The notes beneath the pieces were generated by a model, which was not told the DNA's origin, ran no database searches, and was given only the letters and a program-made list of their open reading frames with translations. Source: Octopus sinensis (Eukaryota). Taken from it: 64,000 bases of DNA. A program made the translations under genes and the position numbers. Positions within the stretch are counted from its first letter, which is position 1. Each line of letters opens with the position of its first letter. Below are positions 1-64,000 of the stretch, in pieces. The DNA lies in contig NC_043011.1 in the NCBI RefSeq assembly GCF_006345805.1, positions 10,354,001 to 10,418,000 of the forward strand, given 5' to 3'.

Positions 1-60
1 TCTTGGAGGTGGTGCTCCAACATGGCTGCAGACCATTTACTGAAACCAAAAAAATAAGAA
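1..60 (+). mobile_element. 3' tail fragment of a SINE (CR1-type tail GGYGGTGCYCCAGCATGG...GAAAC)
   Basis: Matches 9907-9965 and the reverse complement of 27585-27620 and 34470-34530. Confidence 0.5.
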
Positions 61-760
61 TGAAATAATTCTACATTTGTTGCTGTTGTTTAGCTTCAAT
101 TCTGGTCAAAGACATTCCAGTGTTGGCATACCAATAATTTTTTCTTTGGATGTTATCCTTCCTTAAGACAGCATGGTGTGATATGGTAAAGTTTCACATA
201 TATGTGAAGGACATTTAACAGCTATTTCTAGCATCCACATGACTGATGCTTCATTGCTCAAGATACTAAAGTCCTTGTTGTTGTTGTTGATTAGCCTCAA
301 GTCAACACTGATTATACAGACCTACAACCACAGGTACTCCAGCCATGGTAATCACATGGTTCCAAAATCTGTCCCTGTTGAGTGATACTTTGGGCAAGTA
401 TATTCCATTGTAGCCCTGAGATGATGTATAATAGATTAATAGAATTTAGTAGATGGAAACAATATATAAATGCATTACACACACACACACATGCATGTAC
501 GTGTGTATATATCAAATAAAGGGGATTAAAATCCAAAGTGGATCCTCAGTAAGCACTTCTGCAAGCATCAGCTATCATGGTATATATTTGTAAATGGGTT
601 TTCTTAAGTAAGACAACTATCCATACAAGCTGAACCTCCAAGTCAAATAGATTGGTCACAGAGTATGAATACATTAAATTTAAGAATGGAAATTATGGGA
701 TTATCTTTAATTTTTTATGTATATGTGCATATGTGTGGGTGTATATACGTATGTACATAC

Positions 761-845
<85 letters not shown>

Positions 846-2010
846 AGCATCTATTTGACAGATGTCTTGTGGTATCCATTCTCACTCTTTGCATTCAGAT
901 GGCAAAGCCTGCAATGACATCATCATTACCAAGTTACAACTTGACCCCTTAGCTTTTCCCAAAGATAACATCTGACCTTCAAGAAAAAAGAGACTTCCAA
1001 ATATGGACAAATGTAAGTCTTTTGCACAAAAAATCTTGCACATGTCTGAAACTTGGAAAGGAAGTTTCCAAGAGTTGATACTCAAATTCTCAACAGCAGA
1101 CACCAATGGCCACTGGGTTGTATATGATTGTGTGTGTGCCAGTATAACATCATTTCATATATGCAGAGCTGAAGATATCAATATCAGTGAAAGTCTCAAG
1201 ATATTTGTTCTGCATTTAGTTACAAACACTCCCTTGTCACAGTCTCCATCATAAACCCAACAACAATAATGTTAACAACCAATTTTGATGTAAAATCAAA
1301 TAAAAACCTCATCATGCATCCTCAACATGGTTAACATTTCCTGAAGGAAACTGAAAAAGCTCGAAGATACGAATGCTTCAAACGTTTTCCCCCTGTAACC
1401 CCGGACACCCCTTCAGATCTGTACGAGTAAATATTAATAATGTAGTCACTTTTAACTGGTGTATCTGTGGTTTTGCTACTAGTCCTGGGTGAGACTATTT
1501 CACTTCACCAACCTTACCAATACCACAAACATACTAAATGCCCAGACATCAACACACACACTGCATACACAACATAAACACCCAGGTACACACTATATAT
1601 ATACACCGAGGCGCTCAGAAACAGCTGCATAAACAAACACAAACTTATTTAAACAGAAGCTTTTGAAGGTCCAGGCAGCGGAACTTTTCCTGCTTATACA
1701 TCACCAATATCACCTATTAATCTATCTCCTTATCTATCATATATTTATACACATCTTGACATACACCTATACCTGTGTGTATGTGTTTTAGATTTACTAT
1801 ATAATTATACACACACACACACACACACATATACACTAAATATGTCAGGGTGTATTTTTAGGTAGTAACGCTGTGACCATCTGCCGCGCCGAGCCTTTGG
1901 AGTCGGTTATAAATGGAAAGATAAAATAGACCAAGTTTGCTCACTAATTTATGGCATATATTACCAGATAAGGAGAAAGTAGGGCAACTACTGCAATGTA
2001 TACATACACG

Positions 2011-2055
<45 letters not shown>

Positions 2056-2674
2056 ATGAAAGTATCAATGTAAACAAGTGCATTAAATTCCAAACAGCTC
2101 TAGGAATTAAAAACCAATTTTCGGAGCAGACGGAATTGTTCCAACACCGGTTCTGAGAATCAATGGTCTGTGACTGGCAGATGTTACACATAATGTCGCT
2201 TCACACACACACACACACACACACACACGTATATATTCACACACATACATACAAAAAGAGGGAAAGAGGTGTGTGTGTAGATGATAGGCTGAGTTGTTAG
2301 TTGGTACTTGATAAATTAGATAAATCGCTAAAAGTTACAAAACGGAACCAAGGGCCAAGAGTTTCGTCTACAGCACTTTGACTTTCGGTCCTTCAATCAC
2401 TTTTCGAACTTTCTGTAATTTAATATATATACATATATATATATATGTGTGTATATGTTGGTACACCTTATGTTGTTTATCAACCAACCATACCACCAGC
2501 AATGTTTCATACTTAGGTGTGATGAGGGGGATTTAGTTGTTATTTCTAAAAAGTTGGGTGATTAAATAGTGGCCAGTCTCCATGGTTTGGGTTTATGCTA
2601 AAAGAATGTATATATGTACGTAGATAAATGGTTTGCGTGTTGATACACATATCTGATATATATACATATATATA

Positions 2675-2707
<33 letters not shown>

Positions 2708-5673
2708 GTGTGTTCAAACATACATACACATGTGTGGTTGTGCGTGTGTGTTGTAATAAGAAGATAGATGGATACATGGTGTGTGTTAATATATATGCTA
2801 TGTATATACACGTGTGTGTATGTGTGCATGGTATGTACTGATGCGTCAGGTATGTGTATATACTAAGATATGCTGTTTGTTGGTATATACAATATACAAT
2901 ATACGCGTATGTGTGTTAATGTTTGCTGTGCAGCTATGTGTATGTAAATGTGTGTGTTGCTTACACAGTATATATATATATATTTGCATGCGTGTTCAGT
3001 GCGAGCTATTACATGTGTGTATAGGTGAGTGTGTAATGCAGCTGGTGCTCTGTTGCTATTTACTCTGCATCTCTGCATACACGTGCACACTGCAGTAGAC
3101 AGTTGTTACATCATTATTCCACATTGAATATTGTTGTCACCGCCACAACACAACAATATATTCGATTCATTGTAATCTATATTAATATATATGAGTAACT
3201 CATTTATAAATTATTGAAATTATTTTTATTTTTATTATTCCAATGTCCATTACGTTGAAAGTTCAATTCCCACCGAGGTCGATTTTTTTCCTTTCATTCT
3301 CCCCGGGTTGATAAATATAAAGTGGTAGTCACTATATAATTGCCCATATCTCTATATCTGAGTCCATATGCCTATGTGGGAAATTGTTATAATTTTAATA
3401 TTTATATTACATGAAAATAAGTCAACTGAAGTGAAACATTTCGTTGCTATTATTGCAATGGTTAGGGTTAGGGTTATGTGGTGGAGTCGCTCTAATTAAT
3501 TGCCTTAAATCATTGATATATGTTTAGCAATAATTGATTATTAAATTAGTTTGGGTTATGATAAATAGAGGCTGTCAGTCGTCACCACAAGATTGTAGGA
3601 AGCTATTTACCGGCCTGGCAAGGAATAACAGAACAATTCAGTTGTTTAGCCACAGGTCAGCTACTGGCGGATTTTAGATCGAACAATGCATTCCAGTCAT
3701 GACCACCTCGTTTATAGACAAGACAATGTATTTAAGACTGGTATCTAACATGTTCTTTTTTTAAAAAATACGTTGGAGTATATAGTTTAAAGAAAATCTG
3801 GCTGCTACTTCTAGCAAATAGAGTGACCACGAAAAGACTCAAACATTGCAGTAACAACGGAGACCAGAAGGCAATTTCATAGATACACAGACACACACAG
3901 ACACACACACAAGCTGTAATAGTTTTAATAATAATAATAATCCGATGTAAGGAGAAGGCTTGAGAAAGAAAAAACGGGAAAAAGGTATTTGGCCAGTGGA
4001 GGCAATAAATGCAAGAACCGCCCCTGGACATAGAAGTTGGTTTCTAGATTTGAATAAAACTGGGATCAAAGGGTCCAGGTTCTTTAAGAGGGTCGGGTAT
4101 GAAATGAGGGAGCTTTGGCTGTTGTTTAGCGTAGTGTCGAAGGCCAGGGAAGAATGAGGGGTGAGGCTTATTTCCTAGAATAATAAATACGGACAGAATT
4201 GCAACTGATACAGACACAAACAAACGAAAATAATTTACTTTAACGCAAAATACATTCATGCATAAATAAATAGAGACGCAGGGAGCGGTGTGTATATCTA
4301 TCTATATACATATATATATACATATATATGTATGTATATATATATATGTATACATATGTATATGTATGTATATATATGTATACATGTGTATATGTATGTA
4401 TATACATGCAGGTGCGATGTGTGTGGCCTGTCTCGGACCGGTTGCTTTAATTCTTTGGTAAAAAAAAGAACAAAACAAAGAAAGAAAGATTTTCCCTCTT
4501 CATTCCCAAAACATGAATCACGAAGCATAAAAATCCCTTTTGATTATCAATTTTCATTTGAGGAAATGATCAACATTGCCCGATTAGTTGTGACTATCGT
4601 GCAATGGTACCCGTGAATATCTAAAATGTATAACAAAAGACAGAGAGAGACAAACATGTGTATATTATAAGGAATTATGTTAGAATTGCTTTGCTGGCAG
4701 ATCTTTCGAGGCGCTTATTTCAAGTGTGGGTGTTGTAAAATCGAGGTGTTAAGTGATATATATATATATGTATATACATACTAGATAGTCCTCCTCATAG
4801 CTGTTCACAGTAATATCCAGTTGTAATGTAGTCCTAGAGAGCTGGAAGAGTTTTTAGCGAGAAGACTAAGAGTAAAATAGCAGAGAGAAGACTATTATGT
4901 AGGAAGAAGGCGGATCGTCCTCTCGACTGGTTTTCTTGCCTTCCCCACCACGACCACCACCACCGCCGCCGCCGACGACGACTTGAAAATCCATATAGAG
5001 ACAACTTTAACGCCAATACACACACACACACACACACACAAACACATGCTCACACGCACAAGCACATACGCACGCACACACACACAAGCACATGCTCACA
5101 CGCACACACACGCACAAGCACATGCTCACACACGCACGCACACACACACACACAAGTATATTTACATAGACGTTATATAAATAGATATACATGTATAGAC
5201 AAGAGACATAAATTTATGCCTATAAACATGCAATATAGACATGACTACGCACGTATACGTGTGTGTGTATATTAAACATTTAGGGTGAATATTGTTACAA
5301 ATACGCATGTATTTACTTTGGCAAGCAGTTACGCGCACAAATACACACACACACACACACGCACACCCGTTTCCTTCAGAAGACTTATTTACTTCAAAAA
5401 GCCCGATAACAAAATGTCCTTAATAACTTCTTTACTATCCTAACGTCGGTGAAGATATTAATTATTAATTATGTGGAATCATAATTACACATGTAAATTA
5501 CTAGTGTCCATTCGTATATGCACTCACACACACACACACACACACACACAAATACATACACACGTACATACACGTATGCATGCATACATACACACAGGCG
5601 TGCGCCCGACCGTGTGTATATTAGCAATATATATCTGCAATACTCACACACGCACACACATATGCATATATAC

Positions 5674-5742
<69 letters not shown>

Positions 5743-5985
5743 TTAGGAAGTTATATATCTTGAGGGGTAAGTTGCTTTTTTTTGCGGGGTTTCCCTTGTT
5801 TGCTCCCCACTGTCGCCCAAATCGGTCAATAACCGCACCACCACCACCACCACCACCTTGCTCTGGACTCGCACATCTCAGTCCCGACTTCCTTCTTACT
5901 TTCTCTCATTCCCTCCAACAATCTGTATTTCTCCTTTTTTCTTTCACTCTATCTACCTACCTATTAAGCAGTTTACTCGTCTCAT

Positions 5986-6036
<51 letters not shown>

Positions 6037-6171
6037 TTACATATTCACATACATATATGCATGAATACATATATATGTATACATACATATATACGTGTGT
6101 GTATGAGCATTTCAGTTATTCATGACTTTCCCACCCAATATCTATCCATCCATCCATCCATCCATCCATCC

Positions 6172-6263
<92 letters not shown>

Positions 6264-6768
6264 GTCTGTCTATCTATCTTCCTTTCTTTTCTTTTTCCTT
6301 ACTCTTTTTCTCTCTCCACTACTCTAACTCTTTCTCTCTATCTCGCCCTCTCTTTATCCAAAACAATCTACACAACTTGTTACTATTACACGCGAACTTC
6401 TTTCTATTTTACTCAAATTATTATTATTATTATTTTATCCGGAAACGAACTAATTTTGCACCAATTCTTCGGTTTTTTGGAGGGTTTTTTTCCACTCTTT
6501 GTCGTCATTGTTGTTGCTATTATTGTTAGCGGCAGCAGCTGTGATTCTTGTTGTTGTTGTCGATTATTAAGTTTCTGTGCCTGAGATCCCAGCGAGAAAG
6601 CTCGGCAATATAATTATAATCGTGGTGTCAGCCAGGTAATACTTCTGCTACTGCTACTCACTCACCCACACACTCACATAGACACAATTATCTCTCAACG
6701 CAGATCAAAGGTTTGCAGCCTCTCACTCTTCTTCTCTTTCTCAGCATGCATGCACACACACACACACA

Positions 6769-6812
<44 letters not shown>

Positions 6813-6831
6813 ATACAACATACATACATAC

Positions 6832-6871
<40 letters not shown>

Positions 6872-7056
6872 TATATGCGCACGCACACCCACAACACACA
6901 TACACACACACGTATGCATGCATACTTACAGAGACTGGAAGGCAAACAGAGGGAGTACCACTCAATGTTGTACACACTTTGCATTACATAAACTGATATT
7001 TACATCGATATATTTTAATTCACATTTTGAGAATATATCTTCATACATACATGGCT

Positions 7057-7111
<55 letters not shown>

Positions 7112-7114
7112 TAC

Positions 7115-7147
<33 letters not shown>

Positions 7148-7707
7148 AGAAATTTCGATGTGTGTGTGAGAGACAGGCCTTGATTTCTATGATCGCCTCA
7201 AAAAGCTCAAATTCACTTCCTTCCAACGTTGCTGTGAGCGCAACATTATTTATGCAATGTGGAATACATTCCCTCAACATTTTAAAAACCATACTTGTAT
7301 CAAATTCCTAAATCTCCCCCGGGCTCGGTTTTTCTGTCATATGTGCCCAACAGAAATCGAACTCACATCACATTGTCGTTAAACTTTTCACTGATCCCGA
7401 CATAATCAAACTAGAGAAAGATCCTGTAATATTGAACATTACTCGACAGATCCCCACCATGAAAAACGAGACAAACCACGGACACTGATTTATTTCGAGT
7501 GGGAATCCCAGAATACGACTTAAATTAGTTGCGGCCCAGGCCAATACCAGCTGAAATCTGTGGAATTTAAATTGCTATAAAATTATCTACATTAGAGTAC
7601 CTTTCTGACGGGAAGCTCCCATCATTTAGGAGAATGTCTTTTCCGAATAATAACAAAGTGGGTACGAGGACAGAGAAGGAAGCTTCCCTTCAGAACAGTC
7701 CCTTAAC

Positions 7708-7776
<69 letters not shown>

Positions 7777-7843
7777 TGTGTGTTTATTTAAACATACACG
7801 CGTGCGAAAATTAGGTGTATCTTTCTCCAAGTTGTGCCATGTA

Positions 7844-8431
7844 TGTAATTACTCGTAGCGGTAAAAAGGTGGAGGTAGGTGGCAATAACTATTGGACTTA
7901 CTACCAAACAGATAGACAAAGGTAGAGTGACTGGGTACTGATTTACTGACGCCTGTGTAAGGAGGCTACGCTCTGATAGCTGTGAGTGTGTGAATAGAAA
8001 GGACAGCGGAGAAGAGTCCTGTTTTGTGTGATTGAAAGGGGGAAGAGAGAGAAGAAGGTAGGAAGGAATAATCCTCAGACCCGTCCCTAATATTTGCAAC
8101 AGGAGGGACCCTACTAAAAGCAATCACACTGGTGGTGTTAGGCGACCACCTAGTCTTCTGCTTCAAGTGACCAGCAGATCTATAAAAGACAACCGGAAAC
8201 CAAAAGACTCGTCTCCCCTCTACTTCCGTCTCCCCTCGACTTCCGTCTCCTCGGCGGATATCATCTTTCCTAACGATGCCTTCAGCTCTTAAATTCGTTT
8301 TTTGATCGCTGCACCATAGTTGAACACGAGATTCCTTTTCCCTGTCTCTTTGAACATTAAATTACTTCTTTTTGATAATTTCTACGAACGTTGAAGCGAA
8401 ATAGCTTTGCTTAGATGGGTCCCTATTTACA
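7844..8431 (+). mobile_element. possible solo LTR
   Basis: Begins TGTAATTA and ends TATTTACA (7/8 inverted match). TATAAAA at 8181, short direct repeats GTCTCCCCTC(T/G)ACTTCC, ATTAAA at 8356. No TSD found. Confidence 0.3.
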
Positions 8432-9774
8432 TTAATTTGTTTGTAGGGCACACAGAGATCCAAACTTGCATTCCCCCCCCCCACACACACACACTCAGCT
8501 ATAGAACTACTATCCTAATGATTATATCGGTGCAAATGCATTCACCAGAGAGCAATTTTCTCTTTTCATCTCCTTTTATTTATGCCATATTTGAATTCAC
8601 TCTATCTTCTATTTTCAATATTTCCATCACTCTCAACCATCAATCCATCAATCTCCATCAGTAGCTATCAATTTCATAGACAATTTCTATCAGCATCATT
8701 TAACTTTGCTCGTTATAAACCAGCAAACTCTCAACTTTGCTCCTCAAATCCTAAACTAAATCTACAATTCCTTTCAGGCAATCTCTCCTCCTTACTTTCC
8801 ACTTCATGGCGATCCAACTCTCAACAGGTCAATTAATAACTGTTGCCGTAAACACAGACGACCATTGCTAGTTTCTCCAGACGACGTATTTCACCACTCT
8901 TCGGCGGTACCATTACCGTTGGACTCTTTGCTTTACATTTAGTTTTACATTTCTACCGTTTCTGAATCCAGCCCAACCATATTGTTTCAAACTCAGCTTC
9001 TTTCTTTCTTTCGTTTTTTGCTTTTTCTTTTTCTTCTTCGTCTCAGCATCAAAGACATTCCTTTATCTGAAACATTTGTTGATCTTTTAGTGATGTTCGA
9101 TTCAAAAAAGCCGTCAGCAACGACCTAACAAAGGCACCTGAAACGATGCCATTTACCAGAAATAATAACAGAATCTCTTATTGCATCTTACTACCTTAAC
9201 AAGGAAAGGCACATTGTAACAAGTAGTCTTGGATGAACAGGTAAATGAAATGGTCAACGATTACTGGAATGACTTTGATCATCGGTCTGCTCATTCAGAG
9301 AAGGCATGCAGTTACAAACGTCATCAAATTATTGAAAGTTCTCGATGTGTCATGGTTCTGTATTCCAAAAACTGTGATGAAAAGAAGAGATCCTCGGACA
9401 AAACTTTAATAAACATCTCTACGGTGCTTCAAACATTTTACTTCCTTGTTGACAGAATTACTCAAACTTTTTCAAAATTACTCAGATGGAGAAAAAAAAA
9501 GGAAAGAAACAACTATGCAATACAGAACGTGAACATGCAAATGTGGGAGAAAGTGTAATTGAAGATGAGAGACGATGGGTGGGGACGCGGGCGAAAGGGG
9601 CAAAGAACTGGACGAAAAATGTGAACATGCAAGGAAAGTGAAATACAGAAACAGAATACGGCCTCGGGGCCATTCAGGAGACAAAAATATGGTTAACGCC
9701 GGGAAAATATCCTAAGGGATTAATAGAGGGACAGCGAAACGTGATTAGAGAGGGGGTGACATGTGTGTGCGTGT

Positions 9775-9970
9775 GTGTTTGTTCGTTTCCCCACTACTGC
9801 TCGACAAGCGGTGTTGGTGTGATTAGGTCTCCGTTACCAAGGGGTTCGGTAAAAGAGGCCGATAGAAGACGTACTGGGGTGGATGAGTTCGACAAAAATT
9901 CTTCAAGGCGGTGCCCCAGCATGGCCTCAGTCTAATGACCGAAACATCTAAAAGATAAAAGAAAAAAAGA
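9775..9970 (+). mobile_element. SINE 3' half with CR1-type tail
   Basis: Homologous to the reverse complement of 27585-27790; ends GGCGGTGCCCCAGCATGGCCTCAG...GAAAC followed by an A-rich tail. Confidence 0.6.
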
Positions 9971-10849
9971 CAAAGAGTGGTAATGACCAAATCTAAAACA
10001 AAAATGGAAGTTATTTACTAAGTATATTGAAATATATTTGTTTGATGTAATTGCATCGGTTCAGTGTTCGCTTGTCGTCAGTTAGCCATGAATAGCAACA
10101 ATTCAGGGGGGGGGGCGAGCTTGTTATATCTTACTGGGAAAATTATTTATGGGTTGCGTAAATATATTGGTAATAAGACATCGTACGCCTGTGCTGGGGC
10201 ATCCACATGGATGCGCGTATGTGTATTATGTTGATTTTGACAGCAGACACAGTGTGACGATAACAATCTCGGGAATATATTATGGACTCGGATTCACCTG
10301 TTTGAAAACGCTCAGCAGACTAATTTAGAAGTCCTTTTAGCATTTAAATAATATTCAAAATGTCTTTCTTTTTTTTTTTGGTTACAAATCGATTTTTATA
10401 TATTTTAAACACTGTCGTTGCTATATTGTTATGAAGATCTAAATACATGTAAACGTATAAACATACACACACACACACACACATTGCTAAGTAAGTTTTA
10501 GAAAAGTACCGTTCACAAAGACAAAAAGAGAATATTATCGAATGTGCTACGAGTAACTAAAAAATCGGGAATCGTGTTTCGTTGATCGAACCTTCACAGG
10601 GGGTCCAGAGAGTTGGCACAGGAGCAACAGACTTGCAGGACAGCTATTTTGCTACCTCTGTAAACGAAATTTCATTTGGCTCATAAAACTCGCTTTAAAC
10701 ATAATTGTGCTCTTGACGATGTGGTGCGGGCAAGAACCCGAAATGGAGGTGTCATCCGTTGGACCTCGATTCAAATAAAATATATTTTAACTCTGCATTG
10801 TAATACGTATTGAGTAATGGTCATCTGGGTTATATATCGAAGAACTTCG

Positions 10850-10908
<59 letters not shown>

Positions 10909-10927
10909 ATCTATCTATATCTATCTA

Positions 10928-11004
<77 letters not shown>

Positions 11005-11026
11005 ATCTATCTATCTATCTATCTAT
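10850..11026. repeat. (TATC)n microsatellite, 5' flank of the Tx1 element
   Basis: Direct reading; a few TATATC variants. Confidence 0.95.
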
Positions 11027-11226
11027 TGACGGATGTGATGTCGTTTCAGCTCCGAAGGTAATCATTTATTTTGACTATTTATAGGCCAATTTTTGTGTAG
11101 ATTTTTGCAAATAAGGTGTGTAAGGCAACCAACTTTCATTTGAGTGCTTTTCCAAGGGAGGAATTCGCCCCTAGGGGCAGTTTCGACCCCATTTCATTTC
11201 TATTATTTTCTTCTCGACATTAGAAA

Positions 11227-13080
11227 ATGTCTAGAAATTTTATTGTAGAACGCTGGTCGCGTTCTTTTTTGGAACAACATTTTCCTAGTCTGGAAACGAC
11301 AGAGAAAAAAAAGAACGTTCGCACGGAAAATGCCAACGTAAAATTCGGTGAGATGAACGCTGCAACCACGTGCGTTAACAGCCCTGTCACCACCGCCACC
11401 ACCACCACTAACAACAGCAACCACGAGACACAACTGCTACCCTAGACCGCCACCCCACCACCACCACCACCACTACCACGACCAACATAATGATAAAAAT
11501 AAAACTGAAACGAAAACTATTGACAAAAACAACAGCAACAACAAGAACAACAATAAAAATGAACTATCTAATAGTGAAGATGCTAATACAAAAAAGTCAA
11601 CAACAGTAAATTTCGCAGATATTCTTCGCCAGAAAAAGGAGATTGTTACATTCACAAATGAAGAGCTCATAGAAACAAGAGCTCTCTTTACAACCCGTGG
11701 ACAAGATTTAGTCCTACATACACCCCAACATATAAAACAAGAAATTGAAAATAAGACAATTGTATATAAAATTATTAGAAAAAACAAAAAACAAATGAAA
11801 GATTACAAAAACTGATTGGAGAAATGTTTAAAAAACATAATGAAAGAAAAAGAGTATATAAACTGGGGTCCCCAGTTTAACACAGTAGTGGTCCGCTTCC
11901 CTAACCAGGAAGTGGCAAAAGCTCACTCTACTGAGTCTCTGGGAAATGATGAAATCATCATGGTCCCTTATTATAAAAACCAGAGGGTGAGTAGAATTAC
12001 TATCAGAAATGTACCCCCCGATATGCCGAACAAATGGATAACAGGGGCAATCTGTTACCACTTGAAAAAGATCAATATTCTAGAAACAGCCGTGTACCTA
12101 AACGACAATTGGGGTGGAAAAACAGTAGTTGTGACCATCCAGATTGAGGGGGCCTCTATCGAGAGCCTACCCGACAAGATATACTTGGAGAATGGGCAAT
12201 GCCTATATGTTATGGCAGAAGGCAAAAAGCCTAGATGCTACAAATGTGGCAGCCCCGAACATTTGATTGCCAAGTGCGATCTGGTACGAACAATTCAGAA
12301 AACAAATAAAATCCCTTTGTTGCCAACACCAACACCAACACACTCAATTATGGAACAACGCCAAGAAAAACAACAAACCAGCAGACAAACCCCAACAACA
12401 TCACCAAGAAAAACAGTACCAACACAATCACCGTTGACTTCACAACCAATTAAACCTGTTGAATTAACAAAAAATCGACCCACGCCCACACCCAGGACGA
12501 CAATTAAAAAGACAGAAAACACTGACGAGAAGACAAATGCTACCCCTAACACCACAACACAAACACCGCACAAAACATCAACAATTTATACAAGCATACA
12601 TAGTGATCCTGTTCTTTTTCCTGTACCCCATACTGATACGTCGGACGAAGAAAGTTCGACGGAATGGCAAATAGCCACAAGGGGTAAAAGAAAAAGATCC
12701 AAAAAACCCACCAAACAAGGAATTAAAGCAGGGAGATATCTAACTCAGGACAACATCCCCCTAGACAATCAAAAAAGTAATGAACTCGTAAAACCACACA
12801 CACAACTAACTGCAATAGACACAGACAATAAAGAATTAATGGACTACATCAAATCTAACATGGTCGTCTGTGAAGATGACTTTAAGACAAACAATCATCC
12901 GCACACCACACCACCGAAACACATCAGAATTTTACACATAACACAAGCACAACACCACTACTGAAAACATTATTTCCGAATGCGGTAGGCGGGTATCAAC
13001 GATACCTGTCGAAAAAACTATACAAACACCTCATCAAAAACGATACAAAAGAAGAAGAAAAAATGAAACTTTTAAAATGA
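11227..13080 (+). pseudogene. Tx1 ORF1 (gag-like nucleic-acid-binding protein), interrupted
   Basis: Core ORF 11816-12964 has CYKCGSPEHLIAKC (CX2CX4HX4C) and a Thr/Pro-rich linker. Open stretches at 11227-11445 and about 11480-11800, and a frameshifted C-terminus (LKTLFPNAVGG...KLLK*) ending at 13080, probably belong to the same ORF. Confidence 0.75.
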
Positions 13081-13144
13081 GTAAGTGACCTCACTCTTGC
13101 CTCTTGTCTCTTCTAATATAGTGTGTAAAACACAATTTTCGTAA

Positions 13145-16100
13145 ATGTCAAGTATGCTTAAATTAGGTTGTGTGAATGCGCGTGGCTTGGCGTCGGCTTG
13201 GAAGCAAGGTTACCTTCTAAACGACATCAAGTCACTGGACGTGGATATAGTAGCTATCAGCGAAACCAGACTCAGTAAGCCGCGGGCCCTCGAGTCCATG
13301 TTTGGCAATCAATTTGACATTTATTTTTCTCCCTGTCTGCCGAACATGGGTGGTGGAGGTACTGCGGTGCTTTTTCGAAAGAGTCTAAAGGTAAAAGTAA
13401 GAGCAATATTCCTAGACCTGGAGGGTAGGCTGGTTGTCTTGGACGTGGATGGCAGAAATGGGTGTGCATTCCGTCTGATGGCAGTTTATGCACCGTCCTT
13501 AACGGGTCGGGCGGATTTCTTCAGACGTCTAGAGGTTTTTCCTGGGTACGTCTAGACCTTTACTGTTAGTAGGGGATTGGAACGCTACCTTGGACACGCA
13601 TCTAGATTATGTGGGAAGGGATAGGAATAGAAGGGGGTGTAAGAGCCTCAAAGACCTGCTCAGACGTTTCCATTTGTCTGACAGGTTCCGACTCGACCAT
13701 CCGAACGTGCCAACGTGGACTTGGACAAACCGCGTCGGATCGTCGAGATCTTATCTAGATAGAATTCTATGCAGGACAGCGGATAGGGATAGTGTAGGAT
13801 GTCCACATTTAAAATAGTCAGCTACACAGATCACAAATTTGTTACGTGTACGCTCGACTTAGATAAAACACATAGGCAGGGTCCCGGTTACTGGAAACTG
13901 AACACGTCGCTGTTAGCGCGACAGGTTACAGGAACCGGATTAGCGAGTTAATTAAGAGGGCGCTGACGGGAGCGGTCGTTAACAACCGCTGGTGGTACGC
14001 CCTGAAAATGGCAATAAAATCGGAATCAATTAGGTTTAGCAAGGAATTAGCGATAGAACGAAATAGAGTAGAGGGAGACTTAGTTAAGAAACTAGAAGAG
14101 GCACTTACCACTGGCAGCGCAACCAACGTGCTAGCTGCGAGGATGGCCCTCGACCAACACCTCAACGCCAAGCACGAAGGTTGCGTCGTCAGAGCTAAAA
14201 TGCGTGCCTTAAGGAACGAAGGGATTGAAGCTGCGCGAGAGGCCCGGGTAGCGGAGGCGCAGCGTGGCAACAGATCAACCATTCGGTCTCTAATAGATCA
14301 ACAGGGATGCAGTTTACTCGAACCCGAAAGGATGTGTGAGGCCTTTCAACAGCACTTTGCTCGACTGTTTGGTGCGAGTGGTGGGTCGGAACGAGGGATG
14401 GATTTCAGTGCCTACCTGACCGACCTGCCGCGGCTCTCGGCAAGAGAGGCGGAGTGTTGTGAAAGTTCCATCACACAGCCGCTGACGTGTGGGATGCGAT
14501 GGCGGGCTGCGCGAGGGATAAGTCGCCTGGATTGGATGGTTTACCCTACGAGCTGTATTGTCGAATGCCAGACTTGTTTGGCGAACTCTTGGCATCAGTC
14601 TACTGCAACTGGCAACAAAACGGGAGAATCCCCGGTTTCGTGAGCCGAGGTGCAGTGACGTTGCTGAAGAAAGACTCAAACAAGGGGAATTTTATAGATA
14701 ATTTCAGGCCCATCACTCTGCTCAACGCAGATTTGAAAATTTTGGCCAAAGTAATAGCCGAGAGGTTGGCGCTTGTCATTGGTAAACTGGTCGACAGGGC
14801 GCAAACATGCGCCGTGCCGGGCAGAACCATACATGACAACCTCCATCTGATGCGCTATATTGTGGACAGGGTAGTTAAGGATCCTGGCATGGGTGGGGCG
14901 CTGATAAATTTGGATCAGTCTAAAGCCTTCGATAGGGTCGACCATCGGTACTTGGCGGCCGTCCTCAGGGCGGCTGGCTTCGGTCCCGTCTTCCGCGGTT
15001 GGATCGCTGCCTTGTATAGCGGCATCCGATCGGTGATTCGGGTAAACGGTCACCTGTCTAAACCGTTTGACATCACGCGTTCGGTCCGTCAGGGGTGTCC
15101 CCTGTCGGCGCTTCTGTATGTATTGACTCTCGAGCCGCTACTGCGGAAGCTGGCGACACTGAGGGGCATCCCACAGGAACGGGTTGCGGGACGAGCGTGT
15201 CGGCATATGCGGACGATGTCACCGTCATAGTGTCGAGCTACCAGCACATCGAGCTGGTCGGCGAGACACTAAGAAAATATGAAACGGTGACGGGAGCAAA
15301 GATTAACCCGGAAAAGTCAGTGGGTTGCTACTCGGCACCTGGAGAAGCAAGCCCATGCCGTCCGACTGCGGCTCAGTAGTGGGACGCTGGACGGACGGAC
15401 CGGTTAAATTGCTCGGGGTCTGGTTCAGTCCGGACCTCCAAATGGATAAGAACTGGGACGAGATCACGAGTAGAGTGGTCGCTCTCAGCCAAACATGGGC
15501 CGAGAGAAAGCTGTCTCTAAAAGGCCGGGCGGAGGTGGCGAACGCGTACATCGCATCCGTCATCGATTACCGCCTGACCGTCGTACCTTGTCCCGACGCC
15601 ACCATCACCAAACTGGAACGCATACTCTTCCGCTTCCTGTGGAAGGGTGGAGTTCCGATGGTGAGGAAGTCCATTTGCTGTCAACATCCGTTGAATGGAG
15701 GACTGGGCATGCCGTGGTTGATGATGCGCAGGCATGCGCTGAGACTGCGACATCTCTGGAAATTCATCGACGACGGTGAACAGGTGTGGGCGCCGTTTGT
15801 GAGGCGCGACTTCCCGCAGCTCGTCTCACTGACCGAACTGAAACGTGGATCAAAAAGAGACCGAAACTGGGCGATTGGCACCGAGAGTGTCGCCAAGCTC
15901 TACAGCAGCTCTGCCGACCGGGGTCAAACTTGTGCAACTTCCAAACGACTAAAGCGTTCTATAGAGGACTAGTGGAGGGGAGGTCCGACGACACACTCGG
16001 GGCAAACCTGGGCGTCGACGAGGAATTCCTAACCCGCCTGTTCAGGACGACGTTCGGGCCGGGGCCTATGGATAACTTCCAGAAATCCCTGGCTTGGCAG

Positions 16101-16591
16101 TGCTATCGAGACGCACTACCTGTTCGAGAGAAGAGCTACAGACACGGTTCGAAAACCATCACCGGACCGACCTGCCCGAGATGCGGTCAGAGCGACGAAA
16201 CCGTTCTGCACGCACTCGTGCAGTGTCCAGATATTTCAGAGCTGTGGTCCTTCGTCGAACAGCTGTTGTCACGTGTAGGTCAGGCTCGCCTATCGGCCGA
16301 GTCTTTGTGAATATTGTTCCACCACCTTCCTTTAAACGGGAAGGGAAAACGGTTTTCGTTACGCTGATGGCTATGGCGAAAGAATGTGTGTGGTGGACGC
16401 GTTTGAAAGGACTGCAAACAAACACCTTCCTCTCTGGTCAGTCTCTCGTCAACTTTTTCAAGTACCACTTGAAAAGGAGGATGAGAATAGAGAGGAAGGC
16501 TTTGTCGAACGAATGTTTTAATAAAAAGTGGGTAAAAGTGGCAAAAATGGTCAGTATGAAAGACGACACTATTTTAAGCATAAATCTGTAA
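13145..16591 (+). pseudogene. Tx1 ORF2: AP-endonuclease, reverse transcriptase and C-terminal zinc finger, several frameshifts
   Basis: Motifs GCVNARGL, VAISET, VGDWNA, SYLDRI, TDHK (APE); KSPGLDGLP, NFRPITLLNADLKILAK, LDQSKAFDRVDH, VRQGCPLS, AYADDV (RT); CPRC...ETVLHALVQC. Confidence 0.93.
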
Positions 16592-16891
16592 CCAAAAGAG
16601 ACAACGAGAAGTAAGGCGACTTACTCATGTGTTCTTTTTCGAACTGCCTGAGGTGACCTTGGTCTTTTTTGTAGGTTTTTCTTTCCAAGACTACACCTAA
16701 ACTGTGAACCTTATATATATATATATATTGCTTTTTTATATACACACACAACCCACAGATCCCTATTGATCAAACTTTTTTTTTTTTTTTTTCTTCTTGC
16801 CCCACCCATCCCACCACGAAAAGAAAAAATTCTACATTGTATTTCGTCCATTTTTATTCTGTGTTTAGCCCTGTGTGGCTACAATAAAAAG

Positions 16892-17440
<549 letters not shown>

Positions 17441-17445
17441 GAATC

Positions 17446-20400
17446 TTGAAACTGAACGCATCCTTCCCGTCCAGACAGGTTTTCAGAGAGAGAATTAACA
17501 CGTTAGTAAAAAGGGCTTTAACGGGAGCCATTGTCAACAACAAATGGTGGTTCGCCCTCAAGAGAGCAGTAAAAGCGGAAGCAATTAGATATAGCAAGGC
17601 ACTAGCCGTAGATAGAAATAGAGTGGAGGGTGAGTTAAGAAGTTAGAAGAGGCAATAAGAAGCGGCATCACATCCGACGTTTTAGCGGCGAGGTTGACCC
17701 TTGACCAACACTTCAACGCCAAACACAAAGGGTGTGCTGTCAGGGCTAGGATGCGTGCTCTAAGGATGGAAGGTGTTGGAACCGCGAGGGAGGCCCGGGT
17801 GGCGGAGGCGCAGCAGGGCAACAAAGCCACCATCTGGTAGATGGACAAGGGCGCGAATTGCTCGAGCCCAGCAAGATGTGCGAGACATTTCAGCGGCACT
17901 TTGCCCGACTGTACGGGACGAGTGGCGAGCGTGAACGCAGGGTGGACTTCAGTGCCTACCTGCACAGCCTACCACGACTCTCGGCAAGAGAGGCACAGTG
18001 CTGCGAAGGTGCCATCACGGCGGCGGATGTGCGGGACGCGATGGCAGAATGCTCAAGAGACAAATCGACGGGTTTGGATGGTCTGCCCTACGAGTTTTAC
18101 AATTGTATGCCAGACTTGTTTGGAGACGTCTTGGCAGCGGTATACTGCAACTGGCAGCAAAACGGGAGCATACCCGGTTTTGTGAGTCGAGGAGCCGTAA
18201 CGCTGCTGAAGAAAGATCCAAACAAGGGGAACATTATAGATAACTTTAGACCAATCACTCTGCTCAATGCAGACCTGAAAATTTTGACCAAGGTGTTAGC
18301 CAAGAGGTTGGTGCTTGTCATCGAGAAACTGGTCGACAACGCACAAACGTGCGCCGTACCGGGCCGGAGCATCCATGACAACCTCCATCTGATGCGCTAC
18401 ATCATAGACAGAGTAGTTAAGGAACCTGGCATGGGTGGGGCCCTGATCAAATTGGATCAATCGAAAGCCTTCGATAGGGTAGGCCATCGATACTTGGAGG
18501 CTGTCCTGAGAGCGGCTGGTTTCGGTCCCGTCTTCCGCAGCTGGATAGCTGCCTTGTACAGAGGCATCCGTTCGGTAATTCGTGTAAATGGACATCTATC
18601 GAGACCTTTCGACATTGCACGTTCGGTCCGTCAGGGATGCCCCCTCTCAGCGCTTCTATACGTATTGACTCTCGAGCCACTACTGCGGAAGCTGGCGACT
18701 CTGAGGGGCATCCCGCGATAATTAGGATGCGGGACGAGCGTGTCTGCATACGCGGACGACGTCACCGTCATAGTGTCTAGCCACGAGCACATCGAGCTGG
18801 TCGGCGAGACACTGAAAGACTACGAAGCGGTGACAGGAGTAAAAATCAACCGGGAAAAGTCAGTGGGCTTGCGGCTCGGCACCTGGAGAAGCAAGCCATG
18901 CCGTCCACCAGTACCTCCGTCGTGGGACGCTGGACGGACGACCCGGTTGAGTTGCTCGGGGTCTGGTTCGGTCCGGACCTCCAAATGGAGAAGAACTGGA
19001 ACGAGATAACGAGTAGGGTGGTCACTCTCGCCCGGCAATGGGCCGAGAGGAAACTGTCCCTAAAAGGTCGGGCGGAGGTGACGAACACGTACATCGCGTT
19101 CATCATCTACTACCGCCTGACCGTCGTACCTTGCCCCGACCCTACCATCACCAAACTAGAACGCATTCTCTTCCGCTTCTTGTGGAAAGGATGCGTCCCG
19201 ATGGTCAGGCGATCCATTTGCTGTCAACACCCGTTAAAAGGAGGGCTGGGCATGCCGTGGTTGATGATGCGCAGACACGCGCTGAGACTGCGACATCTCT
19301 GGCTCTATGTAGACGACGGTGAACAGGTGTGGTCGCCGTTTGTGAGGCACGCTTTCCCGCAGCTCGTCTCCATGACCGAACTGCAGTCGTGGATCAAAAA
19401 GAGGCCGAGGAAGGGCGAATGGCACCGCGAGTGTCGCGTTGCTCTCAAGCAACTCTGCCGTCTCGTGTCGACCTTGAGTGACTTCAACACAACCAAAGCA
19501 TTCTATAGGGGATTAGTGGAGGGGAGGTACGACGACGATCTTGGGGCAAACCTGGGCGTCGACGAGGAATACCTGACCCGCCTGTTTGAAAAGACTTTCG
19601 GGCCGGGACCTATGGACAACTTCCAGAGATCCCTGGCCTGGCGGTGTTACCGAGAAGCGCTACCCGTTCGGGATAAGCTCTATAGGCATGGCTCGAAAAA
19701 CACGGGGCCGAATGCCCGAGATGCGGTCAGAGCGACGAAACCGCTCTGCACGCAGTCGTGCAGTGTCCAACAATCTCCGACCTGTGGGTTTATGTCGAAC
19801 AACTGCTGTCACGTATGGGACGTGTCGGTTTATCAGCCGAGTCTATCGTTAATATCGTCACGCCTCCTTCCTTCAAACGGGAAGGAAGAGCTATTTTTAT
19901 CATACCTGTGGCTATGGCGAAAGAATGTATCTGGTGGACGCGCCTGAAAGGATTAGAGACAAACACTTTCCTCTCTGGTCAATCTCTCAGCAACTTCTTC
20001 AAGTATCACTTGAAGAGGAAAGTGAGAGTAGAGAGGCAAGTTTTGTCTAGTGAATGTTTAAAAAAAAGATGGGTGAATGTAGCAAGGATGGCACGTATGA
20101 ATGACGAAGCCACCTTAACTATGATCCTATGAACCGTAAAAATTAATACAGAGTTGCTTATTTGTAAAAAAAAAAAGAAATATAACATGTGACTTCATTG
20201 ACCGAGGTTGCCGTGGTCTTTTCCGTAGGCTTTTCTTTCCACGGGTAAACCTCATCTGTCCTCCCTTTTACACTTCATATTGACATTTCTGTGATAACGA
20301 TCCCTATTGATCAATTTTTTTCCTTTCCTTTTTTTTTATTTTATCCCCCCCCTTTTCTTATTTTGTCCTCTTTCTTTCCTTTTACGATCCCTTTTGATCG

Positions 20401-20493
20401 ACAACCAAACCCCCTTTTTTACCCCCAAAAGAAAAGCTCTACCTTGTAATTTGTCCTGTCTGTGTGCAGCCCTGTGTGGCTAATAAAGAAACA
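17446..20493 (+). mobile_element. 5'-truncated Tx1 copy 2 (diverged relative of copy 1)
   Basis: ORFs 17858-18721, 18898-19947 and 19758-20132 align motif by motif with copy 1 ORF2; ends GCCCTGTGTGGCTAATAAAGAAACA followed by (TATC)n. Confidence 0.92.
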
Positions 20494-20518
20494 TATCTAT
20501 CTATCTATCAATCAATCA

Positions 20519-20593
<75 letters not shown>

Positions 20594-20594
20594 A

Positions 20595-20646
<52 letters not shown>
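20494..20646. repeat. (TATC)n/(CAAT)n array, 3' flank of copy 2
   Basis: Direct reading. Confidence 0.95.
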
Positions 20647-20647
<1 letters not shown>

Positions 20648-21019
20648 CCTATAAATGTGTGCGCGTGCGTTCATGTCTCGTCAAACATCAAGACTGCAGC
20701 TTGACCTGAAATCATTAGTTAAAACTAGAAAAGCGATGTTACCCATTAAAACCACTCAAACACTGTTTATATTTACTGTTGATCGATTTTTGCGATAGAC
20801 AGATGCTGTTACTCCAGGTCAATGTAGAACTGGGGACAATAACAGCTAAGAGATGTTTCCACACTCCTTAAAACTGTGGAGCTCTAGAATAAGCGTCCCA
20901 CTACAGCTAAAGCCATACCCAGGACTCTACGAAGGCCCTGGGTATGGATTAAATAGCATGTAACCACCCAAGCCGGGGTATTTGAAATCGTGGGATGCAG
21001 TATGGTTGATATGAACTAT

Positions 21020-21340
21020 TTCGACTGACAGGTGAACATATTGAATCAATGGCGATCATCATTAGATGCTGAGCGGATGAAGAGACAACAAACAGTCAAC
21101 AGCCAGGATCAACCAGTTCAGTTGGCGAATTATTGCTATCATCTGTAGCCGTGGTGTGTGCACAGTTGCGATATTTCAGCCACCGAAAGACTAATATGAT
21201 TAAAACCCAGGTCTGACATTTATGCCGCATCGCTCGATCGGGATGTCTGGCATGACCTCATCATTTGATCAGGACGTCTGACGTGGAAGAGTTACATTGA
21301 TCTGACGAGTCGTAAGACCTGGATGGATGGATGATGTGAC
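21020..21340 (+). mobile_element. decayed RTE-like LINE 3' fragment
   Basis: Residual ...RMDEE... and ...SLDRDVWHDLI...-like C-terminal peptide traces and a (GGAT)n tail; heavily degraded. Confidence 0.3.
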
Positions 21341-21423
21341 AATATTGTATACTGTAACAAGTGGTCACTTATCATTTCTACTTGGTCACTGTAAACTGTT
21401 TAATGATATTTAGATTCATCTCT

Positions 21424-21615
21424 AAGGCGGAGAGCTGATAGAATCGTTAGCCCACCGAGCAAAATGCTAAGCGACATTTCGTTCTGAGTTCGAATTCCGC
21501 CGAAGTCGACTTTGCATTTTATTCTTTCGGTTGGTACCAGTCGAACACTGAGGTCGATGTGGTCGATTTACCCACTTCCCCGAAATTGCTAGCCTAGCGC
21601 CAAAATGGGAAATCA
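21424..21615 (+). mobile_element. tRNA-derived SINE family A (tail type 3) with an 18-bp TSD
   Basis: Head GGCGGAGAGCTG...GAGTTCGAATTCC. ATATTTAGATTCATCTCT (21406-21423) versus ATATTTAAATTCAACTCT (21616-21633). Confidence 0.8.
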
Positions 21616-22364
21616 ATATTTAAATTCAACTCTGAATGTTCTGAAATCCACCACAGTTCATTCAGTAGTCCTTCATACTGACATATCCTGTAACCTTCAA
21701 CAGACCGTTGTGTCACCAGCAATAAATAGCAATTGACACAAGTCCAGGGGCACCCAGCCCTTTCCAAGATGCTGATTATGGTCTAGAGTCGTTGCTACAG
21801 CTTAGAAGTGAACCTGACTCGCCACCTTTACCATTCTACAACAATCAGTTATCCGTGAAGCAGTCAAAAACGTTGTTGTTGTTTTTTAACCCCAGGTAAG
21901 CTCTGATCGACTAGACCTATGATCAAAGACCTTCCAGTCGTAACTATCCTGTCTTTTATTCAATGTTCTGCCTTGCAAAGTGACAGGGTACGATTTAAGC
22001 GAAATTTAACTGCATTTTTTTTTAGCAGATCGAGCACTACATTGAGAATATTACCAGTAATACGCAACTGCTGATTTGATCATTTGTAAAGTAAAAATAA
22101 AGCATGGTTGCTCGACCTGCTAGGAATACTAACCAAATGACCCTCAAATCCTACTCGAACGTTTTAGATCCAGACAATACTTAAAAGGCGGCATGGTCAT
22201 GGATGGAATACTTTTATTCGAAGTTCTTCTATTCTATTTCTACACAGCCATAACATAAGACTGGATCAACTGTTATTTTTGATCCCAATATATCGATTGA
22301 TTGGATGCTTAATGACATCTATCTGTCCGTCTGAACTTTTCGCTATTATTACTGATCGCTCCTT

Positions 22365-22606
22365 AAGGCGGTGAACTGGTAGAATAGTTAACATGCCGGA
22401 CAAAATGCTTAACGGTATTTCGTCCGTTTAACGTTCTGAGATCGAATTCTGCAGAGGTCGATTTTGCCTTTCGGAGTCGATGAAATAAGAACCGTTCAAG
22501 TACTGGGACCGATGTAATCGACTTAACCCCTCCCCACAAATTTCGATGTAATCGACTGGCTCCCTCCTCCAAAATTTCAGGCGTTGTGCCTATATCAGAA
22601 AGGGCT
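22365..22606 (+). mobile_element. tRNA-derived SINE family A with a duplicated tail junction
   Basis: Same head and body as 49181-49399; CGATGTAATCGACT occurs twice (about 22510 and 22544). Confidence 0.8.
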
Positions 22607-23359
22607 ATAATACTGAGCGCTCACACTGCTAGAAATAGCAACTAAATATTCTTTATTCCTCATATTATACCTAAATCTCTTTAAAAATATGAGAGGAAAC
22701 ATAGGATTAGACTGCAGACAAGATAAGTTGGTTGTTGATCATAGCTGGAAAGTTTTTTTTTTATCGAAGATTTACTCGTTGAGGGCCAACACGGAGCTAA
22801 AATAACAACAACTGGTCAAGGGAACAAATTGCAAGTAAATGGACATTGAAAGAGCTGCGAATCATGTCAATGTGGTACGGCGATTGCTCCCACTGGACGG
22901 CACGTTCGGTAAGTGTCTGCTGTTACACCACGGTTTTGACCATTATCTTGTAAGAGAAATTTGGTACACGGAAGCTGAATGGAAGCCCTCGTATGTAATA
23001 ACATTTACTGGGTTTCACACCTCAATTCTCAAAACAATTTGATTGAAGAATTGGTAAAATCTGACAGAAGGTGGCTCGTAGATTCCGGTTTTATGACGGG
23101 CATTTATTGCATTGAATACCAGTAATATACTTAAATCTATTATCGCTGGAAACGAAGAAGAGTAAGGCATGAGGAGAGAGAAACAGAGAAACAGATAGAA
23201 AGAAGCGTTTGTAGGAAGGTGTCGACTGGACATCAGGTATGAGGATTGAAATGGCTTAATAACGTTCAGGCTAAACAATTATCAAGGGACAGTAGTTCGC
23301 ACTTGGACACTACAACACACACAAACACGCAACACACACTCACACACACACACCACACA

Positions 23360-23425
<66 letters not shown>

Positions 23426-23510
23426 TTACAACACATACACACATGGTTGCATGGTTACCATCTCTGTCGTCCCAGAAAAGGAGAAATTCCACTGAGTGCA
23501 TGTGTGTGTG

Positions 23511-23544
<34 letters not shown>

Positions 23545-23814
23545 TGCATGTGTGTGTGTATGAGTGTGTGTGTATGAGTGTGTGTTTGTGTGTGCGTGCG
23601 TTTGTGTATGTGTGTGATTGTGCGCATTTGTGTGTGTGTGTTAAAAATAATGTTTAAAAATCTCAACTTACAATGTTTCCAGTTGTCTGTAAGAGATATA
23701 ATTACAACACACTGGCAACAAATCTATTCACACACACACACACACACAGAGAAGGCCAGGGGCTATTGCAATCACAGAGTCAGAGTCGATGCATGACCTA
23801 GGAAAGATGGAGCC

Positions 23815-24350
23815 ATGTGTCGTTCCATGTGCTGTGTATTACTAAGATTGCAACAACGTGGAAGTGATCGACTGGTTGGATTCTGCAATCATTCACAACA
23901 CGAAAGAAGGAAATCATGGAGTTCGTACGGAGAACATTCCTGCTCAATCGCCTGCATTACTATTTTCAATTATGGCGGCCACAAAGCGACAAATGAAGAA
24001 CAGAACACGAGGCTCTAATACCAAGAAGATTGGCTCAATGCAACAGATGGACTCCCGGGAGAGATTAAAAGAGCTGGGGTTCTACTCCATAGACAGAAGA
24101 CCCGAAATATTTGCAGTGATATATAGAGGGAAAATAAGCTATATCATTTACTAGACTGGAGGCCACTACATAGTACCAAAGATCTCTTCCTGTCCGTCCA
24201 AGTAAGGACTCAAAACTGCAAAAGCTTTGGGTTCAAAGGCCCGCAACTTTTTGATACATTGCTAAAAGGCCTCGGAGATCGACGATGTGTAGATGTGGGT
24301 GTGTTCATAAAACAATTAGACTAATATTTATCTGACATACGGTGTAAGAA
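23815..24350 (+). mobile_element. decayed CR1-group LINE 3' fragment
   Basis: Nucleotide similarity to the reverse complement of 34620-35150 (for example GGGTTCAAAGGCCCGCAACTTTT...GATGTGGGTGTGTTCA). Confidence 0.6.
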
Positions 24351-24419
24351 ACGTAAAGAAGAACAGTTCCGTCCAACTCACTACTTTACCAGGAGCGATT
24401 TCAGAGACAGAACCAAGAA

Positions 24420-24530
24420 ATGAGATTAAAACCTGCGTGGTACCTTGGAAAGCGTTTTCTGCGATAGGCCCGGGCCGACCACAGCCTTGGGAGTGGATTT
24501 GATAGACGGGAACTGAAAGAAGCCCACCAT
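24420..24530 (+). mobile_element. SINE family B body fragment
   Basis: GGGCCGACCACAGCC...GAACTGAAAGAAGCCC followed by (TA)n; homologous to the reverse complement of 58601-58746. Confidence 0.6.
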
Positions 24531-24548
24531 ATATGTATATATATATAT

Positions 24549-24810
24549 ATATATAAGAAAATAGTAAAGTGTGAAAAAACGACAGAAGGCTTAAATGTTA
24601 AAAAATATATATATTTGTGTCAAAATGTCTGGAGAATATTGGAAAAATTTTTTTCCTTTCCTTAAAATGACATAATTTTAAAAATTATGTCATTTTAAGG
24701 AAAGGAAAAAAATTTTTCCAATATTCTCCAGACATTTTGACACAATATATATATTTTTTAACATTTAAGCCTTCTGTCGTTTTTTCACACTTTACTATTT
24801 TCTTATATAT
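24549..24810. repeat. near-perfect palindrome with arms of about 130 bp
   Basis: Arms are reverse complements around A24680, with a single 1-nt length difference in one short run. Confidence 0.95.
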
Positions 24811-24839
24811 TCACCCACGTGCTTTACCAAACAAACTTT

Positions 24840-24884
<45 letters not shown>

Positions 24885-24886
<2 letters not shown>

Positions 24887-25212
24887 ATTGTTGTACTTCG
24901 GGATGGTCATTTTATTTATTATTATAATTATTACTTTGTCACTTTTGCCAAATAACGCATTATTTTTTTTCTTCATTCGTTTATTACCGTTTTTTTTACT
25001 GCCTGTCCATTGTCCGGAAATCTTTCGCCACACATCTGGAGTGAGTGGAGGAAGAACACACACAGAAACGAAAAGTGTCGCTGAAGAGGTCACAGGTATG
25101 TGACGAAAGCTTTCCGAGCAATGGACAGGCATTAAAATAATAAAATGGCAGTAATAAACGAGTGAAGAATATATATACATTTGTATTCGGGGATGGTCAT
25201 CTTGCCAGTTTA

Positions 25213-25285
<73 letters not shown>

Positions 25286-25400
25286 TGTGTGTGTATGTGT
25301 GTGTGTGTGTGTGTGTGTTTATTTGGCAAAACCAGGAAATAATAATAAATAAAATTACCATCCCGAAGTAGAACAATATCTGTTTCAACACACGACTTCA
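24885..25400. mobile_element. Penelope-like (PLE) terminal relic with nested inverted repeats
   Basis: 24885-24955 is inverted at 25322-25380 and 24970-25040 is inverted at 25095-25170; a hammerhead-like motif lies in the middle. The PLE assignment is an inference; no RT or GIY-YIG coding sequence seen. Confidence 0.45.
25076..25120 (+). ncRNA. candidate minimal type I hammerhead ribozyme
   Basis: TGTCG-CTGAAGA-G-GTCAC(aggtat)GTGAC-GAAA-GCT-TTC-CGAGCA; stem III is marginal. Confidence 0.4.
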
Positions 25401-25901
25401 CATCAGGAATCTTGCGAAACGATTTGATAAACATGTATATATATACATATATATGCGCACACGCACACACTCGCACATACACATACACGCACACACACGC
25501 ACCCATACTCACATACACACACACACATTCCCACACCGTCATACGCACACATGCAAATACACATACACACACCTTTGACCTCTTTCTACTGTCGCCAACC
25601 ATCTGCTACTGACCTGCTCGAGGAGTGACATAAACACAAACACTAACACACACGCACACAGACGACACACACAAACCCAAGCACATACTCACACACGCAC
25701 AACCACACACACACACACTGACCATTTTCACACTCTCCTGTCCCCCCAAAACTACTTTATCTATCTCTTTCTACTTCCGGTCACTTCAGTCTTCTTTCGA
25801 CTTTCCCCTTTTCCCCTTTCACCGAGCGTCGAGCGAATACATTTCTTGTGCTCGTCCTCGCGTTCATGTTTTTCGTTTTTATCATTCGTTCATTTGAATT
25901 G

Positions 25902-25985
<84 letters not shown>

Positions 25986-26174
25986 TATAATTGTTCTGTG
26001 AGATAACGAACAGACTACACTTCAGAACATTTCAAAGTTAAAACAACAGAATGTGTGTGTGTGTGCGTACGCCATACTCTCATGTATATTACGTCATCAC
26101 ACAGTTTTCTATTTCTCGACTAATCAAAAATTTATTTTTATACAAGTTTCGTTTATGCCCACGTGTAAATAAGT

Positions 26175-26230
<56 letters not shown>

Positions 26231-27209
26231 CACACACACACACACGCACACACACATACACGCGCGCGCGCGCACTCTTTTACCATGCTTCAGTCATTGA
26301 ATGTCGGTTATGCTGGGGCATTGCGTTACAGGTTTAGTCAATCAAACCAACTCCAGTGCTTGACTGTGATATTTAATCTATCGTTTTCTTTTGGTATTAA
26401 TTGCTAATTTATGAAGCTGCTAACATACCAACACGTCTCACACTCACTCTTTCTCTTTCTTTCTCCCCCTCTCTCTTTCTAATCACTTATTTTCATTATT
26501 TTCATTATTTCATTCTCACGAAGAGGCTGTCCCCAAAACGTTAAACTTCCCGTTCTTCACGGCAGAAAACATTTCCCTGCAGTTTCAATTATTTCTCTCC
26601 TTTTGTTATCGCTGACACAGAACATGATCGACGATTACATTGTTTGTTCATTGAGCCAGAGAAGCCAATGAGAAATCAGAGTTCATTCCGTATGTTCAAT
26701 AAACGTGATGAAATATTATTGATTATACGAAGATAGAATCAATGCCAGAGACTGTGGGATAAATCAACCTCAGTATCTATCTGGTATTTCCATCGAAATA
26801 ATGAAATGCCAAGTTGCGCAAACCAGTTTGGTCTGGCATTCTACCAATTCCATCATTTACTAATATTATTACGGAGACAATATTTGTAGAAGTAGTTGTT
26901 CGTAATATATTCTAAACTAGCAAATAAAACCAGCGTTTGAGAAACTGGAGGAGAGAAGGGTTGTTACATCGACAAAATTCCATTAATAAAATTTGTGACT
27001 ATAAATAAGTTTTATATCGTGGAAGAATTGGGCATTGAAACGGTTGGAACCGGATGTTGTTTTGGAGAGAAAATATTACTCTCCACCTCAAAGACGGGAT
27101 CCCTGAGAGAAGTTAGAATTTCCAATTTTTGTATGACTTCCACATTATTTCTATTAGCAGTGCCCCTCGTGCAGTTATTGAGAGTACACACACACACACA
27201 CTACATATA

Positions 27210-27375
27210 CAATAGGTTTCTTTCAGTTTCTATCGACCAAAACCGCTCGCAACACTATCGTCGGCCCGAGGCAATAACGGACGACACTTGCTCAAGGTAT
27301 TACGCAGTGGGGCTGAACCAGGAACGATGCGGTTGAGAAGCCAACTTCTAACCACACTAGGACGTTGCATCTATT
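27210..27375 (-). mobile_element. tRNA-derived SINE family B (head and body)
   Basis: Reverse complement reads ...GTGTGGTTAGAAGTTGGCTTC...GGTTCAGCCCC...GAAACTGAAAGAAAC. Confidence 0.7.
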
Positions 27376-27428
27376 TAGATGTGTGTGTATAGGCATGTAT
27401 ATCTATCTATCTATCTATCTATCTATCT

Positions 27429-27460
<32 letters not shown>

Positions 27461-27473
27461 CTATCTATCTATC

Positions 27474-27511
<38 letters not shown>

Positions 27512-27584
27512 TATATATATTATATATATATATATACATACTTACATACATACATATATATTATATATATATGTGTGTATATAC

Positions 27585-27790
27585 TCTTTTACTTGTTTCA
27601 GTGACCATGCTAGAGCACCACCTTTAGTCGAATTAATCGACTCCAGAACTTATTCTTTGCAATCCTAGTACTTATTCTATCGCTCTCTTTTTGCCCGAAC
27701 CGCTAAGTGACGGGGACGTAAACACACCAGCATCGGTTGTCAAGCGATGATGAGGAGACAAACACTGACACAAGCAACAAACACATACAC
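27585..27790 (-). mobile_element. SINE 3' half with CR1-type tail
   Basis: Homologous to 9775-9970. Confidence 0.7.
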
Positions 27791-27927
27791 ACACACTCAC
27801 ACACGCATACATATATATATATCAAAATCAGCAACAAGGATATCCAGAGGTAATGCAGTACGATCGTTTCATGCGACTCCATTTAATTGAGCAACTTCTC
27901 ATTGTTTATTATTGCTCCATTTCTTTT

Positions 27928-27964
<37 letters not shown>

Positions 27965-30072
27965 TATATGTGTATGTGTGTATGTATATGGATATAACTA
28001 CATATGTATATAAACATGTAACGACGACGGTAACATTGAAGAACACTTTGAAATTTCAAAAAAGGAGAAATGAACTACCATTAATTAATTCCTTAGTAAT
28101 TTTCGTCGATCATTTCTCATTTTGCACCTCTTTATTGGATTTCATCTGTCATTTAGAAAGATTTGAACCTTATACCTCGCCCGGCTCTAAATATATCTAC
28201 ACCCTATACGATTAGTTACATTACTGATCTCATACGACAATAAATATGTTGGACAATCGTTTTGTTAATGCGTGACTTGATTTTTTTTACATTTAGCTTC
28301 ATAAATTGAAGCTTAACATTCCAGTGGTCACATAGATATTGAGATAAAATATTTTCAGTTTTTCTGAAGAGAGAGAAAGGGAGAGAAAGAGGTAAGGGAA
28401 AAAGTAGGAGAGAGAGAGAGAGAGGGTATGGAGGGTTTGTAAGAGTGGAGTAATTGCATGCAAGGACTAAGTTACAATATTGGACTAATAACTAGTTTAT
28501 TACTGCAGCGGTAGACAAGTTGGTGTGATTTATCTTGTTGACATTTATGAACATTGCAGGAATTGGTTAACAGAAATGGACAAGAAACGAGAGATGAAAA
28601 TGGTAATTTTGCTTTCTTTAAGGAATATAGATGAGATGTTAGGTGAGAGAAATAAAGAGATGAAAGTTGTAGTAATTTGTTCTGTAAACTTTACAGATGA
28701 GAGGAGATGAGCTGAAACAACAGATTCTAAATTGAAACTGTGGACATGGACGAAACGGAGAAAGAAGCTCAATGTAGCTGCTTTAATTGCTTGAAATAGC
28801 AGCGATGTATTTGCCCTCATACATTATGTCGGTTTGAAAACAATAAGACATATTGGGTGATGTAGTCTGTGGTATTGTTTGATAAAATCAGATGAAGTGG
28901 TCATGGCTGAGATGTCTTTTCATCAAAAATGGTTGATAAGGAATGTCTTAGGGCTAAACACGAACCTTAGCAGCGATGGACATAGGACAGAGACGATAGC
29001 AAAGTTATATAATCCAATACAAACAAATTTCCATGCGTATACGCGCGCGCGCACGCACACACACACACACACATACACACACACGCTCATCTACACGCAT
29101 ACACAAACACACGTATGTGTGTGTATTTGGTGGCTGTAGTTACAGAATATGACCACTACCTTTCAGAGTAAAATTAGAAAGAGTGCCTTCCAACTATGGC
29201 CTCCTCTGACAATAAAGACATACATCTATATGGTTTAAGCAAGCCCTTCATCTCCGAGACCTTGACATTTTAATGAAGGACGCCACGAGAAAGCAAAGCA
29301 AATGGCAGAATCTTGGGTTCACAGATGAGGGAAAGGCCCGCTGTTTATCCGTGGGTCCAAAATGGCCGAGAACAAGTTCGGCAATTTCCAATAGTATCGT
29401 TCATTTCGGAGGCACTGGGCGATACTGGCGGCACCAGGGAATTTGGGGTTTAAATAGTTTATGTAAGGACACGAGAAAGAACAAGAAATAAATAGGAGAG
29501 AGAGAGAGAAGGAGAGGGGAGGGGAGAAGACGAAAGTTCATTGAGTGTGACCCAGATGGGTCAATAGAGCAAACACAAGACAAGCAGATATCATCATCAT
29601 CATTAACAACAACAAGTTGATGTTGAAGCTGTGCCATATCAATTTAGTAGTTTCTCTCCAACATTATACGTACACAGACATTATATACTTATATATACAT
29701 ATATATATATATACACACACACACGTGTGTGTATGTATTATATGCACATGTACAGTCGTTACATACATACTTTATACGCACACATACTCACATGCATTAC
29801 ACACACACACTTGCTATACAGAGTAAACAACATCAACAACAATAATATCAATAACAACAACAACAACAGTCTGGTGTTATTTCCAGTTTCCAATAACACA
29901 AGAAACCATTAGATAGGATTAAAAAACAAAAAAAACACATAAAATATTATATGATGCGGTGTGTGTGTGTGTGTGCGCGTGTGTGTGTGTGTGTGTGTGT
30001 GTGCGTGTGTGTGTGTGCTTCTCCCCCCTCCCGCTCTCACTCGATATACATACATGCATTCATACATATACA

Positions 30073-30161
<89 letters not shown>

Positions 30162-30448
30162 ATATACACCTATATATGCATATATGTATAAGTATGAATG
30201 CATGTATGTGCACACAGACATACAGACACACACATAAAACAATAAATATGTAAACCATGCACAATATGTTTAATATATCGAAGCAAATATTTAGTGTTGC
30301 CGTGAAAAAATATTTTTATTAAATATGTTGTAGGATTTCAGTTTTTGTTTACTGATAGCCATGTTGCCTTCTTACTACTTCTTTTCTCTTTCCTTCTCCC
30401 ATGTATATATACGCACACACGCACGCACACACACACACATATATACAT

Positions 30449-30484
<36 letters not shown>

Positions 30485-30512
30485 TTGTACATATACATAT
30501 ACACACATATAC

Positions 30513-30563
<51 letters not shown>

Positions 30564-30600
30564 CATACATATATATATGTATATGTATGTATGTATGTAT

Positions 30601-30671
<71 letters not shown>

Positions 30672-30673
<2 letters not shown>

Positions 30674-31000
30674 GGAGGCGCGTTGATCAGTGGTTAGGGT
30701 TTCGTCTCATGATCATATGATCTTGAGTTTGATTCCCGGCGACGCGTTGTGTCCTTGAGCAAGACACATTATTTCTCGTTATTCCAGACCACTCAGCTGG
30801 CTATACTGAGTAGAACCTATATTTCAAAGGGTCAGCTTTGCCTCACTCTGTGTCACGCGGAATCTCCCCAAGAACTACGTTAAGGGTGTGCGTGTCTGTG
30901 GAGTGCTCAGTCACTTGCACGTTAATTTCACAAGCAGGTTGTTCCGTTGATCGGATTAACTGGAACCCTTGTCCGTAACCGACGGAGTACCAGTTCATAC
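30672..31000 (+). mobile_element. tRNA-derived SINE family C
   Basis: A-box-like CAGTGGTTAGG and B-box-like GAGTTTTGATTCCC, followed by TGTGTCCTTGAGCAAGACAC. Confidence 0.7.
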
Positions 31001-31959
31001 GTTTCTATATCTAGTAATAAATAGATGAAAGAGTACCCAATACTGGAGGTAGCGTTTAAATCGTTATGTTAAATACTGTGAGACCATTAATGTCGGTGGC
31101 CAAGATTTTTTGCAGCCAGAGAAAATCGGCTGCACTCATTCTGCCGACAAGACCCAAAGCATCAAACCTAGAGAATATAGTTTTATGTACGCAGCAGGAC
31201 AGATCGGAAGATCTTTGGTCGTAGGAGTGCCTACTTTGGACTAAACTACAGCAACTACAATAACTAACATTTGCAGAAACTTATCCCTTAAAACATATTA
31301 CATTTTGCAACCTTGTACAACTCTAAACTGAACCTTATTACACCACGTTACCCTATAAACCATACAACAGCGCACGACACAACACCTATCCATTTCTCAT
31401 CACACTTCGCCGAACCACAATCACTTTGAATTACTTTACACCATAGTAGTTTGCCAAAACAATAAGGTTTAAAGAGTAAATATTTAAAAAGAGGAAGGAG
31501 CAGAAGCAAAATTCCTTTAACTTAAATAACTTCCCTCAAGTCCTTAGTTGAGTGACTGATCGCTGATGAAACAGTAAAGACCACTGAAACTAGTCAGGAC
31601 ATTTTCTGGTTTATCGGCAACAAACAGGATACGCATCGTTTAACAATAGAATTTACTTTTACACTGCAGCATTAAAAACAAATGATTGTTTCAATTACTT
31701 CTTCTTCCTCCTTACTGCAAACACGCGCGATTACGAACACACACACACACAAACGTTAAGCTGTTGAATGAATGAGACAAGAGTGCTCAATACATGTAGA
31801 GCACAGGGTTTACTAACAGCATTTTTATCTCGCGATTTCAGCGTTCATTCCCGAAGACCACAGAAGATTAAAACTTGGGCCGCGAGATGAAAATAATTCA
31901 GTTATAATAAACTCTGTTTCTCTGTCTTTGTCTGTCACCTTGTCTCTCCCACCTCTCTT

Positions 31960-32038
<79 letters not shown>

Positions 32039-32178
32039 ATATATATATATATATACCATATAAATGCGAGTGTATGTGATTATGTCTGTGTGTTTAGCCC
32101 AGAAAGGCTCTGAAAAAGTGCATCCTCGAGAAAAACGAATTTGATTTTCGAAATCTGCGTCCCAAACATTAATATATA

Positions 32179-32695
32179 TCTATATATATAAAACTGTAGT
32201 TGTGTGAGTGTCTGTCTCCTACGATTTAGATTCCTAACTCCTCCCACATTTTGCGGTGCAGTTTAACCAAATTCGGGTATCTTATAGTCGTGATTAATAT
32301 CGAGCCCGTCTGGCTATTAGCGCGCGTCTACGATGAGTCTACGATTTTTAAAATAATTTAACATCATTTTTTATTCCATTTTAATGCATAATTTTTCGTG
32401 TGTCGATGGCGGCGGAGTTGGCGTCCACGCTCAAACACCTGCACCTGTGTTTGCTTCTCCCCCTTCTTCCCTCCCTCGTGAAGCTGTGGGGAAGGGAGTT
32501 TAAGGAAATCAACGTCGTAATGCGTTGTCAAGGAGACCAGCGTTCTTTTAGAACAACGACTTCATGGCTTGAAGACACCAAAACAGAAATGGCTAAGAAA
32601 GCCCGAATTGGCATCTATAAGGGAAGTAACTCTCTAAAAATGCTTATGTAGTTATTTCCCTTACAAACCCGAGCAACGCCGGGCGATACTGCTAG
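32179..32695 (+). mobile_element. non-autonomous Helitron, 517 bp
   Basis: A|TC start (TCTATATATATAAAAC), subterminal hairpin CCCG(A)GC-AAC-GCCGGG at 32668-32683, CTAG|T end, no TSD. Confidence 0.85.
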
Positions 32696-33576
32696 TATAT
32701 ATATAATTTTCTGCGAAAACTCATTTAACTTTTAGATCGACGACTCTCCCACTATCTTTGACCACCAAAATGTATTTCTCTCTATAAGTTTACCATATTT
32801 TTTGACACTCATTCTCTTTGTATACGCATTACCGTTCGTGCTTTGCTTTCATTTTGTTTAGAACCTCATCCAATGTTTGCTTAAATTTTATGGCAACTAT
32901 TACAAACAAATCCTATTTTCTGATTGGATAAAAGTGATCAAACTTTAAGCCTCTGTGATATTTTTCAAAAGAATTTCTGGAATAAATGAATCACAAACTC
33001 GGATTCAGTGTGAAAAATTATATGAATAAGAGAATTTTCCCCTTAAAGTTTAAAATCTGTGACAGCAGCTCTCTCTCTCTCTTTAATTTTTCCATATGTT
33101 CATGGTAAACTTACTTCTCTCTATACATTTTTACTACACACTCTCTCTCACTCTCTCTCACTCTCTATAAAAGTATATCGCTCACGTGGAGTGTGTGTGT
33201 GTTTGTTAGTGTGTATGTGCATGCATGTGTATAAGAAATTTCATTGGGGCAACATAGTGATATAAAAAGGTATGGAAATGATAATATATTTTAATAGCAT
33301 ACTTTTTGTTAGTAAATATGTTTTTCTTACACACACACACAGACACACACACACACGAACTCACTTGGTGCGGGATTAAAAATTTAGATTAGAAATGTTT
33401 CTGCCGTTGTTGTTGCTTACATACAAGCAATGGAGTACTGAATCATCATTCCAGAAAATGTGTTAATGGGAAGGAAAATATTGAAAAACATCAAGTGACA
33501 AAGAAACAAATAATGTAGCAGGTGGTCGTGGGATGTGCTATAAATAACAGCTAAATGTCTTTTAAATCTCACACCC

Positions 33577-34100
33577 TTTCATCATACTGGTGGCCATGGT
33601 GAAGAATGTATGCGGTGGACTCGAGCGAAAGGTTTAGAGACAAACACTTTCCTCTCTGGTTAATCGCTCAACTTTTTCAAGTACCACTTGAAAAGGAAGG
33701 TGAAAATAGAGAGGCAAGTTTTGTTCATGAAAGATTCAATAAAAGGTGGGTGAATGTAGCAAAGATGGTACGTGTGAACGACGAAACCACTTTGAGCATG
33801 ATCCTATAAGTCAAAAAAAGAGAAAGAGAGCACTTTGCTCTCATGTGTTTTTTCCCTCTCTGCCTGAGGTTACCGTGGTCTTTTCTGTAGGCTTTTCTTT
33901 CCACGAATAAACCTGATCTGTTTTTTACATTTAGGATATTTTCTGTGATACACGATCCCTTTTGATCGCTTTTTTTTTCTTTAACACGATCCCTTTTGAT
34001 CGGAAATTTATTTTCTCCTTTTTTGTCTATTTTCGAAAAGAAAAGCTCTACATTGTATTTTGTTCCCTCTGTGTTCGGCCCTGTGTGGCTAATAAACAAA
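33577..34100 (+). mobile_element. short 5'-truncated Tx1 copy 3 (ORF2 end plus 3'UTR)
   Basis: Aligns to 19895-20493; ends GCCCTGTGTGGCTAATAAACAAA. Confidence 0.85.
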
Positions 34101-34214
34101 CTTATATAGAGACAGGTATATGAACAACAAGTCGGGCGATCTACTTGCGCAAATCAGTCGATGTGTTGACTGAATTATATATATAAAGCTGCAGCTTTAT
34201 CAAGTTCGCTCAAA

Positions 34215-34274
34215 GTTACATCTCATCGACAAGAGCCAAAAAAGCTCGAAACATCGATGTCTGAGATTCCTAAC
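34215..34274 (+). ncRNA. candidate type I hammerhead ribozyme with a variant core
   Basis: Stem I ATCTCA/TGAGAT plus GTTA/TAAC, core TCGACAA, stem II GAGC/GCTC, GAAA, palindromic stem III ACATCGATGT, GUC triplet. Confidence 0.55.
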
Positions 34275-34469
34275 AGATGGCGACACTGAACGAGCTGGGT
34301 GTTTTCACACCTTTTTTTTTACCATAAGAGAGATTTTTTTCTCCACGGCAACTGCAGTGTATTTGCCTTTGGCAGTTGAAATATGTGACAAACATATTTC
34401 AACTAACCCAAATTCTGCGCATACCAAAACATTGCTTTGCGCCAATACTTCGTTATATATATATATTCT

Positions 34470-35700
34470 TTTCTTCTTTTTTTTAATCAGTTTCAACTCA
34501 AAGCTGTGGCCCATACTAGGGCACCGCCGTTTTACAACACTGTTATTAGTGAGAATCTCCTCTGATATGTGGCATTTGGTAAGGGAGTTTCATCTGGGAC
34601 TCTCAACAGGAAGCGATCCAGTTTTGTTTTGAAAGCACCTACATCCACATTGTGTAGGTCTCTCAGACTCTTTGGGAGAATATTAAAGAGCTGTGGAATC
34701 TTGAAACCCAGGCCGTTGCAGTAACTGATCCTGAAGCGCGACAGCATTGTTGGGATCTTTGTCACTGTGCAGTGGCGACCCGTTCTGACATTTGTATAGC
34801 TTTCAATGCCAAAGTTTGGCACAGTTCCTTCCAGGATCTTCCAAATGTATATTACTGCATATTTCTCCCGCCTTCGCTCCAGGGAATAGAATCTTAGCTG
34901 TTTCAGCCTTTCCCAAGCTGTTGCAATGAAACGATCTTTTTTGTGAAGCTTTGCTTGATTACTTCAAGGTCTGCTATTAATTTTACACTGTGGGGTGACC
35001 CCAGTTAGGAGCAGTAGTCAAAGCCGTTGAGGACGAATGTCCACCAGAGGACCATCATGGTTTCCTTATCTCTGGTTCTGAATGTTCTTAGGATCCAGTC
35101 GGCCGGCCGTCTGCACTTTGTCGCCATTTTGGTAATGTGCACTTGGAAAACGGTATCATCAGTCATGTCGATGCCCAGGTCATACACTGGTTTAAGTCCT
35201 GGGATTGTATTCGCCCTCACCTCTGGTCCTATGTACCCTGTAAGTTGTCGTGCAGGTTTGAGTGTTGGTAGCGCAGGACTTGGAATTTTCCAGCATTAAA
35301 CTACATATTCTTGTTCTCAGCCCATCTGTAAATTGCGTCCAATTCCTGTTGTTGGCGTGCAACATCGTTAGGGTTTTGTATTTTCTGTGAGACTTTGGTA
35401 TCGTCTGCGTAGCTAGTAAAGGTGGCTATCCGGGCAGCTGAGGACATATCTGAGAGGGCCACTATGAAAAGCAATGGTTCCAAGACGGTTCCCTGTGGAA
35501 CAACACTCACTATTTGTGTTTTCTTTGAAGTGACTCCATTGGCCACCACTATCTGACTTCTATCTGTCAGAAAGTCATGTAACCACTTTCCAAGATTTCC
35601 AGCTATGCAAAAATCGCGCAATTTACGGTATATCATACCATCATCAACTTTTATCAAAAGCTTTTGCAAAGTCAAGGTATATTACGTCCACATTTGAGTC
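34470..35700 (-). mobile_element. 5'-truncated CR1-group LINE (RT C-terminal half plus 3' tail)
   Basis: YLDFAKAFD, VPQGTVLEPLLF, SYADDTK, FKTKLDRFL; multiple stops and frameshifts. Confidence 0.88.
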
Positions 35701-36164
35701 TATAAATATGACGCGTATCTTTGCGAATTTAATACATCACTACGCACGTTTCCACAAATCACATGATTTTGACATCAGAATCGGTATCCTTGGGATTAGC
35801 ACAGTATAGTCCGTATTATCCGTGGGCATCTGGTCGATCATCATCATTGATTCATTTCATAAGGCGATACTGCATTATTGGATGAATCACAGAGGGATGT
35901 TTATCCCTTCTCGCCTGTATGAAGGCTAATCCAGCTATGTGGGTATTTCTATGTGTACTTGTTAGGGGGAAGTGGGTGATGGGAGTAGAAGAAGGAAGGG
36001 TAGTAATATGGGGGATGAAGGTGTGTGTGTGGTGGTGGATTTATTTGCTATTCATTCTGCAGATCTTAAGGATGGTCATTTATTCAGCAGAATTAAGGAT
36101 AGTTGTACAGTTCTTAGTTCTATATCATTCAAGAGCTGACCCTCTTCAATAAATTCTGAATCTA

Positions 36165-36455
36165 ACATGTAGTTCCTTCTCGAGCCATGCTTGGCTCATA
36201 AGGGCCGGTTTCCCCGGTTTCCTTGGCGTATAGGTTCCCCACATGTCCATCGCAGGTGAGCTGCAAGATGCAGGAGGAAAGAGTGAGAGTTGTGGCGAAA
36301 GAGTCAGCAGAAGTTCGCCATTACCTTCTGCTGGAGCCGTGTAGAGCTTAGGTGTTTCGCTCATAAACACATACATCACCCAGTCTGAGATTCGAATCCG
36401 CGATCCCTCGACCGCGAATCCGCTGCTCTAACCACTAGATCATGTGCCTCTACAA
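36165..36455 (-). mobile_element. tRNA-derived SINE family D, near full length
   Basis: Head CTAGTGGTTAGAGC...GGATTCGAATCT; tail GGAAACCGGCCCTTATGAGCC...GGCTCGAGAAGGAAC. Confidence 0.75.
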
Positions 36456-36910
36456 CAGGTAGTTAGCTACTATACAGTGAGGTTTGTTGACCAAATTGAT
36501 AAATACCACCGCTCCGATGGTGACCTCTTCACCGTTTCTGTTGCTACAGTGTGTATCATCTTAAACATTGGTATTTTCATTTATTTGTTTGGGTTCCTTC
36601 ACTGTTCTATAATTTGTAACTTCTTTTCAAACTATTTTTTCCAAATTCCATGAATGATATTTGGTTCCTATGCTTATATCAGGATACGACCATCTCAGAA
36701 TGTCTGTTTATCACGTTTTCCCTGGATGTTATTATTTCGAGGGTCATTTGAATTTATAAACTCAAAAGATGGGACTCACACTCAACAAACTGAGAGTACC
36801 TGGGAAACAAACGCCGATGTGGGACACACCGTTCCATGGTCGGCAAGTATCTTTGCAAATGTATGTGGAGAAGGAGATATGAGAAAGATAATATATTCTA
36901 GAGTGTGTTG

Positions 36911-39108
36911 CGAACATCGACTACATCCTATGTCAGCAACGGTGGAAGAGTTCAGTCCAAGCTGTGAAGACGTTCCCTAGGGCAGACTGTGGATCTGACC
37001 ATGAACTTCTGGTTGCCAAGATCAAGATGCGACTCTGCAGCGTCAAGCGACCACACGCTTACCAGAATTTTGATACCAGGAAGATCGGTCCATCATATGC
37101 CGCTGAGATCAGAAACCGCTTCGAACTGCTCGCCATCGAAGAGAATCAAGAAGCAGAAGAAATATGGGAGAGGGTGAAGGAAATTGTCGTTGAAACAGCA
37201 GAGAAACATGAACTGTACAAGAAACCCACACGATCAGCAAAGTGGATTTCGGAGGAGACTATTGCAAAAGTAGAAGAAAGAAGGAGATGGCCAGAAGCAG
37301 GGATGAAGTGCGACGCCTGAATGCAATGTTCCAACAGGCCGCCAGGAAGGACAAAGAGAAATACTGGAATGAGGAATGTGCAAGGGCAGAGGGGACATAC
37401 AGGAAAGGGAACATGAGAGAACCGGTACCAACGTGTAAAGAAGACCCGTACAGCATTCATGGCCAGACAAGCAACCATCCGAGGGAGAAATGGTGAAGAA
37501 CTGCATGACCAAGAAGGGATCAGGAAAAGATGGAAAGAGTACACTGAACAGTTGTATGCAGGGAACAGCCTTAATGGGCAGGCAGAAGAGAAACCACTGG
37601 AACTGGAACTGGATCCAGACATCCTGGAGGATGAGGTGGTATGGGCAATGAAACAGCTGGCCAACCGAAAAGCCCCAGGTACTGATGGCATTCCACTAGA
37701 ATTACTCAAGCCAATACCAACAAAAACACTAACATCGCTTTGCCAACGAATATGGAGAACCGGTAAGTGGCCAAGGTAATGGAAGAGGTCAGTTTTCATC
37801 CCAATACCAAAGAAAAGAGACACCAAGGACTGCGCAAACTACCGTACCATCACCCTGATCCCCATGTAAGCGAAATCATCCTTAAAGTCATCCAGAAGCG
37901 CCAGAACAGAACTATTGAGAGAGAATTGCCAGAGGTGCAAGCTGGTTTCAGGAAGGGAAGAGGCAGCCACGGTCACATCGCCAACCTACGGTGGATTATG
38001 GAAAAGGCAAGAGAATACCAAAAGAAGCTGTACATGTGTTTCATCGATTACTCCAAAGCCTTTGACAGCATTGACCATGACAAGTTATGGAAATGTCTGG
38101 AGGAAATGGGAACACCTTTACACCTTGTCCAGCTTATTAGATCACTCTATCAAAACCAAGAGGCTACAGTACGGACACCATATGGCGACACTGATTGGGT
38201 TGAGATTGGAAAAGGCACTCGGCAAGGTTGCATCCTGTCACCAGCAGCCTTCAACATGTACGTTGAAAAGGTGATGAGGAATGCAGGCCTGGAGGATAGC
38301 AGCATTGGAGTTAGGATTGGAGGAAGAAATATCAATAATCTTCGCTATGCAGATGATACAACCCTGCTGGCGGAGAGTGGTAAGGATCTGGAGGATCTTG
38401 TCCTGCTGGTCAAGAAAGAGAGTGAAAAATTTGAGCTGTACCTCAATGTTAAGAAAACGAAGATCATGTCAACAGCAGCCACAACAAACATCAGCATCAA
38501 GATCGATAATGAAGAGATCGAAGTGGTTGATGATTTCATCTTCCTTGGCTCCAAAATAAATCAAGATGGTGACTGCACTCCAGAAATAAGACGGCGGATA
38601 GTACTAGGCAGAGAGGCAATGGTCAGCATGAGCAAGATCTGGAAGAGTAGAGACATCCGCCTCGCTACCAAATGCAATCGTCTTCCCAATAGCAACATAT
38701 GGATGCGAGACCTGGACACTAAAGAAAGCTGACCAGAAGAGAATTAATGCATTCGAGCTTTGGTGTTGGAGAAGACTTTTATGGATTTCATGGACAGCGA
38801 GGCTCACCAATGGAGAAGGTCTTAAGCAGATCAGACCGAAACTGTTGCGGGAAGCTAGGATCACCAAGCATAGATTGGCATATTTCGGTCATATTATGCG
38901 GAGAAAATCCCCGGAGAAGGACATCATGCTCGGAATGGTCAGTGGCAAGAGAGGAAGAGGCCGACCAAGAACCTGCTGGCTTGACACCATCAAGAGTGAT
39001 ACTGGAATGGACGTAGCCAATCTGAAAGAAGCGGCCCAGGATAGAACTGACTGGAGGACACTGATCCAACGAGTGACCGAGAGTCGACTTCGACTGAACG
39101 GATAGATA
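36911..39108 (+). mobile_element. 5'-truncated RTE-clade LINE (BovB-like group), frameshifted
   Basis: NIDYILCQQRWKSS...RADCGSDHELL (end of APE), KAPGTDGIP, FIDYSKAFDSIDH, GTRQGCILSP, LRYADDTTL, YFGHIMRR...GKRGRGRP; GATAGATA tail directly at the stop codon. Confidence 0.92.
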
Positions 39109-39362
39109 CATGGTATTGCGAATTTTCGTTCTTGAATTTTTAAACTTATAAATGTCTGTTTTAAGCAATGTTTTGACTGTTGTTTCTAGCAACTGCTGTT
39201 AGTTTGTTCGCAGGTTTTAAATATTTAATTTTCTCGCGTATGTTTTAATGTTTTTCACTGTTATTTCCAATGTTTTGACATGCCGGCGACCTCCCCACCA
39301 CTTCTTACTGCTACTGTGACAGTTTTCTGATTGGCACCTATTGTATATATAATATATATATA

Positions 39363-39463
<101 letters not shown>

Positions 39464-39920
39464 ATATTAAAGGGATTAAGATAAAAATAGACACCTTCCC
39501 CAACATGCTGCAAATAGATGCCTTTGACATCTATTTTTAGCACATTATATATATAATTATTAATTTAGAATATAAATAACCTACAAGATTTTATTTCATG
39601 CTGACCACTTGATATAATCATTTACGTGATCTTACCTTCAATTCTATTAATAAATATATATTATATATATATTAATATAAGATATATTAATGGTTTATTC
39701 TACTGAAGATTGCAAAGCAATTTTTTTGCAGAGCGTGAAATCACGAGGTTTTGGATTATCCAATATTTTTGGTATTTTCTTGCTCATTCTCTCGCGCTCC
39801 TACCTGCGGTTGAATATAGAGAACAAATTGCAGAGTGGATTGTAGGTATTTGACACCTATTTCTAACATTGGCGCTGGTCATTTCCAGTAGCCCTTAACT
39901 AGTATTATATCTTTATAATT

Positions 39921-39985
<65 letters not shown>

Positions 39986-40488
39986 CGTATGTAATTTTAC
40001 TGTTATTCTCCTTGTCCTGTCTTTTACTGTTTTTATTTGTATTTTTACTGTCTTGTTTTGCTTTTACTGTCCTGTTCTTGTTACCACTTTTACCCCTCCG
40101 CAAAAATCCCAAATTTTATTTAATTTGCTTTGCGGGAAGGACTGTTTCAACGAAGTCGTGTCTCGCCCTTACCTTCGAAACACGGAGTAGACGAATCAGG
40201 GGCGGCTGAAGAAGAGGAATATTCCTTGTGTTGTATGTCTTGTACTCTTTTTTTGTTGTTGTTTAAAAAATGTCCGTTTCCAGGGTTTTGTTTTTATGTT
40301 TTCATTTCTCATTGTGTTCGACGTTTTTTTGGTGTCCTGTACCCATATATGCATGTATTTATACAAATAGATGTATGTACGTACATATATGTATGTATAT
40401 ATGCATATATTTTATTTATTATTTTGTTAATATATATATATACATACACACGCACACACACACGATATTTATATGCACCATAACTCTG

Positions 40489-40520
<32 letters not shown>

Positions 40521-41529
40521 AGTGTGTGTATGTGTGAGTGTGTGTATGTGTGAGTGTGTGTGTCTGTCTGTCTGTCTGTCTGTGTCGCCAGTTTCTAAGT
40601 TTGATCAAAAATGACAGCGAAAATCTTTGCTGCGCCATCTGTTTAGATTAAGGAACTGTTGTTTACTTTAGCCTGAATACATTTTAGGTAGCGGCAAAGT
40701 TGCGACACACAATACTAGACTGAAAGTTATTTTCCTCATGTAAGGCTGAAAATATGAAGCTGTATAGGGGTAGGCATATCTATGAAACTGTGCATCTAGA
40801 AACTGTACGAATATCTTTGTATACGTGGGCGGATGGAGGGGCGGATGGAGGGGTGGATGTGTTCAGGAACATACATCTTTAAACACATAAGCACACCTTT
40901 ACGTAAGCGAGTATGTGTGTGTGTGCGTGTGCGTGCGTGTGTGTGTGTGTGTGTGTGTATGTGTGTGTGTACATGTCTGTTCATGCATGTGAGAATTCTT
41001 GCCTTAATGGATGGATGTTCACTGTTTGTTTAGACTGGCCACCTGCCTGGTGACACAGTTGTAAAGATGAAATCCAGACTGCCACTCCTGTTCTCCTCCC
41101 ACAACCATTTACTCCCTGCCCCCACCCATAAACACACACACGCACACGAGGGGTGGGTGGAGTGCTGGTATTTGTTAATAAAGATCATGCACTTAGAAGC
41201 CTAGTCGTGTTTCTTGCGAACTTCAGAATCCTGGAGTTGTAAATAAACTAATTCGATTCATGTTTTTTATATATGAATGATAGAATGAGGTTTGTGTGGG
41301 AAACAGAATTTCGATGTCTAATACTAGCCGATATTCTGTAGAATACTCAGGTGTGTGAGTGAAGTATGTGGTGGAGAACGCCCTCTGGAGGACTATTAAC
41401 ACAAAAGAAGTTAACAATCTTTTCACAGTGTAAAGCGAGTTAAGAAATTTAAATTTGAAATTAGAAAATATGAGAGGAAACGAGTTTACATATACAAATA
41501 TATAATTTAAAATCTATTACTATAATCAT

Positions 41530-42450
41530 TGAGTGAGTAGCACACGCCGTCAAAGTGACACTGGGGTGTAAATGTACAAATCCCATTATACCCATCATGA
41601 CTATATGAGCGTGATATGGTGATCTCATATCAAGATAAATAGCGCATGACCTTGCAGGTGGGCACAGTAAAGGTTTTCTTCAAGCCGAGTAGTTCATTCT
41701 GCTTAAAAGGTCTCTTATTTCTTTATTGCCCACAAGGGGCTAAATGTAGAGGGGACAAACAAGGACAGACAAAGGGATTAAGTCGATTACATCGACCCAG
41801 TGCGAAACTGGTACTTAATTTATCGACCCCGAAAGGACGAAAGGCAATCTCGACCTCGGCGGAATTTGAACTTAGAACGTAACGGCAGACGAAATACCTA
41901 TTTCTTTATTACCCACAAGGAGCTAAACACAGAGAGGACAAACAAGGACCGACAAACGGATTAAGTCGATTACATCGGCCCCAGTGCTTAAATGGCACTT
42001 ATTTAATCGACCTCGAAAGAATGAAAGGCAAAGTCAACCTCGGCGGAATTTGAACTCAGAACGTAGCGGCAGACAAAATACCGCGAAGCACTTCGCCCGG
42101 CGTGCTAACGTTTCTGCCAGCTCACCGCCTTTCTGCTTAAAAGGTCCCTGAATAAGGGTTGTTTGAGGATGATGAACAAAATATCTATGCTTCCAGAGGT
42201 GAATTATTAAAACCCCTAAGAATTCCTCTCAACACATGGCTATGATGCTTCCTTACTACTCCTATTCATGATCAAAGATATAAATATTGTCGGCCACAAA
42301 GGGATCTACTCAACTGCTTGGTCAAGTAACTGAGAAACAAATCTGTGGTATTGGGCAGAATATTTGCTGTAGCTCAACTTTTACACCAAAATCAAGTATG
42401 TACATGTTAACGCTTCCAATCAGTTAGGATCAGAAACGAAGAAAGCCACA
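41530..42450. mobile_element. older copy of non-coding repeat E, interrupted by a SINE dimer
   Basis: 41530-41712 and 42131-42450 are collinear with 43062-43619. Confidence 0.75.
41713..42130 (-). mobile_element. dimeric family A SINE with a Tx1-type 3' tail and a 16-bp TSD
   Basis: TTCTGCTTAAAAGGTC at 41697-41712 and 42131-42146; full monomer 42130-41899, head-truncated monomer 41898-41713. Confidence 0.88.
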
Positions 42451-43012
42451 ACCTACATTACCTATGGTGAAGTTCTTATCATTTCTATTTAGTGGTAATC
42501 ATATAAAGAACTATTTTATTTGTTTTAGAATTCTTCAGCATGACTTAACATGTAAATATTTGAATTAGATATATTAAGAAAAGAGACATGACATATATTA
42601 TAAATGTTGTTCGACACAATCGTTTCCGATGTACAAGAGATGACAGGCGATGCCTGTAAACAGTTCAAAATGAGGAATTGGTGGAAGAGAGGTCAATATT
42701 GGGGTGTGGGGTGGCGTTTGCAATAATCTAGACTCTAGGTTTTCACCTTGATAAGACACAAGCAAGCAGGCACGACGCCAGACCTCTGCTGCACGCGAGT
42801 GCTCAGAATGTTTTCAGTGAGCACTGATTTATGGTTGAAGCGGAGTTTCGGAATAAGTGTATCGCAGTAAAGATTTTCCACAATTTCGTCAATTGCAAAA
42901 GTTCGGATTGAAGCACACTATTTAACCCGTCATAACTTTTTATTTTTTGGTATTTTTAGAAAACGTTTGCGAATTTGTGCTCTATATACTATATTTTGTA
43001 CGTTTGTGCAAA

Positions 43013-43732
<720 letters not shown>

Positions 43733-43774
43733 TAATAATGATAATAATAATGATAATAATAATAATAATAATAA

Positions 43775-44112
43775 CAACGTGTCTCTAAAAGAAATGGAGA
43801 AACTTTCAAAATACAAAGACCTGGAAATAGAGGTAACCAGAATGTGGAATCTAAAATCAGAAACAATTCCTATCATAGTAGGTGCATTAGGCATGATAAA
43901 AAAATATTCAGACAAATACATAACAAAAACACCAGGACTTACAAACACATAAAACATACAGAAAATTGCACTACTAGGCACTGCACACATCCTACACAGA
44001 ACACTTTCCATACAATAACCATCAGAGCATCACAACAAATCACAGCACATACCCAAGGCACACAGAGCTGCGCTCGGTAGTGAAGTGAAAGCACGCTATA
44101 AAAATAAAACTA

Positions 44113-44115
<3 letters not shown>
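43775..44115 (+). mobile_element. 3' end of an R4-clade (Dong/Rex6-like) non-LTR element in (AAT)n
   Basis: VSLKEMEKLSKYKDLEIEVTRMWNLKSETIPIIVGALGMI...IQKIALLGTAHIL is the end of a restriction-like endonuclease domain; one nonsense codon at 43950; (AAT)n on both sides. Confidence 0.8.
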
Positions 44116-44189
<74 letters not shown>

Positions 44190-44596
44190 TAATATTAATT
44201 CACCCCCTCATCCGACTAAAAATACGGACAGTTCGAATCTGCCATTTGTTTAAGTTTTTAACTTCCAGACGAAAAGTTGTGCAATTTGGGAGATTTAGCT
44301 GTTGTTTATAGCACATCCCATGATCATCTGGTACCTTCTTCGTTTCACTGTCACTGATATATAATGGATATTTTTCAATATTTTTCTCCTCATAAAAATA
44401 TTTTTACTGGAATGATGATGCAGAAGTAACAGATGGGTTTTGTTTCGGCCAAGGGTCGTCCATTGCTGGGAATTAGGTATAAAGGAAAACTCCTAACTCC
44501 CCACCTCACATACATACATACACGGACTCTGTGTGTGTGTGTGTAAGAAAAAACATATTTAGTCGCAGAAAAGTGTGTTATCAAAATAAATTATCG

Positions 44597-45278
44597 TATT
44601 ACATCTGGTAAAGTACAGATCAAGAACATTTTTAGTTAAAATATTGCAGCTAAGGATAAAATTTGAATAATAAAAATTATTTGATTTTAATTTATAAAGT
44701 AACATGATAATTAAAAAAGGTACCATAATTTTGTTAAAATATTGACACACTTGAATGCTTGAAAAATGAGAGCCAGAAGTACGAATATAATTAAAGTTTT
44801 ATGCAAAGTAGAACAGTATAAATGGTAGGCAAATTCATTTTGTAAAAAATAGGCATTGGTTCAAGACTAAAAAGGCAATAACTTGGCAATAACTTAGGCA
44901 ATAACTCAAGCAAATTTTATTGTTAATTTGTTGTTATAGGTAGATTTTACTGTAATACACAACTAGATTTTGTATTATTATATTTATTGTACTAACTAAT
45001 TATGTACTATTATTATTTCGTATAACCTAATTTCAAATTTCTAATTATTAATTGATAATTTAAAGAATGAATTTTTTTAAAGTGCAAAAAATATTTTAAG
45101 TTCTTATCTTTAATAGAAGTAATAAGTAATAACAAAGAGAAGTAAAACTTGTAATAAAATTTTTAATTTTAATAAAAGCTAATATTTTCTAAAACTAAAT
45201 ATTTTATTTGAAATTTTATCCTTAGCTGCAATATTGTAAGTAAAAATGTTCGTGTTCTGTACTTTAGCAGATGTAATA
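44597..45278. mobile_element. MITE-like element with imperfect TIRs of about 85 bp and possible TA TSD
   Basis: TA|TTACATCTGGTAAAGTACAG...ATATTGCAGCTAAGGATAAAATTT is inverted at 45195-45278. Confidence 0.65.
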
Positions 45279-46286
45279 TCTTGTCCTGTACTTTCCCAGG
45301 TTTATAATCTTGAGAATATTATTTCTCTTGCTCACATTTTTCCATGTAATATATATAATCGTAAGAGACAGAGTTTGTAGAACATAAACACACAAAAATT
45401 TTCTGAACATACCAAAAACCTAAAAAATGCCATGATCGGTTTCATCGGAAGTAGTGCGCGAGTTTTTTTTTTAACTCATTGAATTTGGATTTCGAATGAT
45501 TTAAAAAAATCATTTTGAAATTATAAGCAGAAATAAATGGTAGATTCGGATAGTCCGTATTTTAAACTATGATTTTTTAAAAATTAGTTTTAATGATTAA
45601 TTACCGGTAAAAAAAAATGTTTTAAATTTTGCTTTTTTAAGCCCCTCCTCCCTTCCTCTCCTCCTCTTCTTCTTACTTCACTTCATCCTACTCCCTCACC
45701 CCCTTGCACGCAACTGGCCGTGAATTTTTCCTTTTCAATCTTTTACGAACATTCTTTCAGAATTGTTTCAAATAGCAGAGATGTTGATGACACAAAGGTG
45801 CTTTCCATTTTTCCCTCCCGACTCTCCTCTATTTCGAAAGATGCACCAAGCTGTGACCTGTTAAGATGTATGGCTTAAGGTTTTTAGGATATACTTTAGG
45901 GTTATGGTATAGGTTTAAGGTGAAGATTGGGATTTACGGTTAGGGTTTAGGTTAAATGAAGAAGAGGTGTTTATGTAGATGGGACCAGAAGCAGTGTTTG
46001 TGTGCGTGTTGGGATCTTTTCATGTCATCCTTGACGTTTTTCGATTTTACTTTTTTCTTTATTCAGTCTCACTTGTTCTTTCTTATTATTTCCCAGGGAA
46101 ATTCTTCATCAGTCTCTTTGCTTCATCTGGAATTTTGTTTTGAAATCAAATTTTGTTCTGGTTTTTGAAGAAAAGTTAATCAGGCTTCAAAAAACGTATT
46201 GTGGGAAGATTTTTATAAACTGTACTTTCTAAATCTGAGAGTGCTCCATTGAATAGTGAGGGGTTGCAGTGCCGTCAAGCGACGGG

Positions 46287-46689
46287 CATGCATGAATCGA
46301 TGGTGTAATGGTGTCTCTGTTTAACAGTGACAGAGAGGTGATGAAGAGATAGAGAGAAAGATAGGTAGATTAATACGATGCCTGTGTTGGCATGCATAAG
46401 TAGTCGCTATGTATCTGGTTATGGAACTATTTTTAATAATTTGTTAGATAAATGTTTAATCATGAATGTAAACAAGATCACTGCCAAATAATAAGTTACA
46501 GTGTTGGAGAAGAGATCATATCGATATTTATGTGTGTATGTGTGTGTGTGTGAGTGTATGTGTGTATGCGTGCGTTTGTCTGTGGACGTACGTACGTATG
46601 TAAGTACATGTGCTTGCCTGTGGGTTCGTTTGTCGTCGTCGTTCTGTGCAATTATACACACACACACACACGCACACACACAGATATAT

Positions 46690-46723
<34 letters not shown>

Positions 46724-46977
46724 TTCCTTCGATCTATCTATCTACTGCCCAAAACTGATATCGATTATCAGGTAGTGGTCTTGTTTACACACATAATTAA
46801 ACATTTATTTAATAAATTATTAAAAATAACTCAATAACCTGATACACATCGAATATCAATGCATGCCAACACAGGCATACTATTAATCTACCTATCCTTC
46901 TATCTAGCTCTCTTTCATCTCTTTGTCACTGTTTTTGTTAAACAGACACACCATTACACCATGAACACATGTACATG
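46287..46977. mobile_element. foldback element with imperfect arms of about 220-240 bp
   Basis: 46300-46530 versus the reverse complement of 46760-46962, sharing for example ATGCCTGTGTTGGCATGCAT; microsatellite spacer. Confidence 0.7.
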
Positions 46978-47437
46978 TCCAAAATGAAACCCTAGAGCTT
47001 AGATCATTGCAAAAGCCGCCTCCATCCTAAATGTTGACCCGCATCTCTTCCATCCACTTTTTCCTTTACAAAATTTCTTTCATAGCTTTTCATTTCTCCA
47101 TTCTTCTTCTGTCCAATCGTCAAATTTTAGGCTTTATTTTTCTACATTTAATCCTTCCATCTTTGAACTTCTCTGCCATAAGATCTGTGATGAACTAAAT
47201 CTCCCAGCAATATTATGGATCGCCGAGGCCTCCGAAACAGCTGTTGGACTTATAGCACCTTTCTTCCACACCTTTAATTTTCTCTGTCGTTTGTACTCTG
47301 TGTAAGTTAATAAAAATATCTACGTCTCCTCCTTTTGCTTTCTCTTGTTTTGCATGTATACATATTTTGTATTTCATATCCAAATTAATATATTTAATAT
47401 ATTTGATGTATCTAATTTGCATATTTGCATAATTACC

Positions 47438-47478
<41 letters not shown>

Positions 47479-48699
47479 TGGCCACGACATTATTTTCCAA
47501 AACTCTTTTGGCAAAGGAATATTCAGCTTTCCAGACTCATATCTACGTTGTTCAAGACATGAACAATTTAGAAATACGGATTCTAAAACAAAGGTTGATT
47601 TTATAGAGCACCTGCGTGGGGGGATTTCCATATATATCTTAGAATATGATACCGAGTCTGAGCAGGGACCAGGCAATCAGTGAGAGGGAGAGAGAGAGAG
47701 AGAGACAGAGAGACAGAGAGAGGGAGAGGGAGAGAGAGGGAGGGAGAACAGTGAAGTCTCTAGAAAAATCTGGAAGACAGTGAGTAAGAGGGATAATATT
47801 ATTTGAATGCTTCCTGTAGTGTGGTGGTGTTGCTGGTGGTTAGGGTAAGCCATGAGTCGTGGTATCGGATGTTGTTTGGTAAGGAAGACGACTGAAGCAA
47901 GGAGACAGACATATGGTAAGGAGAGAATGGATTTGGTGAACTGTTTAAACAAATATTGTTATTGGATTGGGTGGGGTATGGGTGGAGAGAGGGAAGTTAG
48001 TTGGAACCTTCTCTCTCATTCGAGCGAGGCTGAAAGTGGGTAGCCTGAAAGTTAAGTTAGGGAGTAAAAAAAGGTGGTAGAAGTTATGTGGAAGACAAAG
48101 AACTAAAGATGTTGATGTGTGTGTGTGTGTGTGTGTGTATGTGAGGGGAGGGTTAAACATTCAATAATAAAACAAGCAGCGAATGTTTTCTAGATAAATG
48201 TTATCTTCTTTATTGTTTGTTATCGGTGAGGTGGAAGCATCTACAATCCATTCCAACGCCTAATTAAAGTAAAAGCCACTTACATCAACCTCTGCGACAC
48301 AAACCCCCTGATATAATTTAAGTTCTTTATTTGGTCGTATCTTGATTAATTCTTTGCTCGTATCTTTGGCAGCGAATAGTCTTCACCCTTGAAATCTGAC
48401 TCCACCGACAATGTGTGACTGGTTGTATTATCCTCTTCAAGATGTTCTTCTCTATTCAACCAACTACAAAAGTCCTTATCTCCAAAACCTTCGCGTGCTT
48501 TACTCAAAGATGTGCCGCAGCAGTGTCAAAGGCAAATAATGTTACCCGCAATACTTGGAGAAATATTAACCAACAGTTTTCTAAGAGTTGTATAACTTGC
48601 AAGTTCTTTCATTTCCCAAATTGGAACAGGACGTCTTTACCAACTTTTAGAATTTTCTTTCTCATCTCTCAGCCATGATGGCTCTGTATGTAGTACCCT

Positions 48700-48950
48700 G
48701 TAGATAAATAAGTCCCCCTACGTATTATTGTCGAGAATCCGACGACTAATGGAACCGGTTACTGGTTTCTGTGGCAAGTAACTGACTCAGATCACAACAT
48801 ACGCCCGTGAACGAGACTCCAGCCTGGCCACTCGTTTATAGCTGAGTCAATTGGAGTAACTTGCTTAAGAATACAACTCACCGCTTGACCCGGCAATTAG
48901 GACCGTGATATGGCGATCGCGAGCGCAACTCCCTAAACACTTGCACCTTC
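48700..48950 (-). mobile_element. decayed SINE, probably family C
   Basis: Patchy similarity to the reverse complement of 30672-30810. Confidence 0.35.
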
Positions 48951-49180
48951 GCTTTCTGGGGATTAAGTTTCCAAGTTTGTAATCTGCTTCTCTTCCCCTT
49001 CTAAACTACATCCCAAAACAATTACAAAACTTCTGTCCTTAGCACCATCACCCCTAACCATTCAATTACTTTTTCAAAGGATGTGATTCCGTCTACCAAA
49101 GTCTTCAATCTTCTATTTCTACGAAGAGAATCTTTGGGAACATGATAACTCAGTTTCAATTAATATTGAACACAGCTTAA

Positions 49181-49399
49181 AGGCGGTGAACTGGCAAAAA
49201 CGTTAGCACGCCGAGCGAAACAGTTAGCAGTATTTCGTCTGTCTTTACGTTCTGAGTTCAAATTCCGCCGAGGTCGACTTTGCCTTCCATCCTTTCAGGG
49301 TCGATAAATTAAGTACCAGTTGCGTACTGAGGTCGATCTAATCGACTGGCCTCCTCCCCCAAAATTTCGGGCCTTGTGCCTGGAGTAGAAAAGAATATT
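49181..49399 (+). mobile_element. tRNA-derived SINE family A (tail type 1), well preserved
   Basis: GGCGGTGAACTGGC...GAGTTCAAATTCC...GTCGATCTAATCGACT...GAGTAGAAAAGAATATT. Confidence 0.88.
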
Positions 49400-50794
49400 G
49401 AACATTGCCGCATATATGAAGAGAAATGTCCCTCTACATGGTTAGCGTGAGACTGGCGGTTCCAATCAGTCGTAACTAGTATTACTGTTGAAATGGAAAC
49501 CGTTTTACTCAATATTCCAATAGAAAATACTGGCTTTTCCAAACCCCTTTTATCATCGCTTTGCCAGAGAAAGTAAAGTTGATGCATTTTTGTAATTTCT
49601 GTAATTTTTGTAAATTTATGTTTTGTTGGCGATAACACTTGTTGGTGATGCACAGCTGGTCTAAGATCCAGCAGACATCACAGTCGCTTTATGCTTGTAG
49701 CTTCTCAGGCATCATCAACCATCGCATCAGGCGGTGCGTCGGACAGAGAAGATTAGACTGGAGGTGGGGAGGCTAGATTGAGGATGAAGAAAGATGGCTT
49801 TCATTACTCCTTTTTGGTACAATTTCAATATTATTTGGTTTGGCATGAAGGTCATGGGAGTACGTAATAGTTGATACTGCACTGTCAAGCGAAATATCTC
49901 AAATTAGACCATCGTGAAGGCAATTAAAAGTGTTGTGTGTCTCAAGTGTTGTTGTTGTTGCTGCGGTTGTTATTGTTGCTGCTGTTGTTGTTGTTGTTTA
50001 CCTAATATCAGACCTGATCGAGCAGCGACTCTCCATTCTTCAACGAGGTATCAACACTTGCGTTACTGAATGAGATCTTTTTTACGACGCTAGCGTGGAA
50101 TTCGAAAGAGTATTAGTTGCTATTTCTAGCAGGTAAGACGAATGCATAGAGGCTTTTCCGTTGACTCATTAGTACTGTGCTTGTTGAATGAGTGTGAACC
50201 GGAGGTCATCATCCGCTGTTCACTTCAATAATGATGTTCTGACCTCTGCTCTGCTGCTACTGCTCATCCGTATTCCTTGATTTGTCTCGTTACACGTCAA
50301 GAACGAGGATGTAGTTACATGCCATCTGAATTTAAAGAAAACTGCAGCAACAATATTTCTATGGGTGGACAAACGGAATGAAAACTTGTTAGACAGTATT
50401 AAAGGTTGGGAAAACATTTTGATCTGTATCAAAGTCAGTTTTAGAAACAAAATGAGAGGATTGGTCGGTACTATGTATTGATGGTGCCTAACATTATTGG
50501 TGGGAGAAGTTAATTTGTAGTTGGAAAGTAATTTTAACTTTTAATGATGTTACGTCATATTGGAAAGCATTGGGTAAAACTCTCTTGTATCTGGAGGTAG
50601 GAAATTGGAGTGAGGAAATATTTGGACCCAGCTACAATCAGAGGTTAGTTCCTCAAGAGTTCCCTGAAAAGGGTCACGGAATCTTGCCTCTCCCCTTCAT
50701 TGATCCTCTTATTGATTGAGGAAAATTACTCTTGATCGATTGTAGAGTTTTAGGAGAAAAAGTTTTCTTTTCCTTCCGTCTCCCAATGTACACA

Positions 50795-50860
50795 AGAAGA
50801 AGAAGAAGAAGAAGAAGAAGAAAGAAGAAGAAGAAGAAGAAGAAGAAGAAGAAGAAGAGG
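50795..50860. repeat. (GAA)n microsatellite
   Basis: Direct reading. Confidence 0.9.
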
Positions 50861-53176
50861 CGGCGAATGAGGAGGCGAATGAGGAGGCAGGGAAGAAGAC
50901 GAAGGAAGACTATTTAACTACTAATACAGTCAAAATGTCCGTCGTAAGTTCCTGCATAACAAACCACAATAATTATAGAGGTATTAACATTTTTGTTGGA
51001 GTAAATTGCAAATTGAGAGACAGACAGAAAGAGAAAGAAAGAAAGAAAGACATACAGACAGAGATCTATTTAAAGATGAAATTTGAAAGAAATACTTTTG
51101 ACTGCGAAAACCGTTGACAGACCTTCGTTGTGTTATTAAACAATCGTTGAATCTCGCCATGACAAGTTGATTTTATCTATTTTTTATAGAAAAAAAAAAT
51201 TTAAAGGACTCCAATATTGATTCCTAACTTTGACCCATGGTCAGAAATTTATAGGAATGAGAGAGGGAGAGAGAGGGGAGAAGAGAGGGATTTAGTCTAC
51301 CTAATTTATGGATCTTAGTACATTACTGGTGCTTATTTCCAGAGGCATACCCAGGTCCTAGGTTAGGGGAAGCGAACAAAAAAAAAGGCTCTGTGATACA
51401 TACAAAACAATTTTTAACCCATTTCTCTTATATTAGTTATAATGAAACGCGTAATTGTATACTACATTCATTAATTTCATGTTTCAGTAACAATGTCATT
51501 ACGTTTGACGTCACACCTACTGATACAGGTGTGACGTGAAAAAGATGAAACACCTTCCAGTGTTGGGGTTTTATTTTGAGTCTTCGGATGTCAGCGGCTA
51601 CCAACACATCATTGGAAATTGAGCAGAGAATTGGAAAAAACGGAGATTGGTCAAATAAAGTAATGGCTCCAGAAAGTTCTTCCAAGACCATGCGATTAAC
51701 AAGAGAAAAAAAAGACATTTAACTTGTATCGCACAAATGAACCAAAAGAGTGGAAAATAGTTGAAAAGGCGCCACTTTTGAAAAATTTGCGAGGCAGAAG
51801 AGGTCGCTCGCCTCGCTCCGCTATTAGTTACTTATTAGTTGCTTATTTCATCGATCCGAGAATGATTAACACTGAATTCTGTTGTTTGAAGACTTCAAAT
51901 ATCGAGTAAGGAACAATAGTTTCAGTTGTTAATAATCACGCGAAGCAGACGAAGAGCACAAACTTGAAATGAATTTAGTTGAAGGCTTTGTCTCTTATCA
52001 TTCGTGGAGCTGTTCCCTCGGTTATCTTTCCTTGAGGGATCAACTACTGAGGAAGTCGGAGAAGCACCATTGTGACATGCGGTGGGTCTTGGACGTTTAA
52101 AAGCAAGTCTGAAGAAAGCTAATTATTTCTTTCAGAGAAAAAGAGAGAACGAGGAAGAAGGATCGAACGCATTACTGAAATAGTATTTTATTTATTGTCC
52201 ACAATGGCATGAAAGCAAAGTTAATTTCAGCTGGATTTGAACGTTGGGAGCCAAAAAGGTATCCTTACCAACATTCAATCCCCCCCCCATCTCTGATATT
52301 CCTTAGTGATCCCCCACCATACATGTGTGGCCTTGTAGCTAAAGGAAAGTTGTTAGAAGTAGAGCACCTTCCTAAATGCTTCACAAAAATACTGACTACT
52401 CTGTTCAAAATACTTTTTATCCTTCGTAGTGGATCAATAATACCAGTAATATATTGCTTTAGCTTCAACCAGTGGTTTTTGCCAAAGGCTGCAAATATTG
52501 TTCTTATGTCTTACCAAATGAAATTCTCATTTTAAAAAAAAACGCTATTTAGAATTTTTTAATTTAAAGAATTTATAAAATTTTAAAATTTAAATACGAA
52601 TTTAAAAGCTGAATCGATATTTAAACATTTTTATTTAAATTTGATTTTAGATTTCAGTTTTTAGTTTTGAATCAATGAAACAAAATTGTTATTTTCTATT
52701 TTAATTTTGTATTTGAATTTGAGTTCTGGCGAAATTTTTTCTTTCCAAAGATTATAAACGAATCGATGCCAGCCGCATAGAATGGTTTTAAACTTCGTGA
52801 AAGTCTTCTGACACTGGTTTGTACACTTGACGATATTTAATATATCTGAGGAAGAAAAGTTACTCCTGTGAAGCTTTTCGTGACTTCCGAGGTTGATGTG
52901 GAAAAGAAAGGGAGCTGACCGAAACCTTGGTCCTTAGTGGACCTTGTTCAAATCAGCCCAAAGGTCGGGTAATGGTGTTAAATTTCGTGACGCATTTCAA
53001 ACGACCACTTGAGAACACAGGCGGCTCCTTAGACTGTCTTCCACAGTTCCCCCACCTTCATTTCATTTACAGGGCTTTGATCGACCCCAGATTATAGTAA
53101 AAAAACGCTTGTCCACGAGGTCATGCATGTGGATTGAACCTGAAATTTCGCAGTCACGAAGCGAACACTTTTGAAG

Positions 53177-53289
53177 CACACATCAAGTCCAGACTGACGA
53201 CAAGAACGTTTCACAGCAGCAAAAGACAGTCATGGATAAACGAGTGAAGAAGAGCAAAGTTCACTACAGCCAGCCGACATTGGCAATGG
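53177..53289 (+). CDS. weak candidate coding exon of an unknown host gene
   Basis: One open frame (HQVQTDDKNVSQQQKTVMDKRVKKSKVHYSQPTLAM), donor G|GTAAGT, weak acceptor. Confidence 0.22.
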
Positions 53290-54486
53290 GTAAGTTGAAT
53301 TCCAGTTTAAATTTCACTTCAGTTATGTCATGTTCACTCCAAAGGATCAACCAGAGACTTACAGTAGGAGGATGTGAGGCTGTATTTCTTCAACCACTTG
53401 CTGTAATAGCTACCTGTTATATATTAGAGCTAACCAGTTCTAACAGCCGCTTGTTACATATCATAGGCAACAGAGATGAAATATAGTCTTTAATCTAATA
53501 ACACACACAAATAATTAAATTATAAGATATAATAATATAATTAAAATAAATAATTAAATACAAAATAATTACGAGGGAGAAGGTTGTCTCATTTGTCCTA
53601 TTTATTCGGCGTAAACAGAACTAGTCATCATGATAATTAAGTCACATGACATCATTCCTCCAATCACCGACACTCATTTGTGTTATTTAAAATGAGTGCT
53701 AACATATTTAATAAGGTGATGGAACTTTGTGTAGAATGGGTTGTGGTGTAGCAACTTGAGTTGCGATCCGAGTTCAAATCCGGCCGAGGTCAACTTTGTC
53801 GTTCATTCTTCCGTGGTCGATAAATAAAGTGCCAATACGAAAATCAGTTATTCTCTCTCCTTCTCTGTCTCTCTCCCCCTTTCTTTCTCATCTACCTTCT
53901 CTCTCTCACCCATTCTCACGATCTCTTTCTTTCCCAGCCTCTCTCTCTCTCTCCCAGTCTCTCTCTGTCTCTCCCCTCTCCGACAGACTCACCCCATTTA
54001 GACGTCATCTGTCACGGCGGAACGCCTTCACGCTTATCAAGAGACTGATAACAAGACAACGCAATGTGATGAGCGAGTTAACTTGAACTAATCAAGTCTG
54101 TTTCTGTTCTGAGAGGAGCTAAATAGCGGAACTATTCTTAAATTAATTGGAAATAAGCAAGAGAGATAGGTTTGAATCGTAATCATCGAGATGAAAGGAA
54201 AAGAAAGATCTTTAGAAAATAGGGTGATAACTCTAGACATGTTTCTGACTTGTTAGACCTCGTCAACGAAGTATAGTCTTTGCCGAGGTTGTTAGTCAGT
54301 AATAAGGAATTATATGACTAATGGCGACAAACAGGTTTGACAACGTAATGTAACGACCACATGACATACTGTTGGTCTCAGAAAAGTCTGCCACAGACGT
54401 GAACTGTGGTTCATTTATCCCGGGCAGAGGAACCCTGTCCTTAGTCGTTCGACTTGCAGAACATATCAGCTAAACCCCCTTCACAT

Positions 54487-54565
<79 letters not shown>

Positions 54566-54735
54566 ACACACACACACACACGCATTGTCTATATATTTTA
54601 ATACATTCATGTTAAACCAAAGCTGTTTAAAATAAACAATGCAAGTACATGGTTTTTGGTTTAAAAAATATTTAAAGCATTTATTTCAGACAATGCTTCG
54701 TGAAAAGTGCATTCCTCTATTATATACATAAAATC

Positions 54736-54782
<47 letters not shown>

Positions 54783-55458
54783 CTGTGTGTGTGCATCTAT
54801 ACATACACGTACACACACAAAGAATGCAATGGACAAAGTTGTTCCTGATATACAAATGATAAGATGGTCAAGGTTGGAACGTCTTTCAGTGCTGGTCTGC
54901 TTGGTCACATCTAACCTGGGCCTATACAATAACGACACACACACACACACACACACACATCACACATTTTTCCTCGACAAAAGCCTTTATATTTCTATGT
55001 TTAACTTTAGATAACTTTCAACAGATTTCTTCCTCGTTTCTTCTGTTGAACATTGAAAAAGTGTAAATTTAAATTTCATGGAATTTTTATGAATCAGAAA
55101 TATTGATCCCCACCCCCAGTAGCACTGAAAATTGTCTGGCATTGAAATGTTCTCCATTCTTCCATCAATGTGTTAAATCTATAGTGTTAAAACTTACTAA
55201 TTAGAACAGTCTGCGAAGTAAAAAGATACTTTGTGATTATTTTCAATTAAGTATTAAAGAAACATATCTTTAATTAATTGCGAAGAGATTTGAAATGAGG
55301 CCACAGCTTTCGTCGTCTTATTTTCAATAGAGATTCCGATTTCAGCACGTCTCAGACATTCGATGAAAAAGATCGGAGATGTCTTGCGATGAACTCTTTT
55401 GTAATCTTCAGGCTGGTGCATGTGTGTGTGAATGTGTGGACATCTGTAAGTGCATGCA

Positions 55459-55503
<45 letters not shown>

Positions 55504-55638
55504 CTGAGCGTCTCGCACAAAATTCACCACGCATAAGCATACATGAACATGCAAGATAAAGCTTATGTTATTTTTATACCTCACTCTCTCTTTCTCTCTC
55601 ACACACACGCACAAAATATATACAAGTATGTATGAGAG

Positions 55639-55659
<21 letters not shown>

Positions 55660-55669
<10 letters not shown>

Positions 55670-56098
55670 AAAGTTAACGAAAAAGACAACAAAAGACGAA
55701 GACAGGTGGTGTACAAAACAAACAGATGTATTAGTACAACGCTCAGGAATTGAAAAAAGTATTTTACGTTTCGAGCCTATGCTCTTCTACAGAAAGGAAC
55801 ACAGAAAAACCAAGGAGAGAAACAAGGAGAGAAGAAAAAAATGTGTGTAGTGGCTACCGTTGATCCCGTCATTTCTTATTACACACGAACTTCTGTACTG
55901 GACTTTCTATCTACCCTTTACGGATTCTCGTTTGGACATTTACCCTCCGGCTGCACCTCTCCTACCTACGGATCACTGTGGACTCTACTCTTGATGAAAA
56001 ATCATATATATATATATATATATAGCGCCATACTAATACAATTATTTGTTTGTACTCCACCTGCCTTCGTCTTTTGTTTATTTTCATAAACCTTCCCG

Positions 56099-56105
<7 letters not shown>
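55660..56105. mobile_element. Penelope-like terminal relic with a partial inverted repeat
   Basis: 55665-55740 is inverted at 56031-56105; degenerate hammerhead-like motif on the minus strand at about 55758-55797. Confidence 0.4.
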
Positions 56106-56156
<51 letters not shown>

Positions 56157-56399
56157 GAGAAAATGGAGAGATTTAATAGATATAAATTAAAGTATTTATT
56201 AATTAACATTGCTTACAGTTGTTTCAATTTACATCCAATACAAATCACAAACATATAGAATAAAATAAGTTCGCATTCTGAAGATTTTGAGCAAAATCTC
56301 ATCAAGGCGAAGGGACATTCAGGAAGTTACATGTTGATCGGTTGGGATGCTCCAACAGACTAACGAGACGAAAGTGTGTTTAGTTATTGTGTGTGTGTG

Positions 56400-56439
<40 letters not shown>

Positions 56440-56579
56440 ATGATTTTGTTTAAATGGGATAATAAAACAAAATATATAAAAAATATTAAAACATAAAAAT
56501 AAGTAAAAGCAAATAAATGAATATTAATAAAAATAAAAATAAAGCCGTTATAAATATGGACGTTTATTGTTTATGTTAA

Positions 56580-56623
<44 letters not shown>

Positions 56624-58374
56624 AGCGCATGGATGTTTATTATCGAAGTTGATTTATGTGTATATGTGTATATGTATGCATGTTAGTAAAAAGTTAATAA
56701 AATCAGTTTATTCAGAGATGTGTTTGTTTATTATTGTTTGAAAATAAGTCAATCTTTATAGTCATTTATTACAATTAATAGTCATATTTATGTATGTGTG
56801 TGTACATATATGTATAAATGAAAGGCACTGTGGATAATGTTAATATTAGACATCAATATATATATTATATGTAACGGTAAGATAAAATATATAAGTATAT
56901 TTAAATTTGCGTGTGTATAATAATTTGAAAATAAAAGTTAACCATTATAGTCTTGTACTAAATAAATAAATATATTTATATTCGTGTGCGTATATTTATT
57001 TGAGAATAGAAACTAATCTTTGTAGTCATTCATTTTTATTTCTATATTTATGTGTGAGTGAGTGCATGTATTTATATACACGCGTACGTTGAACGCATTT
57101 AAGTTTAGGACATTTAAAGATTAAGTGTTATCGATAGATTTACACTAATTTAATTTAAAGTATCATGTACTATATTAGCCGATTAATTAATAAAGATTAA
57201 TACTCAATATTATTATTAATTGAACTTTTTAGTATTATATTATTTATTATATATGTATTATTTATATTATTAATATTTTTTATTTGGTTTTTAAATCAAG
57301 TTACACTTACTATATTATGTTTATATCTTTAATATTCAATTTTATTTTTACTGATTATATTTTCTAAAAGCATATTTAGAGGAATGATTACAAGATGAAA
57401 TTGCCTTTTTTCTGGAATTAAGGAGTTTGTGTTTAGATGTTAGGATTTGAAATATTTCTTCGAGACACTGTTCACACACATGGAAGGTTCCGAGTTAGGT
57501 GAAGAATAAATAATAACTCTGATGAGTTATGATTAACTACAGCTGTTTCAGGCGTGTTTTTTTTTATGAACAAAAGTGCTACATCATGTAAAATCCGTTT
57601 ACATTAGGTGCATGCAAGTAAGAATTGATAAAAATAGCAGCCAAAGTACCCCTCTACCTGAATCACACGCCCATTGTACGTAACGTCCTAGATTATCCCT
57701 AAAAAGACGGCTTGCTGAAGGTTGGAATGTCTTTGAAGATGGGTTCGCTGTATCGTCGTTGATTTGTATCTAAATAACAACAAAATTATGGCAAATATCT
57801 ATATTAACACCTGCACGATTTTCACTACTAAAACAAAAAAAACTTGGATTTTTTGCATGGAATCAAGTACCCTGAACTCCTAATATGCTGCAGATCCCTT
57901 ATAATCCCGGGATCATTGGAATTTTTTATTTTTTCGTTGAATGAATTCCTGTGACCTCCTCATAAAAAAACAAAACCCTCTTTGGGTCCGAAAAATGGGG
58001 TAGAGTTAGGAGGAGGCCTCGGAAATTTCGCTCCCACCCACATTGATCTTTTCACCCTCACGAGGACCATAATTTTGTTATTATTTAGACTCCAATCAAC
58101 CCTGATACAGCAAACCTATCATCAAAGACATTCCAACCTTCTCCAAACCGTCTTTTTAGGGTTAATCAAGGACATTATGTACAATGGGCGTGTGATTTAG
58201 GTAGGGGGTACTTTGGCTGCTATTTTTAGCGTGTCGAGTGACCAGAGAGAGGCTGTTTCATTGGTTCGATTGCGTGATGACTTTTTTTTACACATATATG
58301 TATGTATATATATTATCGGCATATATGTATATATATCATTGGCACTTATCAAACACGAATTTGGCCATTGTCAA

Positions 58375-58452
<78 letters not shown>

Positions 58453-58600
58453 TTTATACATACGTATATGTACATACTTACATCTATACGTATAAATATA
58501 TGCATATGTGGGCACAGGACGTCACGAAATGTGTACTACAAAAAAATACGAAGTACGAGTACATGAAATATGAACTATTTTCTCGAATAACGAAAGACAC

Positions 58601-58746
58601 ATATATGCGACGGGCTTCTTTCAGTTTCCATCTACCAAATCTTCTCAGGGTTTTGGTCGGCCCGATACTATAGTAGAAGACACTCACCCAAATTGCCATG
58701 CTGTGGGACTGAACCCGTAACAATGTGATTAGGAAGCAAGCTTCTT
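58601..58746 (-). mobile_element. SINE family B body (3' part of the SINE split by the ORF1-only element)
   Basis: Continues seamlessly from the head at 60743-60780 once the insert and one TSD copy are removed. Confidence 0.85.
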
Positions 58747-60742
58747 TATTTCATTAAATTTGCCACAAGGGCAGCACACAGAGAGAAGCTTGAGGGCTAG
58801 ACAGAGACATTAATGGGATGAATGATGATGATATAAGGATGATAAGGATGGGAGAAGACGAAAAGCGCCCGCCGACTTTCGCTTCTCTAAAAAATTGTTC
58901 TTTTTTTCTTTCTTTTTAAAAACACAATGACGCAATAAACCTCTCACACAGTTCAAAATTAAAAATAAAACACAAACACGAGGCAATAATCCTCTCACTT
59001 TTTACATTTTTAGTCTCTTTTTGAGGTAATACACCTCTTCAATTTTTCCGCCCGGCCAGGCTCCTCGCTTCATCGAAGCACCTGGTCCGTTCCGAACTTA
59101 AAGGTTTCAACATAAATCTGAAGGAGTCCTTCGGGAAGGAGTTCGTTATCTTCCATTGATCGTTCTCCCATAAGACCTCCGCAGCCACCTGCGAAGGCCA
59201 CTCAGGGTCCTCTGTGTAGGACAGAAGCCCCTCCCACCGGCACTTCCTTTCAATCTTTTTGATTTCATTTTGCAAGGTTCCTCCCTTGTGGAAGAGGACC
59301 AAAAATTCCTCCTCCAGCCAAAGGAGAATCGGGACACACCGGCAGCGTGTCACAACCTGCCGGCAATGTCCCGTTTTTCTTTTTTCTTTTCTTTTTCCCT
59401 TGGGCTGCGGGAGGGTGGTGTTCCCTTGCTGTGTCCAGTAGGTCCTCCTTTTCTCCCGCAGCTCTCGGATTCTTCGGTGGGCAACCATTGTTGCCCACCT
59501 TTCGCTTTCGTTTTTTCGAGGAGGTTTGCACCTCCTCGACATCCTCCTCCTTCTCTCCCTCCATTGAGGGAGCAGGGAGTGGTTCTTCTGTTAACTGCTC
59601 CAGGATCCTATTTTGGTCCTTGGGGCAGTTTTTCTCGATGTGGCCGGTCTTCAGGCACAGGTGACACTTGGGGGGGGGGCGTCCCTCGAGCATCACCGGA
59701 TACCTAGATCCGGCCATCCTCAAAAAATCTGGGAAAACCAGACTTTCGGCTGATTGGGTCCATAGGGTCAACACAGTATTTGACCCCTCCCAATCAGCCG
59801 CAGGTAAAATTTTTACGTTGAGCAGCTTGGTACTGCTACCACCCAGACCCCGCCGAATAGAGTCCTCTATCCACTCGGGTTCAACTCCAAGCTTTCAATA
59901 ATTTCTTTCCACAGTAGCTTGGAAGAAACATTATTTCCTTCCCCTCGAGGGGCCGGCTTGCAAAATCGCAAGCTTCTTTGGGGGAGTCAAATAGCAACCA
60001 GACCGTTGCAAATTTGACTCTCCGTGAAATAAATTTAATAGCTGGCATGTATTCTGCCAGCTCTTTCAAAATTGTGGCTTTCGGGAAGATGGTTATGGTA
60101 TCGAGCGACTTTGAATAAGTCTTCAACACCACCGTCTTCCTTTCGAGCTCTTTTAGCCATGATTTGGGAGGTGTTAATTCCCACACTAATATTTCCTTTG
60201 CCATTTTTTTTTTTAAATAAAAAGTTCAAATACAGTTCGTCAATACGTTTTCAAATAAAGAAAGATACACAAAAAAAGAAAGAAGACACAACAGAAGGGA
60301 AGAAAAAATAAAATTAACAGTTCAAATAAAGTTCTTTTTTTTTTAATAAATGATAGCTGTGAAAAGAGAGTTCAAATCCAGGCAAAGAAATAAATTTCCG
60401 GCCGAAAGGTACTCCTGGCCAATCCTTTAAATCCACGTGGGCACAAACATTTTCAAATACAATTTCTCACAATTATGTGAGACAACACACACGTCTCCAC
60501 CGCAAGGCAGACAAAAAGCCCCGAATCCAGTAAGGACTCCTTGCCTGTTCAAAAAAGTTAAAACCATCAGACAACCAATCCTACCGGACTCACAAAGCAA
60601 AAAGTCTTACCTTACAGTAGAGCGTCTTTCAGTTCAACTTTCGCCAGCTGCATACCAGCGTGACGACTTTTAACAGGTGCTGTTTTTGTTCTTTTTTCTT
60701 TTTAGGACGGAGCTCAGACCGAGGCTTCCTCTCAGTTCAAAC
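58747..60742 (-). mobile_element. complete ORF1-only (half-LINE/HAL1-like) Tx1-related retroelement, about 2.0 kb
   Basis: 15-bp TSD GGAAGCAAGCTTCTT at 58732-58746 and 60743-60757; about 540 bp of 5'UTR, ORF1, about 290 bp of 3'UTR with a Tx1-type tail, and no ORF2 trace. Confidence 0.85.
59039..60204 (-). pseudogene. ORF1 protein (zinc-knuckle), two frameshifts
   Basis: FATVWLLFDSPKEA...PSY, EWI...DWEGSNTV...FPDFL...VMLEGRPPPKCHLCLKTGHIEKNC aligns with copy 1 ORF1 FNTVVVRFPNQEVA...PYY, KWI...NWGGKTV...LPDKI...VMAEGKKPRCYKCGSPEHLIAKC. Confidence 0.85.
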
Positions 60743-60780
60743 GGAAGCAAGCTTCTTACCACACACCCATGCTTGCGCCT
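60743..60780 (-). mobile_element. SINE family B head (5' part of the split SINE)
   Basis: Reverse complement AGGCGCAAGCATGGGTGTGTGGTAAGAAGCTTGCTTCC. Confidence 0.8.
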
Positions 60781-61345
60781 ATTGTTCATGAAATAAACAA
60801 GCGATGACTAACAATAGCACAACTGCGACGACTGTGTGATTCCAAATCCATGGGATTCCTATCAAATACAGCACAATGGTAGAATCGCACATTTCTTCTT
60901 TATTTCAACATTCCCCGGTTATTTCTTATAGAAATCTCTCACATATATTTTACTCTCCTTAAATATCTTTCTTTGATATCGTTTTGCTTTGATTGAATCG
61001 TAGATTGTTCTTTGCAAAGGTGATGACTGATCTAAGTTGAGAGAGGAGATGTGATGATTATACAGACTCCTTTACAGAACATGAAGGATCAGAAATATCC
61101 ACCATTTTGTTATTCGTCAACTCCTAGAAGAAACTGGAAGAAGACGAGAGCAGGAATGTTGTCAGAACCAGTTTTTCCACAGTTCTGGCCTTTTACTTCG
61201 CATTTCTATCAAGCGTCCCGAAACATCGCAACCAAAATCAGAGCCCTTCTTTAGTTACCAGCTGGAATAAAACCTCATTGAACGATGTATTTTTGCGGTG
61301 AATATAGTTTTCGTTGAACTCTGGACGGGTTGTTCTCTAATGATT

Positions 61346-61399
<54 letters not shown>

Positions 61400-61559
61400 T
61401 CCCCGTCTTTGTCTTTCTCCCCCCTCTCTCTGGACAGGTTGCTCTCCGTATCGCAATAATTCTAGCAATTAAAGTTTGCTCATCTTTAGCCCTTTTCATG
61501 GAGCTCAAAGTGATAATACGCTGCTGTTTTTGACCGAATGCCAAGAAGTAGAAGAACAA

Positions 61560-61990
61560 ATATTCAGGTCTCCCGTGAAAACCTCCTGACAGACTCTGCA
61601 TCCAGATGCCAGTCGTGTGAGAGAGCTGGTGAATTTGCTCGGTGGTGGTCCTGACGGATGAATCTTCGAAGATTTTCCACATTGCCTGAATGCTTATCCT
61701 CTTCAACCTCGATCGGCCTTGAAATGCTTGTGTCACTCACAAATCTGTATTCGATCCAAAACAACGTTCGCCAAAAGCCTCATGAGGTTCTCGGTAGCAG
61801 ATTTGCCAAACTTCATATAAAATTTAATGCCGGGACTTCGCTTGAATTTGTAAACCATTGTAAAAATTAATGAACCACTGGAACACGATGACACAAAATC
61901 TCGCTTACTAACTGAAGACGAATAACTAATATGAAACGTATTTGTAAAATGACTAAGTAGGTTTGTTACCAACAGTCATCAACCGCGCAC
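61560..61990 (-). mobile_element. decayed mariner transposase 5' fragment
   Basis: IKFYMKFGKSATE...CE*HKHFKADR.VEEDKHSG...NVENLRRFIRQD resembles the mariner N-terminal HTH pattern (IKFCxKLGKSATE...FEWHKRFKxGRExVEDDxxSG). Confidence 0.7.
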
Positions 61991-62110
61991 ACATTTCCAT
62001 TGGACAGAAGAACCAAAAGATTCAAAGTTAGGCCACTTCTTTAGAATATCTCGTTAAAAGCCTAGAAATGTATGGACTCTTAGTCTCATTTGTGTTCTGC
62101 CTTTATCTAG

Positions 62111-62176
62111 ACATGAAGTCTTAAATGATAAAACACTTCGGTTGGCAAATATGATGGACCAAAATATTAGTATTCG
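62111..62176 (+). CDS. candidate 66-nt internal coding exon of an unidentified host gene
   Basis: Pyrimidine-rich acceptor CTCATTTGTGTTCTGCCTTTATCTAG|, donor CG|GTAAGT, length a multiple of 3, only one open frame (HEVLNDKTLRLANMMDQNISI). Confidence 0.4.
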
Positions 62177-62640
62177 GTAAGTGATAAACAAATACTTGGT
62201 TCAATTTTAGGTCGTAGCTAGTTCACAGCACTTACATTGAAAATGCTCGTGAGAAAATCATTAATGACAGCGATTTTTATATAATCTCAAAACCTGAAAA
62301 GATTTTGGAGTGAGTCTGCGAGGAAGTTTTAGTTTTCGATTGAAATCAGCTTACAACACGCATTACCAGAAACAAATTGGAATAATGAAAAACGGCTTTG
62401 GTTAGATGAAATGTGGAAAAGTAAACCAGCCTCTGGAGTAGCAAAGCTTTTTATGCCATACAACTAAACACTTTCAGTTTTAAAGATCTTAGCGATTCAA
62501 TGAAAATACAAGCTGTGTTTAGAGATGCGTTAGCTGTTATATGAATGCCTTCCAGGCTTCTAAAAATCAAGAATATGAAACATCCTCTTATACATTCAAT
62601 ACACACACACACACACACACACACACGCGCGCGCACACAC

Positions 62641-62716
<76 letters not shown>

Positions 62717-62965
62717 GAAGCAACCGGCGAGTTATCTATTGATTTTACATTATCATTATTTTTTTTTCTGTGGAAAAAGTCATAATAAAATTTCCGTCAC
62801 CAAATATTCTCCTTCACTACTCTGATGTAAGAGTATGAAGATAACACACTCGGATTATTATTGAATTAGCCGTCGCTTCGCTTTTTTGAAATGTTGCTTT
62901 ATACTCGTCCTAGGTTTTGGTAAAAAGCAACGCTAAAATCTAATGAAATAATAAAAAGTAAAACA

Positions 62966-63034
<69 letters not shown>

Positions 63035-63686
63035 AACACACATATATATATATACATATACATACATATATACACACATACATATATATACACATACACA
63101 CACACATATATATATATATATACATACATATACACATACATATATATATACACACACACATATATATATAATTCTTGTGTGACCGTCGTTGGGTGACCGG
63201 AAGTGAAACGTTACTAATTACAACACCGAACAATGCTTCCATTGTCGATATTTTCGTATTTCTCGAATAATTTCCCTTTAGAGTTAGATTTAACAAACAC
63301 TGTTTGAACTCTTGGTGTTTGCAGCCAGCTTTTGTCGAATAATTCAGATTAGTAACTTGAATATATGGCAAACCACCCCAAATACCCGTCTCTGTCTGTC
63401 TCTTTCTCTCTCGTTCCCTCTCTCTGTAGAATTGTTCTCAGCGTTGTCTTTTAACTATTGTTGCTGTTGTCATTATTGTCGTTTATTTATTGCCTCTGTT
63501 GAAAGACATTCATACAACATCAGCTTTATTAAAACATCACCAAAACCAAACTGTCTCAAGATATGAAGCTGTTATTGTTTCCTTTTGACCGTCTCTCTCA
63601 GACATATTCATACAATCGATAAGAACCATTCACAGACAACTGTCTTATTAACGACCAGTCGAATCCGATAGCGACAATGTGGTTGT

Positions 63687-63757
<71 letters not shown>

Positions 63758-63873
63758 CAACAACAACAATAATAATAATGAGAAGGAGGAGGAGGAGGAG
63801 GAGAAGAAGAAGAAGAAGAAGAAGAAGAAGAAGAAGAAGGAGAAGAAGAAGAAGAAGAAGAAGAAGAAGAAGA
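63687..63873. repeat. compound (ATA)n(ACA)n(AGG)n(AGA)n microsatellite
   Basis: Direct reading. Confidence 0.9.
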
Positions 63874-64000
63874 CGTACTCCTTGTGCTAATTAACCAATG
63901 GATTTATAGACACAGTAGCGCGTCGAACTAAATAACTCACTCAGTGTTCATTATTATTATTGTTGTTGTTGATGTTGCTTAACAGCGTGTCAAACCTGAC

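What the first reader, a model, noticed from the sequence alone, without database searches (positions are those of the whole stretch)
58732..60757. Complete ORF1-only retroelement with a perfect 15-bp TSD
Seen: a 2-kb insert is bounded by identical GGAAGCAAGCTTCTT copies. It encodes only a zinc-knuckle ORF1 homologous to ORF1 of the Tx1 element at 11027, and runs straight into a 3'UTR and AATAAA with no endonuclease or RT remnant. Known: ORF1-only HAL1-type derivatives of L1/Tx1 exist in other animals. Inference: it retrotransposed as a unit using ORF2 supplied in trans, so it is a non-autonomous family that keeps ORF1.
Basis: partly seen in the sequence, partly recalled or inferred. Interest (0 to 1): 0.85.

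Follow-up and report, generated by a model that had tools for sequence, protein, structure and literature searches.

The report
ORF1-only octopus retroelement that targets a SINE
This is a dead copy of an octopus jumping gene that kept its RNA-binding protein gene but has no copying enzyme, so it probably borrows one, and every copy found sits at the same spot in a short repeat (a SINE).

Summary
The observation largely holds. A 2,011-bp insert on the minus strand (58747-60742) is flanked by a perfect 15-bp duplication seen nowhere else in the window. It has an RRM-like plus CCHC-knuckle ORF1 and no endonuclease or RT.

Three loci in Octopus sinensis and O. vulgaris hold four further copies. 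None has ORF2, and all share the same junction from ORF1 into the downstream region. ORF1 dN/dS between two copies is 0.26.

Three corrections:
- This copy is dead: a 20-bp deletion and a +1 frameshift break the ORF.
- The ORF does not run straight into the 3'UTR. It continues through a lysine-rich linker into a ~110-codon C-terminal region (its last 92 codons are open in a second copy) with no known homologues.
- AATAAA is completed only at the element/target junction.

Two additions:
- Every junction found lies at the same nucleotide of a tRNA-like SINE, in the same orientation, so insertion is site-specific.
- The 3' end carries a motif shared with three ORF2-type LINE 3' ends in the window, two of them downstream of RT sequence.

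The ORF2 donor was not found, and copy number could not be measured. This is a HAL1/HeT-A-like variant of moderate interest.

The parts
60784..60795 (-). Upstream copy of the host SINE's own flanking direct repeat (TATTTCATGAAC).
   Evidence: Its partner TATTTCATGTAC lies at 58559-58570, 11 of 12 bases identical. The SINE was therefore already an inserted repeat before it was hit.
60743..60783 (-). Head of the host SINE (tRNA-like), ending in the 15-bp duplicated target.
   Evidence: Aligns with the heads of uninterrupted SINE copies in L002 and L003. The same head, ending at the same base, precedes the element in L001, L003 and L002 copy A.
60743..60757 (-). Target-site duplication, 5' copy (AAGAAGCTTGCTTCC on the minus strand).
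   Evidence: Exact 15-mer, two occurrences in the window, none expected by chance.
60205..60742 (-). 5'UTR, 538 nt.
   Evidence: Homologous to the L001 and L003 5'UTRs from about CTGTAAGGTAAG onward. The first ~50 nt do not convincingly align with them. The body sense strand has 21 runs of four or more T, the first within this UTR, which argues against Pol III transcription.
59887..60204 (-). ORF segment 1: ATG at 60204, N-terminal RRM-like domain.
   Evidence: ORF listing and translation. 68% identical to O. sinensis LOC115225585. AlphaFold pLDDT is 82-96 for residues 11-100. The best structural matches are nearly all RRMs, but weak (best E 2e-3).
59886..59887 (-). Site of a 20-bp deletion relative to the O. 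sinensis copy. It shifts the frame by +1 and brings in a stop at 59881-59883.
   Evidence: DNA alignment with L001. The missing 7 aa (VCGLPPG) have a counterpart in the ORF1 at 11816. Frame bookkeeping.
59402..59886 (-). ORF segment 2: second domain, CCHC zinc knuckle (59625-59666) and acidic/basic linker.
   Evidence: Translation. Pfam zf-CCHC E 0.031, below the curated cut-off. The C-x2-C-x4-H-x4-C motif can be read directly. Aligned with ORF1 of the ORF2-bearing LINE.
59370..59401 (-). A-rich, lysine-coding run that contains a +1 frameshift in this copy.
   Evidence: One extra base relative to L001, where the two parts are in one frame apart from a TAA. O. vulgaris P0002 reads from the K-rich run into the next region in one frame.
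59039..59369 (-). C-terminal coding region (~110 codons; the last 92, from LEEEF, were tested); stop at 59039-59041. No homologue outside this family.
   Evidence: The last 92 codons are open, with the same stop, in the window and in L002 copy B, 77% aa identity. The chance of no stop is 0.006 per copy. L003 shows 40% identity over 48 aa, E 1e-6. dN/dS is 0.49 (0.24-1.26), not significantly below 1. Only P0002 matched in 5.8 billion and 1.84 billion protein libraries.
58747..59038 (-). 3'UTR, ending ...GGCAAATTTAATGAAATA with no poly(A).
   Evidence: Read directly. Homologous to the 3'UTRs of L002 copies A and B through to the last base.
58762..58782 (-). 3'-terminal motif TCTGTGT-N4-CCCT-N1-2-GTGGC, 15 nt from the 3' end.
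   Evidence: Four matches in the window and none expected. The other three lie 14-24 nt from ORF2-type LINE 3' ends at 16858, 20459 and 34068; the first two follow RT sequence and all three follow ORF2-tail coding sequence. A related ...CCCCTTGTGGG... 3' end occurs in the L011 LINE.
58732..58746 (-). Target-site duplication, 3' copy. Its first two bases complete AATAAA.
58571..58746 (-). Tail of the host SINE, including the 3' TSD copy.
   Evidence: 78-85% identical to about a dozen uninterrupted SINE copies in L002, L003, L011 and L012.
58559..58570 (-). Downstream copy of the host SINE's own flanking direct repeat (TATTTCATGTAC).

Best explanation
The insert is a now-inactive copy of a non-autonomous, ORF1-only non-LTR retrotransposon family of octopods.

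The family unit is about 2 kb: a ~0.5-kb 5'UTR, one ORF and a ~0.3-kb 3'UTR. The ORF has an RRM-like domain, a second domain, a CCHC knuckle, a lysine-rich linker and a family-specific C-terminal region.

Proposed mechanism:
1. The RNA is transcribed, probably by Pol II, and coated by its own ORF1 protein.
2. An endonuclease/RT (ORF2 protein) from an autonomous Tx1-like LINE recognises the conserved 3'-terminal motif.
3. That enzyme nicks one specific site in the tRNA-like head of a SINE.
4. The RNA is copied there by target-primed reverse transcription.
5. A second nick 15-16 bp away produces the target-site duplication.

Shown: the TSD, the empty sites, the same-site and same-orientation junctions in separate loci, the absence of ORF2 across the family, purifying selection on ORF1, and the shared 3' motif.

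Inferred: trans-mobilisation, the polymerase used, the role of the 3' motif, and the existence of a partner LINE specific for this SINE site.
For: 1. Insertion signature. There is a perfect 15-bp TSD. The flanks reconstitute one SINE, which has its own 12-nt flanking repeats. There are no LTRs or TIRs.

2. Family-level ORF1-only structure. L003 carries the 5'UTR, ORF1, linker and C-terminal region with no APE or RT; L001 carries the same as far as the start of the C-terminal region, where homology is lost. L002 copies A and B carry the linker, C-terminal region and 3'UTR.

3. Selection. ORF1 dN/dS is 0.26 (0.18-0.37) over 271 codons.

4. Site specificity.
- The 5' junction follows ...GCTTGCTTCC in the window, L001 and L003, and the equivalent ...GCTTGCCTCTC in L002 copy A.
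- The 3' junction precedes AAGAAGCTTGC... in the window and in L002 copies A and B.
- Copy A has its own 16-bp TSD.
- All copies have the same orientation as the SINE.
- About 15 uninterrupted SINE copies serve as empty sites.

5. Independent origin of the two tandem L002 copies. Beyond the first 100 nt, B is 86-92% identical to the window copy in four of six 100-nt blocks, but only 51-81% identical to its neighbour A.

6. Link to ORF2-bearing LINEs.
- ORF1 is homologous to the ORF1 of a LINE with Exo_endo_phos, RVT_1 and zf-RVT domains.
- ORF1 is also related to the ORF1 of L004 and of L011/L013, where ORF1 is followed by ORF2.
- The 3' motif is shared with three ORF2-type LINE 3' ends; none expected by chance.
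Against: - No ORF2-bearing element inserted at this SINE site was found in the ~260 kb of octopus DNA available. The partner is therefore hypothetical.
- The ORF2-bearing LINEs that share the 3' motif sit in (TATC)n, not in the SINE. Their nick sites look different.
- Only five copies were seen and none has a fully intact ORF, so current activity and copy number are unknown.
- The interrupted SINE copies share some sequence variants with each other, which a single ancestral insertion could also explain.
- The two L002 copies begin at the same base and are 95% identical over their first 100 nt. This weakens them as two fully independent events.
Confidence: 0.7

Rival explanations
1. Composite-SINE amplification. 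One ancestral ORF1-bearing element inserted once into a SINE master copy. The whole unit (SINE head, insert, SINE tail) was then copied around the genome by the SINE's own machinery, so the identical junctions would be inherited rather than re-created.
For: Every copy has the same junctions and the same orientation. The interrupted SINEs share variants that are rare among neighbouring uninterrupted copies: AAGAAG, GCTTCC/GCTTCTC, TAATCAC/TATCAC. The window's composite has its own outer 12-nt direct repeats. SINEs built from a target gene plus a Tx1 tail are a published precedent (SINEU, PMC4494074).
Against: - L002 copy A is 5'-truncated, yet it is joined directly to the SINE head at the usual base and has its own 16-bp TSD. 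This fits a fresh TPRT event and not truncation of a composite RNA.
- Copies A and B lie in tandem in one SINE, but B is closer to the window copy than to A.
- The body sense strand has 21 runs of four or more T, starting at position 140, which would stop Pol III.
- Uninterrupted SINE copies with the AAGAAG or TTCC/TTCTC variants exist, for example window 27215-27357 and L002 28116. A preferred target subfamily explains the shared variants equally well.
Confidence: 0.12
2. Deletion derivative of an autonomous element. The family's active members carry ORF2. The 2-kb forms would arise by internal deletion, either after insertion or repeatedly during reverse transcription.
For: Distant ORF1 relatives (27-30% identity) belong to elements with ORF2. 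The C-terminal region has no known homologue and could in principle be an ORF2 tail. Only five copies were sampled.
Against: - The same junction from ORF1 through the linker to the C-terminal region is present in copies 71-84% identical, from separate loci and two species.
- The junction is in frame in L001 apart from one stop codon.
- The C-terminal region shows no similarity to the window's ORF2 tails.
- It matched no RT-containing protein in 1.84 billion or 5.8 billion sequences.
- No close ORF2-bearing relative appeared in either library.
Confidence: 0.1
3. Host gene or retrogene. The ORF would be a domesticated ORF1-like host gene copied by a LINE, rather than a transposon family in its own right.
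For: Annotators called fragments of it as genes: LOC115225585, and parts of CAI9739654.1 and XP_029639579.1. ORF1 dN/dS is below 1.
Against: All five copies are damaged by frameshifts, stops or a lost knuckle cysteine. There is no poly(A). All sit at one SINE position. Two of the three gene models are chimeras with SINE or integrase sequence.
Confidence: 0.03

Closest known systems
HAL1 ('half-L1') of mammals
   Same: A non-autonomous LINE derivative that encodes only ORF1p and depends on ORF2p from an autonomous element. Such families arose several times (PMC5753468, citing Smit 1999 and Bao & Jurka 2010).
   Different: HAL1 derives from mammalian L1. From general knowledge, L1 ORF1p has a coiled coil, an RRM and a CTD, and HAL1 is spread by a poly(A)-dependent, non-site-specific mechanism. 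Here ORF1p is of the RRM/CCHC type. There is no poly(A), insertion is at one SINE position, and the ORF has an extra C-terminal region with no homologues.
HeT-A of Drosophila telomeres
   Same: A non-LTR retrotransposon with gag (ORF1) only and no pol. It is thought to use RT from TART or TAHRE, and it goes to one kind of genomic site (PMC5537684).
   Different: From general knowledge, HeT-A belongs to the Jockey clade. It adds to chromosome ends, probably without nicking, and serves the host. The octopus element inserts internally with a 15-16-bp TSD into a SINE, and no host role is evident.
Target-specific Tx1-clade LINEs (Tx1L into Tx1D; Keno, Kibi, Koshi; Tx1-Mar into Mariner-N4_AMi)
   Same: ORF1p of the RRM/zf-CCHC type (PMC5203782). 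Strong preference for one sequence, often inside another transposon. Tandem arrangement at the target. Partner-dependent short derivatives are known (PMC4494074).
   Different: Those are autonomous elements with APE and RT. This family has neither, so Tx1 membership cannot be tested by RT phylogeny. A SINE head as target was not found in the papers read.
SINEs and other 3'-tail mimics of LINEs
   Same: Non-autonomous, and shares a short 3'-terminal sequence with LINEs of the same genome. That is the usual basis of recognition by the partner's RT (PMC4494074).
   Different: It is 2 kb long, protein-coding, and unlikely to be transcribed by Pol III.

Membership tests
Non-LTR (TPRT) retrotransposon insertion | Target-site duplication flanking the insert, with an identifiable empty site. 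| tested here: met
   A perfect 15-bp TSD. The joined flanks form one SINE that aligns across the junction with uninterrupted copies.
Non-LTR (TPRT) retrotransposon insertion | No LTRs or terminal inverted repeats. | tested here: met
   Self-BLAST of the body and of its termini found nothing significant.
Non-LTR (TPRT) retrotransposon insertion | 5'-truncated copies that keep the 3' end. | tested here: met
   L002 copies A and B start in the K-rich run and extend to the exact 3' end.
ORF1-only non-autonomous LINE derivative (HAL1-like kind) | Encodes a LINE ORF1p homologue. | tested here: met
   BLASTP E 2e-10 against the ORF1 of an ORF2-bearing LINE. Relatives P0003 and P0006 are ORF1s followed by ORF2. 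RRM-like fold, weakly supported. CCHC motif present.
ORF1-only non-autonomous LINE derivative (HAL1-like kind) | No endonuclease or reverse transcriptase anywhere in the unit. | tested here: met
   No tblastn/tblastx match to the window's ORF2s. No Pfam APE or RVT match. No RT-containing protein among the matches of the library searches that covered the downstream region.
ORF1-only non-autonomous LINE derivative (HAL1-like kind) | The same ORF2-less structure in several independent insertions. | tested here: met
   L003 and L002 copies A and B share the junction from ORF1/linker into the C-terminal region, and L001 shares it as far as that copy is preserved. They lie at unrelated loci in two species. 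The sample is small (five copies) and genome-wide copy number was not measured.
ORF1-only non-autonomous LINE derivative (HAL1-like kind) | ORF1 maintained by selection. | tested here: met
   dN/dS 0.26 (0.18-0.37) between the window and L001. The window copy itself is frameshifted.
ORF1-only non-autonomous LINE derivative (HAL1-like kind) | Mobilised by ORF2p of an autonomous partner. | not testable with these tools
   Support is indirect only: the 3' motif shared with ORF2-type LINE 3' ends. No partner was found at the same target.
HAL1 in the strict sense (mammalian L1 derivative) | Derived from the L1 clade proper, with L1-type ORF1p and a poly(A) tail. | tested here: not met
   ORF1p is of the RRM+CCHC type. 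The 3' end has no poly(A). The host is an octopod.
Tx1 clade | Placement by RT phylogeny. | not testable with these tools
   The element has no RT. For the window's ORF2-bearing LINE only the domain architecture was shown: APE, RVT_1 and zf-RVT. Names of RT homologues carried no clade label.
Tx1 clade | ORF1p with RRM/zf-CCHC domains. | tested here: met
   The criterion is taken from PMC5203782.
Tx1 clade | Target-sequence preference. | tested here: met
   Four 5' junctions and three 3' junctions lie at the same SINE position. The criterion is taken from PMC4494074.
tRNA-derived SINE (identity of the target) | tRNA-like head. | tested here: inconclusive
   ARAGORN at an 80% threshold called a tRNA-like structure in one of four copies tried, and otherwise only at a relaxed threshold. 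A B-box-like GGTTCAGTCCC can be read directly.

The most novel reading that the evidence does not exclude
No autonomous LINE specific for this SINE site exists. Homing would then be directed by the non-autonomous element itself.

The polyadenylation signal is completed only by the target bases (AATA|AA). Transcripts should therefore end inside the downstream SINE sequence and carry 15-25 nt of target at their 3' end. That tail could anneal to other SINE copies and steer a borrowed, differently targeted ORF2 protein to them, with the element's own ORF1p and its unique C-terminal region helping to capture the enzyme.

This would be an RNA-guided, protein-assisted way for a parasite of LINEs to choose its own safe harbour inside another parasite.
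Probability: 0.12. Interest if true: 0.75.

Novelty: new variant of a known kind. Interest (0 to 1): 0.45.

Why it matters
ORF1-only LINE derivatives are known from mammals (HAL1) and flies (HeT-A). A long-lived example in a cephalopod, in a Tx1-like lineage, shows that keeping ORF1 while losing ORF2 is a recurrent strategy.

It also offers a natural system for two questions:
- What does ORF1p contribute when ORF2p is borrowed?
- How is target choice inherited by a non-autonomous element?

The strict insertion into one position of an abundant SINE is a three-layer nesting of parasites. It may help explain how octopus genomes tolerate very high repeat loads.

Practically, the family misleads gene annotation. 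Three octopus gene models contain fragments of it.

Tried and rejected
- Exact look-ups of the window's 107-aa and 167-aa ORFs in public assemblies found nothing.
- The first protein search gave one hit only. A profile of the C-terminal region found only P0002.
- tblastn/tblastx of the region downstream of the knuckle against the window's ORF2s gave nothing. The idea that the C-terminal region is an ORF2 tail therefore has no support.
- The RT homologue search gave no clade names, so 'Tx1' stays unverified by name or phylogeny.
- Two degenerate DNA pattern scans of JGI metagenome contigs found nothing.
- Loci of more distant ORF1 relatives (L004-L013) held no further copy of this family and no LINE at the SINE target.
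- A whole-window repeat scan was swamped by microsatellites and was uninformative.
- ARAGORN gave only weak support for a tRNA-like head.
- Programmed frameshifting at the A-rich run was considered. An A_AAA_AAG heptamer is in the ORF1 frame, but a -1 shift does not reach the downstream frame, and L001 has both parts in one frame. A mutation is the simpler reading.
- The AlphaFold model is confident only for residues ~11-100. The C-terminal region is not interpretable.
Full report
**What is at the coordinates.** The 15-mer GGAAGCAAGCTTCTT occurs exactly twice in the 64-kb window, at 58732-58746 and 60743-60757. None is expected by chance, even with one mismatch allowed. The 2,011 bp between the two copies is a unit on the minus strand. 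Its termini share no similarity, so it has no LTRs or inverted repeats.

**Anatomy on the minus strand**.
- 5'UTR: 60742-60205.
- ATG at 60204.
- The ORF now lies in three frames: 60204-59887, then 59886 to about 59402, then 59369-59039. An A-rich, lysine-coding run at 59401-59370 lies between the second and third parts.
- 3'UTR: 59038-58747, ending ...GGCAAATTTAATGAAATA with no poly(A).
- The only AATAAA is formed by the last four element bases plus the first two target bases.

**The host site is a SINE.** Joining the two flanks with one copy of the 15-mer gives a continuous ~200-bp repeat. That repeat aligns across the junction with another copy in the window (27215-27357). It also aligns with about 15 uninterrupted copies in the octopus loci fetched later. 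These serve as empty sites. The interrupted SINE has its own 12-nt flanking repeat (60784-60795 and 58559-58570, 11 of 12 identical). The order of events was therefore SINE first, element second. The SINE head is only weakly tRNA-like by ARAGORN.

**The protein.**
- After correcting the frameshifts, the ORF aligns with the ORF1 of the ORF2-bearing LINE at 11816-12964. Identity is 23% over 192 aa with E 2e-10, and the alignment covers both domains and the knuckle.
- That LINE has Exo_endo_phos, RVT_1 and zf-RVT domains.
- Pfam gives only a sub-threshold zf-CCHC match, but C-x2-C-x4-H-x4-C can be read directly.
- An AlphaFold model is confident only for residues 11-100 (pLDDT 82-96), a beta-alpha-beta-beta-alpha-beta unit. 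Its best PDB matches are nearly all RRMs, though weak, with best E 2e-3.
- RRM plus zf-CCHC is the ORF1p type reported for Tx1-like elements of non-mammalian animals (PMC5203782).
- No APE or RT remnant was found by tblastn/tblastx or Pfam.

**Relatives.** A search of 5.8 billion proteins gave one hit, Octopus sinensis LOC115225585 (P0001, 65% identity). A full HMMER scan of 1.84 billion representatives gave 15 hits. All the named ones are from Octopus. Two are fragments of this family inside chimeric gene models:
- P0002 from O. vulgaris (CAI9739654.1).
- P0008 from O. sinensis (XP_029639579.1).

The window therefore comes from an octopod. The species was not determined.

Three family loci were fetched: L001, L002 and L003.
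- **L001** has a SINE head, 5'UTR and ORF1. Homology is lost about 120 nt past the linker.
- **L003** has a SINE head, a longer 5'UTR, a degenerate ORF1, the linker and a recognisable C-terminal region.
- **L002** has a SINE head, a 16-bp target copy, copy A, the same 16-mer, copy B (interrupted by a nested SINE), a 16-mer with one mismatch, and then the SINE tail. Both A and B run from the lysine-rich run to the exact 3' end.
- None of the three loci has APE or RT sequence inside the element.
- Flanks outside the SINE are unrelated between loci.

The ORF2-less structure is shared by copies that are only 71-84% identical, in at least two species. It is therefore a family trait and not a deletion that happened in this copy.

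**Damage to the window copy.** Relative to L001, the window copy has a 20-bp deletion that removes VCGLPPG. The ORF1 at 11816 has a counterpart for those residues, so the deletion is the derived state. The window copy also has one extra base at the A-rich run. The other copies are damaged too:
- P0001 has lost the first knuckle cysteine and has a TAA in the linker.
- L003 carries stops.
- Copy A has a stop and a frameshift.

No intact copy was seen.

**Selection.** ORF1 dN/dS between the window and L001 is 0.26 over 271 codons, bootstrap 0.18-0.37. The source lineages therefore kept a working ORF1.

**The C-terminal region is probably coding.** The evidence comes from several directions.
- Its last 92 codons, from LEEEF, are open with the same stop in the window and in copy B. 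The chance of no stop is 0.006 per copy.
- Amino-acid identity over those codons is 77%.
- P0002 reads from the linker into the region in one frame.
- L003 keeps 40% identity over 48 aa, E 1e-6, although BLASTN does not align the DNA there.
- Its dN/dS is 0.49 (0.24-1.26), which is not significantly below 1.
- It has no homologue outside the family and no similarity to ORF2 tails.

**Site specificity.**
- The 5' junction follows ...GGTAAGAAGCTTGCTTCC in the window.
- It follows ...GGTAAGTAGCTTGCTTCC in L001 and ...GGTAAGAAGTTTGCTTCC in L003.
- It follows ...GGTAAGAAGCTTGCCTCTC in copy A.
- The 3' junction is ...AAATA|AAGAAGCTTGC... in the window and in copies A and B.
- Orientation relative to the SINE is the same in all five copies.
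- The TSD is 15 bp in the window and 16 bp for copy A.

Copy A is 5'-truncated, yet it abuts the SINE head at the usual base and has its own TSD. That is what a fresh insertion event would leave. Tandem copies in one target are typical of site-specific LINEs, because the TSD re-creates the target. Beyond the first 100 nt, B is 86-92% identical to the window copy in four of six 100-nt blocks, but only 51-81% identical to A. A and B therefore come from different sources. Their first 100 nt are 95% identical and start at the same base, which suggests local gene conversion. I leave this as unexplained. Preference for one sequence, often inside another transposon, is a known trait of the Tx1 clade (PMC4494074).

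**Link to ORF2-bearing LINEs.** The motif TCTGTGT-N4-CCCT-N1-2-GTGGC occurs four times in the window, with none expected.
- Three matches lie 14-24 nt from ORF2-type LINE 3' ends (16858, 20459, 34068). The first two are downstream of RT sequence, and all three follow ORF2-tail coding sequence.
- The fourth lies 15 nt from the 3' end of this element (alignment).
- A related ...CCCCTTGTGGGTAAAT... 3' end is found in a third LINE family, which forms 5.28-kb head-to-tail arrays in L011 and L013.

The ORF1 proteins are only ~23% identical, so conservation of this short 3' block suggests a functional signal. The most plausible role is recognition by the RT.

**Most likely mechanism.** The element is a non-autonomous, ORF1-only retrotransposon. 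Its RNA is bound by its own ORF1p and is copied by a borrowed APE/RT at one site in the SINE head. The TSD, empty sites, family structure, selection, same-site junctions and shared 3' motif are shown. The trans-supply of ORF2p, the polymerase used and the partner's identity are inferred. The LINEs that share the motif sit in (TATC)n in the window and in L003. They are probably not the partner. No LINE at the SINE site was found in the ~260 kb available.

**Rivals.**
- *Composite SINE amplification.* This explains the identical junctions and the variants shared by interrupted SINEs. It fits poorly with copy A's private TSD, with the different origins of A and B, and with 21 T-runs that would stop Pol III.
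- *Repeated deletion from an autonomous relative.* The conserved junction across diverged copies, and the absence of any close ORF2-bearing relative, argue against it.
- *A host gene.* Damage in every copy and the transposon-like context argue against it.

**Comparison with known elements.**
- The element works like HAL1, an ORF1-only L1 derivative (PMC5753468).
- It also works like HeT-A, a gag-only element that goes to one kind of site (PMC5537684).
- It is a member of neither. The ORF1p type, the lack of poly(A) and the host rule out HAL1 proper. Clade and target rule out HeT-A.
- Tx1-clade membership cannot be tested without an RT. Two secondary features, ORF1p type and target preference, are met.
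- The octopus LINE paper read here reports RTE and Dong elements and does not mention Tx1 or ORF1-only elements (PMC9115989). Repbase and Dfam could not be consulted.

**Limits.**
- Five copies from loci chosen because annotators had called fragments as genes.
- No genome-wide search was possible, so copy number, age and activity are unknown.
- The partner LINE was not identified.

**Verdict.** The element is a new variant of a known kind and of moderate interest, mainly for its SINE-site specificity and its retained, extended ORF1.

Noticed in passing
window 11027-16893 and about 17500-20503; L003 32100-32270: A Tx1-like LINE with ORF1, APE, RVT_1 and zf-RVT, its ORF2 broken into several frames. 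A second, 5'-truncated copy follows it. Both are bounded by (TATC)n arrays. A 170-bp 3' fragment of the same family sits inside (TATC)n in O. sinensis. This looks like a microsatellite-specific LINE family.
   Followed up: partly
window 33598-34103: A third 3' end of the same LINE type: an ORF2 C-terminal tail, a 3'UTR and the TCTGTGT...CCCT..GTGGC motif. It is followed by TATATAG rather than a TATC array.
   Followed up: partly
L011 4440-19200 and L013 about 4400-19700: Head-to-tail arrays, with a period of about 5.28 kb, of full-length ORF1+ORF2 LINEs in O. vulgaris and O. sinensis. They are joined 3' end to 5' end with almost no spacer. The target or array mechanism was not worked out.
   Followed up: partly
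L002 21822-21921 versus 22486-22585: The two tandem 5'-truncated copies start at the same base and are 95% identical over their first 100 nt but 51-81% identical afterwards. Possible causes are local gene conversion or a short subfamily with a fixed 5' end.
   Followed up: partly
window 60560-60612 (minus strand); L001 about 7575-7660; L003 about 15835-15900: The 5'UTRs of all three full-length copies keep a splice-donor-like CTGTAAG|GTAAG. About 60-70 nt later comes a pyrimidine tract plus CAG. Whether the 5'UTR carries an intron or a regulatory element is unknown.
   Followed up: no
L005-L010 (Logan contigs from runs SRR11869384-94): Contigs of about 1.7 kb, recovered repeatedly, carry a 294-aa RRM/CCHC ORF1 (P0004). 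It is followed by 560 nt of A/C-rich sequence with no ORF2 start. This may be another ORF1-only transcript or element in an unidentified species.
   Followed up: no
window 36964-38732: Remnant of a different LINE with RT only 25-32% identical to the Tx1-like RT and broken frames. It is probably from another clade.
   Followed up: no
window 57650-57791 and 58067-58208: A 142-nt inverted repeat, 87% complementary with 275 nt between the arms, lies just beside the host SINE. It may be two inverted repeat copies or a MITE.
   Followed up: no
L002 10001-21991 (P0002) and L003 10001-36638 (P0008): Two public gene models are chimeras. One joins a translated SINE head and element fragment to unrelated exons. 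The other joins the ORF1 N-terminus to an integrase-like (rve) segment.
   Followed up: partly
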